56,994 bases of DNA. Origin: an uncultured Candidatus Saccharibacteria bacterium. Its GTDB lineage: Bacteria > Patescibacteriota > Doudnabacteria > UBA920. The position numbers were made by a program, and so were the translations under genes. Location of the stretch: positions 1-56,994 of the forward strand of contig CAYTCJ010000004.1 in NCBI GenBank assembly GCA_964436545.1, written 5' to 3'. Positions 1 through 56,994 of the stretch are shown here, in pieces (the stretch's first letter is position 1; each line of letters starts with the position of its first letter). The notes below the pieces were generated by a model. That model saw nothing but the letters and a program-made list of their open reading frames with translations. It searched no databases and had not been told where the DNA came from.

Positions 1-297
1 TTCCACACCCACCATGAGGGAGGGCAATAGTCCGGGGCCCGTGGTAACGGCAAGGTAATTTAAATTTTCAATTTGCAATTTAGAATTTTCAATTGCTTGT
101 TCTACCACCGGACGAATGTATTTTACATGCGCTCTGGCAGCAGTTTCGGGCACTACTCCGCCCATATGTTTATGTAAAGCAATTTGGGATTTAACTACAG
201 AGGATAAAGTTTTTAGTTGGGGAAAATAATTGGTTTTTTGGAATTCCAAAACCGCTGCCGAAGTTTCGTCACAGCTGGTTTCTATAGCGAGAATCAT
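1..297 (-). CDS. tsaD: tRNA N6-adenosine threonylcarbamoyltransferase TsaD (Kae1/Gcp family), N-terminal 99 codons only; the rest lies beyond the left window edge
   Basis: Minus-strand frame is open from ATG at 297 to position 1. Translation MILAIETSCDETSAAVLEF...GGVVPETAARAHVKYI...LAVTTGPGLLPSLMVGVE matches the conserved TsaD N-terminus (IETSCDET, VPE..R.H, GPGL). It is absent from the ORF track because it is truncated by the edge. Confidence 0.8.
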   Translation of the reverse strand, partial: MILAIETSCDETSAAVLEFQKTNYFPQLKTLSSVVKSQIALHKHMGGVVPETAARAHVKYIRPVVEQAIENSKLQIENLNYLAVTTGPGLLPSLMVGVE

Positions 298-343
298 TCT
301 GGTATTCTTTTTGCTTTGTCTGTTAATTGTCAATTGTTACAAG

Positions 344-805
344 TTAATTGCTTTTACTGTTATCCCAGCTGGTTAACATTTCTAAAATTTGCCCGTGTGC
401 GCTTGGAGTGTCATCGCTGGCAAATTTTTGGACTAAGGGTTTTATGGCAATTCCGCCTCTTACCGTAAAGTTGCCAATGAGGCGCATAAATTTTGGGTTC
501 ATTAATTGCCAGAGATCGTTAAATATTCGATTGCTTACATCTTCGTGAAATTCGCCGTGGTTTCTAAAAGAAAATAAATAGAGTTTTAAAGATTTGCTCT
601 CTACCATTTTAATTCTGGGCACGTAAACAATTTCGAACTGGGCAAAGTCCGGTTGGCCGGTTATGGGGCAAATGCTGGTAAATTCGTTGCAAATTAAGGG
701 GACTAAATATAAATTTTCCGGATGTTGGTTGTTAAAACTTTCCAAAATTTTGCTACTGGGTTTTGTGGGGATTTTAACATTTTTACCTAAAGATTTAAGG
801 GTCAT
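344..805 (-). CDS. queF: NADPH-dependent 7-cyano-7-deazaguanine (preQ0) reductase, type I QueF
   Basis: 153 aa. Has the catalytic-Cys motif CPITGQPDF and the [17 protein letters not shown] motif characteristic of QueF. Size fits unimodular QueF. Confidence 0.9.
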
Positions 806-850
806 AGATTAAATTTAATGGTGAATATAGAGCATTTTAACATCTTTTGA

Positions 851-879
851 GAAAAAATAAAACCGCTTTGTAGCGGTTT
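851..879 (-). terminator. Intrinsic-terminator-like hairpin after the GIY-YIG gene (read on the minus strand)
   Basis: Stem AAACCGC/GCGGTTT (860-879) overlaps the stop codon. On the minus strand it is followed by a U-rich run (reverse complement of GAAAAAATAA). Confidence 0.45.
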
Positions 880-1120
880 AAGGACGGCCAATTAAAGCGA
901 GTTTTTTGTGTCTGGGCCATTGTTTAACTTCGGCTTCGCGTTTTAAAGCTTGGCTTAAAGTTTTATATTTTTCACTATAAATTATTTTACCGCCCCCTCG
1001 ACTGAAGACATATTTAGAACCTTTGCCTTGGTTATGGAGTTTTTCTCTCGCTTTTAGGTCTTTGGTCACGCCAGAGTATAGGGTTTTGTCTTTGCACTTT
1101 AAAATATAAAAGTAAGGCAT
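878..1120 (-). CDS. Small stand-alone GIY-YIG nuclease-domain protein
   Basis: 80 aa. YFYILKC...LYSGVT (GIY-like), then KLHNQGKGSKY and KREAEVKQW, which is the typical GIY-YIG / UPF0213 layout. Confidence 0.75.
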   Translation of the reverse strand: MPYFYILKCKDKTLYSGVTKDLKAREKLHNQGKGSKYVFSRGGGKIIYSEKYKTLSQALKREAEVKQWPRHKKLALIGRP

Positions 1121-1169
1121 ACAGGTAGTATAACATTTTACTGATGGAATTTGGAAAAGTTTTTATCTT

Positions 1170-1195
1170 GGTAACCATTCGCGCGAATGGTTACC
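1170..1195. repeat. Perfect 26-bp palindrome GGTAACCATTCGC|GCGAATGGTTACC
   Basis: Read directly. Two 13-nt arms with no spacer, lying between the two divergent GIY-YIG genes. Confidence 0.85.
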
Positions 1196-1300
1196 GAATA
1201 GGGGAGGGGGAAGAAAAGGATTGATTATTTTAAGGATTTGTAGTAAAATATCAAAAGTTTCCACTTTAAAAAACTTTGGTTAAACTTATAACTCTTGCTT

Positions 1301-1500
1301 AATATGGCGCTATCGTCCCACCCTTCGGGTGGTCACCCGCAGGGTGATAATGTAAAATAAATTGTTCCTTAATTCATACTTCATACTTTATATGGCGCTA
1401 TTCTACCAAAAGTAGGTAGGCACCTAATGGTTAGCTTGTCTCGCTTTGCGAGAGACAAGTGGTTTTTCCCGCAAAGCGGGATCACGCTTCGCGTGACACC
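1301..1500 (+). repeat. Two decayed partial copies of the 5' part of the tRNA-Glu gene, interleaved with short GC-rich hairpins
   Basis: 1301-1317 is identical to 1757-1773 (AATATGGCGCTATCGTC). A second copy (1391-1466) keeps TATGGCGCTAT, CTAATGGTTAG and GACAAGTGGTTTT in tRNA order, split by hairpin-forming inserts (CTACC..GGTAG, CTTGTCTCGC-TTTG-CGAGAGACAAG). Further hairpins are CCACCC-TTCG-GGTGG, TCACCC-GCA-GGGTGA, TCCCGC-AAA-GCGGGA and TCACGC-TTC-GCGTGA. Confidence 0.6.
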
Positions 1501-1519
1501 CTTCAAGTAAAATTACAAA

Positions 1520-1783
1520 ATGTATTTTTTATATTTTATTAAAAGTATGGAGAAGAAATGGTATTATGTTGGGATTACAGATAACTTAAATAAAAGATTG
1601 TCAGAACATAATCGGGGCAAGACAAAGTCCACTAAGGCGTATCTACCATTTAAGATTGTGTATCATGAGGTTTATAATAATAAAACCGAGGCAAGAAAGA
1701 GAGAAATATTTATTAAGAAAAATCATGCTTTGAAAGATGAGTTAATAAGGAAAGCAAATATGGCGCTATCGTCTAATGGTTAG
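1520..1783 (+). CDS. Small stand-alone GIY-YIG nuclease-domain protein; its 3' end overlaps the first 22 nt of tRNA-Glu
   Basis: 87 aa. WYYVGITDNL, LSEHNRGKTKSTK and ARKREIFIKK match the GIY-YIG layout. The last codons (MALSSNG-stop) are read from the tRNA acceptor/D-arm sequence. Confidence 0.75.
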   Translation: MYFLYFIKSMEKKWYYVGITDNLNKRLSEHNRGKTKSTKAYLPFKIVYHEVYNNKTEARKREIFIKKNHALKDELIRKANMALSSNG

Positions 1784-1836
1784 GACAAGTGGTTTTCATC
1801 CACTAAATCGGAGTTCGATTCTCCGTAGCGCTACCA
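1762..1836 (+). tRNA. tRNA-Glu (anticodon UUC), CCA encoded
   Basis: Manual cloverleaf, 75 nt. Acceptor GGCGCTA/TAGCGCT (G1-U72 wobble); D-arm GTCT-AATGGTTA-GGAC; anticodon arm AGTGG-TTTTCAT-CCACT (U33, TTC, A37); variable AAAT; T-arm CGGAG-TTCGATT-CTCCG; discriminator A plus CCA. Confidence 0.85.
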
Positions 1837-3337
1837 AAGCATTTCCACCCGCCTCAAAGGCGGGTTTTGCGTTGAAGATATGCGATAATCTTCGAGTTGT
1901 AAATGCAACATAGTCATATACCGGCTTTTCCGGAAAGATCAAACCCATCAATTTCACTTTTTGATAGTAGCTTGCCTGGCTCCAGTAAACAGGCAGTGTT
2001 TCAATAAAATTGAATACGAACGTTACCGCTTCATCGATATTGAATTCCTCCAGCCGATTTACCGTAAGTTGAATTTGCCTGTCAGCCATCTTTTGTTTAA
2101 TCGCCTCGAATTCAACTTTAAAATCTTCGTCAGAAATTAATTCTTTCTTTACCAGCTCAAGCACTTTTGTTTTCTCCAAATTGAGTTGTACGATTTCTTG
2201 GTGGATCACTTCATAGTGCTTATTTACGTCGGCGTACTTGCCCTGCCACACATCGATTATGACTTCCTTAAAAGCCGTGAGTAATTCTGTTTTCGGAGTA
2301 ATATCAGCCAAAAATTTGGAAAATTCAGTCTCAAGCTTATCTTTTCGGACCGCTTTCTTATACGGGCATTGCTTATAGTAGCAGCGGTAATACGGATACT
2401 TAACCTTCATTTTTCCTACGCTCCAGCAGGCTGTTAGGGCCCGGCCGCAATAACTGCAAATAACCATATTTCGTAAAGGAAATTCTTCGTCGTGCCGGGC
2501 ATTGGCTATGGCTTGTCCTTTGGTATAGTTCCTCAAAAGCTTTTGGTTTTTAGAGAATAATTCTTCAGAAACCAAAGGCTCGTGAGTACCGCGAAATTCT
2601 TTTCCGGCGTATTCGATCACCCCGGCATAGAATTTGTTTGTTAATATCTTATGCATCAGTTGCGGTGATATTTCCCTGCCGGTCCTGGACTTAAGGCCCT
2701 GAGCGGTTACCCGCTGCCTTAATTCTTCTTCCATATAAATGCCGGTAGAAAATTCGTTCAAAATATATTTTACTAACGGCGCGCGCTCCGGATCTAAAAC
2801 AACAGCCTTGCGATTGCCGTCCAGGGTAACGTTTTTATAACCGATTGTAACCTTATGCGGGAAGCGGCCGGATTCAGCGCATTTGATCATTCCTTCCCTT
2901 ACGCGTTCGCTTCTTACGTCATTATCCAATTGAGCAATGGCGGCCATCATGTTGCCCATGAATTTGCCGAAGGCTGTTTCATTAATGACTTCGGTGGTGG
3001 AATGAAGCTGGATGCCCTGTTTTTGTAAAAATTCTCCGATCTTGCCGTAATCAGTTGAGTTCCTGGTCAAGCGATCTACTTTATAAACTACAATTGCATC
3101 GACCCTTCCTTCTTTGCCATCGCAATACTTCAGCATGGTCTGCAAGCCCGGCCGTTTTGCGGTTTTAGCCGATTCGCCTTCGTCACTGAAAAACTTTACC
3201 ACTTCGAACCCATGGTCTTCGGCGTATTTTACGCAAGCTTGTTTTTGATGCTCCAGGCTAAAACCATGTTGAGCCTGTTCAGCGGTTGATACGCGGTAAT
3301 AAACCACCGCTTTTTTCTTTATAGTATCTTTGCTCAT
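1796..3337 (-). CDS. Large serine recombinase (resolvase/invertase N-terminal domain + recombinase domain + zinc-ribbon)
   Basis: 513 aa. N-terminus VVYYRVSTAEQ...GFSLEHQ...DEGESAKT..RPGL...VVYKVDRLTRN is the serine-recombinase catalytic domain. CSYCGR...YYRC cysteine clusters fit the large-serine-recombinase zinc ribbon. The last about 25 codons are antisense to tRNA-Glu and its terminator. Confidence 0.9.
   Translation of the reverse strand: MSKDTIKKKAVVYYRVSTAEQAQHGFSLEHQKQACVKYAEDHGFEVVKFFSDEGESAKTAKRPGLQTMLKYCDGKEGRVDAIVVYKVDRLTRNSTDYGKIGEFLQKQGIQLHSTTEVINETAFGKFMGNMMAAIAQLDNDVRSERVREGMIKCAESGRFPHKVTIGYKNVTLDGNRKAVVLDPERAPLVKYILNEFSTGIYMEEELRQRVTAQGLKSRTGREISPQLMHKILTNKFYAGVIEYAGKEFRGTHEPLVSEELFSKNQKLLRNYTKGQAIANARHDEEFPLRNMVICSYCGRALTACWSVGKMKVKYPYYRCYYKQCPYKKAVRKDKLETEFSKFLADITPKTELLTAFKEVIIDVWQGKYADVNKHYEVIHQEIVQLNLEKTKVLELVKKELISDEDFKVEFEAIKQKMADRQIQLTVNRLEEFNIDEAVTFVFNFIETLPVYWSQASYYQKVKLMGLIFPEKPVYDYVAFTTRRLSHIFNAKPAFEAGGNALVALRRIELRFSG
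1847..1868 (+). terminator. Intrinsic terminator 11 nt after tRNA-Glu
   Basis: Stem ACCCGCC / GGCGGGT with loop TCAAA, followed by TTTT. It lies inside the 3' end of the antisense recombinase ORF. Confidence 0.5.
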
Positions 3338-3485
3338 AATTTTTTCTATTAAAAATTAAAGGGGCAGTCCTGGCTGTCCAACTACACCAAAATCGCTTTT
3401 GGCTTTGCTGGCAGGACTGCCGCCTTAATAGCAAATAGGCAAAATAAATGCGATTTTGGAAATATGTAATTGGACAGCAATAGTA

Positions 3486-3695
3486 TTATACCTCAACCCA
3501 GACCATTTTGACAACAACCTCGTACCATACCTTCCGGACCTGCCGAGCAATGCCCAGGCTTTTCTCTTTGGCCCAAATATCGAAAGCCATGTCCGCAATT
3601 TGGTACATTTGGGTCCGGATCAGCTCAACTTCTTCATCGGAAAGATTGTCCGCATAACGGCCAAGTAGGTTTTTAAATCTTTGAAACGGAATCAT
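3486..3695 (-). CDS. Hypothetical small protein (69 aa)
   Basis: ORF co-directional with, and 5 nt from, the upstream gene of the recombinase/primase cluster. No recognisable motif. An overlapping plus-strand ORF of the same size exists. Confidence 0.35.
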   Translation of the reverse strand: MIPFQRFKNLLGRYADNLSDEEVELIRTQMYQIADMAFDIWAKEKSLGIARQVRKVWYEVVVKMVWVEV

Positions 3696-3700
3696 AGAAT

Positions 3701-4321
3701 TTAGGCATTAAATAGTTTTTCGTATAAGTCATTTAGCTTTTTTTGTTTTCTTGTAGGCTTGTCCCGGTAGTGGGTTTTTACAATGGAATCGGATAGCTTG
3801 CTGATTTTGTTATCCAGATCGAAGTCATGTAATAAATGCGGGCCTCGAAATTTCTTGCTAAGATTTTTGGATGCATAAGTCATCCGGTGACAATGGCGAC
3901 AGCAAAAGTATGTACCGCCTTTCGGTTTATACAATACCCCAACCCGCTTACGACAAGCCGGTACCGGGCATAAAAACCAATACCTGAAATTTCCATAAAA
4001 GCATTTAGTTTTGGTCAATGTAATGTTGTAATCTATACGTTTTTTATCCTCTTCCAACCAGGCATCGTAGACAATTCTGATATACGGAGATTCACCATTT
4101 TCAACGTCTGACCTTATTGCCAAAATGAATTCATCACCCGTTAACCAGTTGTCCCAGGTAATTACTCCTGTTTTACCCTCTTTCAAATATCCATGCTGGC
4201 CTAGCCACCAAATCGGAATTTTAACTGTTTCTAAATTTGAAAGACAATAAGAGCGGAGGGTCATATTTCGATGCGTTTGAGTTTCTAAAGAACCGAAATC
4301 ATTAAAGATTCGGTCTACCAC
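3701..4321 (-). CDS. Hypothetical protein with C-terminal Cys-rich (zinc-ribbon-like) region
   Basis: 206 aa. CPVPACRKR...FCCRHCH suggests a zinc ribbon. The start overlaps the stop of the upstream primase gene, suggesting translational coupling. Confidence 0.6.
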   Translation of the reverse strand: MVDRIFNDFGSLETQTHRNMTLRSYCLSNLETVKIPIWWLGQHGYLKEGKTGVITWDNWLTGDEFILAIRSDVENGESPYIRIVYDAWLEEDKKRIDYNITLTKTKCFYGNFRYWFLCPVPACRKRVGVLYKPKGGTYFCCRHCHRMTYASKNLSKKFRGPHLLHDFDLDNKISKLSDSIVKTHYRDKPTRKQKKLNDLYEKLFNA

Positions 4322-6549
4322 CCTTCGTCCAAAGCCGTAGATGGCCGAATAATATCGTTATTATCGCCAATATCGTTTTGAGCAGTTTTGTGCCCTTTGG
4401 TATTGTGTAAATGAATAATACGGCCACGAACCGAAGCGTATTGATTCATATATATACCCTCGTTAGCAAGGCTAGTTTTGAGGATGTTCAGAATTCGAGA
4501 TAATACATTAGCAGCTTTAGGCCACTCGCGGTCATAATAGGTTTCTATGCCCATTTTTTGACCAACCATGCCTAATAACGTAAGCAACTCCGTAGCCGAA
4601 CCTTCCCAATCTGCTCGGTCATTCAAAAAAGCACGTAAAGCAATAGCGACGGGACTTTCGTTTAAAACTTCATCATTTTGTTTTTTTAAGTTGTTCTGAT
4701 AAGCATCTAGAAAATCTTGGTGCTTGTAACCTATACTTTCCGCAACGGCGCAACTCCAGATAGCATAATCTGCCATTCTAGGATGGTAAGGCAGGTTTAT
4801 CCCCGGCTGTATTCGCATTGCATTACTGACTATATCGAATATCGCCCCCAAGATGAACGGCTTTTCTGCTTCAAAATTTTTCCAAATATCTTTTTCAGTA
4901 CGGCGATTTTCCGGAGCGATCCTGTCCAATTCCACCAAAATACTCCTCTCCAGCAGATCCGGCTTTGTAATTACAAGGTTAATTCCATTTATGCCAATCG
5001 GTCTTTGGAAATTGTAAATTATATCATCGTTATCGGTGTATAGTTTTCTTTTACTGAAGCCGTCCCCGGTGACCGCCTTGCATAATTGATCGGAAATCCA
5101 TTCCGGCATTCTTGATAAATTGTCGAAAAATACCAGCCAATTATGATCGAGAAGCTGTATTAATCCGTCGACATCTTTGGGGAAGCTTAAAACTTCAGTG
5201 CCAGATGGATCAACAATTTTTTTGATTAATTTGGCCATCACCGATTTTGCCGAACCTTGAGGACCATGGATGCTGAGCAAAGGATGCGGAAATCCAGGAA
5301 TAAAACAACACACCAAATGCACCAATAGCAGAAGCTGATTTTCTCGGTCCTGAATATTTACATATTTTAGGAAATCGTCGATTTTGCCGCCGCGCTGGGG
5401 CATGACTTGGGCATTCTGGTGGTTAAATCTTCTGAATAAAATCGGAGGCTGTTCTATCGTCCATCCATCGGCAGTTATTTTTACCGCGTTCCAGTTAGGA
5501 TCTGCCAGGTCGTACCAGATGCTTTGTCCATCCAAAGCCACTCTATTAAAAAGCTTATACTCCTTGCCTTCAAACTGAGCCTTGCTTTCTATTACGCCCA
5601 GTGCTGATTTAACCGCGTCAGTATTTGGAGCTTTTCCATGGGCTTCATAGAATAATTTACTCAGCCATAACCGAAAACTACTGCTGTTGCATTGCCAATT
5701 TTCTTTGTGACCGTTTATATTTATGTTTGCCCAACGTTCCTTAAACTCATCATGAAATAGCTCGATCCCCAACGCGGGATCGTCAAGCAGACTGAGCAAT
5801 TGCTCTTTTTGCGGGACCTTGGATAATCGTTTTTGTAGCTCGCGATTTTTTATACTTTCCCATACTTTAAACAATTCCGAGTCGTCCAACGGTGGAATAT
5901 TATGCTCTTTATTCCATTGTTTAAACAAAGGAAGACCAACGGTATCCCATTTATCAGGGTCTATCTGTAAAAGTATTTTGCCGGCAACTTGGGCGGCGGT
6001 ACTATTCCTGCCACCTTTCAAAGTTTTTCCTTCGAGAGTTTCTTTCCAGTTAACCTTAGTTTTGCTTGCGGCTTTTAAAACCCATTCTGGGAGCTCAACC
6101 ATTTCAGCCATATCAAAAGAAACTTTCCACTTATAGCGATTGCCGGATGGATGGATCGAGGGCGGAGCCATAATATAACCTCCATCGCCTCGGATGTCAG
6201 TGTAAGGCCTAATCTTTTTTGTGGAGTTTTTAATCCCATTTTTAGGACGTAAATAAAGATAATGAAAGCCTCCACCGCCTGTTTCAGAAATTACCGTAGC
6301 AATTAGTCCTTCCGTAGACCCCTCCTTTTCAACATCGACTGCTACAAAACCTGAAATTTGTCCAGTAACAATGCCCACATTAGCATTAGGCCAAGTTTTA
6401 AACCAAGACCTAACCTCCTCCTCTGTTGCGCGCCTATTTTGAAATTCCTTCCAACTTTCAAGCAAGGGTTTTTTATTTACTCCCAAGGGAATTACAGAAA
6501 AACCTTTTTTGCAGTATTCTAAAGCGGCTATCAAGATTTCGTTTTCCAT
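4315..6549 (-). CDS. Bifunctional primase-polymerase (Prim-Pol) N-terminal domain fused to a P-loop NTPase (SF3/D5-like replicative helicase)
   Basis: 744 aa. The N-terminus (GFSVIPLG..KKP....W, NVGIVTG...FVAVDVE, GGGFHYLY, PPSIHPSG..Y.W) resembles the Prim-Pol family. Walker A is HGPQGSAKS and there is a FFDNL-type Walker B region. This architecture is typical of plasmid, satellite and integrative-element replication proteins. Confidence 0.85.
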   Translation of the reverse strand: MENEILIAALEYCKKGFSVIPLGVNKKPLLESWKEFQNRRATEEEVRSWFKTWPNANVGIVTGQISGFVAVDVEKEGSTEGLIATVISETGGGGFHYLYLRPKNGIKNSTKKIRPYTDIRGDGGYIMAPPSIHPSGNRYKWKVSFDMAEMVELPEWVLKAASKTKVNWKETLEGKTLKGGRNSTAAQVAGKILLQIDPDKWDTVGLPLFKQWNKEHNIPPLDDSELFKVWESIKNRELQKRLSKVPQKEQLLSLLDDPALGIELFHDEFKERWANININGHKENWQCNSSSFRLWLSKLFYEAHGKAPNTDAVKSALGVIESKAQFEGKEYKLFNRVALDGQSIWYDLADPNWNAVKITADGWTIEQPPILFRRFNHQNAQVMPQRGGKIDDFLKYVNIQDRENQLLLLVHLVCCFIPGFPHPLLSIHGPQGSAKSVMAKLIKKIVDPSGTEVLSFPKDVDGLIQLLDHNWLVFFDNLSRMPEWISDQLCKAVTGDGFSKRKLYTDNDDIIYNFQRPIGINGINLVITKPDLLERSILVELDRIAPENRRTEKDIWKNFEAEKPFILGAIFDIVSNAMRIQPGINLPYHPRMADYAIWSCAVAESIGYKHQDFLDAYQNNLKKQNDEVLNESPVAIALRAFLNDRADWEGSATELLTLLGMVGQKMGIETYYDREWPKAANVLSRILNILKTSLANEGIYMNQYASVRGRIIHLHNTKGHKTAQNDIGDNNDIIRPSTALDEGW

Positions 6550-6553
6550 AAAT

Positions 6554-6799
6554 TTAAAATTTTAATTTTAGTTTATTAGTCACTTCCTCCAAACTCAGAA
6601 TAAATTCAGCCGGACCCGGCTTGAATAAATGTTGCTTGATTTTTTCGACCCGATATCTCAAGTCACTGGAATTTGAAAAACTATAATAAATAGACTGCTT
6701 GCTCGGGACAATATCGATTTGTTCGAGAGGAAATTTGATATTTAGAAATACAGCCTCCTCAAAGTTAGAAGTTTGGTATAATTCAATTTCTTTTTTCAT
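6554..6799 (-). CDS. Hypothetical small protein (81 aa), first gene of the minus-strand replication/integration cluster
   Basis: ORF ends 4 nt upstream of the primase start and runs in the same direction. No recognisable motif. Confidence 0.5.
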   Translation of the reverse strand: MKKEIELYQTSNFEEAVFLNIKFPLEQIDIVPSKQSIYYSFSNSSDLRYRVEKIKQHLFKPGPAEFILSLEEVTNKLKLKF

Positions 6800-7310
6800 T
6801 TTTCTTTTGCTTAATGTTAAATTAAAATCCGCTCACTGCTTAGCTGGCGACAGTTGCGGTATCGACCAGCTAAACAATAAACGGACTTTGGCGCAACTGC
6901 CTTTAACGACACCTACCCGTTTGATCAGACATAAAAAAAGCCCGATCAAACGATAAGATCAAAACACAAATCTTGCCATAGCAAAATAATTTAAGCAATG
7001 GACTTATGTGTTGATCTTAGGTTTGACCGGGCAATATTGATTGATCCTGCCGGAAGTCATTTCACAGCTTCTTGGACATTGATATTGTTGGAAGCCGTAA
7101 CCTAGCCAGGTTCTAAAACCTGGCTGCATGGGATGTAAATTTCGAAGGAGCTAAACTTGATTTTAGTCTACCCCCGTAAAATTTTATTGTCAAAAAATTA
7201 TTGTGGATTATTTTCGTCTAAATTACAACCCATTGAAATATAAGGGAAAATGTTGTAAACTAGAGATACAATTGAATTAGTAGCCTAAACTCTACAGGAA
7301 TGTAGGGCAT

Positions 7311-7442
7311 GGCGAAACAAAACCACTGAAGTACAAAGACGGTCATCCGTCTTGCTTCTACTTCAGTGGTCATAACTCGAAAGGGTTATGGGCAAACCCG
7401 AAAGGGTGAGCCGGGCAAGCGGGTGGCCCTTTTTGTTTGCCC
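7311..7442 (+). ncRNA. Candidate structured RNA (unknown class) or cis-regulatory leader
   Basis: Closing helix GGCGAAACAAAAA / TTTTTGTTTGCC. 12-bp helix ACCACTGAAGTA/TACTTCAGTGGT enclosing AGACGG-TCAT-CCGTCT. Hairpin CATAACTC-GAAA-GGGTTATG and hairpin ACCC-GAAA-GGGT. The two GNRA (GAAA) loops form only on the plus strand. Confidence 0.35.
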
Positions 7443-7457
7443 GTAATTATTACTCTC

Positions 7458-7577
7458 ATGCTCAATAAAAAAGAAGATCGCACATTGCGAATTATGCTCT
7501 TGTTATTCACAGGAATTTTACCATTTTTACTACTTGAATTAATTGTAGATAAATGGGGACATAAAAAGATATTTTAA
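7458..7577 (+). CDS. Possible 39-aa single-pass membrane peptide
   Basis: ATG..TAA gives MLNKKEDRTLRIMLLLFTGILPFLLLELIVDKWGHKKIF, which is below the ORF-track cutoff. It has a hydrophobic core and lies directly downstream of the structured RNA and 4 nt upstream of the next small membrane ORF. Confidence 0.3.
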   Translation: MLNKKEDRTLRIMLLLFTGILPFLLLELIVDKWGHKKIF

Positions 7578-7581
7578 GCTT

Positions 7582-7800
7582 ATGAAAAAATCCACTGAAG
7601 ATTTTTTAAGCCTTTTAGGTATTATGGTGTTTCCGCTGATAAGTCTTATTTGCGGTATTTGGATTATCAGCGATAAATCCATGATCCCAAGCATGGCCCA
7701 TCCACTTCCGGCAAGAATATTTTTTTCAATATTTACTTTAATGTGGGCAATGGTGCTTGTTATCCTTCCATTTTGGTGGTATAGAAAACCACGAAATTAA
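7582..7800 (+). CDS. Hypothetical small membrane protein (72 aa, two predicted TM helices)
   Basis: Two hydrophobic stretches (VFPLISLICGIWII, FFSIFTLMWAMVLVILPFWW). No known motif. Confidence 0.45.
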   Translation: MKKSTEDFLSLLGIMVFPLISLICGIWIISDKSMIPSMAHPLPARIFFSIFTLMWAMVLVILPFWWYRKPRN

Positions 7801-7854
7801 TTGCTTTAGTATCATAAATATTGTAAAATAAAGGCATAAATTCAATGATTTTTC

Positions 7855-10800
7855 ATGAGCTATTATCGCCAGCATCGAAGATTCAACCCTACAAAGTATT
7901 GGGGCACCAAACCAGTTTGCGCTATTTGCAAAAATAGGAAAGTTGTTAGTGGTAATATCTGCAAAGAGTGCCAAGAAGCGGGAGGTTGGGGCTCAAAAAC
8001 TATTTCCACTGAACAGATTCAGGAGGCGAATAAAAACAACTTCCCCACTACTGTTACAGTAGCCCCTATCGAAAGACAGGAAGCATCACCTTTAATGAAG
8101 TCTGTTGTCGGTTATCTTAAAGACTGCGCTACAGCTATTTTGCGAAATTCTACACTTGTAGATATCACGAATACCAAAGATGTATATTTTCTTCAAGCCC
8201 CGGAAAATATACTAGAATTACTTGAAAACAACAATTTAGAAATACCAGGTAAAGAAGCATTCGACCTTCTTTATAAAATGACATCTCGGCCCAATGAATT
8301 TGAATTAATTTTGGGCATTTTATTTTTTATAGGGAAATCCCCAAAAAGCACAAAAGACAAACCGAAAAAAGTTTATTCGCCGCTCCTATATGTTAAGTTG
8401 GAGCCTTCTAGATCGGAAGATGGCCAGAGTGTTGTTTTTTCTCTCAAAGAAGACACTGTCTTTTTAAACCAAGCCGTAATTTCTCAGTTAGTTGAAGTAA
8501 AAGATGAGGGGGAGCTTGAAGTTCGATTTCAAGATTTATATGGGACCATACCAAGCTGGCCATTAAACCTTGAGAGCTTAAACCAGTTTTTAATAAACCT
8601 ATCAAATTATTTCCCGGAAATATTTAAGGAAGATAATCCTGTTATTGATTCTTTTATAAGAGCTGACGAAATTGAAGTCCCCCAAAATGGCATAGGGTTA
8701 TTTCCTACCAACCTTTTAATTTTATCTCCTAAGCAAGAAGCAGACGGTACAGTCATTGAGGAGTTAAATAAAATGTTGCAAAAGCTATTCGACCAAACTA
8801 GCGCAGACACAATTATTTGTGAAGGTGGGATAGCACCTACCTCTCCACAAACGGGAGAACAGCCTACCACTAGCGAAGTTTTTGGAAATGAGATTACTGA
8901 GGATGACTGGCATAACTTGTGGCCTATTGATTTAAGCGACACTCAAAAAAAGATTGTACGATCGGCACGTAAACATGCCCTTACCGTAGTATCTGGCCCT
9001 CCAGGCACAGGGAAATCATACACGATTGTTGGTGTAATTATCGATCATTTATTAGCAGGTAAAAAAGTCCTGTTTGTTTCCAGAATGGATAAGGCAGTAG
9101 AAGTAATAGTTAACCAACTTGAGCAGCAAGTGGGGCCTTTTGCAGTAGCTAGATCAGGGACTAGAAACGCTCAACGGAAGCTGGCCGACAAATTAGAGCT
9201 TTTAACGGGCCCGAATAATGGGGTTAGGCCAGTGAATCAAAAAGAGGTTGAAGCTTTAGAACACAAGTATTCCGAACTCCAAGATACGGTTAAATCTTTA
9301 GAAAATGAATTTCTGGACAAAGTATCCACGGAACGAGATTGGGGTAATGTTCATGAACACATAGAGGAAATTAATGAAAAGATTCGTTTAAATCGCGACC
9401 TTCAAGAAATTCTCATCAAAGATAAAAAAATTGCCAAGCTTCATAATAAGGTTGAAGGTGCACAGGCGTTACTAGACAATAAAAAATTCTTTTTGTTGAC
9501 CTGGTGGGGACAACGATCCTTAAACAAGGTTAGATCAATTTTGAATGTTAAGCCTAACACCAACACGGAAGAATTGTTGGCGATTATAGAAAAACTCCAA
9601 AATCAAAATCTAGAAAGAGAAATAGACCAAGAGCTGTCTAAATTTGCAGAAGTCAATCAACTGTGGAGCGAAATTCAAGAGTATAAAGACAATCTTAGAA
9701 ATATTTCTAAGGAAATTTTGACCAGAGTCTTGCTAGGCAATCTAAGTTTGGTAGTAAACAACCACTATAAACGCATAGAGATAACGACTTTAAAACAAGC
9801 TTTAAGGGCAGCTGATATGCGCAAAAAGCACGCGCTACGCGAAAAAGTTTCTACTGAAACTATGTTAAGCGCGTTTCCCTGTTGGGCAAGCACCACGAAT
9901 CATTTATCTCAAATTCTAGCTCTTGAGCCAGGCATGTTTGATTTAGTAATTTTTGACGAAGCCAGCCAATGCGATTTAGCATCTGCCATACCTGCTTTGT
10001 ATAGAGCTAGCCGGGCCATGATAGTGGGAGATCCAAAACAACTTAACCACGTTGTGTTTCTTGGAAGACAGTCGGAATATGCGGCGTATGCAAATAATTC
10101 TGTACCCACTGAAGCGCAAAGCACTTACCGATTTACCACCCGGAGCCTGTTCGATGTAGCGGAAGATAAAGTTGAGCAGCAAAATTACTATATGCTTGAT
10201 GAGCACTTCCGTTCAGATCCACATATAATTTCTTTTTCCAACGAGAAGTTTTATGAAGGTAAAATCCGCATAATGACTGAGCGTCCTGTTAATGGCAATG
10301 GCACGGCAATCAAGGTTGACTATGTTCATGGTAAAAGAACCGAAGGAACAGTAAATCCCAAAGAAATCGAAGCGGTATTTAAGCATGTTCAGGAAATTAT
10401 AACTTTTTCAGATAAAGAGAAGCCAATTACTATTGGCATCCTATGCCCCTTCAGGGATCAGGTTGATGCAATCACAAAAGCTCTCCCCCAACATTTATCA
10501 ATCAATGAGGTTGAGGATCACAAAATTGTTATCGGTACCGCACATAGCTTGCAGGGCGATGAAAAAGATGTGATTATATTATCCTTGTCCATTGATCCGG
10601 GCTTCCATCATGGGACCTTAATGTTTTTAGAAAAACCAAACGTTTTCAATGTTGCAATTACAAGAGCAAAGAAAAAATTATACGTCATTAGCTCAGTAGA
10701 AATATCGGATCTGCCAAACGGGCTTCTGAAGGAATTTCTCATTCATGCTGAATCTTCCATGGAGGAAACAATCCCCTTGGATAAGTTCGATTCAAAGTTT

Positions 10801-11097
10801 GAACAGGAAGTAGCAAATTATTTAAAACATAATGGATTAAGTGTATGGCCACAATACGAATCCGCGGGGTTTCATATCGATCTTGTCGTAGGAGATGGCC
10901 AGAATTACATCGCTATTGAGTGTGATGGGCCTACCCATTTCGATCTGGAAGAGAGGCAGAACTATTACGATGTTTGGCGGCAATCTATACTAGAAAGAGC
11001 CGGGTGGAGGTTTGTAAGAATTTCTTATAGAGAATGGGAAAGAAGCAGGGAAGAAATTTTAAACAGAGTTTTGGCTAAATTGACTTCCCTAAATTAA
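7855..11097 (+). CDS. SF1 (Upf1/DNA2-like, AAA_11/AAA_12-type) helicase with N-terminal Cys4 motif, DUF4011-like region and C-terminal DUF559/Vsr-like endonuclease-fold domain
   Basis: 1080 aa. CAICKN..CKEC. Walker A GPPGTGKS (nt 8995-9018), motif II VIFDEASQ, motif III MIVGDPKQL, then LDEHFRS, TAHSLQGDEKDVIIL and NVAITRAKKKLYV. The C-terminus (HIDLVVGDG..YIAIECDGPTHF...W RQSILERAGWRFVRISYREW) matches the DUF559 pattern. Confidence 0.85.
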   Translation: MSYYRQHRRFNPTKYWGTKPVCAICKNRKVVSGNICKECQEAGGWGSKTISTEQIQEANKNNFPTTVTVAPIERQEASPLMKSVVGYLKDCATAILRNSTLVDITNTKDVYFLQAPENILELLENNNLEIPGKEAFDLLYKMTSRPNEFELILGILFFIGKSPKSTKDKPKKVYSPLLYVKLEPSRSEDGQSVVFSLKEDTVFLNQAVISQLVEVKDEGELEVRFQDLYGTIPSWPLNLESLNQFLINLSNYFPEIFKEDNPVIDSFIRADEIEVPQNGIGLFPTNLLILSPKQEADGTVIEELNKMLQKLFDQTSADTIICEGGIAPTSPQTGEQPTTSEVFGNEITEDDWHNLWPIDLSDTQKKIVRSARKHALTVVSGPPGTGKSYTIVGVIIDHLLAGKKVLFVSRMDKAVEVIVNQLEQQVGPFAVARSGTRNAQRKLADKLELLTGPNNGVRPVNQKEVEALEHKYSELQDTVKSLENEFLDKVSTERDWGNVHEHIEEINEKIRLNRDLQEILIKDKKIAKLHNKVEGAQALLDNKKFFLLTWWGQRSLNKVRSILNVKPNTNTEELLAIIEKLQNQNLEREIDQELSKFAEVNQLWSEIQEYKDNLRNISKEILTRVLLGNLSLVVNNHYKRIEITTLKQALRAADMRKKHALREKVSTETMLSAFPCWASTTNHLSQILALEPGMFDLVIFDEASQCDLASAIPALYRASRAMIVGDPKQLNHVVFLGRQSEYAAYANNSVPTEAQSTYRFTTRSLFDVAEDKVEQQNYYMLDEHFRSDPHIISFSNEKFYEGKIRIMTERPVNGNGTAIKVDYVHGKRTEGTVNPKEIEAVFKHVQEIITFSDKEKPITIGILCPFRDQVDAITKALPQHLSINEVEDHKIVIGTAHSLQGDEKDVIILSLSIDPGFHHGTLMFLEKPNVFNVAITRAKKKLYVISSVEISDLPNGLLKEFLIHAESSMEETIPLDKFDSKFEQEVANYLKHNGLSVWPQYESAGFHIDLVVGDGQNYIAIECDGPTHFDLEERQNYYDVWRQSILERAGWRFVRISYREWERSREEILNRVLAKLTSLN

Positions 11098-11102
11098 GAT
11101 TT

Positions 11103-11130
11103 AAAAGACCCTCAATGGGTCTTTTAAATT
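11103..11130 (+). terminator. Intrinsic terminator after the helicase-nuclease gene
   Basis: AAAAGACCC-TCAAT-GGGTCTTTT hairpin begins 6 nt after the stop codon. Confidence 0.55.
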
Positions 11131-11200
11131 GTAACTTAAGGTAAAAAAGTGCTAAAATATAGGAAATAATATAAAAAGGGCTCTTATTTGGCACCCTTGA

Positions 11201-13033
11201 ATGGTCTTGGTTATGTATTTATCCAATTTGAAACTTTGGAATTTTAGAAAGTTTGGCGGAGATGGAATCGATGAATTAAATTTACAGGAACCTCACGTCG
11301 AAATTAATTTCACCAAAGGTGTTAACTTGCTTGTAGGAGAAAATGATTCAGGGAAAAGTGCTATCATAGACGCTATAAAATTAATACTGAAAACCCATAG
11401 TGTTGAATGGATCAAGCTTGAAGATGGAGATTTTTTTAAAAACAGTAACCGACTAAGAATTGAGTGCATATTTGAGGATTTCAGCGACCAGGAAGCAAAA
11501 AATTTTGTAGAATGGTTGGGTACAAAAGATGTATTGAATGAAGACGGAACATCAAAAACTGTTCCCTTTTTACGATTGATTATGGATGCAAAAAGAACGG
11601 CTGATAAAATTTTGCCCTGTGATGTTAAAGCTGGAGTGGATGATGAAGGATCTGTTATAAGTGCCGAAGCTCGTGAATATTTAAAAGTGACCTATTTAAG
11701 ACCTTTGCGGGATGCTAAGTCCGAATTGATTGCTAAAAAAAATTCCAGGTTATCTCAAATACTATATAGTCACCCGGTATTTAAGGATAAAGAAAATCAT
11801 GAACTTGTAAAAATTTTAATTGGAGCCAATACCCAAATAAAGGGATATTTTGAGAATGAGGCAGAAAAAGACAAGAACGGCTTTCCGATCTTGTCGACTT
11901 TAAAAACTTACTTAGCCAGCTTTTTAAAAAAGAATACGCCGCAAGATACCAAATTTCATATTGATGACCCAAAACTTAAAAATATTTTAGAAATTTTAAA
12001 ACTGACTTTACAAGACGAATTAAGTGGATTGGGAACCTATAATTTATTATTTATAGCTGCGGAGCTTTTGCATCTACGCAAAGATAATTACAACGGTTTA
12101 AAACTGGGTTTAATAGAAGAAGTTGAAGCTCACTTGCACCCCCAGGCCCAACTTCGAGTGATGGCCGCACTCGAAAATGAATCGGACAAGGATGGTGTCC
12201 AATTAATTTTGACTACTCATAGTCCAAATTTAGCATCTAAAGCTCATGTGGAAAATATAATATTGTGTTATGGACAAAATGTTTTTCCATTACGTAAAGA
12301 ATATTCAGAATTGAAAGATGCAGATTATAATTTCCTAGAACGCTTTTTAGACGTAACTAAGTCTAATTTATTTTTTGCCCAAGGTTTATTATTAGTAGAA
12401 GGTGATGCCGAAAATATACTAATTCCTTCAATAGCAAAACTGATCGGAAAAAATTTGACCGAATATGGAGTATCAATAGTAAATGTGGGTGGACGTATTT
12501 TTTTACGCTATTCTAGAATTTTCCAACGTAAGCCAGGGTTATCTGAAATTGGCTTGCCGGTTTCTGTTGTAACGGACTTAGATATTAAGCCCGAAGACGA
12601 AGCTGCTAAGAAGACTGAGGAAACCACAAAAATTGAACAAAAATATAGTGGCCAGTCAGTCAAAACTTTCGTTTCACCACATCAGACACTAGAATATTGC
12701 CTGGCTCTTTCAGCAAATTTGAAAGAGTTACTCTTCAATGCCATAAAAGCAGCAGGCGAAGAAATGGAAAATGATGGTTATAGCGGGAAAAAAATCTCAG
12801 GAGATTGGTCAACTTTTTCAGCCGGAGTAGAGGAAACGGAGTTAGCCAAAAAAATATATAAGTTACTTACAAAAGAAGGAAAGGCAATTTCTAAATCCAT
12901 CACCGCTCAATTTCTTAGTAAATTTTTAGAAGAAAAATCCTCAGATCAAGACTTCGTTAAAAAACTAAAGGACGACCAACAAATAAAATATATTGTTGAT
13001 GCCATTAATTATGTCACACCGGACAATAACTGA
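11201..13033 (+). CDS. gajA: OLD-family ABC-ATPase + TOPRIM nuclease, Gabija GajA-like
   Basis: 610 aa. Walker A GENDSGKSAIIDAIKL, IEEVEAHLHPQAQ (Walker B/D-loop style), TOPRIM LLLVEGDAENILIP and VVTDLDIKPED. Followed by an overlapping UvrD-like helicase gene. The second ATG at 11213 (MYLSNLKLWNFRKFG) is the more likely start. Confidence 0.8.
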   Translation: MVLVMYLSNLKLWNFRKFGGDGIDELNLQEPHVEINFTKGVNLLVGENDSGKSAIIDAIKLILKTHSVEWIKLEDGDFFKNSNRLRIECIFEDFSDQEAKNFVEWLGTKDVLNEDGTSKTVPFLRLIMDAKRTADKILPCDVKAGVDDEGSVISAEAREYLKVTYLRPLRDAKSELIAKKNSRLSQILYSHPVFKDKENHELVKILIGANTQIKGYFENEAEKDKNGFPILSTLKTYLASFLKKNTPQDTKFHIDDPKLKNILEILKLTLQDELSGLGTYNLLFIAAELLHLRKDNYNGLKLGLIEEVEAHLHPQAQLRVMAALENESDKDGVQLILTTHSPNLASKAHVENIILCYGQNVFPLRKEYSELKDADYNFLERFLDVTKSNLFFAQGLLLVEGDAENILIPSIAKLIGKNLTEYGVSIVNVGGRIFLRYSRIFQRKPGLSEIGLPVSVVTDLDIKPEDEAAKKTEETTKIEQKYSGQSVKTFVSPHQTLEYCLALSANLKELLFNAIKAAGEEMENDGYSGKKISGDWSTFSAGVEETELAKKIYKLLTKEGKAISKSITAQFLSKFLEEKSSDQDFVKKLKDDQQIKYIVDAINYVTPDNN

Positions 13034-14948
13034 TGCAGACATCGCTTACGCGGAAAATATCTTATTGCCTGAAGGTGAAAAGTTTGATTCAGAAAGAGTA
13101 ACTTTCATCAAAGAATTAGGGTCGGTTGATTTACAGGCATGTCCGGGAAGCGGTAAAACGACTTGTTTAATGGCCAAGTTATTAATATTGGCGCGAGAGC
13201 TTCCTTTTGATGATGGTAGCGGTATTTTAGTATTATCCCACACTAACGGAGCCGTTGATGAAATAAAAGAAAAAATTGCAAAGTATTACCCGCAGCTTTT
13301 TAAGTTTCCAACATTTATTGGCACCATTCAAAGTTTTGTAGATCATTTTTTAGCTATTCCTTACTACGTTCAAAAATATAAGCACAAGCCTTTAAGAATA
13401 GACAGTCAAATATTTTATGAGCAAGTGTGGGAACCAGGAAAAGCTAAATTTTGGCTCACTAATAATTTTAAGGAGGCCTCGGATCGAAGAGAATTTTTAG
13501 GAAACATTTGTTTTGATCTAAATGACAATTTAGTTAGTGGACCTGTAGGAACTCCTGAAAATTTTAGAATTAAAGATAAAAACTGCGAAACTTATAAAGC
13601 TCTTTACGAAATGAAAAATAAGTTGTTAGAAAGCGGTTATATATCTTATGATGATGCTTACTATTTTGCCGCTTGCTACATAAAAAAGTTTCCAAAGATT
13701 GTCGACCTACTGCAAAAACGTTTTAAATACGTTTTTATTGACGAAATGCAAGACACGGACACACACCAGCTAGAACTTATAGATACTGTTTTCCCTATGG
13801 GCGGAGGAAGTTCTGTCCAGAGAATCGGTGATCAAAATCAGGCTATCTATAGCAAAGTTAAACCTGATGTTGTATGGAAACCGCGAGATGGTTATTTCAC
13901 TCTTAATGGCAGCAAGAGATTATCACCAAGTATAGCGGCGACAATAAAAAATATTTCCCTCACGCCTCAAGATTTAGTTGGAAATCCTAAAAGACAGAGC
14001 ATAAAACCAAAGATATTACTTTTTGACGATTCCAGTATTCAGAAAGTTCCAAATAAATTTTGCCAGATCGTTATCGATAATAGCTTACATAAACGCCAAA
14101 GCCCTATTTTTAAAGCCATAGGATGGCGTAAAAGGCCGACTGTTGCCAACGGACTCACAATTGGTAGTTATTTTACGGATTCACAAACGATTAAGCAGCG
14201 TATGAAAATCGATTATGATAGCTTAAAGGAATACTTGTTTTTTGAAAGAACGGAAAATATCTCTGAATTAAATTCTTCTAGAAAAAATATTATAAACGCC
14301 CTCATTAAAATTCTTCGTATCGCAAAAATTAAAAATGTGACAGGGGCTGATTTTACCGGTCAGTCGTTCCTTAAATTTCTATCTGAAAAATCACCAGAGG
14401 AATACGAAAAACTCCAATTAAATTTGCTGAACTGGTGCATGTCCTTGGTAAAAGGGTTAGATATACATACTTTAGTATCTGATTATGCTTCGCACTTGTT
14501 AAATGATTTATTCGGCGTAACAGAGATAGCTGACGAAGTTAATAATTTTATTACTTATACTGATAATGATCAAGAAAGCAATGTCGAGAAAATAGCACAA
14601 AAAATTCCTATAAACCGCTTCCATTATATAACGGATGAAGGAAATATTGATCTTGAAATTGCAACGATTCACAGTATAAAAGGAGAAACTCATACCGGAA
14701 CATTATATTTAGAAACATACTATTATAATGACGGTGGGAGATCTTACGAATCAGAGAGGCTAATTGAACAATTAAAAGGTAATCGGGCCACAGGCAAAAT
14801 CGGAAAAAGAGTTCAAGAGAGTTTAAAAATGGCCTATGTGGGAATGAGCAGGCCAACTGATCTGCTTTGTATTGCAATTCATAAAACTCACATACCTACA
14901 ACAGAAATGCCAAATCTAAATAATATGTGGGATGTAGTCGAAGTTTAA
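13011..14948 (+). CDS. gajB: UvrD/PcrA/Rep-like SF1 helicase, Gabija GajB-like
   Basis: Motif I CPGSGKTT, motif II VFIDEMQDT, motif III GDQNQAIY, then TIHSIKGETH and YVGMSRPTDLL. The frame is open from 12993. ATG at 13011 overlaps the gajA 3' end by 23 nt. Confidence 0.8.
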   Translation: MSHRTITDADIAYAENILLPEGEKFDSERVTFIKELGSVDLQACPGSGKTTCLMAKLLILARELPFDDGSGILVLSHTNGAVDEIKEKIAKYYPQLFKFPTFIGTIQSFVDHFLAIPYYVQKYKHKPLRIDSQIFYEQVWEPGKAKFWLTNNFKEASDRREFLGNICFDLNDNLVSGPVGTPENFRIKDKNCETYKALYEMKNKLLESGYISYDDAYYFAACYIKKFPKIVDLLQKRFKYVFIDEMQDTDTHQLELIDTVFPMGGGSSVQRIGDQNQAIYSKVKPDVVWKPRDGYFTLNGSKRLSPSIAATIKNISLTPQDLVGNPKRQSIKPKILLFDDSSIQKVPNKFCQIVIDNSLHKRQSPIFKAIGWRKRPTVANGLTIGSYFTDSQTIKQRMKIDYDSLKEYLFFERTENISELNSSRKNIINALIKILRIAKIKNVTGADFTGQSFLKFLSEKSPEEYEKLQLNLLNWCMSLVKGLDIHTLVSDYASHLLNDLFGVTEIADEVNNFITYTDNDQESNVEKIAQKIPINRFHYITDEGNIDLEIATIHSIKGETHTGTLYLETYYYNDGGRSYESERLIEQLKGNRATGKIGKRVQESLKMAYVGMSRPTDLLCIAIHKTHIPTTEMPNLNNMWDVVEV

Positions 14949-15091
14949 CGATGTTACAGTATTTACGATATTTTAAACCTTTCTTAAAAATTGCACGGAT
15001 TTTATTTTGGGGCCCCCCGGGGCGACATTGCCGATAAAGGCCGTCTTGCCTATACCCCGGGGTACCGGGGGGTAGAAAATCGAGTTGAAAC

Positions 15092-15117
15092 AAAAAGACC
15101 CGCACGGGGTCTTTTTT
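15092..15117 (+). terminator. Intrinsic terminator downstream of gajB
   Basis: AAAAAGACCC-GCACG-GGGTCTTTTTT. Confidence 0.5.
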
Positions 15118-15214
15118 GAATCTACAGACTATCTTGCGGCGGCCAAGGCAGGGATTAAGGCCTGGAATTGCTTTATTTCCTCTACTAAAAAGTTGAAGTT
15201 TCTCAAGCTGTAGT

Positions 15215-15298
15215 CTACCAAATAAAAATACCGAATTTGTTTCGGTATTTTTATTTGTCCTGAGCGAAGTCGAAGGGCTGTATTTGAGGGTGTTTTTG
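15215..15298. repeat. 84-bp direct repeat, copy 1 (83/84 identical to 23187-23270); contains a bidirectional terminator hairpin
   Basis: Compared base by base: CTACCAAATAAAAATACCGAATTTGTTTCGGTATTTTTATTTGTCCTGAGCGAAGTCGAAGGGCTGTATTTGAG[G/A]GTGTTTTTG. Hairpin AAAAATACCGAA-TTTG-TTCGGTATTTTT is at 15224-15251. Confidence 0.9.
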
Positions 15299-15528
15299 AA
15301 AGGAAAAGGAGTCAGGAGCTATTTGCATATAGCAATGGCCTATAAAGCCATAAAAGAACTATTTACAGTTAGTAAACAAACACAGCCAAAAGTTCAATTA
15401 AACACAATTAGAAATTCCATATTAAAAAATAGACCATTTGGTGATGATTTCTGGATAAAAAAACTGCTGAGAGATTAGGTTTGGAGTCAAGTCTTAGACA
15501 ACCAGGTAGACCAAAGAAAGGCTCCTGA
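15284..15528 (+). pseudogene. Remnant of the C-terminal end of an IS200/REP-associated (Y1-type) transposase, frameshifted
   Basis: ...NRPFGDDFWIKK in one frame continues as AERLGLESSLRQPGRPKKGS-stop in another frame. This resembles the ...G...F..K.....GR.L....GRPKK tail that I associate with COG1943-type transposases. No catalytic N-terminal part is present. Confidence 0.35.
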
Positions 15529-15826
15529 CCCTCCTTGCGGACTTAGGTTATGTCATTGCGTCATTCCCCCATAGTTACTATTTAGGCTTCTATTGGGCAG
15601 ATGGGCAGGTGTAAAGGTGATTCCAGTAAGAATATCATTGTCAGATTTTATTAAACAACTCGAGGCTGACATACAAAGGCTGTTTCCCAAACAGGCATAG
15701 GGTTTATTGTTAAAAAATTGGTTAAAATGAGGGTATAATATCCAAGCCCAGCAAAATTCTTACTTGGCTTAAAAATGTCCTTTTGGTTTTATTTATGAAT
15801 TTAAAGGAGGTTATTACTATTACTAA

Positions 15827-15855
15827 TTGACAAACTATTGCAATAGTGTATTATA
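15827..15855 (+). promoter_or_regulatory. Sigma-70-like promoter with a palindromic operator in the spacer, upstream of the six-gene operon
   Basis: TTGACA (15827-15832), 16-nt spacer, TATTAT (15849-15854) preceded by TG. A perfect 14-bp palindrome ACTATTG|CAATAGT (15834-15847) fills the spacer, and a further CAATAG half-site is at 15860-15865. Confidence 0.5.
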
Positions 15856-15893
15856 TATACAATAGATTTAATAATTAACAATATATACTATTT

Positions 15894-16124
15894 ATGGCCA
15901 ATAGTGATACAAATAATAAAAAAGAGCGTTTTAAGAGACTAGCAACCTACCGAACTAACGAAGTTTTGAAGAAACTCAAGGTTTTGGGTAACTGCTCTAA
16001 TAGACAAGCTTATGAATATACAGAGGATGAGGTCAGCAAAATTTTTCAAGAGATTGATCGCACTGTAAAAGAAATAAAATCTAAATTTCATTTTCCAAAA
16101 AAAGAAAAGGAATTCACGTTATAA
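15894..16124 (+). CDS. Hypothetical 76-aa helical, charged protein; first gene of the operon
   Basis: ORF lies 39 nt after the promoter -10 and 15 nt before the next gene. No recognisable motif. Confidence 0.5.
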   Translation: MANSDTNNKKERFKRLATYRTNEVLKKLKVLGNCSNRQAYEYTEDEVSKIFQEIDRTVKEIKSKFHFPKKEKEFTL

Positions 16125-16139
16125 ATTAATCAACCTTAT

Positions 16140-17816
16140 ATGAAATTCATAGAAAATTTACCCATCAATATTAAAAATCAACACCAACTTCTAAATTTAT
16201 TAGCTGAGGGTTATAAAACGCTTAGCAAGGCTTTAATGGAATATATCGACAACTCTTTTGATAGTGCTGACGATTTCTGGGATGGAAAAAAATATTCTAG
16301 GAATATTTTAATTGAGGTTATTGTAGAACGGAGTAAAGGCAAAATTTCCATTAAAGATAATTGTACTGGAATGGATCGTCAACAAATCAAAGGACTGGCA
16401 AATAGCATTAACGAATCTGAAAAGAAAAGGAGAGAACAAAAAAGAGCCTGGGTGAACGGACAGTTTGGCTTAGGAGCACATGCCTTCAGATTTTTCGCCC
16501 AATCAATAACTGTGGCATCAAAGACTATTAATAATAGTCAGGTAGCTATTAACATAGATAGGGACGAGCCAAATGGCCGCCTTGTAAGTATTGATGACGT
16601 AGAATTTTCATCTACGGGTACTCTCGTAGATTTAAACGATATTGATCGAAAAGATCTTAAAAATCTGAACCTTGAAGAATTACAGAAAGATATTCAGACA
16701 TATTTTGAAATGTTACTGAGAAGGAATGTTCAAGTTACGGTTGTAGATAAAGATTCTGGAAAGGAATTAATCTGCATACCTTTTAATTATGATTCCGTAG
16801 ATGGAATTCCAATAATAAAAGTAATATCTATGTGGAACGAGGGAAAAACCAAGGTTGCGACTGAAGAGGGCAAGGGCGTTCTTGTAAATCTTAAAGTATG
16901 TACGCAAAAAATAAATAGGCCTCCCTTCTTTTCAAGAAAAGGAAGAAGAATAAACTATATTGCTCATATGGATTCTTTCATGAGGCGCACCGAGCATAGA
17001 AAAAAAGTATGGGAGAATTACTACCTTACTGGCTACATTGAAGTTAATGACAATCTTTCACCTGTAATAACAAGGGACGACTTTGAAGGTGGAAAGGGTA
17101 AGACCATGAAAAGAAGTGCAATATATAGCGAGATTGTAAAACTTGAGGATGATATCTATTCCGCTATAGAAACTGTTAATAAAGACAAAAGCAACGAAAG
17201 TTTTAAAACCTTGGCATCCCTACTTTCAGATTTGCTGTCAGACCTGGCCAAAGAAGATATCTTAAGATTGAGATACGAAAGCAATGGAGATAAAAATAAA
17301 AAAGACAATAATCAATTAGTGGAACCTGACGAAAAAAGCGATAAAGTTTTTGAGGTTTTTAAACCTGGAGATCATGGAGAACATGATGTGATTGAAGAAC
17401 ATAACAAGGAAACAATTCCAGCGAAACCATCTACAGAAGGAGTAGAAGGTAGGCAGGTGAATAAAGAAAAGGAGGGGGTACAAATTGCTTTTAGCACTCT
17501 GTTAGCTGATAACCGATCTGCATACGGTGACGGAACCATTACCATATTTACTAATCATAAAGACTTCCAAGAAAGGGCTGGGCATACAACCGAAATGGAA
17601 TTAGGACAGATGAGGATTACACCCAGGCTCGCTAACTATTTGGCGGCAGTAATATCTAGTGAGTATAAGGAGATATTTTACCAGCAAAGGAAATTGGAAC
17701 CTAACAGAAAAAATATATTAGACGAACAAATTGATTTTATTTTTAGGTTTGAAGGTAAAATGAAAGATTATATTAATCAACCCTTAGACGCTATCGGATC
17801 TATCAAGCATGCCTAA
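16140..17816 (+). CDS. GHKL-superfamily (Bergerat fold; HATPase_c_3 / MORC-like) ATPase with a long unassigned C-terminal region
   Basis: 558 aa. N-box EYIDNSFDS, G1 box DNCTGMD, G2 box GQFGLGAHAF. About 380 further residues have no motif that I recognise. Confidence 0.8.
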   Translation: MKFIENLPINIKNQHQLLNLLAEGYKTLSKALMEYIDNSFDSADDFWDGKKYSRNILIEVIVERSKGKISIKDNCTGMDRQQIKGLANSINESEKKRREQKRAWVNGQFGLGAHAFRFFAQSITVASKTINNSQVAINIDRDEPNGRLVSIDDVEFSSTGTLVDLNDIDRKDLKNLNLEELQKDIQTYFEMLLRRNVQVTVVDKDSGKELICIPFNYDSVDGIPIIKVISMWNEGKTKVATEEGKGVLVNLKVCTQKINRPPFFSRKGRRINYIAHMDSFMRRTEHRKKVWENYYLTGYIEVNDNLSPVITRDDFEGGKGKTMKRSAIYSEIVKLEDDIYSAIETVNKDKSNESFKTLASLLSDLLSDLAKEDILRLRYESNGDKNKKDNNQLVEPDEKSDKVFEVFKPGDHGEHDVIEEHNKETIPAKPSTEGVEGRQVNKEKEGVQIAFSTLLADNRSAYGDGTITIFTNHKDFQERAGHTTEMELGQMRITPRLANYLAAVISSEYKEIFYQQRKLEPNRKNILDEQIDFIFRFEGKMKDYINQPLDAIGSIKHA

Positions 17817-18702
17817 AACAACTAATAATTCAGAGGCTATAGATGAAAAAAAGATTGTTGAGTTAATTGATAAATTAGCTCCTCTTAATAATGAATTTAG
17901 ACTAACCGAAGATCCTATAAAAAAAATTGAAACAATGTGGGAATTTGGCAAAGTGCTAGATCAATATTTGAGCATCTTAAAGACTAAACTGCACACCCTT
18001 CTCTATAAGATTTATGACCCTTATAGCAATGTCAAAATGAGCTATATAACCAGAGATGCAGGAAGCTACAGTTACAGAATTTACAAATACTTTTCCGAAA
18101 AAGCAAGTATCAGAACCTTTCTGAACGGTTTAACTAGCTATATGGCTTTCAGAGAAGCAATTCCTTTAATATTTAACCCCTCGTATAAACTAGATGAACA
18201 AGCTAAGCAGCAAGTTCTATATCTTATTAAATCTGACCAAAGTTCTCAAGCCATAGTTGATAAGCTACGCTTACTAAAAAAACAGATTAAACCCATAAAT
18301 AATCCGAGAAACCAAAACGCGACAGCTTATGATAAACAAAAAGAATATTTGGATAAATTGGAATCAGATCTAAAAACTTTTTACCTCAATAATAATAATT
18401 TACCAGAGGAAAAGATTATCAACAAAACATTTTATGGCCCGATAGAAAGACAAAATATAGTATCGATATTAATGGCCTTAGCCAGTGATTCTTTAGTAAG
18501 CCAGTTAAAAAATATACAAAAAGAAAAGTTAAATATAAATGATCAAGAGTTATTTGATATAGCCTCTAGTAATAATATGAGCAGATCTCGTTTTAGAAAA
18601 TGGGTGAAATCACACACTGAGCTACTTAGGTTATCTGAAGCTATACATTCTCTAAATGACGAAAATAATTATAAATTTTTTAGAACTAAGTTTATTAACT
18701 AA
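17809..18702 (+). CDS. Hypothetical 297-aa protein (predicted mostly helical), translationally coupled to the GHKL ATPase
   Basis: ATG overlaps the upstream stop (ATGCCTAA). Uninterrupted ORF in the operon frame context. No recognisable motif. Confidence 0.7.
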   Translation: MPKTTNNSEAIDEKKIVELIDKLAPLNNEFRLTEDPIKKIETMWEFGKVLDQYLSILKTKLHTLLYKIYDPYSNVKMSYITRDAGSYSYRIYKYFSEKASIRTFLNGLTSYMAFREAIPLIFNPSYKLDEQAKQQVLYLIKSDQSSQAIVDKLRLLKKQIKPINNPRNQNATAYDKQKEYLDKLESDLKTFYLNNNNLPEEKIINKTFYGPIERQNIVSILMALASDSLVSQLKNIQKEKLNINDQELFDIASSNNMSRSRFRKWVKSHTELLRLSEAIHSLNDENNYKFFRTKFIN

Positions 18703-18711
18703 TCAAAAGTT

Positions 18712-19509
18712 ATGGCTAGAAATACTAAACAACCAGTGTTGCGCCAAGCAAACTTTTCATACGATGAAATGGAAGCAGTGATACCCAAAATAGAACGCAG
18801 GATTGCTGATATTGATGAATTTGATGTAAATTTAATTCATGACAGGAGTGATCCAAAAATAGGTACTTTACGTTTAAAACTTGAAACATTATTAGCTAAT
18901 ATTTTTGGGGCAGATACTGTAGAATACGAACGTTACCATTGGGACATGACCTATCTTGATAGAGCCCAGGTTAATATGATGTATGCAACACCAATAGAGG
19001 AAGTTAGAGAAGGTCTACAGCTTGGACTCTCTAAAGCTAAAGCACAATTAGTAGCAATCAAGCAAGGATTTTTAGAAGAATTGGAGGACGCAGGTCGAAC
19101 TACATCAGGTAAAACTCTAAAAGCTTATGAGGGTCTAGAATTACATCCAGCCATAGAACGTGCCTCCGGTCAGCTATTTAAAAACGGCCACTATGCAAAT
19201 GCTATTGAGGATGGTGTTAAAGCTTTAAATGCTTTGGTCAGATTAAATAGTGGCGTAGACGATAAAGACGGAATGCCGCTTATGGAATCCGTATTTAGTC
19301 CAAAGAGTCCTGTCTTGAAATTTAATGCTTTGGCTGATGATTCAGATATTGATGAACAAAAAGGGTTTATGATGATGTTTTCTGGTGCAGTTGCAGGGCT
19401 TCGAAATCCACGTGCGCATAAAATTATCAAAGATGATCCTGAAAAGGCTCTTGAATTCATAGCATATATTAGTTTGTTAGCAAAGCTAGCAGATAAAGCA
19501 AAAAAGTAA
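18712..19509 (+). CDS. TIGR02391 (Hypoth_Ymh)-family domain protein with an unassigned N-terminal half
   Basis: 265 aa. The C-terminal half (LHPAIERASGQLFKNGHYANAIEDGVKALNALVR...GMPLM...EQKGFMMMFSGAVAGLRNPRAHK) fits the TIGR02391 signature, ending in RNP.AH. Confidence 0.7.
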   Translation: MARNTKQPVLRQANFSYDEMEAVIPKIERRIADIDEFDVNLIHDRSDPKIGTLRLKLETLLANIFGADTVEYERYHWDMTYLDRAQVNMMYATPIEEVREGLQLGLSKAKAQLVAIKQGFLEELEDAGRTTSGKTLKAYEGLELHPAIERASGQLFKNGHYANAIEDGVKALNALVRLNSGVDDKDGMPLMESVFSPKSPVLKFNALADDSDIDEQKGFMMMFSGAVAGLRNPRAHKIIKDDPEKALEFIAYISLLAKLADKAKK

Positions 19510-19519
19510 TAACTTTATT

Positions 19520-20239
19520 ATGAGTCATGAAAGTAATATAGAATATATTGAATCTTTACTTACAGAATCCTATAGTCAAGAAGAAACAAGTGTAATACCG
19601 AAAAGAAATGATTTAACTTTCGGAAATACAATCAAAAAGATTAAACACGCTGTGATTCTTTATATTGACATGAGAGGATCAAGAAAAATAATTCAAGATG
19701 CTACTACTTTTTGGAGCATTAAAACACATAGAGCATTCTTGCAAGCTATCATTTATTGCGTAGAAAATAGAGAAGGTCATTTTAGAAGTTTTAATGGAGA
19801 TGGGGCGCTTGCGTTTTTTGTTGGAGAGAATGCAGCCTCAAGAGCAGTTAGGACTGCTTTGGATATAAAAGCGTACGTGAGGAAAATAAATGAGACCTTG
19901 CTTATTTCAATAGACAAAGAAATTGATTTTGGTATAGGGATAGCTCAAGGAGGCGTATCGGTAGCTAAGAGCGGAAACAAAGGAGATGATGCTACTAAAC
20001 AAGATTTAGTATGGGTTGGCCTTCCTGTATATCTTGCGGTTGAGCTTAGCGACTACGGAAGGAGTCCAAACAACATTTGGATAAGCCCGAATGTAAGAAG
20101 TGCCATAGGTAAACAGGATTGTTTAAATGTAGTTTATAATGGTAACGATAGCATTTGGATGAAAGTATCAAAAAAATTTAAATCAGTTGGTGAATATGAG
20201 GTAAGATATACAAGTTATTATTCTACTATTTTTGAATAA
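19520..20239 (+). CDS. pycC: Class III nucleotidyl cyclase-fold protein, Pycsar PycC-like
   Basis: 239 aa. Metal-binding motifs ILYIDMRGS and FNGDGALAFF, then IGIAQGGV...G and VWVGLPVYLAVELSD (corresponding to G..VN.AaR). Immediately followed by a Pycsar-type TM effector gene. Confidence 0.7.
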   Translation: MSHESNIEYIESLLTESYSQEETSVIPKRNDLTFGNTIKKIKHAVILYIDMRGSRKIIQDATTFWSIKTHRAFLQAIIYCVENREGHFRSFNGDGALAFFVGENAASRAVRTALDIKAYVRKINETLLISIDKEIDFGIGIAQGGVSVAKSGNKGDDATKQDLVWVGLPVYLAVELSDYGRSPNNIWISPNVRSAIGKQDCLNVVYNGNDSIWMKVSKKFKSVGEYEVRYTSYYSTIFE

Positions 20240-20240
20240 T

Positions 20241-20714
20241 ATGAATAAATACAACGATGAATTAAATCGAACTGTGGAATTTATCAAGCTAGCAGATGCT
20301 AAAATCGGCTATGTTTTAACAGTATATTTTGTAATTTTTGGATTATGGGTAGGAAAGTTCGATTATATAAAATCTCACCACAATGCTCTAAATCTTATAT
20401 TCTATTTTATTTCTCTATATGTTGCCACGACGCAAGCTTACTATATACTAAAATCTTTATCACCTTCTCTTTTTATAAAAAATATTGTTAAAAACTCTGT
20501 TATTTATTATGGAGATATCTCCAAACTCGATATTAACACTTATAAAAAAATGAGGATGGATTTAGATGAAGCAAATTTAGATCAATTATACCTAGATCAA
20601 ATTTTTATAAATTCGATTATAGTATCAAATAAGATGAAAAGCGTAAAAACATCTATTCTTTTGATGTTGCTATTACTCCTTTTGACCTTTAGTCTTTATT
20701 TGATGGCCAGATAA
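20241..20714 (+). CDS. pycTM: Small multi-pass membrane protein, Pycsar effector (PycTM / DUF5706-like)
   Basis: About 157 aa. N-terminal FIKLADAKIGYVLTV resembles the ..aD.K...ll motif of Pycsar effector-family proteins (recalled from memory). Three hydrophobic helices. ATG at 20241 lies 1 nt after the cyclase stop; the ORF track starts at a TTG at 20232. Confidence 0.6.
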   Translation: MNKYNDELNRTVEFIKLADAKIGYVLTVYFVIFGLWVGKFDYIKSHHNALNLIFYFISLYVATTQAYYILKSLSPSLFIKNIVKNSVIYYGDISKLDINTYKKMRMDLDEANLDQLYLDQIFINSIIVSNKMKSVKTSILLMLLLLLLTFSLYLMAR

Positions 20715-20742
20715 AAGTAATTAATGGATAAGAACATTATTT

Positions 20743-20840
20743 ATATTATTTTGGATAGTCAAAGGGGAAAGTTTACAAAAGATTATTCTTGTATTTCCGC
20801 TGCATTTATGGCTTTGTTGTAAACAGGCTCTAAGGAAGCT
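20743..20840. repeat. About 100-bp imperfect direct repeat, copy A (pairs with 23039-23140)
   Basis: Aligned by eye at roughly nine-tenths identity: ATATTATTTTGGATAGTCAAAG.GGAAAGTTT...GATTATTCTTGTAT.TCCGC...ATTTATGGCTTTGTT.TAAACAGGCTC.AAGG. On the minus strand it reads ...EPVYNKAINAAEIQE-stop. Confidence 0.8.
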
Positions 20841-20935
20841 GAAGTTATTAAATAAAATTTATGCAAAAAACTCTTTAAAATAAGCTATTTTTGCTATAAT
20901 ATTACTACCAACTAATTTATAAAGGCATCCTTTAC

Positions 20936-22960
20936 GTGGATAAAAATGAGAATAAAATTTGTTTAGAGGAAGCTCCTGATTGGACAAAAGAAATTACAGA
21001 AAAAGAATTAGTAGAACTCACCAAAACTACTACGTCTTCAGGCCCCACAAACGAAAACATAACTTGCGTCTGCTTTTTACACAGGCGTGTTTTTCGTACA
21101 TCACCTACGCAAAACGAAGATTATTACGCTTTTGTTTACAGATTAGATACGCCCGAATTGCTTCAGGGTGCTGCTATTAATGACTATCTTATAAATAAAG
21201 AGCAGAGAATGGTACTCCATCGTTTGGGGGTGATCAGGAATGGAGAATATCTTGATAAGCAGCAAGATTCTTTAACAAGAGTTTTAGACGACGAATCTCA
21301 GTCAGCCCAAGGGTCAATTAATCAGCAAAAAAAAGTTCATATAATGGTTAGTGATTTTAGATTAGGTGATGTATTAGTTCTCGAGTATTCGATAATTACG
21401 GAATTTTTAAAAGAAAATTGTATTGACCCCGAATACCTTAGATTCACTCATAACTTTCCCCAGCGCAACTGGTTAACCACAAATTATACTTTTGCTTTCA
21501 TTAATGACCGAGCCCAGGATGTTGCTGTAAAGAAAAGATACTTTAGACATAACAATGGAAAACTTGTTGAAGAAACGAAAGTCATTCACCCAAAGGAAAC
21601 TTTTCTTTTTGAAGAAAAAAACTTTCAAACAAAATTTGGACCAGATGAAATGGCTCCATTTTTTGAAATTGCAACCGTAGCTTCGTGGAAATATGTATAT
21701 AGGTTTCTCCAACAACTCTATAAACCTGCCTTGGAAAAAGATGATTCTAAAATCATAGGTAGTCTATTTAAAATTCTTTTTACGGGAGTTTCAGACGAAG
21801 AAAGCAAAATACGTAAAATTATAGAATATGTTCAAGAGCATATAGTCTACAATTTTGACGCTGATGTCATGCATGGTCATATCCCTCAGTCGATAGATGA
21901 AACGCTTAAGTCTCAAGCAGGAGACTGTAAAGCCAAATCTTTACTTCTAATTAAATTATTGTCCCATTTAGGTATCAAGGCAAAACTTGTTTTGGTAAAT
22001 TATAACCTTGGTTTTTATACAAACCAACAGCTACCTTCCCCATTTGTTTTTGATCACATGATAGCTAAAATATACTTTAAAGATAAAGTATATTTTGCTG
22101 ATCCCACTTGGAAAGGCCAACGTGGAATACTTGAAAAGCGTACCCAACCTTTTGCACCCTATTATTTAGAAATAGGAGGCTCGACAATACTTCAGACAAT
22201 GCCAGAAGAAGATGTAGATTTTTATTTGGAAGAAAATATAAATATTGAAATAAAAAAAGGTGTGGGCAAGCTTCAAGCGAGCACCATATACAGATATGCC
22301 TCTGCTGATAATTTAAGATTAAAACAACGTAATAATAGTAACCTACAACGAGTTCAAGACGAGATAAAATATCACTTTGATAGGTTACAATACCCCGTAG
22401 ATAAACCCATTAATGAATATATTACTGATGCTCAATATAAGATAATAGAAGACAATGAACAATTAAATGAAATAAAAGATCTGTTTACAGCAACACTCCC
22501 TAAACCATATACATCAAACACCGAAGTTTTAAAAATATTTAAATATTATAATAACCTAGATTTAAGTAATCTCAATTTTCCCTTTAACAAGGATGCTATA
22601 CTGGGAAATTTTGTAGATCATTCAAGGAAATTTATTTTAACTGTTCATAGCGATAAATTTTATAAAAGGAATGATCCAGTAACTAGTAGAAATACAGAAA
22701 TTAAGAATGATTATTTTAAATTTAGTAACAAAAAGAAACTGTCATTTAGGACAGTCAAAGTTGTTGCAGAATATAAACCCAAAATTAGCAAACCTATAGA
22801 TCCGAATGACTTGGAGCAATTAAAAAATGATTATGCCAAAATAAATGACAGTAATTTTGGAGTAGGGATAGCATATAAGCCAATCAAGCAATGGCTGATC
22901 TTATTGTTTGTGATTATTTCTTGGGTTGTGATTGGTTTAATTAGCAATCTTAATAAGTAA
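20936..22960 (+). CDS. Transglutaminase-like cysteine peptidase-fold protein (DUF3857-like N-terminal region + transglutaminase core) with a C-terminal TM anchor
   Basis: 674 aa with a GTG start. Cys-His-Asp triad candidates are QAGDCKAKSLLLIKLLSHLGI, FDHMIAKIYF and YFADPTW. The C-terminal hydrophobic helix is WLILLFVIISWVVIGLI. Confidence 0.75.
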   Translation: MDKNENKICLEEAPDWTKEITEKELVELTKTTTSSGPTNENITCVCFLHRRVFRTSPTQNEDYYAFVYRLDTPELLQGAAINDYLINKEQRMVLHRLGVIRNGEYLDKQQDSLTRVLDDESQSAQGSINQQKKVHIMVSDFRLGDVLVLEYSIITEFLKENCIDPEYLRFTHNFPQRNWLTTNYTFAFINDRAQDVAVKKRYFRHNNGKLVEETKVIHPKETFLFEEKNFQTKFGPDEMAPFFEIATVASWKYVYRFLQQLYKPALEKDDSKIIGSLFKILFTGVSDEESKIRKIIEYVQEHIVYNFDADVMHGHIPQSIDETLKSQAGDCKAKSLLLIKLLSHLGIKAKLVLVNYNLGFYTNQQLPSPFVFDHMIAKIYFKDKVYFADPTWKGQRGILEKRTQPFAPYYLEIGGSTILQTMPEEDVDFYLEENINIEIKKGVGKLQASTIYRYASADNLRLKQRNNSNLQRVQDEIKYHFDRLQYPVDKPINEYITDAQYKIIEDNEQLNEIKDLFTATLPKPYTSNTEVLKIFKYYNNLDLSNLNFPFNKDAILGNFVDHSRKFILTVHSDKFYKRNDPVTSRNTEIKNDYFKFSNKKKLSFRTVKVVAEYKPKISKPIDPNDLEQLKNDYAKINDSNFGVGIAYKPIKQWLILLFVIISWVVIGLISNLNK

Positions 22961-23038
22961 GTCTGGAATGTAAATATACTCCTTTGAGTTCATAATACTG
23001 GTTCTGAATTGGTTGGTTATACTGAGATACTATAAATA

Positions 23039-23140
23039 ATATTATTTTGGATAGTCAAAGAGGAAAGTTTTTTCAAGGATTATTCTTGTATCTCCGCAGA
23101 ATTTATGGCTTTGTTATAAACAGGCTCAAAGGTAGGAAGT
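23039..23140. repeat. About 100-bp imperfect direct repeat, copy B (pairs with 20743-20840)
   Basis: See copy A. On the minus strand it reads ...LDNAKPLLELLWQLPTFEPVYNKAINSAEIQE-stop. Differences from copy A are synonymous or conservative, which suggests a decayed gene 3' end. Confidence 0.8.
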
Positions 23141-23186
23141 TGCCAAAGCAGTTCCAGCAAGGGTTTTGCATTATCTAAACAAGAGG

Positions 23187-23270
23187 CTACCAAATAAAAA
23201 TACCGAATTTGTTTCGGTATTTTTATTTGTCCTGAGCGAAGTCGAAGGGCTGTATTTGAGAGTGTTTTTG
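23187..23270. repeat. 84-bp direct repeat, copy 2 (83/84 identical to 15215-15298)
   Basis: See copy 1. The terminator hairpin is at 23196-23223. Confidence 0.9.
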
Positions 23271-23329
23271 TTTTCGGTTCACTAAAAATGGGTGTATAAT
23301 GTTCACTAGAAGAGAATTAACTACAAATT

Positions 23330-24496
23330 ATGAAAAGATTAGTGGAAATTGCCTCTGGTTTAATAAAACGAGTTACAAATGAGCCAGCAGTAGGAGCAGT
23401 AGCAGTAGGAGTAGTAGAAAGAGTGGAAGCCAAAGGCCGGCCTAAAGGACTGGAAAGATACAAGCAACAACTTGAAGGCTTACGGGCTGAATTTGATCGA
23501 GTTTTCGATCCGCAAAAAAGAAATAATACCGAGGATATATATAAAATGGCAAAAAGGATGAAAAGAATGTGTGAGGGGCCACTTTCTGAGTGTGTTTATT
23601 CAGGAGTATTTAGAAGCGAAGGGGGTTTTTTGTCTCCTCAGCAGGGTGAAAACGAAAGGTTAAGAGCGGAAGGTCAACGTAAAACCGCTAACTGGGTTGC
23701 GAGTGTAATTCAAGAATTGGATAAGTGTATAGCCAATATTGAAGAGGTTCTACCGGCTGTAGCCTTTCAAAAAATAAAGACAGAGGTAATCCAATTGGAA
23801 GGGGGTGGGGAGCCAGGTTATACGCCCAACCAAAATCCATGCACTCGGAAATATTTTTCTGAGTTGTCGGCAATGAATAAAAAAGCAAACGAGCGTCTTG
23901 CTCCTTTAAAACATATTAGAGAAGCCTCTACAATTATTCGGCCTGATGATTTGCAACAGATTGGCTCAGTTCGTAGAACATTATTACAAGATCGTGAATT
24001 TTGGCAAGCGATTTTGGAAGATTGTCAATCCACAGATCCCAAAACTTACAATCGTACCACATTGGATAATTTTGATTACATTGAAGTTATGATTATTTTG
24101 GGTATGGTTGATAAGCACGAACGAGCATTTTCTAAAGATGGTCGTTCGGAGGCAGATAAAGGCATGGCTTATATTTTCGGATATGGCTCTGACGGGGGGA
24201 ATCTGAATGCTGAGTTTGATGATGATAAAATAAATACAGAAACAATTCCTGAGTCCTTTGCCGACCCAAAAAAATATTTTGCAAGTTTAAGATTAACTCC
24301 AAAGGAATTAGCAGGAAGGACTGAGAAAGAGGTAAGGGATATATTAAAAAAGCGGTATTACCCTATATGTAAAGAATGCCACCCCGACCTTTATCCTGGC
24401 GATGAGGCAAAAGAGGTGCAATTTAAAAATTTAAGTGAGGCGTACGAAGTACTGCTTGACCCAAAAAAACGAGCTGATTATTTGAGAGGAAATTAA
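23330..24496 (+). CDS. J-domain (DnaJ-like) protein with a large unassigned N-terminal region
   Basis: 388 aa. The C-terminal about 65 aa (RDILKKRYYPICKECHPDLYPGDEAKEVQFKNLSEAYEVLLDPKKRADY) carries the HPD motif and J-domain helices. Confidence 0.75.
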   Translation: MKRLVEIASGLIKRVTNEPAVGAVAVGVVERVEAKGRPKGLERYKQQLEGLRAEFDRVFDPQKRNNTEDIYKMAKRMKRMCEGPLSECVYSGVFRSEGGFLSPQQGENERLRAEGQRKTANWVASVIQELDKCIANIEEVLPAVAFQKIKTEVIQLEGGGEPGYTPNQNPCTRKYFSELSAMNKKANERLAPLKHIREASTIIRPDDLQQIGSVRRTLLQDREFWQAILEDCQSTDPKTYNRTTLDNFDYIEVMIILGMVDKHERAFSKDGRSEADKGMAYIFGYGSDGGNLNAEFDDDKINTETIPESFADPKKYFASLRLTPKELAGRTEKEVRDILKKRYYPICKECHPDLYPGDEAKEVQFKNLSEAYEVLLDPKKRADYLRGN

Positions 24497-24599
24497 ATTA
24501 AATTTAATTGTAAATTGCATTTTGGTTGTTATCCAAAGGCTTCTGAACATTTTAATGATCAGTTTGTACGTTAAGATAACTTATTAGTATTTTTAAAAT

Positions 24600-24878
24600 A
24601 TGCTAAATCCAGAAATTTTGCCTAACTTAGGGGGTGTGCCGGAACGTTTAAGAAGCGAAGGGCTTTTTGCGCATAATCGTGAGTTGGTAAGGATTGGAGA
24701 TACAGTAGAAGCACTGGTAAATGTTCAAGGGGGGGTGCCAAAAGGATTTCAAGGAATAATTATAGATTTAATAGTAGAGCCTTTGGGAAATGAGAGAGGT
24801 TTCCATAAACGAATAAAGTTTAATGGTCTAGCCGGCGAATTCAATCCCAAAAAATTTAAAAAAATCAATATCAAATAA
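24600..24878 (+). CDS. Hypothetical protein (92 aa)
   Basis: ORF followed by a strong terminator. No recognisable motif. Confidence 0.5.
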   Translation: MLNPEILPNLGGVPERLRSEGLFAHNRELVRIGDTVEALVNVQGGVPKGFQGIIIDLIVEPLGNERGFHKRIKFNGLAGEFNPKKFKKINIK

Positions 24879-24903
24879 AATATATTTTATATAGCTTTTA
24901 AAA

Positions 24904-24928
24904 GGCACCCTTATAAGGGTGCCTTTTT
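24904..24928 (+). terminator. Intrinsic terminator
   Basis: GGCACCC-TTATAA-GGGTGCC followed by TTTTT. Confidence 0.6.
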
Positions 24929-24952
24929 AGGGGTGGGGAGGGGCTTGACAAA

Positions 24953-24979
24953 TTATCACTCTTAGATGTAGAGTGATAA
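24953..24979. promoter_or_regulatory. CIRCE-like inverted repeat (HrcA-operator-like) upstream of hsp20
   Basis: TTATCACTC-N9-GAGTGATAA, a perfect inverted repeat. It differs from the CIRCE consensus TTAGCACTC-N9-GAGTGCTAA by one symmetric substitution. TTGACA lies at 24945-24950 just upstream, and TGATAAT overlaps the right arm. Confidence 0.6.
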
Positions 24980-25036
24980 TAGAAGCAATAAACATTAACA
25001 AATAAGGCACTTTTGCCTTATGAAAGGAAAATAAAT

Positions 25037-25456
25037 ATGCCCTTTGATTTAGTACCCAAGGCTTTCTTTAATTTTCCCGCTAAACTCAATAATTTTTGGG
25101 AAGATGAAGATGTTTGGCTTTCCACCACTAACAATCCTTCCGGTTTAACTGTAAGTGAAGATCAAAACCATGTGTATGTGGAAGCTTCGGTCCCGGGAGT
25201 GGACCCTAAACATGTGGAAGTGGTGTTTGAAAAAGGCGTGTTATGGATAAAAGCTCAGCATACAGAAGCCGATGAGGACAAACAAAAAAAGTATTACAGA
25301 AAATCGGCCACAGAGTTCTCTTACCATGTGTCAGTGCCGGGGAAAATAGATGAGACTCAAGAACCCACCGCGGTTTGCAAAAATGGGGTAATGAAAGTCA
25401 CCTTTAAAAAATCTCCACAAGTTCAGCCCAAACGCATAGCCGTGCAAGTGGAGTAA
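25037..25456 (+). CDS. Hsp20/alpha-crystallin family small heat-shock protein
   Basis: Alpha-crystallin-domain pattern (LTVSEDQNHVYVEASVPGVDPKHVEVVFEKGVLWIKA...F.Y.V.VP...D......NGV..V...K). ATG at 25037 is preceded by AAAGGA. The ORF track begins at an upstream TTG (25013). Confidence 0.85.
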   Translation: MPFDLVPKAFFNFPAKLNNFWEDEDVWLSTTNNPSGLTVSEDQNHVYVEASVPGVDPKHVEVVFEKGVLWIKAQHTEADEDKQKKYYRKSATEFSYHVSVPGKIDETQEPTAVCKNGVMKVTFKKSPQVQPKRIAVQVE

Positions 25457-25530
25457 AGTTTACCCCGCTCTTTGCGAAACAAAGGGCGGGGTAAAAAATT
25501 GCCAAAGGGTTATTTTAATGGTTTAATTAA

Positions 25531-26376
25531 GTGAGTAGACTTAAGCTATTAAAAATGCAAAATAAAAATTTAGATCCGATTTCCAACATCCAAATAGTTA
25601 AAAAAAGAAAATTACCCAAACCGTGCCGAATGGATGCGGTGGTGAAAGTAAAAAAACCTTTAGCTTCGGCTAGTTTGATTCTTCCGGTAACAAGCTTTGC
25701 TTTTAAAGTTAGTTGGCAAAAGTTTTTTGGTTATAAATTGGCATGGGGTATGGGTATGTTTGTATTAGCTTTTTCTTTGGGTATGTATTTTACTTGGAGC
25801 GCAGATAATAGTAAGGCAGAAGAAATAAAAATATCGCAAGTAGAAAATAGCGTGCCAACCTTGCCGGTAGTTGCCGGAGTGAGTACTTTAGGCCCCATAA
25901 ATCAAGTGCCTAACGAAGTATTATTTAATTTAACTCTCGACCAGTTGGAGGAATATTTAAAAGAAGCGCTCAAAACTCCGGAAATGAAAGTGGCGGAAGC
26001 TTTGGCGGAAAGAAAAACCAAACTAAAAATTTATTTGGAAAGCAAACAATCACCCTTAGTGAATATTGTAGATACCTTGGCGGAGTTAAAACATTGGAAA
26101 TTGGTTTTGGCTATATCAAACTCCGAAAGCAGTTTAGGCAAAAGGTGTCATAGTAACAATTGTAGTGGTATAGGGGTGGAGCCGGGGCATCCTTTATGGC
26201 GGGAATATAAAACTAAAGCCGATTGGGCAAAAGATTTAGACAAACTGTTAGAGAGAAGGTATAAAAATTGGACATTGGAAGAAATGAACGGAGTTTATGT
26301 TCAACCCGGAAGTAAAAATTGGATTTTAGCTGCCAGACAAATACTGGAAGAAATGCAGGAGAGAGGGATAGAATGA
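25531..26376 (+). CDS. Hypothetical membrane-anchored protein
   Basis: 281 aa with one TM helix (LAWGMGMFVLAFSLGMYFTW). The C-terminal domain is unassigned. Start is uncertain (GTG at 25531 or ATG at 25555). Confidence 0.6.
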   Translation: MSRLKLLKMQNKNLDPISNIQIVKKRKLPKPCRMDAVVKVKKPLASASLILPVTSFAFKVSWQKFFGYKLAWGMGMFVLAFSLGMYFTWSADNSKAEEIKISQVENSVPTLPVVAGVSTLGPINQVPNEVLFNLTLDQLEEYLKEALKTPEMKVAEALAERKTKLKIYLESKQSPLVNIVDTLAELKHWKLVLAISNSESSLGKRCHSNNCSGIGVEPGHPLWREYKTKADWAKDLDKLLERRYKNWTLEEMNGVYVQPGSKNWILAARQILEEMQERGIE

Positions 26377-26407
26377 GCTTGGAATTAAGAATTATGAATT
26401 AAGAATT

Positions 26408-27481
26408 ATGGAAAAAAATAAAAAAAAGTTTATAGTAATATTTGTAAGTAGTTTTTTTATATTGGCTGGAGCAGTTACCAGCCAAAATATAAAATTAAAT
26501 CCCATTAAGCCGGGGGTGAAAACCGCCAATTATTTATCCGATGAACAACAGGCGATTTTGGCAGTGAGGAAAGCGAAAGCCAGCGTAGTAAGTATTTTTG
26601 GCGAAAAAGTGGTGTATACGGTGAATGGCACGCCGGGGGCCATTGAACCCGTGGCGGGTACGGGCGTAATTATTTCCGCCGATGGCTATATAGTTAGCAA
26701 CAGTCATGTGGTAAGTCAAAAAGATACCGAATATCGGGTGGTGCTTATAAATGGGGCGGAATATGAAGCTAAAATTGTAGGGTTGGATAAAAATAACGAT
26801 GTCGCGTTATTAAAAATTGAAGCCAAAAATTTAACTCCGGCCACCTTAGGCAATTCAGAGGATTTGGAAACCGGACAAACCGTATTTGCCATTGGCAATT
26901 CTTTGGGGGTTTATCAACATAGTGTATCTCGGGGAGTGGTTTCGGGGATTGGTCGGGCGGTAAATTTTAGCGAACAAAACCTCCCCAAGCCTCGGTTGTT
27001 AAATTTAATCCAAACCGATGCTGCCATTAGCCCGGGCAATAGCGGAGGACCGTTAATTAATTTAGCCGGAGAAGTAATTGGGATTAATACTTTAATTGAA
27101 ACTTCAGGACAATCTTTAGGTTTTGCGGTGTCTATTAATACGGTAAAAAGTTCTGTGGAGCAATTAAAAAAATTCGGTAAAGTGGCCAAACCTTACTTGG
27201 GCATTGCTTACCAAACCATTACCAAGTCGGTAGTAAAGTTTAGGCAGTTAAAGTTAAGTAAAGGTGCGTTTGTCATGGAAGTGGTGGGCGAGGGTCCGGC
27301 AGGGCGAGCCGGGATTTTGCCCGGGGACATTATTCAAAAAATTAACCAGACCAATTTAAGTGAGCAAACGGAATTGGACAATGTAATTATGCAGTTTAAC
27401 CCGGGGGATACGGTATTAATGACTGTCTGGCGAGACGGCCAAACTTTTGAAACTCCCGTATTGTTGGGTGAATATAAATGA
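26408..27481 (+). CDS. htrA: HtrA/DegP-family (S1C) serine protease with PDZ domain
   Basis: 357 aa with an N-terminal TM anchor. Catalytic triad contexts are SNSHVV, NDVALLKI and GNSGGPLIN. The C-terminal part is PDZ-like (GAFVMEVVGEGPAGRAGILPGDII). Confidence 0.9.
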   Translation: MEKNKKKFIVIFVSSFFILAGAVTSQNIKLNPIKPGVKTANYLSDEQQAILAVRKAKASVVSIFGEKVVYTVNGTPGAIEPVAGTGVIISADGYIVSNSHVVSQKDTEYRVVLINGAEYEAKIVGLDKNNDVALLKIEAKNLTPATLGNSEDLETGQTVFAIGNSLGVYQHSVSRGVVSGIGRAVNFSEQNLPKPRLLNLIQTDAAISPGNSGGPLINLAGEVIGINTLIETSGQSLGFAVSINTVKSSVEQLKKFGKVAKPYLGIAYQTITKSVVKFRQLKLSKGAFVMEVVGEGPAGRAGILPGDIIQKINQTNLSEQTELDNVIMQFNPGDTVLMTVWRDGQTFETPVLLGEYK

Positions 27482-27608
27482 TCCTAATATTTTTTTTGGG
27501 GACATTTCCAACTGGTTTTGGGCTTTATATAAGATTAAGACATTAAAAGAAAAGCAGCGGTCTGAAAGATTTCAGCCGTTGCTTTTGCTTTGTTTGCATC
27601 GAGGAAAC

Positions 27609-27929
27609 TTAGAAAGATGTGCGAGTTTTACCAGAGCTGGAGTGAGCTTTGGTACTTACTGCAAATTCCTCTGTTCCCTGTCTATTGGCGCTTAAGATGG
27701 CTAATAAAAATAAAGCCGAACTTATAGTTACAATAGACGCATGTTCTACCACCAGAATCAATTCATAAAATTGGGTGGCAAGTAGAACTGCATGCAATGT
27801 TTTGGGAATCATTTGGCTTTTGTGTGTTGGCAATAGGGTAGTGAGGTTAGCAACCGTTTTTTTCTGGTTGATAAAATTATACCCTAACATCAAACTGGCA
27901 AAAATTCCCAAAGTCAACAGAGGGTTCAT
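27609..27929 (-). CDS. Hypothetical small membrane protein (106 aa)
   Basis: Three hydrophobic segments. The start is preceded by AAGGAGGG and AAAGGA, and the gene has its own consensus-like promoter. Confidence 0.55.
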   Translation of the reverse strand: MNPLLTLGIFASLMLGYNFINQKKTVANLTTLLPTHKSQMIPKTLHAVLLATQFYELILVVEHASIVTISSALFLLAILSANRQGTEEFAVSTKAHSSSGKTRTSF

Positions 27930-28045
27930 AAGTTTCCTTTCGCCCTCCTTAATTTTGAAAAGTGCTTCCTCCCAACTTGGGTGCGTTCGACTGCGCGCCC
28001 TGCGGGGGGACCCGCTATTTTAACTAAAGGGGGAGGATTTGTCAA
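27930..28045 (-). promoter_or_regulatory. Consensus-like promoter plus a GC-rich, about 85-nt structured 5' leader for the small membrane protein gene
   Basis: On the minus strand: TTGACA (28045-28040), 17-nt spacer, TAAAAT (28022-28017). The leader GCGGGTCCCCCCGCAGGGCGCGCAGTCGAACGCACCCAAGTTGGGAGGAAGC has several possible helices (GCGGG/CCCGC, GGGCGCG/CGCACCC, CCCAA/TTGGG). Confidence 0.4.
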
Positions 28046-28068
28046 TTTTTGGTTTTCGGTGATACAAT
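28039..28068 (+). promoter_or_regulatory. Candidate trxB promoter, back-to-back with the divergent promoter
   Basis: TTGTCA (28039-28044), 18-nt spacer, TACAAT (28063-28068) with TG-n upstream (extended -10). Confidence 0.4.
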
Positions 28069-28090
28069 ATTCAAGTTAACTAATACTCTT

Positions 28091-29017
28091 ATGACTACAC
28101 ACGATTTAATTATTATTGGCTCTGGGCCGGCCGGCTTAACTGCCGGATTGTATGCCGGAAGAGCCACTTTAAAGCCCTTAATTATTGCCGGTTTAAAGCC
28201 GGGCGGACAACTTATGGATACCACGGAAGTGGAGAATTTTCCCGGGTTTATGCATGGCATTCAAGGTCCGGAATTAATGCAAAATATGTTTAAGCAGGCC
28301 GAGAAGTTTGGCGCGGAAATTTTGCAGGAAAACGTGGAGAGTGTGAATTTTAATCAAAAACCTTTTGTCGTCAAAACTGCTAACGGAGAATATAAAGCTC
28401 ATTCAATAATAATTGCCACCGGAGCCGAGGCGAATTGGTTAAATTTACCCGGTGAGCAAAGGCTAAGAGGCAAAGGGGTAAGCGCGTGCGCTACTTGCGA
28501 CGGGTTCTTTTTTAAAGATAAGGCCATTGCAGTAGCCGGCGGAGGCGACAGCGCTATGGAAGAAGCGAATTTTTTAACCAAGTTTGCGAGCCAGGTTACT
28601 ATTATTCATAGACGCGAGGAATTCAAAGCGAGTAAAATTATGCTGGAGCGTGCTAAACATAATCCAAAAATCACTTTGCTTACCAACACCGCAATTGTAG
28701 ATGTGGTGGGAGAAAATAAAGTGGAAGGCATTAAGATTAAAAACAATGCGACAGGTGAGGAAAGCGTATTGCCGGCAGAAGGGTTTTTTGTAGCCATTGG
28801 CCATACTCCGGCCACCAAAATTTTTCAAAACAGTGGCATTGAGTTAGACGGTAAAGGGTATATTGTAGTTAAGAACCATACCCAAACCAGCGTAGAGGGT
28901 GTGTTTGTAGCAGGGGATGTGAACGATCCACGATATCGACAAGCAATTTCCGCAGCGGGTATGGGCTGTATGGCAGCCTTGGACGCAGAAAAATACTTAG
29001 CCGAGAGAGAAAGTTAG
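28091..29017 (+). CDS. trxB: Thioredoxin-disulfide reductase
   Basis: FAD-binding motif IIIGSGPAGLTAGLYAGRA, redox-active CATCDG, NADPH-binding motif VAGGGDSAMEEA, C-terminal GVFVAGDV. ATG at 28091; the ORF track starts at an upstream TTG. Confidence 0.9.
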   Translation: MTTHDLIIIGSGPAGLTAGLYAGRATLKPLIIAGLKPGGQLMDTTEVENFPGFMHGIQGPELMQNMFKQAEKFGAEILQENVESVNFNQKPFVVKTANGEYKAHSIIIATGAEANWLNLPGEQRLRGKGVSACATCDGFFFKDKAIAVAGGGDSAMEEANFLTKFASQVTIIHRREEFKASKIMLERAKHNPKITLLTNTAIVDVVGENKVEGIKIKNNATGEESVLPAEGFFVAIGHTPATKIFQNSGIELDGKGYIVVKNHTQTSVEGVFVAGDVNDPRYRQAISAAGMGCMAALDAEKYLAERES

Positions 29018-29134
29018 TCTTGGTAACATTGCGCTTTTAGTTAGTGTAATACCTGCCCTCCGTAGCTTTAGCGAAGGAGGGGACGCAGAAAAATATTTAG
29101 CAGAGAAAGCAAGTAAGGAATAAGAAATTGAGTT

Positions 29135-29554
29135 ATGAATTATGAATTAAGGATGAAGATTTCAGGCAAAGTGGTTAAAGGCATGGGTTATGGCAGAAAA
29201 CTGGGTTTTCCAACTGCTAATTTAGATAGACGGGATTTTTCCAGACGGAAGTTAAAGGTTAAGTCAGGAATATGGGCAGGAGAAGCGCAAATATCAAATA
29301 AAATTAAAAATTCAAAAATTCAAAAATTAAAAAATTTTAAGGCTGGGATAGTTATTGGCCCTTTAGATTCATTCAACTTACCTAAAATAGAGGCGCATTT
29401 ATTGGGCTTTAAAGGCAATTTATACGGTAGAAAGATTACGCTTTTTCTGCTAAAATATCTTAGACCTTTTAAAGTCTATAAAAACGAGCCGACTTTAAAA
29501 GCCCAAATTAGTAAAGATGTGCAGATAATTAAAAATTTTAAATTAAAAATTTAA
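29135..29554 (+). CDS. Riboflavin kinase domain protein (stand-alone RibF C-terminal-like)
   Basis: 139 aa. GKVVKGMGYGRKLGFPTANL and IEAHLLGFKGNLYGRKI fit the riboflavin kinase pattern. It contains a low-complexity stretch ISNKIKNSKIQKLKNFK. Confidence 0.7.
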   Translation: MNYELRMKISGKVVKGMGYGRKLGFPTANLDRRDFSRRKLKVKSGIWAGEAQISNKIKNSKIQKLKNFKAGIVIGPLDSFNLPKIEAHLLGFKGNLYGRKITLFLLKYLRPFKVYKNEPTLKAQISKDVQIIKNFKLKI

Positions 29555-29568
29555 AAATTGATTTTATT

Positions 29569-30792
29569 ATGACTAATCCATTTGAAACCGCCATTAAACA
29601 ATTAGAAGAAGCTGCCAGCCTTGCCCAGTTAGACAAAAATAAAGTGGCACGGTTAAAGTCGCCCGACCGTTATGTGGAAGTGAGTATCCCTGTGATTATG
29701 GACAACGGGGAGCAAAAAATTTTTAAAGGTTTTCGAAGTCAACATAACAATGCTCGCGGAGCGTATAAAGGGGGCATTCGGTATCATCAGGATGTGCATT
29801 TAGACGAGGTCAAGGCGCTTAGTTTTTGGATGTCTTTTAAAAACGCGGTAATTAATGTGCCGTTTGGCGGAGGGAAGGGCGGAATAATTGTAAACCCCAA
29901 AGAGTTATCGGTTACAGAGCTCGAAAAACTTTCTCGCGGGTGGGTACAAAAAATGTATAGAATTTTAGGGCCCGAGGTAGATGTGCCGGCGCCAGATGTG
30001 AACACCACGGGGCAAATTATGGATTGGATGGTAGATGAGTACAAAAAATTAACCGGCAGTGAAAAAGCTTTGGCGGTTTTTACCGGCAAGCCGGTGGGTA
30101 AGGGCGGAAGCCAAGGCAGGGAAGAAGCCACGGGTTTTGGCGGGTTTTATGTATTTGAAGAAGCAGTGAAGCATCATCATATCCCTGCCGGAGCCAGTAT
30201 TGCGGTGCAAGGTTTTGGTAATGTGGCTACGTTTTTTGCCAAAATGGCTTTTAATAAAGGCTTTACAGTGGTGGCAGTATCCGATTCTAAAGGCGGAATT
30301 GTGAATATGGCGGGTTTAGATATTAATAAAGTGACAGAGTATAAAAAAACCACCGGTGGATTAACTGGTTTTCCGGACAGTCAACCCATTGCTAACGAAG
30401 CGCTGTTAGAACTGGACGTCGAGGTGTTAGTACCCGCTGCTTTAGAGAATGTGCTTACCGAAGCCAATGCCGGTAAAGTTAAAGCTAAATTAATTGTGGA
30501 ACTGGCCAATGGCCCCACCACCAAAGAAGCGGATAAAATTTTTGCCGACCGCAAGGTGGCAGTCATTCCCGATATTTTAGCCAACAGTGGCGGGGTGTGT
30601 GTGAGTTATTATGAATGGTTCCAGAATATGCATAATGAAGTATGGGTTAAAGAACAGGTGTTGGAAAAATTAGAAAAGCAAATTAAACAAGCTTTTGGCG
30701 ATGTGCAATCAACTGCAAAAAAATATAACACTACTTACCGAAACGGCGCGTATATTTTAGCTACGGAAAGAATTATGGCGAAGATGGTTTGA
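29569..30792 (+). CDS. gdh: Glu/Leu/Phe/Val-family dehydrogenase, most likely glutamate dehydrogenase
   Basis: 407 aa. KGGIRYH, PFGGGKGG (catalytic Lys region) and the GFGNVA Rossmann motif. Confidence 0.9.
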   Translation: MTNPFETAIKQLEEAASLAQLDKNKVARLKSPDRYVEVSIPVIMDNGEQKIFKGFRSQHNNARGAYKGGIRYHQDVHLDEVKALSFWMSFKNAVINVPFGGGKGGIIVNPKELSVTELEKLSRGWVQKMYRILGPEVDVPAPDVNTTGQIMDWMVDEYKKLTGSEKALAVFTGKPVGKGGSQGREEATGFGGFYVFEEAVKHHHIPAGASIAVQGFGNVATFFAKMAFNKGFTVVAVSDSKGGIVNMAGLDINKVTEYKKTTGGLTGFPDSQPIANEALLELDVEVLVPAALENVLTEANAGKVKAKLIVELANGPTTKEADKIFADRKVAVIPDILANSGGVCVSYYEWFQNMHNEVWVKEQVLEKLEKQIKQAFGDVQSTAKKYNTTYRNGAYILATERIMAKMV

Positions 30793-30844
30793 AAGCCGTC
30801 AGTAATGAGCTAATCAGCAATCAGTTAGTTAGTAATTAGATACC

Positions 30845-30872
30845 TTGACAAATTTATATATAATGATAGTAT
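30845..30872 (+). promoter_or_regulatory. Orphan promoter candidate
   Basis: TTGACA (30845-30850), 16-nt spacer, TAGTAT (30867-30872) with TG-n upstream. No ORF of 60 aa or more follows. Confidence 0.4.
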
Positions 30873-30987
30873 TGGTTTATGATGATTTTTAGCCCAACAC
30901 AATTAACAGTATTAGCTTGGCCATGGACTTTGAATTTGCAAAGTCCAAAGTTGAGTGTGTGCTAAAAATTCGGTTTTCATTTTTTAC

Positions 30988-31024
30988 AAACACCTTCTGG
31001 ATTTTGCAGAAGGTGTTTTTTTTG
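30988..31024 (+). terminator. Intrinsic terminator closing the orphan transcription unit
   Basis: AAACACCTTCTG-GATTTTG-CAGAAGGTGTTT followed by a run of T. Confidence 0.55.
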
Positions 31025-31136
31025 TTTTGACAAAAGTTTTTTAAGGTAGCCAAAGAAAATTTTTGTCAGCGCAAAACCAACACAGGCAGGCGCAATTAGC
31101 GCGCTGGCTAACCTGCCCCTTCTTAAGGAGGAGGAA

Positions 31137-31349
31137 ATGTTCATCATAATGACGTCGCCACCCCCCCAGGCCACGGCTCGTTTGAAGGTTTCGGCCTATG
31201 GCCATCACGCGGGCGATCAAGTCGCCCACCGGGTGGTCGGGAGGAAGGTGGAGGTAGAATTTTTAAATGCCTCCTTTTTTGGAGGCAAAAAAGTGATTGA
31301 ATTAGGGGTAGATGAGTTCAAGAAATATTTCGAACTCATCAAAAAATAA
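31137..31349 (+). CDS. Hypothetical protein (70 aa) starting in a local GC-rich patch
   Basis: Strong SD AAGGAGGAGG lies 5 nt upstream of the ATG. No motif. Overlapping minus-strand ORFs exist because of the GC-rich composition. Confidence 0.4.
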   Translation: MFIIMTSPPPQATARLKVSAYGHHAGDQVAHRVVGRKVEVEFLNASFFGGKKVIELGVDEFKKYFELIKK

Positions 31350-31467
31350 GTTAAACAAGGAGACAACCTTGTAAAAAAACAAGCTATGGGCAGGCCTTAA
31401 AACCTGCCCGCCATTTATTTTATCTAACTACTGGGTTGGCCCCGCCCTTTGCCAGCAAAGGGCGGAG

Positions 31468-31495
31468 TTGACAAAAGCCCTGTATTTATTATAAT
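31468..31495 (+). promoter_or_regulatory. Consensus promoter of the large surface-protein gene
   Basis: TTGACA (31468-31473), 16-nt spacer, TATAAT (31490-31495), preceded by hairpin CCGCCCTTTGC-CAG-CAAAGGGCGG. The first ATG (31499) lies only 4 nt after the -10, so the mRNA is either leaderless or the true start is ATG 31529. Confidence 0.5.
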
Positions 31496-31498
31496 GAA

Positions 31499-34453
31499 AT
31501 GCTAATTATTAAAGCTTTTTCAATCTTTATGTTTAAAAAATTTGGCTTAATTAAAGGGATTTTAGCAGTGGCGATTTTAGTCATGGTTTTACCTAATCCT
31601 CAAGCCTTGGCTCAGCCTGTGGTTTCCATTACTAATTCCAACGGGAACAGTGTAAGTATTTCTGTTTCCGGCGCTACCTATAACCAAAATGTAGACTTGG
31701 TTTATATTTTACCCAGCTCCAGTTTGCAAACTGTAATCAGCAATATTGGCACAGCTTATAGCGGGGTTTGGAATGGTAATATCAATTTGAGTGAGTATGG
31801 AATTTTAAGCGGATCACAGGTGTTTGTAAGAGTAGGTGGTCAGCAGTCTAATACTATAACCGTGGGAAGCGGATACACTGGCGGATGCACTTATCCTTCG
31901 ACAGGCTCAGGACCTTACGGCAATTGCGGGAGTCCTTATGGTTTGTCTTTAAGTCAAAATTCTGTAACTTTATCTGTGGGTCAATCTCAAGCCGTTACCG
32001 TAAATAATTATGGCAGTGGTTTTTATGTATCCGCTAATTCCAACTCCAATGTGGCGAGTGCCAGCGTTTCCGGTAATCAAGTAAACCTTTATGGGCTTAC
32101 TAATGGCACTACCAATATTTCTATTTGTTCGAACAGCGGGAATTATGCTTGCGCGAATATTTATGTGACAGTTAGCGGAAGCTTGGGGTGTGGTTATAAC
32201 TGTTCATCTCAAATGCAACTTAGCCCCAGCTCCTTAACTTTAGATGTAGGGCAAAGCTCCAGAGTCACTATCAATCCAAACCGAAGTTATTTGGTCCAGA
32301 ATTTATACTACATTTCTTCCAACAATAATCCGAATGTGGCCTCGGCTTCGATTTTGGGTGTCGGCAATGAACTTACGGTTAATGCTTTATCTGCCGGGTC
32401 TACCAACATTACGGTGTGTGAAAATCAAGCTGGTTATAATTGTGGCACTTTGTATATTACGGTGCGCAATACCGGCACGGGGAGCGGTAATGTGTGGTTT
32501 AGTCCGAGTAATCCAACTATGCAAGTGGGGCAAAGTTTGGCCGTGTCAATTAATAGCAGTGTAAGTTATTCCACTTATTCCGGTTCAAGTAATGCTTATT
32601 ATGTAGCTTCCAATTCTAATCCCAATGTGGTTTCCGCTTCTGTGGTGGGCACGGTGCTAAATCTTTACGCTAACCAAACCGGCAGTAGTAATATTAGTGT
32701 GTGTCATAGCTCTTTAAGTTTGTGTAGCACTTTGTATGTTAACGTTTCCGGCTCGGGGAGTTCCAGCCAACTATCTTTTAGTGAAGATTTCCCCAATTTA
32801 AATTTAAACCAATCTCGTTCAATAACGGTTTATTACAATAATGTGGCGACTTCCAATTTTTACATTTCCTCTAACTCCAATCCCAGTATTGTGAATGCTA
32901 CGGCTTCGGGAAATACGGTAAATTTATATGGACAGAATGTGGGCAGTAGCACCATTAACATTTGTCATTCTACAACCAGTGTATGTAGAAGTTTATCCGC
33001 CACGGTCGGGGGTTATTCCAGCGGTAATTTAACCTTTAGTCAGAATAACGTAAATTTAAATTATGCTCAGAATATAAATATTAATATTTTTGGAGGCAGT
33101 GGGAACGGGACTTATTACATTTCTTCCAATTCCAACCCGAGCATTGTTAGCGCTTCCATAGCCGGCAGTACGGTGTATGTGTATGGCCAGAGCCAAGGTT
33201 CTAGCACGATTGTGGTGTGTCAAAACAATACCGCTTCTTGCGGGACTTTGTATGTTACGGTTTACGGGACCGGCGGAGGCAGTGGGAACGGGATTTGGTT
33301 TTCGCAAAGCAATGTGAATGTCGGTCAATTCCAAAATCAATCGGTAATTGTGTACAGTAATTTAGGTTCCAATTATTACATCTCTTCTAATTCCAATAGC
33401 AATGTGTTAACCGTGAGTGTGGTAGGCAATACTTTAAATTTGTATGGTAAAGCCATTGGTAGTTCTAATGTGGTCGTGTGTCATGCTACTGCTAATAATT
33501 TATGCGGGACTTTGTATGTAAGTGTAGGTGGCGGGTTTGGTGGAGGAGCTTTATCTTTAAGTCAAAATAATTTAACTTTGTCTATGGGACAAAGCGCCAG
33601 TGTTACGGCTTATAACACTTCCGGTTCGTTATACGTTTCTTCCAATTCCAACCCGAATGTGGCGGGAGCGAGCGTATCCAATACTACTTTAAATGTTTAT
33701 GCGTCAAATACCGGCAGTACCAACATTGTAGTATGTCAAAATAATGCTACGCTGTGCGCGACTTTATATGTCACCGTAGATAATAATTATCAATCCGGTT
33801 CTCTGAATTTATTGACTTATAGTTTACCTAATTTTACTGTCGGGCAAAATTATTATCAACAGCTTCAAGTTTCCGGAGGTACGCCTCCTTATAACTTTAC
33901 TTTAACCGGCGGTGTTTTGCCCACCGGCTTGACTCTGTCCAATGCCGGAGTGATATCCGGAGTACCGAGCTTTACCGGTGCCACGCAATTTACTCTGCGA
34001 GTTAATGATAATTTTGGCAGAAGTGCCAGTGCGAATTTTAATTTAACCAGTGGCAGTGTTTTAGGGACCAGCGTGTATAAGAACGGGATGTTAATTAAAG
34101 AAGGCAACACCATCTATATTGTGTATCGCAATGCTAAAACCGGTTTTGCCAATTTATCCGCTTTTAACGGGTTTGGGTTTAAATTGAGTAATGTGATAAG
34201 TGTGTCCAATACGGGGTTGAACCCTTCCGGATTTACCATTACCACTGCCAATGCTTCCCACCCTTGGGGTAGTTGGATTAAGAGCGGTAATACCGTATAT
34301 TTTGTTCACGAAACCGGACTGGTGCCGGTTCCGGACATGGGCGTGTTTACCAATAATGGCGGAGTGGAAGCCAATATTGTGCCGGCTAATATAAAAGATT
34401 TCACTTTACCCATACTTTCAGTAATGGTGAATGATGATAACCGATTAAGGTAA
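31499..34453 (+). CDS. Large secreted/cell-surface protein with about 9 tandem Ig-like (Big_2-like) repeats and a C-terminal putative-Ig/cadherin-like module
   Basis: 984 aa. Signal-peptide-like MFKKFGLIKGILAVAILVMVLPNPQALA. A repeated about 95-aa unit (e.g. YYISSNSNPSIVSASIAGSTVYVYGQSQGSSTIVVCQNNTASCGTLYVTV) has conserved Cys pairs. GGTPPYNFTLTGGVLPTGLTLSNAGVISGVPS lies near the C-terminus. Confidence 0.8.
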   Translation: MLIIKAFSIFMFKKFGLIKGILAVAILVMVLPNPQALAQPVVSITNSNGNSVSISVSGATYNQNVDLVYILPSSSLQTVISNIGTAYSGVWNGNINLSEYGILSGSQVFVRVGGQQSNTITVGSGYTGGCTYPSTGSGPYGNCGSPYGLSLSQNSVTLSVGQSQAVTVNNYGSGFYVSANSNSNVASASVSGNQVNLYGLTNGTTNISICSNSGNYACANIYVTVSGSLGCGYNCSSQMQLSPSSLTLDVGQSSRVTINPNRSYLVQNLYYISSNNNPNVASASILGVGNELTVNALSAGSTNITVCENQAGYNCGTLYITVRNTGTGSGNVWFSPSNPTMQVGQSLAVSINSSVSYSTYSGSSNAYYVASNSNPNVVSASVVGTVLNLYANQTGSSNISVCHSSLSLCSTLYVNVSGSGSSSQLSFSEDFPNLNLNQSRSITVYYNNVATSNFYISSNSNPSIVNATASGNTVNLYGQNVGSSTINICHSTTSVCRSLSATVGGYSSGNLTFSQNNVNLNYAQNININIFGGSGNGTYYISSNSNPSIVSASIAGSTVYVYGQSQGSSTIVVCQNNTASCGTLYVTVYGTGGGSGNGIWFSQSNVNVGQFQNQSVIVYSNLGSNYYISSNSNSNVLTVSVVGNTLNLYGKAIGSSNVVVCHATANNLCGTLYVSVGGGFGGGALSLSQNNLTLSMGQSASVTAYNTSGSLYVSSNSNPNVAGASVSNTTLNVYASNTGSTNIVVCQNNATLCATLYVTVDNNYQSGSLNLLTYSLPNFTVGQNYYQQLQVSGGTPPYNFTLTGGVLPTGLTLSNAGVISGVPSFTGATQFTLRVNDNFGRSASANFNLTSGSVLGTSVYKNGMLIKEGNTIYIVYRNAKTGFANLSAFNGFGFKLSNVISVSNTGLNPSGFTITTANASHPWGSWIKSGNTVYFVHETGLVPVPDMGVFTNNGGVEANIVPANIKDFTLPILSVMVNDDNRLR

Positions 34454-34469
34454 GCCGGTTAGTTAAAAT

Positions 34470-34497
34470 AAAAATCCCGACTGAGTTCGGGATTTTT
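34470..34497. terminator. Bidirectional terminator between the surface-protein gene and efp
   Basis: AAAAATCCCGA-CTGAG-TTCGGGATTTTT. Confidence 0.6.
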
Positions 34498-34507
34498 ATT
34501 TAAATTT

Positions 34508-35065
34508 TTATTGAGCGACTCGTTCTACGTATTCACCATCTCGGGTGTCTACTCTCACGACATCGCCTTCTTTAATAAACATGGGGGCATTAACTACGAG
34601 GCCGGTTTCCAAAGTAATGGGTTTGGTGACATTGCCTCCGCTGTTACCTTTGGTGTCCGGGGGGCTTTCGGTGACTTTTAATTCCACTTTAATTGGGAGT
34701 TCAATGGACACAGGCTTGTCATTAAACCGTAAGATACTCACCGGCATACCTTCTTTAAGGAATTTTTCTTGTTCTGCGGTGATGTCTTTGGCAATATCCA
34801 CGGTTTCAAAGGTTTCCGGATTCATAAAGTGGGTGCCGGCTTCGTCGGCGTAAAGGAAGTTGGCTTTTTCCCTTACCACATCGGCTTCGTCTATACTTTC
34901 GCCGAATTTAAATGAATATTCGTAAACTTTGCCGGTAATGACATTGCGGAGTTTGGTTTGCATGACGGGTTTTCTTTGGGCAGTGCGCATGCGGTTAGAC
35001 CAAATTACTTGTACCGGCTGATTTTCCCACAAAATAATTGTGCCAATTTTTAAATCGTTTAAATC
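34508..35065 (-). CDS. efp: Elongation factor P family protein
   Basis: MDLNDLKIGTIILWENQPVQV...TKLRNVITGKVYEYSFK... and C-terminal OB domains typical of EF-P. ATG at 35065; the ORF track starts 10 codons upstream. Confidence 0.85.
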   Translation of the reverse strand, partial: DLNDLKIGTIILWENQPVQVIWSNRMRTAQRKPVMQTKLRNVITGKVYEYSFKFGESIDEADVVREKANFLYADEAGTHFMNPETFETVDIAKDITAEQEKFLKEGMPVSILRFNDKPVSIELPIKVELKVTESPPDTKGNSGGNVTKPITLETGLVVNAPMFIKEGDVVRVDTRDGEYVERVAQ

Positions 35066-35163
35066 CATAGAGCAAATGCAAAGTTTAAATATCAAAATGT
35101 AAAATTTAGGTGTCGCAAAGCGACTCTATAGTTTTTAACTTTGATTTTTTAATTTTAAATTTT

Positions 35164-35412
35164 TTAGGCTGCGACAAAAGGCAAGAGCGCCATATGGCGA
35201 GCGTGCTTTAAGGCTTTGGTAACCATTCTTTGGTGTTTGGGGCAAGTGCCGGTGCGGTTATGGTTTAAGATTTTCGCATGCGGGGACATAAACCGACGCA
35301 AGGTTTGCGTGTCTTTATAGTCTACGGTGCTTAATTGGTTAGAGCAAAAGTAGCATTGCTTTTTAACCTGGGGTTCTCGGTCTTTATCGCGATTGTTATA
35401 AGATGGTCTCAT
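35164..35412 (-). CDS. rpsR: 30S ribosomal protein bS18
   Basis: 82 aa. CYFC..., VDYKD...LRRF.S, TGTCPKHQR...A.K.AR..ALLPF. Confidence 0.9.
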   Translation of the reverse strand: MRPSYNNRDKDREPQVKKQCYFCSNQLSTVDYKDTQTLRRFMSPHAKILNHNRTGTCPKHQRMVTKALKHARHMALLPFVAA

Positions 35413-35517
35413 AAGAATAAATTAAAAAATTGAACAAAAATGACATAAATGACAAAAGGTTTAATGCAGTAGGCAATTATATTTTCGTCGTTTTTGGCAT
35501 TTATTAATTTTTAGTAT

Positions 35518-35994
35518 TTAGAAGGGGATGCCTTCCACATCTACCGATTCTAAATTATCTTGTTGAATGGTGGGTAATTCTTCTAGCGGGGGAGCGGTGG
35601 GAGTTTTTTCCGGTTTGGCGTTTATGGCCGGAGCTTTACCGGCAAAAGTAGAGCTTTGTCCGCCGGCAGGGCTTAACATAATCATGTTGTCGCCAATAAT
35701 TTCGGTTTTGTAGCGTTTTTTGCCATCTTCGCCATCCCAGGAGCGGGTTTGGAGACGACCTTCAATAAAAACTTTTTTGCCTTTGGTTAAATACTGTTTG
35801 GCAATTTCGCCTAATTTCCGCCACAGGACAACGTTATGAAATTCCACCTGCTCGACTTTTTGCCCGGTTTGTTGATTGGTATAAACATAATTGGTAGCTA
35901 CACTAAAGTTGCAAACATTAATGCCACTTGGTGTAGTCCTAAGTTCAGGATCATTGGTGACATTGCCAATAATCATTACTTTGTTTAAATCCAT
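35518..35994 (-). CDS. ssb: Single-stranded DNA-binding protein
   Basis: 158 aa. OB-fold N-terminus MDLNKVMIIGNVTNDPELRTTPSG, FHNVVLWRKLGE, and an acidic C-terminal tip DVEGIPF. Confidence 0.9.
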   Translation of the reverse strand: MDLNKVMIIGNVTNDPELRTTPSGINVCNFSVATNYVYTNQQTGQKVEQVEFHNVVLWRKLGEIAKQYLTKGKKVFIEGRLQTRSWDGEDGKKRYKTEIIGDNMIMLSPAGGQSSTFAGKAPAINAKPEKTPTAPPLEELPTIQQDNLESVDVEGIPF

Positions 35995-36082
35995 ATAATC
36001 TCCACTAATACACTAATCGCACGAATCACACAAATTCAGGATTAGTAATATTGGTGTAATTCGTGAATTAGTGGATAAATAA

Positions 36083-36574
36083 TTATTTGGTCATATCTTC
36101 CGAAAGGGCTTTTTCGATTTTTTCGTCTAAAGTCTTTTCGTCGATTTCTTCCAATTTAATGGTGGGTTTGGGAGCGGGGGCTTCGGTTTTGGCTTTGGCT
36201 TTGGGCTTTTCTTCTACCGTCGGGGTAGGGATTTTTCTGCCTTTTTTTAAAGCCAGAGCTTTATCTTTATCCACTCGGGTTAAGTGGGTTTCCAAATTAA
36301 TCAGAATATAGCGGATAATGTTAGTGTCCATACTGCGAATTTTAGCATCGAGAGTATGGAGATTTTTGCCTTCCATTGTAAAATTGACCACAACATAGTA
36401 ACCGTTGCGGGTTTTTTTAATGGGGTAGGCAAGTTTTTTCTTACCCAATTGGTTTTCCACTATTTCTGCACCACCATTGGCTTCAATGGCTTTGGTGACT
36501 TGGGCGCATAGCCCAGCGACCTCTGTCTCCGGCACATTACTGCCGAGGAGGTACATAAGTTCATATCTTGGCAT
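36083..36574 (-). CDS. rpsF: 30S ribosomal protein bS6 with a Lys/Glu-rich C-terminal extension
   Basis: 163 aa. MPRYELMYLL..., WGKKKLAYPIKK-like segment (LGKKKLAYPIKKTRNGYYV). Gene order is rpsF-ssb-rpsR. Confidence 0.9.
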   Translation of the reverse strand: MPRYELMYLLGSNVPETEVAGLCAQVTKAIEANGGAEIVENQLGKKKLAYPIKKTRNGYYVVVNFTMEGKNLHTLDAKIRSMDTNIIRYILINLETHLTRVDKDKALALKKGRKIPTPTVEEKPKAKAKTEAPAPKPTIKLEEIDEKTLDEKIEKALSEDMTK

Positions 36575-36885
36575 TAAGGTTTTCCTTTAGCCCTGTACCC
36601 GAATCTGCGAGGCAGAGCGTGGTCCAGGGTCCTTAATCACCCTATCGGATGATGGGGCGAATATATTAATTGTTTTCAGATTTTAACAAATTTTGGCTTA
36701 ATAGTCAAGGATTAGACATTAATAAGACTTACACTTTTGAGCTAATTTCGAGGCATTTTCCGAGGATTTTATGAGGTGTATTGTAAATACGACGAATAAA
36801 ACCTTCAGGAAAATAACGAAGAAATTAGCCAAAGTCACTTTAGGACTTCGGCTCTGCCGAAGTTGAAGTGGCAAGAGTGGAAGTT

Positions 36886-38013
36886 CTAATTAAACAAAAA
36901 ATGCACTACATCGCCATCTTGCATGACATATTCTTTACCTTCGGTTCTTAGCCAGCCTTTATTTCTAGCTTCCGGATAGCCTCCTGCTTCCAGTAATTTA
37001 TCCCACTGGATAACTTCGGCTCGAATAAAACCTTTTTCAAAGTCAGTGTGGATTTTGCCCGCTGCCTCGGGTGCTTTACTGCCTTTGACGCAAGTCCAAG
37101 CTTTGCTTTCTTTGGGACCGGCAGTAATAAAAGTAAGTAAGCCTAAAGTTTTATAGGCTTGTTTGATAATTTTGTTAAGTCCGCTTTCCGGCAAACCTAA
37201 CTCTTTTAAATATTCGGCCCGTTCGTCATCGCCGAGTTCCGATAATTCCGATTCCAGCTGAGCGTCAATGATAATCATGTCCCCCTCCCCATCCCTCCCC
37301 ACTAGGGGGAGGGAGTTTGTTTCCTCCCCCTTGATGGGGGAGGCTAGGTGGGGGTGTGCTTGAAACTCTTTTTTCTCCAAATCAAACTTTTCATTAGCCA
37401 CAAACAAAAAAGGTTTGGTGGTTAACAGTTGAATGTCTTTACTATTTTCCCGTTCTTCAGTAGTCAATTCAACACTAAAAGCCATCTCGCCTTTTTCCAA
37501 AGCCATTTTGTATTTTTCCAAAACTTGTTTTTTTATTACCATGTCTCTGTCGCCCGACTTAGCTCCTTTGCTTACTGTGCTCAATCGATTTTCCACATTT
37601 TGTAAATCGGCTAATTGCAGTTCAATCCCAATGGTTTCCATATCCCGCTGGGGGTTCACACTGCCATTGACGTGAATAATGCCATCGTTTTTAAAAAACC
37701 GCACCACTTCCATAATGGCGTCAACTTCACGAATGTGAGAAAGAAATTTATTGCCTAAACCTTCGCCGGCCGAGGCGCCTTTAACCAGCCCGGCAATATC
37801 TACAAATTCGATGGTGGTGGGCACAACTTTTTCACTCTTTTCCAATTCTGCCAGTTTGGCGAGCCGGTCGTCGGGCACAGCCACCACGCCCACATTGGGG
37901 TTAATGGTGGCAAAGGGGTAGTTAGCAGCTTCTACTTTACTTTTGGTGATGGCGTTAAATAGAGTGGATTTGCCGACATTGGGCAAACCAACAATGCCGA
38001 TTTTAAATGACAT
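36886..38013 (-). CDS. ychF: Ribosome-binding (redox-regulated) ATPase YchF
   Basis: 375 aa. G1 GIVGLPNVGKSTLFNA, and the C-terminal TGS-like region AAGKIHTDFEKGFIRAEV. Confidence 0.9.
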   Translation of the reverse strand: MSFKIGIVGLPNVGKSTLFNAITKSKVEAANYPFATINPNVGVVAVPDDRLAKLAELEKSEKVVPTTIEFVDIAGLVKGASAGEGLGNKFLSHIREVDAIMEVVRFFKNDGIIHVNGSVNPQRDMETIGIELQLADLQNVENRLSTVSKGAKSGDRDMVIKKQVLEKYKMALEKGEMAFSVELTTEERENSKDIQLLTTKPFLFVANEKFDLEKKEFQAHPHLASPIKGEETNSLPLVGRDGEGDMIIIDAQLESELSELGDDERAEYLKELGLPESGLNKIIKQAYKTLGLLTFITAGPKESKAWTCVKGSKAPEAAGKIHTDFEKGFIRAEVIQWDKLLEAGGYPEARNKGWLRTEGKEYVMQDGDVVHFLFN

Positions 38014-38350
38014 AAGAATGAATTAAGTTTATCCGCCTTTGGCGGAAAGGATGAATTATGAATTAAGGAGAGGTGATTAGTGAGTAGTATATAATGAGCG
38101 GAAAATAAAAGCAAAAAATTAAACTTTACTAAAGTAAGGTGGAAAAGCGGTTTGCGTTAAGTTTTTAACAGGTGCAAACTTTAAGTAGAGGCAAGGGGAA
38201 GTGGTGATTCCTTTTGCTGGTTCGCTAGCGCCAGAGCCCTTACTGAAATAGGAAACTTGCAACGTTCTACGGGGGACTTTGCAAAATGGTGCATCTGGCG
38301 AAAAATGAGCGGACATCTCTCACCAAAAATTCCCAAAAGGAGTTAAAGAG

Positions 38351-39115
38351 ATGTTCGAAAGCTACACAAAGTCGCAGGCACCAAGTGGCCTGCGCTGGAC
38401 CGTTCCGCTTGGCGCCCTTGTCGTCGCCTTGCTGATCGGCTCCATGATAGTTGTGCCCAAGCTGTTTCCCGCCCAAGTTCGGCAGGTTAAACAAGCTGTG
38501 GCACCCATTTTCTTTCCGGCAGTTGTGGACCAGGCGCCTCCCGAAGCGCCTAAAGTTCATAAACTGCCAACCGGCCCGCAAAAGCCCACGGTCCGCGTCG
38601 AAAGGTATCATGATCCGTTTGAGGCACCTCGCGTGGTGCCAACGGAAATACTTACCGACGTGCCGGAAGTTTTTGTTCCCCCCAATTCTCGCGTGGGGGA
38701 TTTGCCAGTTGCAAGCACGTGCCCGCCTGGGGCAACTTGCATTTTTGGCAATGAGCCGGTCCCAACGTCTCCACCTCCACCGCCAGTGGCTAAGCCCGAG
38801 CCTCCCAAGGCTGTGGCAAAGCCCGAGCGGATTGCGGTAAGTTCGGGTGTGCAGGGTGCAAAGCTGGTCTTCCAGCCTAAGCCTGTCTATCCCGATCTTG
38901 CTCGCAAGGCTCGCATCCAAGGCACGGTTCGTTTGACTGCTGTCATTTCGCGTGACGGCAACATCCAGAACCTCACCTTGGTTAGCGGGCACCCGCTGTT
39001 GGTGGGAGGGGCAATGGAAGCCGTCAGGCGGTGGCGCTACGAGCCCACTTTGCTGAACGGCGAGCCTGTGGAGGTGATTACACAGGTTGACGTGAACTTT
39101 ACCCTCACCCAGTAG
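38351..39115 (+). CDS. TonB-type energy-transducer-like protein (N-terminal TM anchor, Pro-rich linker, TonB C-terminal domain), encoded on a GC-rich insert
   Basis: 254 aa. TM LGALVVALLIGSMIVV, linker PPPPPVAKPEPPKAVAKPE, C-terminus YPDLARKARIQGTVRLTAVISRDGNIQNLTLVSGHPLL..AMEAVRRWRYEPTLLNGEPVEV..QV.VNF. SD AAAAGGAG lies upstream. Confidence 0.7.
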   Translation: MFESYTKSQAPSGLRWTVPLGALVVALLIGSMIVVPKLFPAQVRQVKQAVAPIFFPAVVDQAPPEAPKVHKLPTGPQKPTVRVERYHDPFEAPRVVPTEILTDVPEVFVPPNSRVGDLPVASTCPPGATCIFGNEPVPTSPPPPPVAKPEPPKAVAKPERIAVSSGVQGAKLVFQPKPVYPDLARKARIQGTVRLTAVISRDGNIQNLTLVSGHPLLVGGAMEAVRRWRYEPTLLNGEPVEVITQVDVNFTLTQ

Positions 39116-39227
39116 TGAGAGGTGAAGCACGTCTATAGTATTTTTCCCCTGTTTTAGGGGGAGGGAGGCGACCAAAGTCCGGTCCAGCCTTCCTTTTTTT
39201 CGCCCGAGTTTATGATATAATTGATAT

Positions 39228-40028
39228 ATGCAAATTACTAAATTCAACAATTTAACCCACAAAAAACTGATTGTTTTTGATTTGGACGGCACTTTGGCGC
39301 CCACCAAAGCGCCCATGGATAGGGAAATGGATAAGTTAATTACCCAGCTGTTAGCCCAAAAAAAAGTGGCGATTATTGGCGGAGGGAAATGGGAATTGTT
39401 TAAACATCAATTTTTAAATGAACTTACCGCACCCAAAAGTTTATACCGACAGTTATTTATGTTCCCCACTACAGGCACGACGTTTTTACATTACCAAAGG
39501 GGTTGGAAACGAGTTTACGAGCACAAGCTTTCAGTGAGCGAAGTTAAAAAAATTTATTCTGCCATCCATAAAGTTTTAAAAGACATTAATTACCAAGCGC
39601 CTAAAAAAATTTATGGTAAAATAATAGAAAACCGAGGCAGTCAAGTCACGTGGTCGGCTTTAGGGCAAGATGTGGTAAAGGTTTTAGGCCAAAAGGGGAT
39701 TCTACTTAAAAACCAGTGGCGAGATAACCACACGCCCACTAAGTTAAAGATTGCTAAACGCTTAAAAGTTTATTTACCGAATTTGGAAATTCATTCTGCC
39801 GGACATACCTCCATAGATATTACCAAAAAAGGGATAGATAAAGCTTACGGCATTCGGCAAATGGAGAAATATTTAAAAATAAAAATTCAAGATATGTTGT
39901 TTGTGGGTGATGCAATTTTTCCCGGGGGGAATGACTACGCTGCGCTTAAAAGCGGGGTGGATTATGTAAAAGTTAGAGATCCGAAAGATACCAAGCAACT
40001 AATAAGGGAAGTGTTAGGAGTTAATTAA
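39228..40028 (+). CDS. HAD-superfamily (IIB/Cof or PMM-like) hydrolase
   Basis: 266 aa. Motif I LIVFDLDGTL, a later TSIDITKKGIDK segment, and FVGDAIFPGGNDY (motif IV). Confidence 0.75.
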   Translation: MQITKFNNLTHKKLIVFDLDGTLAPTKAPMDREMDKLITQLLAQKKVAIIGGGKWELFKHQFLNELTAPKSLYRQLFMFPTTGTTFLHYQRGWKRVYEHKLSVSEVKKIYSAIHKVLKDINYQAPKKIYGKIIENRGSQVTWSALGQDVVKVLGQKGILLKNQWRDNHTPTKLKIAKRLKVYLPNLEIHSAGHTSIDITKKGIDKAYGIRQMEKYLKIKIQDMLFVGDAIFPGGNDYAALKSGVDYVKVRDPKDTKQLIREVLGVN

Positions 40029-40040
40029 ATTTAGATCTTT

Positions 40041-40658
40041 ATGTCTGAAAAAGTAACTACAGAAACTCTGTTAAAAGGTGATAACGCCGATGAATATGTT
40101 GGATGCGGGGAGCTTTTTGCTCTAGACAAAGTAATGGATTTGGCAGTAAAAGATATAGATATATCAGATGTGGAGAATTTAGGGCTGGTTGATTTTAAAG
40201 TTGCCGAAATTAAAAGAAGGTTTGGTTATTATCGTTTGTGGGCAATGGCAACAGATGCACAGCTTAGGCAGTGGGCCAGTTATAAATCTTTAGAGGATAA
40301 GTTAAATACTTCTAAAGAGGAATATTATTTTAAGCAAGCTCAAGAAAATAGAGAGTATTGTTCCAAAGCCCTTAATTTTTTTACTAGCGAAGTAGATCAA
40401 GTAATTGAGACATACGAAAGACAGTTTATTGAAAGCTATATTAGAGCAATTAAAGAAAATATTGAGCACCCTATTACTGTAATCGGAGTTATTAGAATAA
40501 TGCTTAAAGACCAACATTTAAATATTCCAAAAGGAGTAAAAGACAATATTGGTTTATTTTTTGAACAAATTTGTGATTTAGTGAAAGATAATCCTATTAA
40601 TCAAGATAAAATCAAACAGTATTGTTTTAAAATAATTGAACAATTAGAAAGTATTTAA
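40041..40658 (+). CDS. Hypothetical protein (205 aa), 5 nt upstream of the sigma-factor gene
   Basis: Clean ORF with no recognisable motif. Confidence 0.6.
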   Translation: MSEKVTTETLLKGDNADEYVGCGELFALDKVMDLAVKDIDISDVENLGLVDFKVAEIKRRFGYYRLWAMATDAQLRQWASYKSLEDKLNTSKEEYYFKQAQENREYCSKALNFFTSEVDQVIETYERQFIESYIRAIKENIEHPITVIGVIRIMLKDQHLNIPKGVKDNIGLFFEQICDLVKDNPINQDKIKQYCFKIIEQLESI

Positions 40659-40663
40659 ATATT

Positions 40664-41353
40664 ATGATATCACTTGGTCACAGGCCTTTACATTCTGAAG
40701 TATCTTCGCAAAGAGACATGGGTTTAAATGAAAGTAATAGACAAAATGGCAATGGGGACTATCCAAATCATATTGACAGTTGGAATTTAGATGACTGGGA
40801 AAGCTTTGTTAAAAATCATAGACAAGAATGGATTAGTTATGTGTGTAAATATGGTAATATGCAAACAACAGAAGCAGATGATGTTGTGCAAGAAATGTTG
40901 TTTAGAATTTGGCAGAACAAAGACAAAAACGGTATTACAAATTTAAGACAATATATTTTTTCTTGCTTAAAAAATATTAGTGTAGATAGTAGAAGAGGTA
41001 AGGCTTTAAAAACTGTATCTATAACAGAAAAAAATCATTTAGGATTAACTTTGGCACAAAGTTTGCAGAGTCTGGGGTTAACTTTGGTAGAAAGTTTGGT
41101 GAGTGAAGAGCAAGTAAGAAGGATTCAAGGAATTATTGCCGGGTTGCCTCAGCCATTAAGAGAATCTTTAAATTTATATATTGCTGGAGTATCTGAAAGC
41201 GATGCTGCAAATCAGCTAGGCCTCAGCTCTACTGCATATAAACTTAGAGTTTTTAGAGCAAAAAATATGTTAGAACAAAGATTGCTTGCTCAAGGAGTAA
41301 GATTTGAAAGAGTCAAGCACGCAAAACCCAACAAAAAATTGGCCTTAAAGTAG
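40664..41353 (+). CDS. Sigma-70 family (ECF-type, regions 2 and 4) RNA polymerase sigma factor
   Basis: Region 2-like DDVVQEMLFRIWQN...LRQYIFSCLKNISVDSRR. Region 4 HTH is LPQPLRESLNLYIAGVSESDAANQLGLSSTAYKLRVFRAKNML. The exact start is uncertain. Confidence 0.75.
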   Translation: MISLGHRPLHSEVSSQRDMGLNESNRQNGNGDYPNHIDSWNLDDWESFVKNHRQEWISYVCKYGNMQTTEADDVVQEMLFRIWQNKDKNGITNLRQYIFSCLKNISVDSRRGKALKTVSITEKNHLGLTLAQSLQSLGLTLVESLVSEEQVRRIQGIIAGLPQPLRESLNLYIAGVSESDAANQLGLSSTAYKLRVFRAKNMLEQRLLAQGVRFERVKHAKPNKKLALK

Positions 41354-42325
41354 GCCGATTTTTTGTTTAACTTCTTGTAAGGTTTGGCTGGCAACAACCT
41401 TAGCTTTTTTAGCCCCTGCCATAAGAATTTCTTTTATGGCTTGAGGTTTACTGAGCAGAGCCTGTTTCTTTTCTCTGAACTCGGCAAAATGGTTGGCAAT
41501 ATTTTTGGCCAAAGTTTCTTTTAGTTCACTGTATTTAAGGGTTTGGGTTTTTTGGGCTTCGTGGAAATAGTTTATTTCATCGGCACTTCCGAAATGGTTA
41601 AGTAAGCTAAGTAAGTTTTCTTCGCCCGGAGATTTTTGTCCGGCTTCGGTGGCAGTCGTAGCCTTTTTGAGTTTACGGAAGATTTCTTCGGGCGTGTCGT
41701 CCAAATTTAACGCTTCGTCTCCTGTTTTACTCATTTTTTTGGTCGGGTCAGTTAAACTCATTATTCGCAAAGGTTTTTGTAAATAAGATTGGGGTTCAAG
41801 AAAGGTTTGGCCAAATTGGTAATTAAATTTTCTGGCAATCACCCGAGCCAGTTCAACGTGTTGGATTTGGTCTTCACCAATGGGGATAGCGCTGGGTTTG
41901 TAGAGTAAAATATCCGCAGCCATAAGACAGGGGTAGGTTAACAGACCGGCGTTAATATTTTTTTCGTGTTGTTGAGCTTTATCTTTAAATTGCGTCATGC
42001 GTTCCAATTCTCCTAGAGGAGTGATGCAATTAAAAATCCACGCCAATTCCGAATGTTCGTGCACGTGGTTTTGGGCAAAAAAAGTGATTTTAGCGGGATC
42101 AATTCCCAAAGCCAAATAGGTGCCGGCAATGTCCAGAGTATGCTCAGCTAACTCACCCGAAGTAATTGGGGTGGTTAAGCCGTGCAGGTCGGCAATAAAG
42201 TAAAAGCATGAATTATTGGGGTTATTTTGGCTTTCTAACAGTTGTTTAACCAAGCCCAAATAATGGCCAATGTGTAATTTGCCCGAAGCTCTAATACCTG
42301 CCACTAAAGTAGTAAGATTGTGCAT
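41345..42325 (-). CDS. trpS: Tryptophan--tRNA ligase
   Basis: 326 aa. HIGH motif (GKLHIGHYLG), KMSKS motif (KKMSKT), and size and layout typical of class Ic TrpRS. Confidence 0.9.
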   Translation of the reverse strand: MHNLTTLVAGIRASGKLHIGHYLGLVKQLLESQNNPNNSCFYFIADLHGLTTPITSGELAEHTLDIAGTYLALGIDPAKITFFAQNHVHEHSELAWIFNCITPLGELERMTQFKDKAQQHEKNINAGLLTYPCLMAADILLYKPSAIPIGEDQIQHVELARVIARKFNYQFGQTFLEPQSYLQKPLRIMSLTDPTKKMSKTGDEALNLDDTPEEIFRKLKKATTATEAGQKSPGEENLLSLLNHFGSADEINYFHEAQKTQTLKYSELKETLAKNIANHFAEFREKKQALLSKPQAIKEILMAGAKKAKVVASQTLQEVKQKIGLL

Positions 42326-42371
42326 ATGAGTTATTATAGCAAAACTAAAATTTTTATGCTAAAATTTTTGT

Positions 42372-43856
42372 ATGGAAATTAGCCGAAGAAACTTACTAGC
42401 CGGAAGTGCTATGACAGTTGGAGCTGTTGGGTTAGGAGTGGGTGAATACAAGTTGGAAAAAAGTATTGCTGAACGTTCGGAGAGAGTAAAAAATATAGCT
42501 AATTTTTTTAGAGGGAAAGAAACCAGAGCCACCTTGAAAATTTTTAATAGAGAACTAAACTACGAAGCTTTAGCCAAAATTTTACAGACCGCGGTAATAC
42601 CGCCCATAAAAACTCTAACGCAAACAAAAGAGTTAATGTTTGCCTTTGCCGATATGATAGAAGTGGAAGATAAGTTTGATAAGCCTTACAATAGTGCGCC
42701 AGTGTTAGAACAAACCGACCAAGCAGTAGAGGCTGTTGTCCAGAGAAATGTGCCGATTACCGCTTCATTTGGTTATTCGCAAATAAACCCATTTACTGCT
42801 CTGCGCTTGGCCTCTGCCAATAAAGTTAGTTTAGATAAAGAGTTTGCAAACCTATCAGGGCAATTACAAAAATTTCAAGGTCGTTCGGCAGAAAAAATTT
42901 TAGATAAAGAAATTGTAGAGGCTTTGGATTTAAGCGGAAATGGTAATTTGGTTTTTGGGTTTCAGGCCTTCTACGAAGTTTATAATATTTACGGCCGAGA
43001 CGCCCAAGGTAATTTGCATACTAATCGTCAAGAAGATCCTCGGGTATTTAGTTTGGCTGTAGCCGGTTATAGTGGCACACCATTAACTCCCATCACGGCT
43101 AAAATTCAAGCCATGACGCGCGAGGCAAGCCTGTATCGTCACTTAAATAATTCAGGCAGTGCTACCAACCTCTTGTCGGTTGATGGTGCATTAGGCAAGC
43201 AGACTAAAACAGCAGTCTTAGAGGAGTTTTCAGACGGAATTCAAACCCAAATGGCACAGTTTGACCAAGCTCGGGGTTTAGAAGCTAAATTATTAGCGTG
43301 GGAAGGTGTATGTAAGGCGGTTAAAACCGAATGGCAACAAAAATTTACCGATTTACTAACAGAGCTCCGGAGATCTAAAGATCCGGAAGTGATTGCGCTT
43401 TTATTAGCTGGTCGTTATAGTGCCATAAATTCTTTAGACGGTTTACTTAACCAATATGCCGGGGAATATACGGGTATAGAGAAGACACAGAAATTAGCTA
43501 AAATTAAAGAGATGTATGAAGCCTTTTTTGTCAGCCGAGATCCCGCTTTGTTAAATTTAGTAAGAAACGAACAAGCTTTTAACCAAGTATTTCCAGAATA
43601 TTACCATTCGGAATTTTTAGATGCTGTATTAAATCTGTTAGAGGGTTCGGTGAAGTTTGATAATCGCTATAAAGGTGTAATTCCCACCGGTTTTGTTAAA
43701 AGATGGCCTGCCGATGATGTAAATATTGCCAGACGAGTCGCCTTGGGACATAAAATCAAAGATGCTAATGAAGTGGTTAAAATTTTACCCAAAACCCCGG
43801 TTAGGCCAAAAACCCCGCCTAGAAATAATCGTAAAAGAACTAGAGGTAAAAAATAA
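42372..43856 (+). CDS. Hypothetical secreted protein with a twin-arginine-like signal and a peptidoglycan-binding-like motif
   Basis: 494 aa. N-terminus EISRRNLLAGSAMTVGAVGLG. VDGALGKQTKTAVLEEF resembles the PG_binding_1 core. Basic C-terminal tail. Confidence 0.6.
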   Translation: MEISRRNLLAGSAMTVGAVGLGVGEYKLEKSIAERSERVKNIANFFRGKETRATLKIFNRELNYEALAKILQTAVIPPIKTLTQTKELMFAFADMIEVEDKFDKPYNSAPVLEQTDQAVEAVVQRNVPITASFGYSQINPFTALRLASANKVSLDKEFANLSGQLQKFQGRSAEKILDKEIVEALDLSGNGNLVFGFQAFYEVYNIYGRDAQGNLHTNRQEDPRVFSLAVAGYSGTPLTPITAKIQAMTREASLYRHLNNSGSATNLLSVDGALGKQTKTAVLEEFSDGIQTQMAQFDQARGLEAKLLAWEGVCKAVKTEWQQKFTDLLTELRRSKDPEVIALLLAGRYSAINSLDGLLNQYAGEYTGIEKTQKLAKIKEMYEAFFVSRDPALLNLVRNEQAFNQVFPEYYHSEFLDAVLNLLEGSVKFDNRYKGVIPTGFVKRWPADDVNIARRVALGHKIKDANEVVKILPKTPVRPKTPPRNNRKRTRGKK

Positions 43857-43890
43857 TCCCTCCGATGTTATCGGAGGGATTATTTTTAAA
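43853..43890. terminator. Bidirectional terminator between convergent genes
   Basis: AATAATCCCTCCGAT-GTT-ATCGGAGGGATTATT with flanking A and T runs. Confidence 0.6.
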
Positions 43891-45775
43891 TTTCTATAAT
43901 TACCGGTAAAACCATAGGACGTCTTTCGGTTTGCCTGTACAGGTATTCACCCACTTCGTCGCGAATAATGTTTCTCAGGTAAGCCCAGTTGGGTTCCAGT
44001 TTTTCTTTACCTTTGCTTTCCACTAATTTTCTTACTTCGTGTTTAACTTCGCGAATTAAATCGTCGTTGCCTTTCATGTAAATGAAGCCTCTAGAAATAA
44101 TGTCGGGTTGGTTAATAATTTTTCCACTGCGTCTGTCCAGAGTAAGAATAATTACAAACATCCCGTCTTGCGCCATAACTTGTCTATCTCTAATAACCAC
44201 TTCGCCGACATCGCCAATGCCTAGGCCATCTATAAATACATAACCTGAGGTTACGCTGGCGTCTTCCACGACCTTGGCTTCACGGGCGGAGTTGACTTCC
44301 AAAATTTGTCCGTTGTCCAGAGAAAAAATATTACTGTCCGCAATGCCCATAGTTTTGGCTAAGTTCGCATGCGTTACAATCATGTGGTGTTCGCCGTGAA
44401 TGGGCATAAAGTATTTCGGTTTAACTAACGCCATCATGAGCTTAAGTTCTTCTTGGTGAGCGTGTCCGGAAGTATGAATGTCTAAAGTCTTATTATAAAC
44501 TACGTCTGCTCCCAAACGAGTTAAGTTAGACAAAACCGCTGCCACACTGCGTTCATTGCCCGGAATGGGCGTGGCGGAAACAATGGCCGTGTCACCCTTT
44601 TTGATTTTTACGGTTTTATGGTCGCCTCTGGCCATACGAGCCAAACCGGCCGCGTCTTCACCTTGACTGCCGGTAGTCAAAATCACAATTTGATTGTCCG
44701 GGTATTTTTTGGCTTGTTCGCTTTTAATGACAATTTTAGGTTGGATTTTTAAATAACCTAACGACAAAGCAATTTCGATATTATTCACTAAGGACCTGCC
44801 GGTAACAATAATTTTGCGGTTGTATTTAGCTGCGCTATCGAAGACTTGTTGCACCCGAGAAATGTTAGTGGAGAAAGTGGCAAAAATAATTCTGCCTTTA
44901 ATGTCGCTAAATAAGCGGTCAATGGTATTACCTAATTCTCGCTCTGACATACAATAACCCGGCTTTACCGCATTGGTAGAGTCGGACATTAACAGCAAAA
45001 CGCCTTCCGAGGCAAATTTGGCAATTTTTTGGAATTCCGAAGGTTTGCCATCGGCCGGGGTGTGGTCAAATTTCCAGTCCGTGGCATAAATAATTTGTCC
45101 AACCGGAGTGGTAATAGACAAACCAATGGAATCGGGAATGTTATGGTTAAGTCGGAAAAATCGGACTTTAAAATTACCCAAAGCCAAACTTTCGTCTATG
45201 GTAAAAGTGTTAATTTTACTGCGTTCCATAATGCCGAATTCTTCCAAACGTTTTTTGATGAAGCCGGCAGTAAGGGGCATGGTATAAACTGGGGGATCGC
45301 CAATTTTGGGTAAAATGTAGGGAATGGCGCCAATGTGGTCTAAGTGACCATGGGTAATGAGCACGCCACGGATGCGTTTTTTATTTTGTTCCAACCATTT
45401 AGTGTCGGGAATAATATAGTCAATCCCGGGCATGGTTTCGTCTGGGAAAGCCAAACCCATATCTATCACAATTAAATCATCACCATACTCTAACACCGTC
45501 ATGTTTTCTCCGACTTCTTCTACGCCTCCCATTGGGATAATGCGTAAGTTTTGTCTGGAAGCCGTGTAGTTGCTGGTGGTGGGTAAGGTGGAAGTTGGCG
45601 TAGTTGGGGTGGAGCCGGTATAGTTTACGGCTCGGTTAATGGCAACATCTAACTTGTCTTCTTTTTTGGACGAAAAAATGCCAATGGGTTTTTGGCCAAA
45701 TTTTTGTCCGCCAGGCCGATTTTGAGGCCTGAAGCTGTTTTTTTTCATCATGAAATACTTAAATCCTTTGCCCAA
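43886..45775 (-). CDS. rnj: Ribonuclease J (metallo-beta-lactamase / beta-CASP) with a low-complexity N-terminal extension
   Basis: 629 aa. ITHGHLDHIG motif, the beta-CASP region, and an RNase J C-terminal domain layout. Confidence 0.85.
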   Translation of the reverse strand: MGKGFKYFMMKKNSFRPQNRPGGQKFGQKPIGIFSSKKEDKLDVAINRAVNYTGSTPTTPTSTLPTTSNYTASRQNLRIIPMGGVEEVGENMTVLEYGDDLIVIDMGLAFPDETMPGIDYIIPDTKWLEQNKKRIRGVLITHGHLDHIGAIPYILPKIGDPPVYTMPLTAGFIKKRLEEFGIMERSKINTFTIDESLALGNFKVRFFRLNHNIPDSIGLSITTPVGQIIYATDWKFDHTPADGKPSEFQKIAKFASEGVLLLMSDSTNAVKPGYCMSERELGNTIDRLFSDIKGRIIFATFSTNISRVQQVFDSAAKYNRKIIVTGRSLVNNIEIALSLGYLKIQPKIVIKSEQAKKYPDNQIVILTTGSQGEDAAGLARMARGDHKTVKIKKGDTAIVSATPIPGNERSVAAVLSNLTRLGADVVYNKTLDIHTSGHAHQEELKLMMALVKPKYFMPIHGEHHMIVTHANLAKTMGIADSNIFSLDNGQILEVNSAREAKVVEDASVTSGYVFIDGLGIGDVGEVVIRDRQVMAQDGMFVIILTLDRRSGKIINQPDIISRGFIYMKGNDDLIREVKHEVRKLVESKGKEKLEPNWAYLRNIIRDEVGEYLYRQTERRPMVLPVIIEI

Positions 45776-46003
45776 GCATAAAACGCTTTTGGGCTTAATA
45801 TTAAATTTTGCTAGATCACTAATTTTTTTAAGTGGCTTCCACAGCCGACCTAAGAAAAATTAAATTTTATAGCTTCTATATATTATAGCAGACTCCAGCT
45901 TTTTTGTCCAATTATTTTACCAATTAACTCTTATTTACGCTGAAATTTAAATATTACCTTGAAAAGTGTAAAAATGATTGCCTGTGAAATTAGGAAAATA
46001 TTG

Positions 46004-46112
46004 TGGTGCTCGAGGAGGGACTTGAACCCTCACGAGCTTGCGCTCATACGCACCTGCCTGTCCGCTATAGTCCCTTTGGGACGAAGGCGGAAAGCGTACG
46101 CTTGCCCCGCAC
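46004..46112 (-). other. tRNA-like element: canonical T-arm + acceptor 3' strand + encoded CCA, preceded by non-tRNA hairpins (not a foldable cloverleaf)
   Basis: The minus strand ends ...ATGAGC-GCAA-GCTCGT GAGGG-TTCAAGT-CCCTC CTCGAGC A CCA. Upstream are hairpins GTCCC-AAA-GGGAC and GCGGGG...UUCCGC. I could not place a D-arm, an anticodon arm or a 5' acceptor strand. Confidence 0.3.
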
Positions 46113-46124
46113 TACTCATTAAAT

Positions 46125-46211
46125 TGGTGGGCACGAGAGGATTTGAACCTCCACGGGATTTCTCCCACACGTACCTGAAACGTGCGCGTATGCCAGTTCC
46201 GCCACGTGCCC
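46125..46211 (-). tRNA. tRNA-Leu (anticodon CAG), type II with long variable arm, CCA encoded
   Basis: Manual fold, 87 nt. Acceptor GGGCACG/CGTGCCC; D-arm GCG-GAACTGGCATA-CGC; anticodon arm CACGT-TTCAGGT-ACGTG; variable hairpin GGGA-GAAA-TCCC; T-arm GGAGG-TTCAAAT-CCTCT; ACCA. Confidence 0.85.
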
Positions 46212-46246
46212 AAAATATAATTTAATTGTAGAATCAGAAAGTACAA

Positions 46247-46283
46247 TGGTGCGGGGTGAATATGCCAATTCCACCACTTGAGC
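46247..46283 (-). pseudogene. 37-nt tRNA fragment: type-II-like 5' acceptor + D-arm fused to a tRNA 3' terminus
   Basis: The minus strand reads GCTCAAG TG GTGGAATTGGCATA TTCA CCCCGCACCA. The D region is 15/17 identical to that of the neighbouring tRNA-Leu. No anticodon arm or T-arm. Confidence 0.4.
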
Positions 46284-46390
46284 AGGAAGATAATGAATAT
46301 AGAATTATGTAGTATGAATCATGAATTATAATTCAGAAACAATTTGAAAAAAAATTAAAATTCTTATTTCTAAGCTCTTAACTCATTACT

Positions 46391-48136
46391 CTACTTCAAC
46401 ACCCGGGTTTCGTTTATATACCAATTTGGGGTATCGAAGAATCGGGAAGCAGTATCGAATAATTGCTTAAAGTTAACTCCCTTTAGAGTTTTGTGCATTA
46501 CGTAAGCATAATTGGTGTGAGCTAAAAAGAGAATCGGGGCTTGTTCTTTAATGAGCTGGTCTAACTGAGCGTATTTTTCCAGACGTAAGGTTTGATTGGT
46601 GGAAGCATGAGCAGAAGTTAACAGTTTATCGGTTTCCGGATTATCAAAACCGCTTAAGTTGAGTCCGGGGAAATTTTTTTGCGAGGAATGTAAAAAACCA
46701 AAGGGATCGGGGTCGGGGCCGAATTTTTGTCCGTAGACCAACAAATCGAAGTTTCGGGTTTTTATAACTTCGTCCGTGAGCTGTTTGCTCGGCAGGGCAT
46801 TTACCGTTGTTTTAATGCCAAACGCCGTATAGGCTGAGGCAATGAGTTCACCGGCTTTTTGGTTGGGATAAAAATCATTAGTAAAAAGTTTGAGTTCCAA
46901 GGCTTTTTGGTTTTTCTGCCATTGGCCGGTGGCGACATCTTTACTATAACCGGCAGAAAGGAGTAGGTTGTTAATTTGTTCTAAAGTATTCGGCGCAGTA
47001 GTGGATTTGGTGTGGGTGTAAAAATTTAAAAACGAATCGGTTAAGGTGGCTTTATTGGCCCAGGCCTGATTAATCAGTTCAGTGGTGGGGGTGATGCCGG
47101 CTAAAGCCAAACGAATTTTACGTTCGGCCAACACCGGATTTTTAAAATTAAAGAATAGCACTTGAAATTGCGGAGTGGGTAAATTAAGGGTGGTATAACT
47201 ATCTTTTTTAAAAGCCAACCCCACTTCGTTTTCAAAAGGCGTATAGCCAAAAGTTTGAATTTGTTCGCTTTTTAGCGCATTGGCAATGTCCGTCTCGGTA
47301 TCGTAAAATTTAGCAATAAAATTTTCAATTTTGGGTTCACCGCCATGATATTTGGCAAACGCGGTAAAGCTAATGGCTTGGATTTTGCCACTAGGCAGTT
47401 TTTTAATTTCTTGAATCCGGTAAGGTCCGCTTCCAATGGGTTTTAAATTTAAATCGGAAATGGCAAAGGCATTGGCCGGTACTTTTTTCCATAAATTTTG
47501 GGGCAATATCGGCACCGTAAGATTATGCACAAAGGGTCCGGAAATTTCTTTAGTGGTAAATTTTAGCGTGGTATCGTTAAGTTTTTCTACGGTAGTGGAA
47601 TTCCAGCTGGCTTTGAGCGGACTTTTAACTTCCGGGTTTTTTAGGTTAGAGATAGTAAAGATGACATCGTCGGCGGAGAATTTCTTTCCGTTATGCCATT
47701 GGACATTGGCTTTTAATTTAATGGTATATTGTTTTTGGTCTTCGGAAATTTCGGGTAAACTTTCGGCCAAATCCGGTTCCAGGTTTCCTTGAGCATCGTA
47801 TTTGTAAAGTCCGGAGTAGATTAAGTGGTTTAAGGCAGTGTCAATATTAGAAAAAGCCAACACCGGGTTTAAATATACCGGTTGCCCTAAAAAGCCTTCG
47901 GTAAGAGTTCCACCAAAACCGGGCGCCGGAGTGGTAATGGCTTGGTAGGTATTTTTAATGCTCCACACTAAAGACAATAAAATAATACTTAAGAGCCCCA
48001 CCAAGAGAGTTTTTTCGGTTTTTCCCATTAATGAAAAAACTTTCCTCAGTAAGGAAAAGTTTAGGGTTTTGAGGTTGGTATAAGCGGTTTTTAGCTTACC
48101 GAACCCCTGAAGAAAAATTTTAAGCAAGTTTTTCAT
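46391..48136 (-). CDS. ABC-transporter substrate-binding protein, family 5 (peptide/nickel, OppA/DppA-like), membrane-anchored
   Basis: 581 aa. N-terminal TM anchor and an overall SBP_bac_5-like pattern (GGTLTEG..GQP..LNP, W.NG..F.A.DV.F). No permease or ATPase genes are adjacent. Confidence 0.75.
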   Translation of the reverse strand: MKNLLKIFLQGFGKLKTAYTNLKTLNFSLLRKVFSLMGKTEKTLLVGLLSIILLSLVWSIKNTYQAITTPAPGFGGTLTEGFLGQPVYLNPVLAFSNIDTALNHLIYSGLYKYDAQGNLEPDLAESLPEISEDQKQYTIKLKANVQWHNGKKFSADDVIFTISNLKNPEVKSPLKASWNSTTVEKLNDTTLKFTTKEISGPFVHNLTVPILPQNLWKKVPANAFAISDLNLKPIGSGPYRIQEIKKLPSGKIQAISFTAFAKYHGGEPKIENFIAKFYDTETDIANALKSEQIQTFGYTPFENEVGLAFKKDSYTTLNLPTPQFQVLFFNFKNPVLAERKIRLALAGITPTTELINQAWANKATLTDSFLNFYTHTKSTTAPNTLEQINNLLLSAGYSKDVATGQWQKNQKALELKLFTNDFYPNQKAGELIASAYTAFGIKTTVNALPSKQLTDEVIKTRNFDLLVYGQKFGPDPDPFGFLHSSQKNFPGLNLSGFDNPETDKLLTSAHASTNQTLRLEKYAQLDQLIKEQAPILFLAHTNYAYVMHKTLKGVNFKQLFDTASRFFDTPNWYINETRVLK

Positions 48137-48179
48137 AACTTCATAACCATGACCACGAGTACCGGAGTTAAGTGGTTGA

Positions 48180-48401
48180 TTATGCTTTAATAAACAAAAA
48201 ACTTAAATTAATGACAATGAATAAGAAGCCAAAAATTATGGTGGCGTAAAATAACCATTTTTCAAAGCCTCGGCGAGTAGCTACTACACTGCCGGCCCCG
48301 CCAAATACATTCCCCAAACCCGAGGATTTGCTTTGCAAAGTGATAATAATAATTAACAATACCATTACCACAATGTTAATAAATTGGAGAATTTGTCGCA
48401 T
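48180..48401 (-). CDS. secG: Preprotein translocase subunit SecG
   Basis: 73 aa with two TM helices flanking LQSKSSGLGNVFGGAG, the typical SecG Gly-rich loop. Confidence 0.75.
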   Translation of the reverse strand: MRQILQFINIVVMVLLIIIITLQSKSSGLGNVFGGAGSVVATRRGFEKWLFYATIIFGFLFIVINLSFLFIKA

Positions 48402-48568
48402 ATTTGAAAGAAAAAAATTAGTTGATCGAAATAAATTTACTTGTTTATTATAGAGAAGAAATAGCTTTTGGTCAAGGAAGTAAGGTAATATGAATTACCA
48501 AGTATGAATTAGGAATTATGTTTGTTATGTCTCAAAGCTTTTATCCGGTTGTATGGTTTTAAGTTAAT

Positions 48569-50650
48569 TTATAAATGAGTTTTAAGGGTTTTGGCGAGTT
48601 TTAATCCCACAGTATTTACCAGATCATCAAAATTGGCATTTTTAATGTCGGTGATGGTGCCAAAGTGTGTCTTGAGGAGTTTTTTAGTTTTGGGTCCAAT
48701 GCCGGGAATTTCATCTAAAGCCGATTTGACGGCTTGTTGGCTACGTAACTTTCTGTGAAAAGTAATGCCAAAACGGTGAGCCTCATCTCTTATTCTTTGT
48801 AAGAGCTGTAAAGTGGGACTGGTGTGGGGGAGGAGTAAGGGTAAACTTTGGTTGGGGAGAAAAATTTCCTCTAGTCTTTTGGCCAATCCAATGGCTGGAA
48901 TAGCGTTTAGTGAGTAGCGTTTAGCGTTTAGAACTGATAAAGCAGCACTCAACTGGCCTTTGCCTCCGTCAACTATTATTAGATCCGGTAAGTCCCAAGG
49001 TTTAAGTTTTGTGTTTTGTAATGTATGATTTGTTTCGAATTTAGGGTTTGGATTTTCGGATTTAAGGCCGGTTTGGCTTCGCATTAGTCGGCGCGTTAGC
49101 ATTTCTTTCAGCATGGCAAAATCGTCAGGTCCGCCAGCTGGCGGACTGATTTGGATTTTAAATTTTCGGTACTCGCTTTTTTTGGGCAGACCATTTTCAA
49201 ACACCACCATACTACCCACCGGATTTGTGCCTTGCAGGTTGGAAATATCAAAACACTCTATGCGTTTAGGTAAACGAGGTAAGTGTAATTGGGTTTGTAA
49301 ATCTAAGAGGGAATTATGAATTTGGTCTTGGTGTTCGCCAAGACTGAGGAGGTGGTGTTTTAAATATTCTTGAGCATTGGTTTCCCCTAGGGTGAGTAAT
49401 TGTTTGGCAATGCTTTTTTGAGGAATTTTAATTTGGACTCGATGTTGAAAACGGTGGCGGATTAATTTGAGGATTAACTCGGGATTGGGGATTTTAAAAG
49501 GTAAAAAGATTGTTTGGGGCAAATCGTGAGTTTCGGTGTAATAAGTTTCTAAAAAAGTTTGTGCAATTTGACTACCGTAGTTATCTGTAGATTCGGAGTG
49601 AATCTGAACATTTGAATCGGGTGTTTTGTAGATGAAGTTTTCCTTACCCAGCATTTTCCCTTGGCGAATTTTAAATAAATTTACACACCATAAGTGGTGT
49701 TGATGGGTTAAAGCCACCAGATCCCAAGATACGAGTTTCGGCAAAATCATATGTTGTTTTTCCGTAAGCTGAGTAAGGGCTTTAAGTTGATCGCGTAAGC
49801 GGATAGCGGTTTCAAATTTTTTAGCTTTAGCCATTTTAAGCATTGTGCTTTGCGTATTTTTAAGCAGGCTTGATATATTTCCGCGTAAAAAGTCTTGAAT
49901 GGTTTTAAGGTGCGCGGAATATTGTGCCAAGGTAATTTTTCCCATACATACGCCTGGGCAACGGTGCAGATGAAAATAAAAACAAGGCTTGCCCGGTTTT
50001 GGAGCACTGCACAGGCCGAAAATTTTTCTAATGGTTAAAATTAAATCACGAATTTTTTTGGCCGAAGTATAAGGACCAAAGAACTCCCCCTGCCCCCTCT
50101 TTGGCCAAAGAGGGGGGGAGGGGGGAGTTAGGCTATGGGTTTTAGGTACGGAAAAATTGCCCATCTGTTTTAAAGCGGGAGAAGGGGGAGTTAAGCGTTT
50201 AGCGGTTAGAGAGGAGTGAGTAGGGCTGGTTACTGACTGCTGATTTGATTGAAAATTGAAAACTGAAAATTGAAAATTAGCTTCCTGAAGTTTTCGTTTT
50301 ATGACAATTTGCGGAATTGGGGTGGAGTAGTCAAAAACCAAAAATGCGTAATTTTTATCATCACGCAAATCTATATTGTATTTAGGCTTGTGGGTTTGGA
50401 TTAAGGTGCGTTCCAAATATAAAGCCTCCAGCTCAGTATGGACAACGGTATAGTTAAAATCTACCGCTTCTTTCATTAAAAAAGGAATTTGGGGACGCTC
50501 ATCATTACCGGCAAAATATTGCCTTACCCGCGAGCGTAAATTTTTGGCTTTTCCAATGTAAAGAATTTTCCCATCTTTATTTAGAAATTGATATACGCCT
50601 GGGGTGTTGGGCAGGGATTTGAGTTTGTGAGAGATATTAAGTAGAGTCAT
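48569..50650 (-). CDS. uvrC: Excinuclease ABC subunit C, carrying an about 60-aa in-frame insertion after the GIY-YIG domain
   Basis: 693 aa. GIY-YIG N-terminus (GVYQFLNKDGKILYIGKAKNLRSRV..YF), FGPY, the Cys-rich/UVR region, the RNase H-like endonuclease domain, and C-terminal (HhH)2 (IPGIGPKT...L). Confidence 0.9.
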   Translation of the reverse strand: MTLLNISHKLKSLPNTPGVYQFLNKDGKILYIGKAKNLRSRVRQYFAGNDERPQIPFLMKEAVDFNYTVVHTELEALYLERTLIQTHKPKYNIDLRDDKNYAFLVFDYSTPIPQIVIKRKLQEANFQFSVFNFQSNQQSVTSPTHSSLTAKRLTPPSPALKQMGNFSVPKTHSLTPPSPPLWPKRGQGEFFGPYTSAKKIRDLILTIRKIFGLCSAPKPGKPCFYFHLHRCPGVCMGKITLAQYSAHLKTIQDFLRGNISSLLKNTQSTMLKMAKAKKFETAIRLRDQLKALTQLTEKQHMILPKLVSWDLVALTHQHHLWCVNLFKIRQGKMLGKENFIYKTPDSNVQIHSESTDNYGSQIAQTFLETYYTETHDLPQTIFLPFKIPNPELILKLIRHRFQHRVQIKIPQKSIAKQLLTLGETNAQEYLKHHLLSLGEHQDQIHNSLLDLQTQLHLPRLPKRIECFDISNLQGTNPVGSMVVFENGLPKKSEYRKFKIQISPPAGGPDDFAMLKEMLTRRLMRSQTGLKSENPNPKFETNHTLQNTKLKPWDLPDLIIVDGGKGQLSAALSVLNAKRYSLNAIPAIGLAKRLEEIFLPNQSLPLLLPHTSPTLQLLQRIRDEAHRFGITFHRKLRSQQAVKSALDEIPGIGPKTKKLLKTHFGTITDIKNANFDDLVNTVGLKLAKTLKTHL

Positions 50651-50825
50651 TGCTTTATTATTTTAAAGCTATTGCTCAGTCTTGACAAATGTGGTAGACT
50701 TTTTACTAATCCATTGCGATACGAATATACGAATGCATGCGAATGACACGAATCATACCAATATACGAATGCCACGAGTTAGTAGTTATTTGTTGATTGG
50801 TTTAAATTTGTAGATTAGATATTTT

Positions 50826-53672
50826 ATGCAAGAAAAAATTATTATTCGGGGTGCCAGACAACATAATTTAAAAAATATCAATTTAGATTTACCCAGAAAC
50901 AAGCTGGTGGTGCTAACCGGTTTGTCCGGCAGTGGTAAATCGTCTTTAGCTTTTGATACCATATATGCCGAAGGGCAAAGGCGCTATGTGGAAAGCTTGT
51001 CCGCTTACGCTCGGCAGTTTTTAGGGCTTATGGATAAGCCCGATGTAGATAAAATTGAAGGCTTGTCTCCTGCCATTTCCATTGACCAAAAATCTGCCAG
51101 TCATAATCCGCGTTCGACAGTGGGTACGGTTACGGAAATTTACGACTATATGCGTTTGTTGTGGGCGCGGGTGGGGATTCCGCATTGTCCCATTTGTCAG
51201 AAAAAAATTTCCAGCCAAACGGTGCAAGTTATGGTAGATAAAATTTTAAACTTGCCGAAAGGTAGTAAGATTATGCTCCTCGCACCTTTTATTAAAGATC
51301 AAAAAGGGGAGCACAGGTTAATTTTAGAGCGGATTAAAAAAAGCGGTTTTGCTCGGATTCGGTTAGATGGCACGGTTATGGATTTAAACGAAGCTTTTAG
51401 TGTTAAATTAGACAAACAGAAAAAACATACTATAGATGTGGTGGTAGATAGGTTAGTGGTGGAGGGGGGCGAAAAGGGGCGAATTACCGAAAGTTTGGAA
51501 AAGGCTTTGGATTTGGGCGATGGTTTAGCCGTAGTAACTGAGCTGGAGACCACCGGTAAGTTCCCCGATCTAATCTTATCCCAAAAGTTCGCTTGTCCCG
51601 AAGGCCACGTGTCTTTACCGGAATTAGACCCCAGAGATTTTAGTTTTAACAGTCCGCACGGGGCGTGCGGGGAATGTAAAGGTTTGGGGCATAAGTTAAC
51701 CGTGGAAGCCGATTTGGTGATTCCTAATCCCAAACTTACTTTAGCTGAAGGCGCGGTAAGACCGTGGAGTAAAACCACTTCCCGCGTGTCTTGGTATTTT
51801 CGGATTTTAGAAGCCGTGGCCAAAGAGTATGGGTTTTCTATGCATACTCCGGTGAAAGCTTTACCGCAAAAATTTATAGATATTGTGCTGTATGGCACCG
51901 GGGAAAAGAAAATTTTTATTCAAGGTGAGTTTGCGTCCCGAGAAGGTAATTTCGAAATGAATACCGCCTTTGAAGGCGTAATTTCCAATTTGGAAAGACG
52001 CTACAAAGAGACCGATTCCGAATATATGCGCGGGGAAATTGAACAGTATATGCGCATAAAAAAATGCGATTTGTGCCAAGGACAAAGATTAAAAGCCGAA
52101 GCGCGGGGAGTGTTGGTAAATAATTTGAGTATTGTGGCGGTCAGTGCCATGTCCATAGAACGCGCGAGTGCATTTTTTACGGAATTACCAAGCAAAATGA
52201 ATGTGAAGGAAATGACGATCGCCAAGCAGATTTTAAAAGAAATTAATGCGCGCTTGAGTTTTTTGTTAAATGTGGGACTCGCGTATTTGTCTTTAGATAG
52301 AAGTGCGGAAACTTTGTCGGGCGGGGAAGCACAAAGAATTCGCTTGGCTACGCAAATTGGTTCGGGACTTACCGGGGTGTTGTATATTTTAGACGAACCT
52401 TCGATTGGTTTGCATCAGCGAGATAACGGTAGACTCCTAAAAACTTTAAAGGAACTGCGGGATTTGGGGAATACGGTAATTGTCGTGGAGCACGACGAAG
52501 AAACCATTCGCGAAGCCGATTGGGTGGTGGATATTGGACCCGGGGCAGGCAAGCACGGCGGGGAAGTGGTGGCAGAAGGCGAGCCCAGCAAAATTGAAAA
52601 AAATAAACAGAGCATTACCGGCCAATATTTATCTGGGGTGGAAAAAATTGAATTGCCTAAAAGACGCCGAACCGGCAATGGCAAAAAAATTAGTATTGTG
52701 GGCGCTGAAGAGTTTAATTTAAAAAATTTGAACGCCGAAATTCCCTTAGGTAAATTTGTGTGCGTGACTGGAGTTTCGGGTAGCGGAAAATCCACTTTGT
52801 TTAATGATATTTTGGCCAAAGCTCTATATAAATATTTCTTTAACAGTAAAGATGAGCCGGGTAAACATAAAAAAATTACTGGCATGGAACACATAGATAA
52901 AGTAATTAATATTGACCAAAGTCCTATTGGCAGAACGCCTCGAAGCAACCCCGCCACTTACACGGGTTTGTTTACACCCATTCGAGATTTATTTGCCACG
53001 ACTCAAGAAGCGCGCATGCGCGGGTACCAAGCCGGGCGGTTTAGTTTTAATGTCAAAGGGGGCAGGTGTGAAAATTGTGCCGGCGATGGCGTTATAAAAG
53101 TGGAAATGAATTTTTTGCCCGATGTGTATGTCACGTGTGAAGAGTGTAAGGGTAAACGTTATAACCGAGAAGCGTTGGAAATTCACTATAAGGAAAAAAC
53201 CATTTCCGATTGTTTAAACATGACGGTAGACGAAGCCAAAATCTTTTTTGCCAGTATTCCGGCGATTCATAAAAAACTGCAAACCTTAAGCGAAGTGGGT
53301 TTGGGTTATATGCATTTGGGCCAGAACGCCACGACTTTGTCGGGTGGGGAAGCACAAAGAATTAAATTAGCCACCGAGCTTTCCAGAGCTTCCACCGGAC
53401 GCACTTTGTATTTACTGGATGAGCCTACCACGGGTCTGCATTTTGCCGATGTTAAACGCTTAATTGCTGTGTTAAATAAATTGGTGGAAAAAGGCAATAC
53501 GGTGGTGGTAATTGAGCATAATTTGGATATGATTAAAACCGCGGACTGGCTTTTGGATTTAGGACCAGAAGGTGGGGATAAAGGTGGGCAGTTAGTGGCA
53601 GTGGGCACGCCCGAAGACGTGGCTAAAGTTAAAGCCAGTTACACCGGCCAGTATTTAAAAAAGGTTTTGTAA
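50826..53672 (+). CDS. uvrA: Excinuclease ABC subunit A
   Basis: 948 aa. Two ABC modules ([24 protein letters not shown]; LSGGEAQR twice), zinc-finger Cys clusters, and a typical length. Confidence 0.95.
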
Positions 53673-53686
53673 AAGTTTTAAACATA

Positions 53687-53726
53687 AAAATGCAGACTTC
53701 TAAAATTAATTGGAAGTCTGCATTTT
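53687..53726. terminator. Bidirectional terminator between uvrA and the convergent SNF2 gene
   Basis: AAAATGCAGACTTC-(12-nt loop)-GAAGTCTGCATTTT. Confidence 0.6.
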
Positions 53727-53743
53727 AAAATCAAGAATTAAAA

Positions 53744-56700
53744 TTAATGCGATTTAATTAAAATCACCCCTTTACTTTTTTCCAGTTCTTTAAATAAGAC
53801 ATAATGGCCTCCTAATTTTATACGTGCAAATTTATGCGAAATTAAAATATCTCTTGGAATTTCTTTAATTTCGCCATGAATGGATTGCAAACTCTCTGCT
53901 AATGAGTGAATTGCCTGTTCTTCTGCTAAAGCAGTTTTGTCTGTTTCGTTCAGTTCCAGGGTTATTGTTTGTTTTCCCAAAGTTATTGCAGTCAATATGC
54001 CTCTGGTGTCCCTAAAGGTTTTTTTGTGCCCAGCAAAATTCAGTTTTAAACTATCAGCTAATGTTTTCTCTTCGGTCTTATCTTCCTTAATAAGTTCTTT
54101 TAAAGTTTCAAAATCAGCTGTTTCAGTTTTTACTAATGCGTAAGTTCTTGCTTGAAAGTTTTCACCTAAGATTTCGCCAGTATATTTTTCGTCTATGGTA
54201 AAGCCCGCTAAAGTAATTAATTCTTTAAACCCCGTCTCATTTTTAAATTCTGTTCCGTGCTGTAGGGTAATGAGAGCTTTGCCCCCTATTTGTAATACTC
54301 GGTTGATTTCACAAATAGTTCGCAATCTTTCAAAGTCATTTTGACTGGGCCTAAAGCTGGTATAGTGTAGTCCCAAAGCTAAATTTACTGCCACTACTGC
54401 TTCTGTTTTTACGGGTATTTGAGAGATTCCACCAACTACAGCTGTGGTAGTACCTTCGGTTTTTTGCCATATGCCGTCAGTAGATTTGGTGACAAAGTGT
54501 CCTTGATTAATATCTAAACTTATTACATTACTAGCCTGCCCTGACAGTGCTCTTTTTCTAAGCATTTCAGGTCCTGAAGCTAGGTCAAGTATATGTCCGT
54601 TTGTTGACCCAACAAATTGGCTTAAAATATTGGCATTTACTCTGGCCACATTACTTTGGTAACTTCTATCGCCCAGTACACTGTAATTACCAGCATATCG
54701 GTCACCATATTTAGCTAAAAATTCTTGGAAATGTTCTTCTCCAATATTTTTTATAGAGCCGAACATGGCAAGTAAATCTTGAAAACTATTTAAATAATAC
54801 GAAGCCAGTTCTGGATTAACTTCTAAATCATCTTCAGCTATTTCGTTGTCTTCAGAAAGAATTCTTTGTTCTAGTTCTGTTAACTTTACTCCGGCTAAGA
54901 GTTTTTGGATTGCCTTGTCTTTTAAATCTATATGGCGATGAATGCCTTCTTCCATGGTTCCGGAAGTTATATAAGTTTGCACCAGGAGAGGTTGTTTTAA
55001 GCCTGGTCTATAACAGCGTCCAATTTGCTGGGCTTTTTCTTCTTTTGACCAGGGTTCATTGTATTGAATCATTACATGAGCACCAGAAAGATTTATACCC
55101 ACACCCCCAACTTTACCACTTAAAAACAGCACCATGGGCTCATCGGATTCGTTTAATTGTTTCTGGATTGCTATTCTATCTCCTTCTGGGGTATTGCCAT
55201 CCATAATACAAACCTTACAGTTTGTTGGATAGCGAATATCTTGAATTAAACGATTTTCTCCTTGTGTTAAGCCTTTCACAAAATCGTTAAATACCACAAT
55301 GATTTTATTCCTACCTTCCGAAAAATGAGTTTGAATATCTTGTTCCAGCCGAACTTGTTTACCCATTTGGTGTTCACCCGGTGGTTCCAATTCTAAAATC
55401 GCTGGATTGAGTAAAAATTGTCTTAAGATGGTAATTTTTTGCATGGGACTTAATTCATCATCTTGCAAAATTACTTCGTAAGCTTTTTTAAACCATGGAT
55501 TAAGTGTGATTTCTATTTCCTCCTCCAACAGAGGAGGCATATCAACCGTTTCCGCTAGAGTCTTTCTTTGCATCTTAGGGACTAAAAGAGCTCTTAAATC
55601 AGTAATGTCGCCATTAATAATTTGCAGGGCAAGTTCTTTGACTTCTAGAGTGGCAAATCTCTCCGGATAAAGGAGTTTTAACACAATTGCTATATCTTTC
55701 ACTTTATTTGGAGCGGGGGTTGCTGAAAGTAAGGCTACATATTTTTCCGGATTTTCAAATTGCTTGGCTAAGTCTTGCAAAGCTTGCCCTCTCACTCCAT
55801 GGGGATTTTTAAAGCCATGAACTTCATCTACTATTAACATTTCGGAATTTAATTTTTTAAGTGCAGTGGCATATTCAGAGTCTAGTCTTTCATGGGAGAT
55901 AATCACATATTCTGCTTCTTGCGCGTCTTTGCTTTCTACATCTGCTAGAGAAGAAATAACACAAACTTTAGGTTTTTTCCCCTCCACAAAATACCCTTTT
56001 TTGTCTTGGTCGCTTAAATATTCTTGCCAGGTGGAAATAACATTGGCCGGCGCCATGACTAGAGCTTGTTTTACACCTAAATGTTCTTTAGCCACAATTA
56101 CAGAACCAGACTTGCCAACTCCCATGCGGTCAGCAATGAGTAAATGACGTTGTTCTTTTAATTCTTGGATGTTTATGATTTGGGCAATGTCTGGAAACTC
56201 TCTATCGTCGGTTAGACTTGCAGTCATGCGAGCTGGACGCTCCCAAGTGTCAAAATTTTTATGAAAGTATTCATTGACTTTTTTGCTAATTTCTAAAAAT
56301 AAATCTTGTGCTTCTGTGGGCACTTTTTGGGTCAAACTTGCCAAATACTCGGATACTTCTTTAGAAGCTGTGTTGGCTTTAATCTTTTTTCTTGCAAGAT
56401 GAGACGAACAATTTTGCACTAAACAGACATACAGACCTGCTTGTAAGTCAGGGTTTTCTAGGAATTTTTTTTCTAAATAAGCTAAATTTTCCGGCTTGAA
56501 AGGTGGAATTAAAACCAAAGTTGCTCCTAAATAGTCACCTATGACAGATTTTACAAAAGCGTCTTGCACCTTTTTATATTGAGGATGGTGGGCAAACAAA
56601 ATATCCGCTGCTGTATGAGGGCCAAACAAAGATACCCAAACTTTAAATTTTTCAAGCAAAGCAGGATCTGTAGCTATTTTTTTAATTTCCGCTTTAAATT

Positions 56701-56994
56701 CCCCAGTTATTCTTTCTGCTTCTTTTTCTGTTTCAATTTGAGCAACTATTTCTGCCTTTGCTTCCTCTACACTTTTTCCATCTGCCAGAAGATCTAGGAA
56801 TTTAAGAAAGTTTTTGTATCGCAATTTAATTTTGATTCGCAAATTAATTTTCGTACGTACAGTTGCCCAACTGTCACTATATTTGTTCTTTCCAAAAATT
56901 ATATTAAAATTAAATTTAATTTTTTCTGAGCTTGCACTTATCTCCTCATATCTTTGTATTTTAGAACCAGTCCTTGTATTATATTCAGCTAAAA
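53744..56994 (-). CDS. SNF2-family helicase fused to a C-terminal SAM-dependent methyltransferase-like domain; probably 5'-partial (the frame stays open to the window edge)
   Basis: SNF2 motifs LIADRMGVGKS, DEVHGFKN, LLSATPAPN, GGVGINL and QQIGRCYRPG. The C-terminal ILDLASGPE ... VISLDIN resembles methyltransferase motifs I and II. The ORF track starts at a TTG (56842), but I found no in-frame stop between 56842 and 56994. Confidence 0.8.
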   Translation of the reverse strand, partial: LAEYNTRTGSKIQRYEEISASSEKIKFNFNIIFGKNKYSDSWATVRTKINLRIKIKLRYKNFLKFLDLLADGKSVEEAKAEIVAQIETEKEAERITGEFKAEIKKIATDPALLEKFKVWVSLFGPHTAADILFAHHPQYKKVQDAFVKSVIGDYLGATLVLIPPFKPENLAYLEKKFLENPDLQAGLYVCLVQNCSSHLARKKIKANTASKEVSEYLASLTQKVPTEAQDLFLEISKKVNEYFHKNFDTWERPARMTASLTDDREFPDIAQIINIQELKEQRHLLIADRMGVGKSGSVIVAKEHLGVKQALVMAPANVISTWQEYLSDQDKKGYFVEGKKPKVCVISSLADVESKDAQEAEYVIISHERLDSEYATALKKLNSEMLIVDEVHGFKNPHGVRGQALQDLAKQFENPEKYVALLSATPAPNKVKDIAIVLKLLYPERFATLEVKELALQIINGDITDLRALLVPKMQRKTLAETVDMPPLLEEEIEITLNPWFKKAYEVILQDDELSPMQKITILRQFLLNPAILELEPPGEHQMGKQVRLEQDIQTHFSEGRNKIIVVFNDFVKGLTQGENRLIQDIRYPTNCKVCIMDGNTPEGDRIAIQKQLNESDEPMVLFLSGKVGGVGINLSGAHVMIQYNEPWSKEEKAQQIGRCYRPGLKQPLLVQTYITSGTMEEGIHRHIDLKDKAIQKLLAGVKLTELEQRILSEDNEIAEDDLEVNPELASYYLNSFQDLLAMFGSIKNIGEEHFQEFLAKYGDRYAGNYSVLGDRSYQSNVARVNANILSQFVGSTNGHILDLASGPEMLRKRALSGQASNVISLDINQGHFVTKSTDGIWQKTEGTTTAVVGGISQIPVKTEAVVAVNLALGLHYTSFRPSQNDFERLRTICEINRVLQIGGKALITLQHGTEFKNETGFKELITLAGFTIDEKYTGEILGENFQARTYALVKTETADFETLKELIKEDKTEEKTLADSLKLNFAGHKKTFRDTRGILTAITLGKQTITLELNETDKTALAEEQAIHSLAESLQSIHGEIKEIPRDILISHKFARIKLGGHYVLFKELEKSKGVILIKSH

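Follow-up and report, generated by a model that had tools for sequence, protein, structure and literature searches.

The six genes g1–g6 of this uncultured Candidatus Saccharibacteria contig probably make up three conflict modules, each independently mobile, stacked head to tail in an inserted block of about 8 kb. The leading triad, g1–g3, is predicted to be an unnamed cassette within the MORC/paraMORC-type, R-M-associated GHKL conflict systems; it is followed by a Ymh HEPN gene (g4) and by a Pycsar pair (g5 and g6). In the window, the whole 56,994-nt stretch of DNA that was analysed, the six genes lie on the + strand as g1 (15894-16124, 76 aa), g2 (16140-17816, 558 aa), g3 (17809-18702, 297 aa), g4 (18712-19509, 265 aa), g5 (19520-20239, 239 aa) and g6 (20241-20714, 157 aa counted from its ATG; the ORF as listed begins upstream, at TTG 20232). 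They are spaced, in order, by a gap of 15 nt, an 8-nt overlap (ATGCCTAA, 17809-17816) and gaps of 9, 10 and 1 nt. Re-deriving coordinates and gaps reproduced the six ORFs and spacings of the original prediction, and its promoter with spacer palindrome, its Bergerat boxes in g2, the GLRNPRAHK stretch and C-terminal TIGR02391/Hypoth_Ymh assignment of g4, the Pycsar type of the last two genes, and Gabija and a helicase-nuclease nearby were all recovered, as detailed below.

A sigma-70-type promoter, TTGACA-16-TATTAT (15827-15854, + strand), precedes g1 and matches the consensus at 11/12 positions, the joint best score in 14.8-23.4 kb; the second 11/12 promoter-like site, at 19665, falls within pycC. 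Promoter-like sites in this interval show no excess (32 seen vs 34.7 expected from shuffles). The spacer contains a perfect 14-bp palindrome, ACTATTGCAATAGT (15834-15847), and further CAATAG/CTATT half-sites lie close to the promoter. Because perfect palindromes of at least 14 bp number 16 in the window vs ~6 in Markov-1 random sequences, the palindrome by itself is unremarkable; its placement exactly within the promoter spacer, with similar promoter-overlapping inverted repeats before other g1 homologues, is above chance. From the promoter to 20714 the + strand showed no terminator-like site, and two terminator-like hairpins (15096-15117 and 15219-15257) separate gajB from the promoter, the latter a 17-bp perfect hairpin that resembles a bidirectional terminator (fold z = -4.1). 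Judging from the spacing, g1–g6 are probably co-transcribed from this one strong, operator-controlled promoter. Upstream lie GajA and GajB (PADLOC, E about 1e-205 to 1e-214) and an SF1 helicase carrying an MTES_1575 nuclease domain.

The six genes and a transglutaminase-like gene are enclosed in a 7.97-kb block by an 87-nt direct repeat, the left copy of which (15212-15298) contains the 15219-15257 hairpin and the right copy of which (23184-23270) forms the right end of the block. The copies are 98% identical and are the only two in the window. Nested in the block, a second direct repeat of ~103 nt (20736-20838 and 23032-23135; 82-90% identical) flanks the transglutaminase-like gene (20936-22960) and does not fold unusually as RNA (z about 0.1). 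GC content is 0.29-0.36 in the block vs about 0.38-0.44 in its flanks. We count the direct repeats and the GC contrast as support for a mosaic origin of the apparently inserted block.

PADLOC identified g5 as PycC (E 2.5e-48, covering profile positions 9-222 of 226) and g6 as PycTM (E 4.5e-22); against the Pfam PycTM model g6 scored E 2e-4, under that model's cut-off. By these profile matches the two genes are a canonical Pycsar PycC–PycTM pair. Pycsar operates as a self-sufficient two-gene system; on infection, g5 would make a cyclic pyrimidine nucleotide that activates the membrane effector g6. In g4, residues 143-258 matched Hypoth_Ymh (Pfam, E 3.4e-28) and TIGR02391 (E 1.7e-20) and the protein carries GLRNPRAHK, with RNPRAH as the Rx4H motif; its PADLOC matches were Aga_HEPN (1.4e-15), PD-Lambda-3_B (1.2e-12) and PDC-S35 (9e-4). 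This solo gene, with an N-terminal domain followed by the Ymh HEPN domain, is predicted to be an RNase toxin or Abi-type gene and would work on its own, as an abortive-infection HEPN (Ymh) RNase.

Tight packing behind a single strong promoter, the lack of a detected internal + strand terminator, the shared repeat-bracketed block and known GHKL–Ymh fusions would also suit one integrated six-gene system, in which a g1–g4 GHKL module detects infection and either controls the Pycsar cyclase and effector or feeds them. We regard such a system as very improbable. Homologues of g4, g5 and g6 occurred in 0/77 GHKL loci (tblastn E<=1e-3). Conversely, the 74 metagenomic relatives of g4 (up to 73% identity) had neither an adjacent triad nor a conserved neighbour, and a PycC-like gene was seen near one of them, about 2 kb off and on the opposite strand. 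Both g5 and g6 match standard PADLOC Pycsar models, and two genes suffice for that system. As neither g4 nor PycC/PycTM stands at any of the 77 GHKL loci, the joining of the GHKL genes to Pycsar is a local juxtaposition rather than an architecture conserved across loci; a four-gene conserved unit and a sensor/regulator module acting upstream of the cyclase, the latter one of the two readings in the original prediction, likewise lacked comparative support. These distributions argue for g4 as a module independent of the triad. Local cooperation between g4 and g2 may nevertheless exist, since paraMORC–Ymh fusions have been reported, giving precedent for a functional GHKL–Ymh link (PMC3710099).

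What travels together is the triad. Its three genes keep a co-linear order in 29 other loci (28 non-redundant) from many phyla, among them Patescibacteria, a DPANN archaeon, Omnitrophota, Ignavibacteriales, Nitrospirota, Bacteroidota and Actinomycetota. The undescribed gene set pointed out originally is real and conserved for these three genes, with g4 apart and the cyclase never alongside in the 77 GHKL loci. With the cut-off relaxed to E<=10, PADLOC-DB v2 still gave no match to any of the three, and no PADLOC, NCBIfam, PHROGs or Pfam family covers the triad, save the generic HATPase_c_3 of g2. Tiamat, which the original prediction had marked for exclusion, is therefore excluded, and the other modelled systems were rejected on the same search.

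The central protein, g2, has Bergerat boxes at residues 34-42 (EYIDNSFDS), 73-79 (DNCTGMD) and 107-116 (GQFGLGAHAF), and matches HATPase_c_3 with E 3.8e-13. Residues E34, N38, D41, D73, G77, G107, G112 and R269, which include Bergerat-fold catalytic residues, are invariant. Searched against PDB sequences, its profile retrieved the Hsp90 N-domain (E 3.5e-13), and the top 50 Foldseek matches of its AF2 model (pLDDT 84.5) were all Hsp90-family (Hsp90/Hsc82, GRP94, TRAP1, HtpG; E about 1e-16). The MORC-like part of the earlier description was imprecise, Hsp90/HtpG being the closest solved relatives by both profile and fold. N-terminal and middle domains are followed by a long helix and a beta-rich plus helical C-terminal domain, which bears an invariant HxDFxxR motif and whose profile has no PDB match. 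The neighbouring g3 was modelled as all-alpha, with 16 helices (AF2, pLDDT 91.7). Foldseek matched it to nothing in PDB (best E 0.55) or in BFVD (best E 0.47), and Pfam, PADLOC, NCBIfam and PHROGs gave no hit either; only 97 representatives were found among 1.84 billion proteins, the full-length ones nearly all 250-310 aa, with shorter ones that look fragmentary and one possible fusion of 446 aa. Its position immediately 3′ of g2 in the 29 loci points to a family-specific partner of g2. We infer that g1 binds DNA and that g2 is a dimeric, Hsp90-like clamp driven by ATP; g3, or else the HxDFxxR-bearing domain of g2, would bind the target or act as the effector against invading DNA, and any anti-phage activity of the triad is putative.

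The lead protein, g1, is basic and, judging from its sequence, probably folds as a helical hairpin. All 423 clusters of its homologues are unnamed, and g1 remains ~63% identical across loci where g2 and g3 drop to ~30%. Mismatch fractions by codon position are 0.36, 0.26 and 0.61, and 55% of its identical residues are encoded by different codons; by this substitution pattern g1 is a real protein-coding gene under purifying selection. Searches detected neither an HTH nor any known DNA-binding fold. A role as controller or adaptor is proposed: like R-M controller (C) proteins, g1 would be an autorepressor that holds the operon tightly set, and alternatively or additionally it may serve as an adaptor for the ATPase.

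Elsewhere g1, again accompanied by a conserved promoter and inverted-repeat operator, is the first gene of at least six further operon types, all of which carry a divergent GHKL-like ATPase. These encode a 501-aa protein; 202-aa, ~693-aa and DnaA_C-HTH-HNH proteins; a methylase and a 757-aa protein; a 780-aa protein and an SduA_C nuclease; a 621-aa protein with GajA/GajB; PDC-M33A/B/C (a PADLOC candidate); or an 800-aa protein. Their GHKL assignments rest on five independent sub-threshold HATPase_c_3 matches (E 0.003-0.05), visible Bergerat motifs and hhalign (E 2e-4). Such strict pairing with a GHKL ATPase suggests that g1 is more than a generic regulator. At one locus (L161) the GHKL protein is paired with SduA_C, resembling a split VcSduA (Shedu-like). 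The g1-led GHKL operons usually adjoin R-M genes, and on annotated plasmids they adjoin Dcm, Vsr, type II REases, Shedu and Gabija, in agreement with described MORC/paraMORC gene neighbourhoods (PMC2292703). From this gene context we infer a putative defence role for the triad.

A conserved head of g1, operator and promoter before variable gene sets could instead mark the triad as a controller of adjacent pathways, not an effector, on the precedent of CapK–CapS, in which a repressor partners a GHKL kinase: the GHKL protein would sense stress and lift g1 repression, turning on downstream cargo (g4 and Pycsar here, type III R-M or nucleases elsewhere). Conflict-type genes do lie directly 3′ of some triads. 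About 12/26 informative loci (read from the locus map) have a close co-directional gene 3′ of g3, and these genes are heterogeneous, with type III Mod+Res in 5 loci (4 non-redundant) and HTH-HNH, a pP_pnuc_1 nuclease, Fic, a protease and ImmA+PIN in others. We nonetheless consider a controller unlikely. No conserved gene follows g3, and about 14/26 informative loci have no co-directional gene downstream, so the triad is maintained by itself. Moreover, the g2 fold is Hsp90-like N-terminal plus middle domain, not anti-sigma-kinase-like; STAS or HTH domains were looked for and none found; and sister operons pair the GHKL protein with nucleases, as at L161, as part of an effector complex.

Slightly less probable still is that the triad works not in immunity but for the mobile element or the chromosome, through MORC/Hsp90-like DNA compaction or silencing, as a replication or partition accessory, or as a chaperone. 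No effector domain could be recognised in the triad, and g1–GHKL operons are often found in the company of recombinases, conjugation genes and plasmids. Triad-bearing genomes are mostly CPR and their sampled neighbours largely housekeeping genes; the only recurrent neighbours are type III R-M (6 methyltransferases and 3-4 REases among 127 neighbour proteins), resolvases and DUF3800, so defence-island enrichment of the triad is modest. In Chloroflexota, a GHKL branch at greater distance has metabolic genes around it, but it is without g1 and g3. Against a maintenance role, the triad is patchily distributed across phyla and domains at low copy number, R-M, Gabija and Shedu recur beside the operons, nuclease partners are swapped among them, and the related PDC-M33 was marked as a defence candidate by the PADLOC authors.

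In the favoured stack of modules, g1 forms one shared unit with its own consensus promoter and inverted-repeat operator. The arrangement AATAAGGGYRTTGACA-N17-19-...CCTTA lies upstream of g1 in at least 16 loci, irrespective of partner family. The g1 in the window shares 79% identity with its L159 counterpart and only 43-56% with those of L001, L004 and L005, the g2 proteins of which are 46-60% identical; by these values the trees of g1 and g2 are decoupled. The operator half-site is CTATTG in the window vs the common TAAGGR, despite 70-79% identity in g1, a difference that is awkward for g1 as the operator-binding protein.

Six co-directional genes are packed on the plus strand (g1, 15894–16124; g2, 16140–17816; g3, 17809–18702; g4, 18712–19509; g5, 19520–20239; and g6, 20241–20714), and ORF calling on the window returned the lengths and spacings of the original prediction, with g2 and g3 overlapping by ATGCCTAA at 17809–17816. 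The cluster is preceded by a plus-strand promoter (TTGACA-16-TATTAT, 15827–15854), a joint-best consensus match in the 14.8–23.4-kb interval (a second site, within pycC, also scores 11/12), the spacer of which contains a perfect palindrome (ACTATTGCAATAGT, 15834–15847). Because promoter-like sites occur at chance frequency (32 found versus 34.7 expected) and perfect palindromes of 14 bp or longer are fairly frequent (16 in the window versus approximately 6 expected), the weight of the promoter and palindrome comes from their position and from cross-locus comparison. Two terminator-like hairpins, at 15096–15117 (read from the sequence) and 15219–15257, separate gajB from this promoter, and a terminator search found none on the plus strand inside the six-gene cluster. 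Judged from sequence comparisons, the six genes are three modules in a row: a g1–g2–g3 triad (76-aa leader, 558-aa GHKL ATPase and 297-aa all-α protein), the HEPN gene g4 and the Pycsar pair g5–g6.

The division follows from which genes travel together. A pattern scan of species-representative genomes yielded 77 GHKL loci, and tblastn with all six proteins detected g1, g2 and g3, with their order preserved, in many of them and g4, g5 or g6 in none; conversely, the triad lies beside none of 74 full-length g4 relatives from metagenomes (identity up to 73%). The absence of g4–g6 from the GHKL loci, taken with the absence of the triad from the g4 loci, identifies g1–g2–g3 as the conserved unit. 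The four-gene module originally proposed, g1–g4, thus contracts to three genes, and the joining of a GHKL module to Pycsar turns out to be a local mosaic. ORF clustering found g2 directly followed by g3 in 29 loci, including some truncated contigs, and g1 directly upstream in most of these (detected in 20, missed or diverged in the rest). The triad is carried by Patescibacteria, Omnitrophota, Ignavibacteriales, Nitrospirota, Bacteroidota, Actinomycetota and others, and by a Candidatus Pacearchaeota (DPANN) bin in which it is complete (locus L003, 6420–9211; 69%, 59% and 49% identity to the g1, g2 and g3 of the window), implying either inter-domain transfer or a binning error. The g2 family is small: a word-indexed search of 5.8 billion proteins gave only 69 relatives, all at or below 60% identity.

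Beyond g3 the loci diverge. Type III Mod and Res genes lie downstream in 5 of the 29 loci (4 non-redundant), and single loci each carry an HTH–HNH protein, a pP_pnuc_1 nuclease, Fic, a protease or ImmA plus PIN; nucleases follow the triad in two loci besides the five with Mod and Res, and the rest are without R-M or nuclease genes. About half of the triad loci have no co-directional gene after g3, and a fourth conserved gene at this position was rejected, none recurring across the triad loci. An SFII helicase is not among the conserved neighbours of the triad. Of the 127 neighbouring proteins sampled at 28 triad loci, type III R-M, resolvases and DUF3800 are the only ones to recur, and the others are housekeeping genes. 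The pP_pnuc_1 protein downstream in one locus (L043) was considered as a g4-like protein, and this was rejected. In the more distant g2 branches, g1 and g3 are missing. A Chloroflexota branch of approximately 480 aa (L016, L018, L022, L025, L027, L030, L036–L039, L044, L046 and L048) neighbours acetate kinase, EutJ-like, alcohol dehydrogenase, CoA-disulfide-reductase-like and histidine kinase genes and probably has a different, non-defence function; an Ignavibacteria branch is accompanied by an integrase and an excisionase. A phage origin was rejected, as 2.9 million viral contigs contained only two GHKL and five g1 matches, and a plasmid search found no g2 homologues.

The g2 product matches HATPase_c_3 in Pfam (E 3.8e-13). 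A profile built from 40 homologues placed Hsp90/HtpG N-domains at the top of PDB sequences (E 3.5e-13), and the AF2 model (pLDDT 84.5) aligned with full-length Hsp90, GRP94, TRAP1 and HtpG over approximately 420 columns (E about 1e-16) that cover the Hsp90 N-terminal and middle domains. Hsp90 middle domains share their fold class with the S5-type, or transducer, domain. Hsp90-family structures filled all of the best 50 Foldseek places, with no MORC or MutL among the matches listed. Thus, of the 'GHKL/MORC-like' assignment made originally, GHKL with intact motifs stands, whereas the nearest solved structures are those of Hsp90 and not of MutL or MORC. The 40 homologues share invariant Bergerat residues (E34, N38, D41, D73, G77, G107 and G112), which make g2 likely to be an active ATPase, as well as G268/R269 in the middle domain. 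C-terminal to the Hsp90-like domains, g2 continues with a 47-residue helix, a β-rich domain and three helices, and this part contains invariant H473, D475, F476 and R479 (HxDFxxR motif). The C-terminal domain has no detectable relatives; its profile gave no match to PDB sequences, and a PD-(D/E)xK reading of the HPDF motif was likewise not supported.

The g3 protein was modelled by AF2 as an all-α fold of 16 helices (pLDDT 91.7) for which Foldseek returned no match in PDB or BFVD; its profile gave only a chance match to PDB sequences (E 0.13), and neither g3 nor g1 matched Pfam, PADLOC, NCBIfam or PHROGs. The g3 family numbers only 97 proteins in an exhaustive profile search across 1.84 billion representatives; nearly all full-length members have 250–310 residues, the shorter ones resemble fragments and one of 446 aa is the only possible fusion. 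The residues invariant in g3, mostly Arg, Lys, Asn, Trp and Tyr, include no His, which speaks against its being an HD or HEPN enzyme.

The short leader g1 is a real coding sequence under purifying selection, with mismatch fractions of 0.36, 0.26 and 0.61 at the three codon positions and different codons at 55% of identical residues. It is also the best conserved of the three, with a median identity to the window copy of 63% in loci where g2 and g3 reach 29% and 31%. None of its 423 relatives is named, its profile gave only chance matches to PDB sequences, and DUF4145 and DUF5677, which recurred solely below threshold in Pfam scans of 34 homologues, were not trusted. Seven g1 relatives were examined independently of g2. 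A g2 of the window type lies downstream in none; in six, another large protein with Bergerat-like motifs and a sub-threshold HATPase_c_3 match (E 0.003–0.05) comes next or one gene on. The genes that follow g1 encode a 501-aa protein in locus L078; a 202-aa protein, an approximately 693-aa protein and a DnaA_C-HTH(-HNH) protein in L080 and L081; an N6_N4 methylase and a 757-aa GHKL-like protein in L159; a 783-aa protein in L160; and a 780-aa GHKL-like protein with a separate SduA_C nuclease (E 4.3e-24) in L161. The contig of the seventh relative, L162, ends after a 154-aa product; ahead of this truncated operon stand tandem 73-aa genes (6595–6816 and 7001–7222), the second of which is the g1 homologue.

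On annotated plasmids, distant g1 homologues (35–45% identity) also lead GHKL-like operons. In Agrobacterium pAtK224b (L168, 6025–11297) the leader is followed by a 621-aa GHKL-like protein (hhalign E 2e-4) and, co-directionally and 55 nt downstream of the GHKL gene, by GajA (8e-221) and GajB (3e-178), both assigned by PADLOC. Dinoroseobacter pDSHI06 (L171) has a near-identical 621-aa protein after the leader, then a 461-aa protein and an 'ATP-binding protein' plus UvrD-helicase, a GajA/GajB-like pair by annotation only. Plasmids of Priestia, Planococcus, Arthrobacter and Deinococcus carry the leader with PDC-M33A/B/C and, nearby, Dcm, Vsr, type II REases and Shedu; the PDC-M33 assignment comes from scans for Priestia and, for M33A only, Deinococcus, and from gene sizes and DUF6339 annotation for Planococcus and Arthrobacter. 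In an Ensifer plasmid the leader precedes an 800-aa protein with an N-box. g1–GHKL operons adjoin Gabija in three unrelated replicons, namely L168, L171 and the window (11201–17816), where Gabija lies upstream of the operon, behind terminators; this could reflect island co-residence or a functional link.

The g1 and g2 trees are not congruent: the g1 of the window is 79% identical to the copy in the methylase-linked L159 and 43–56% identical to those of L001, L004 and L005, the loci with the g2 closest to that of the window. At least 16 loci, irrespective of partner family, share AATAAGGGYRTTGACA-N17-19-...CCTTA ahead of g1, an element in which inverted TAAGG/CCTTA half-sites flank a consensus promoter or lie within it; in the window and in L078/L079 the half-sites are CTATTG/CAATAG instead. 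g1 thus travels together with its promoter. The arrangement resembles that of CapK–CapS and of R-M controller (C) proteins: a small first gene has a palindromic operator over its promoter, and the conflict genes that come after it vary. C proteins, however, have an Xre-type HTH. g1 and its operator could form a C-protein-like control module, g2 could act as an ATP-driven dimeric clamp, and g3 or the C-terminal domain of g2 could provide target binding or effector activity. Action of g1 as a repressor fits the conservation of the promoter–operator–g1 unit, but the idea loses weight on three counts: g1 has no recognisable DNA-binding fold; the half-site of the window is not the common one, yet g1 is nearly unchanged; and the strict pairing with GHKL proteins suggests that g1 is functionally linked to them directly, for instance as a client or adaptor or as a CapS-like substrate. 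The case for a defence role of the triad is one of gene context and is moderate. We consider more tentatively, as a possibility that we would not favour at present, that g1 and a GHKL ATPase are the common core of a large, so far unrecognised superfamily of modular anti-invader systems spanning CPR bacteria, DPANN archaea and cultivated bacteria and taking in the PDC-M33, split Shedu-like, methylase-linked and Gabija-linked variants; here g1, nearly invariant at 73–76 aa, would do more than repress: the Hsp90-like ATPase would act on it as a shared sensor of infection or adaptor, and g3, a new all-α fold, would be the effector of the window form.

Comparison with known systems places the triad in an anticipated class. 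Iyer, Abhiman and Aravind predicted in 2008 that GHKL ATPases act with R-M-type enzymes (PMC2292703). MORC/paraMORC proteins, like the triad, have a GHKL ATPase domain with a family-specific C-terminal extension and are sporadic across phyla. Their second, transducer domain may have its counterpart in the Hsp90-like middle domain of g2. Type III R-M, Dcm/Vsr and nuclease genes are found in their neighbourhoods; type III R-M or nucleases follow the triad in a minority of its loci, and sister g1–GHKL operons adjoin Dcm, Vsr and REase genes. The triad differs in that the nearest solved structures of g2 are Hsp90 and in having no conserved SFII helicase, and neither the g1 leader nor an all-α g3 was found in the searched text of that paper. 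The triad probably belongs to the R-M-associated GHKL kind predicted there and lies outside any modelled family. Relatives of this kind have been tested in VcSduA, of Shedu type I-D (PMC12137116), and in Ambrosia (bioRxiv 10.1101/2025.09.30.679545).

Several named systems come close. PDC-M33, a PADLOC candidate system for which we found no paper in the literature, has a g1-family leader, an approximately 620-aa GHKL-like protein with Bergerat-like motifs and an approximately 285-aa protein, and occurs on plasmids beside R-M genes. However, its C component is DUF6339, of which the triad has no gene; only the leader family is common to both, the plasmid g1 homologues being only 35–45% identical. 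Assignment of g2 and g3 to PDC-M33A/B was rejected, with no PADLOC match at E ≤ 10; Priestia M33A and M33B, compared by hhalign with the profiles of g2 and g3, also gave a negative result. In Shedu type I-D, a GHKL domain is fused to a DUF4263 nuclease that the ATPase is proposed to control (PMC12137116), and the sister operon L161 resembles it with the two as separate genes; g2 and g3 themselves have no DUF4263/SduA_C domain in Pfam and no PADLOC Shedu match, and were rejected as Shedu. Ambrosia, which is experimentally protective, consists of an XRE regulator, methyltransferase, HATPase, REC and HNH proteins (bioRxiv 10.1101/2025.09.30.679545), and its layout, in which a small leader regulator precedes an Hsp90/histidine-kinase-like ATPase and enzymes of R-M type, recalls the L159 operon; the triad, with the ATPase only and without methylase, receiver or HNH, and with a g1 that is not an XRE HTH, was rejected as Ambrosia. 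Nor is it CapK–CapS, in which CapK is an anti-sigma-kinase-like HTH–STAS–GHKL protein and CapS a STAS–wHTH protein (PMC13373217), as g1–g3 have no STAS or HTH and the g2 fold is Hsp90-like. The original prediction had asked that Tiamat be excluded: by TmtA homology it was rejected, g2 giving no PADLOC-DB v2.0.0 match even at E ≤ 10. PADLOC includes a Tiamat model. As had been supposed, g1–g3 match no modelled named system in PADLOC-DB v2.0.0, at E ≤ 0.01 or at E ≤ 10, and nothing in Pfam, NCBIfam or PHROGs apart from the HATPase_c_3 match of g2. We found no description of the triad in the literature, including that on GHKL, HATPase_c_3 and paraMORC, and the broad set of g1-led GHKL operons appears to have been described by nobody as such.

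The C-terminal half of g4 matches Hypoth_Ymh (PF09509, E 3.4e-28) and TIGR02391 (E 1.7e-20) and contains the HEPN Rx4-6H motif as RNPRAH (Rx4H). Among its 74 relatives a conserved partner was rejected, no neighbour being conserved; in one locus a PycC-like gene lies on the other strand. Ymh appears in a HEPN survey as 'solos and fusions' in R-M operons, including fusions to paraMORC ATPases (PMC3710099). These fusions are the one observation favouring a g2–g4 link; g4, however, is not fused to a GHKL protein and its orthologues never adjoin one. Since co-occurrence does not back the link, g4 is treated as an independent gene, predicted to encode an abortive-infection-type RNase. PD-Lambda-3_B (E 1.2e-12, C-terminal half) and, marginally, PDC-S35 (E 9e-4) resemble g4 in size and two-domain layout; PD-Lambda-3 itself was rejected, as no gene matches its A model in PADLOC. 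The last two genes match, almost from end to end, PADLOC PycC (g5, E 2.5e-48, profile positions 9–222 of 226) and PycTM (g6, E 4.5e-22, starting 1 nt after g5), and as a cyclase with an adjacent TM effector they are, by sequence, an ordinary Pycsar pair. Its only oddity is position, 10 nt after an unrelated gene and apparently without an intergenic promoter of its own.

There remain the unnamed conserved triad and the wider set of g1-led GHKL operons. If the triad protects against phages or plasmids, it would be a new Hsp90-like ATPase defence system with two proteins of unknown fold, and another testable member of the long-predicted MORC/paraMORC class. The unit of g1, promoter and operator offers a simple marker, a single 75-residue profile retrieving hundreds of unannotated GHKL-based operons. 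Many of these are from CPR bacteria and DPANN archaea, groups in which known models annotate defence systems poorly. For genome scans the locus is also a caution: tight spacing and a common promoter do not make a system, and here three independently mobile modules are joined.

The cluster lies in an island that runs from tRNA-Glu (1762–1836) through a serine recombinase, a PrimPol protein, an SF1 helicase with an MTES_1575 nuclease domain, GajA/GajB, g1–g6, a transglutaminase-like protein and a DnaJ-domain protein to housekeeping genes. The tRNA-Glu gene overlaps the 3′ end of the large serine recombinase ORF (1796–3337) on the opposite strand, with the PrimPol gene next, and the overlap probably marks the integration boundary of the whole island. 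An 87-nt direct repeat (15212–15298 and 23184–23270, 98% identical, the sole two copies in the window) encloses a 7.97-kb low-GC block of g1–g6 and the transglutaminase-like gene, and a nested direct repeat of approximately 103 nt (20736–20838 and 23032–23135, 82–90% identical), in which folding revealed no RNA structure, encloses the transglutaminase-like gene alone; the nesting suggests assembly of the region by successive cassette-like insertions. Just within the left 87-nt repeat, a short ORF in 15284–15530 ends ...NRPFGDDFWIKK and carries on in another frame as ...LGLESSLRQPGRPKKGS; we take it to resemble the C-terminal end of REP-associated/IS200-like transposases. Directly 3′ of gajB and 5′ of a terminator lies a G+C-rich segment (14990–15085) with inverted runs GGGGCCCCCCGGGG ... 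CCCCGGGGTACCGGGGGG and no Rfam match at gathering score, and a LOOT RNA match (RF03000, 7282–7412, 75.3 bits versus a gathering score of 46.4) lies between the PrimPol and helicase–nuclease genes. Other long perfect palindromes in the window measure 26 bp (1170–1195), 28 bp (24900–24927, AAAAGGCACCCTTATAAGGGTGCCTTTT, upstream of an HSP20 gene) and 24 bp (50093–50116); the HIP1 motif, considered as a sign of cyanobacterial origin, is absent. Last, an Hsp90-like ATPase (16140–17816), a HEPN protein (18712–19509) and a DnaJ-domain protein (23330–24496) are encoded within 8 kb, the domain types that eukaryotic sacsin combines (PMC3710099), and their meeting in the window is probably a coincidence.
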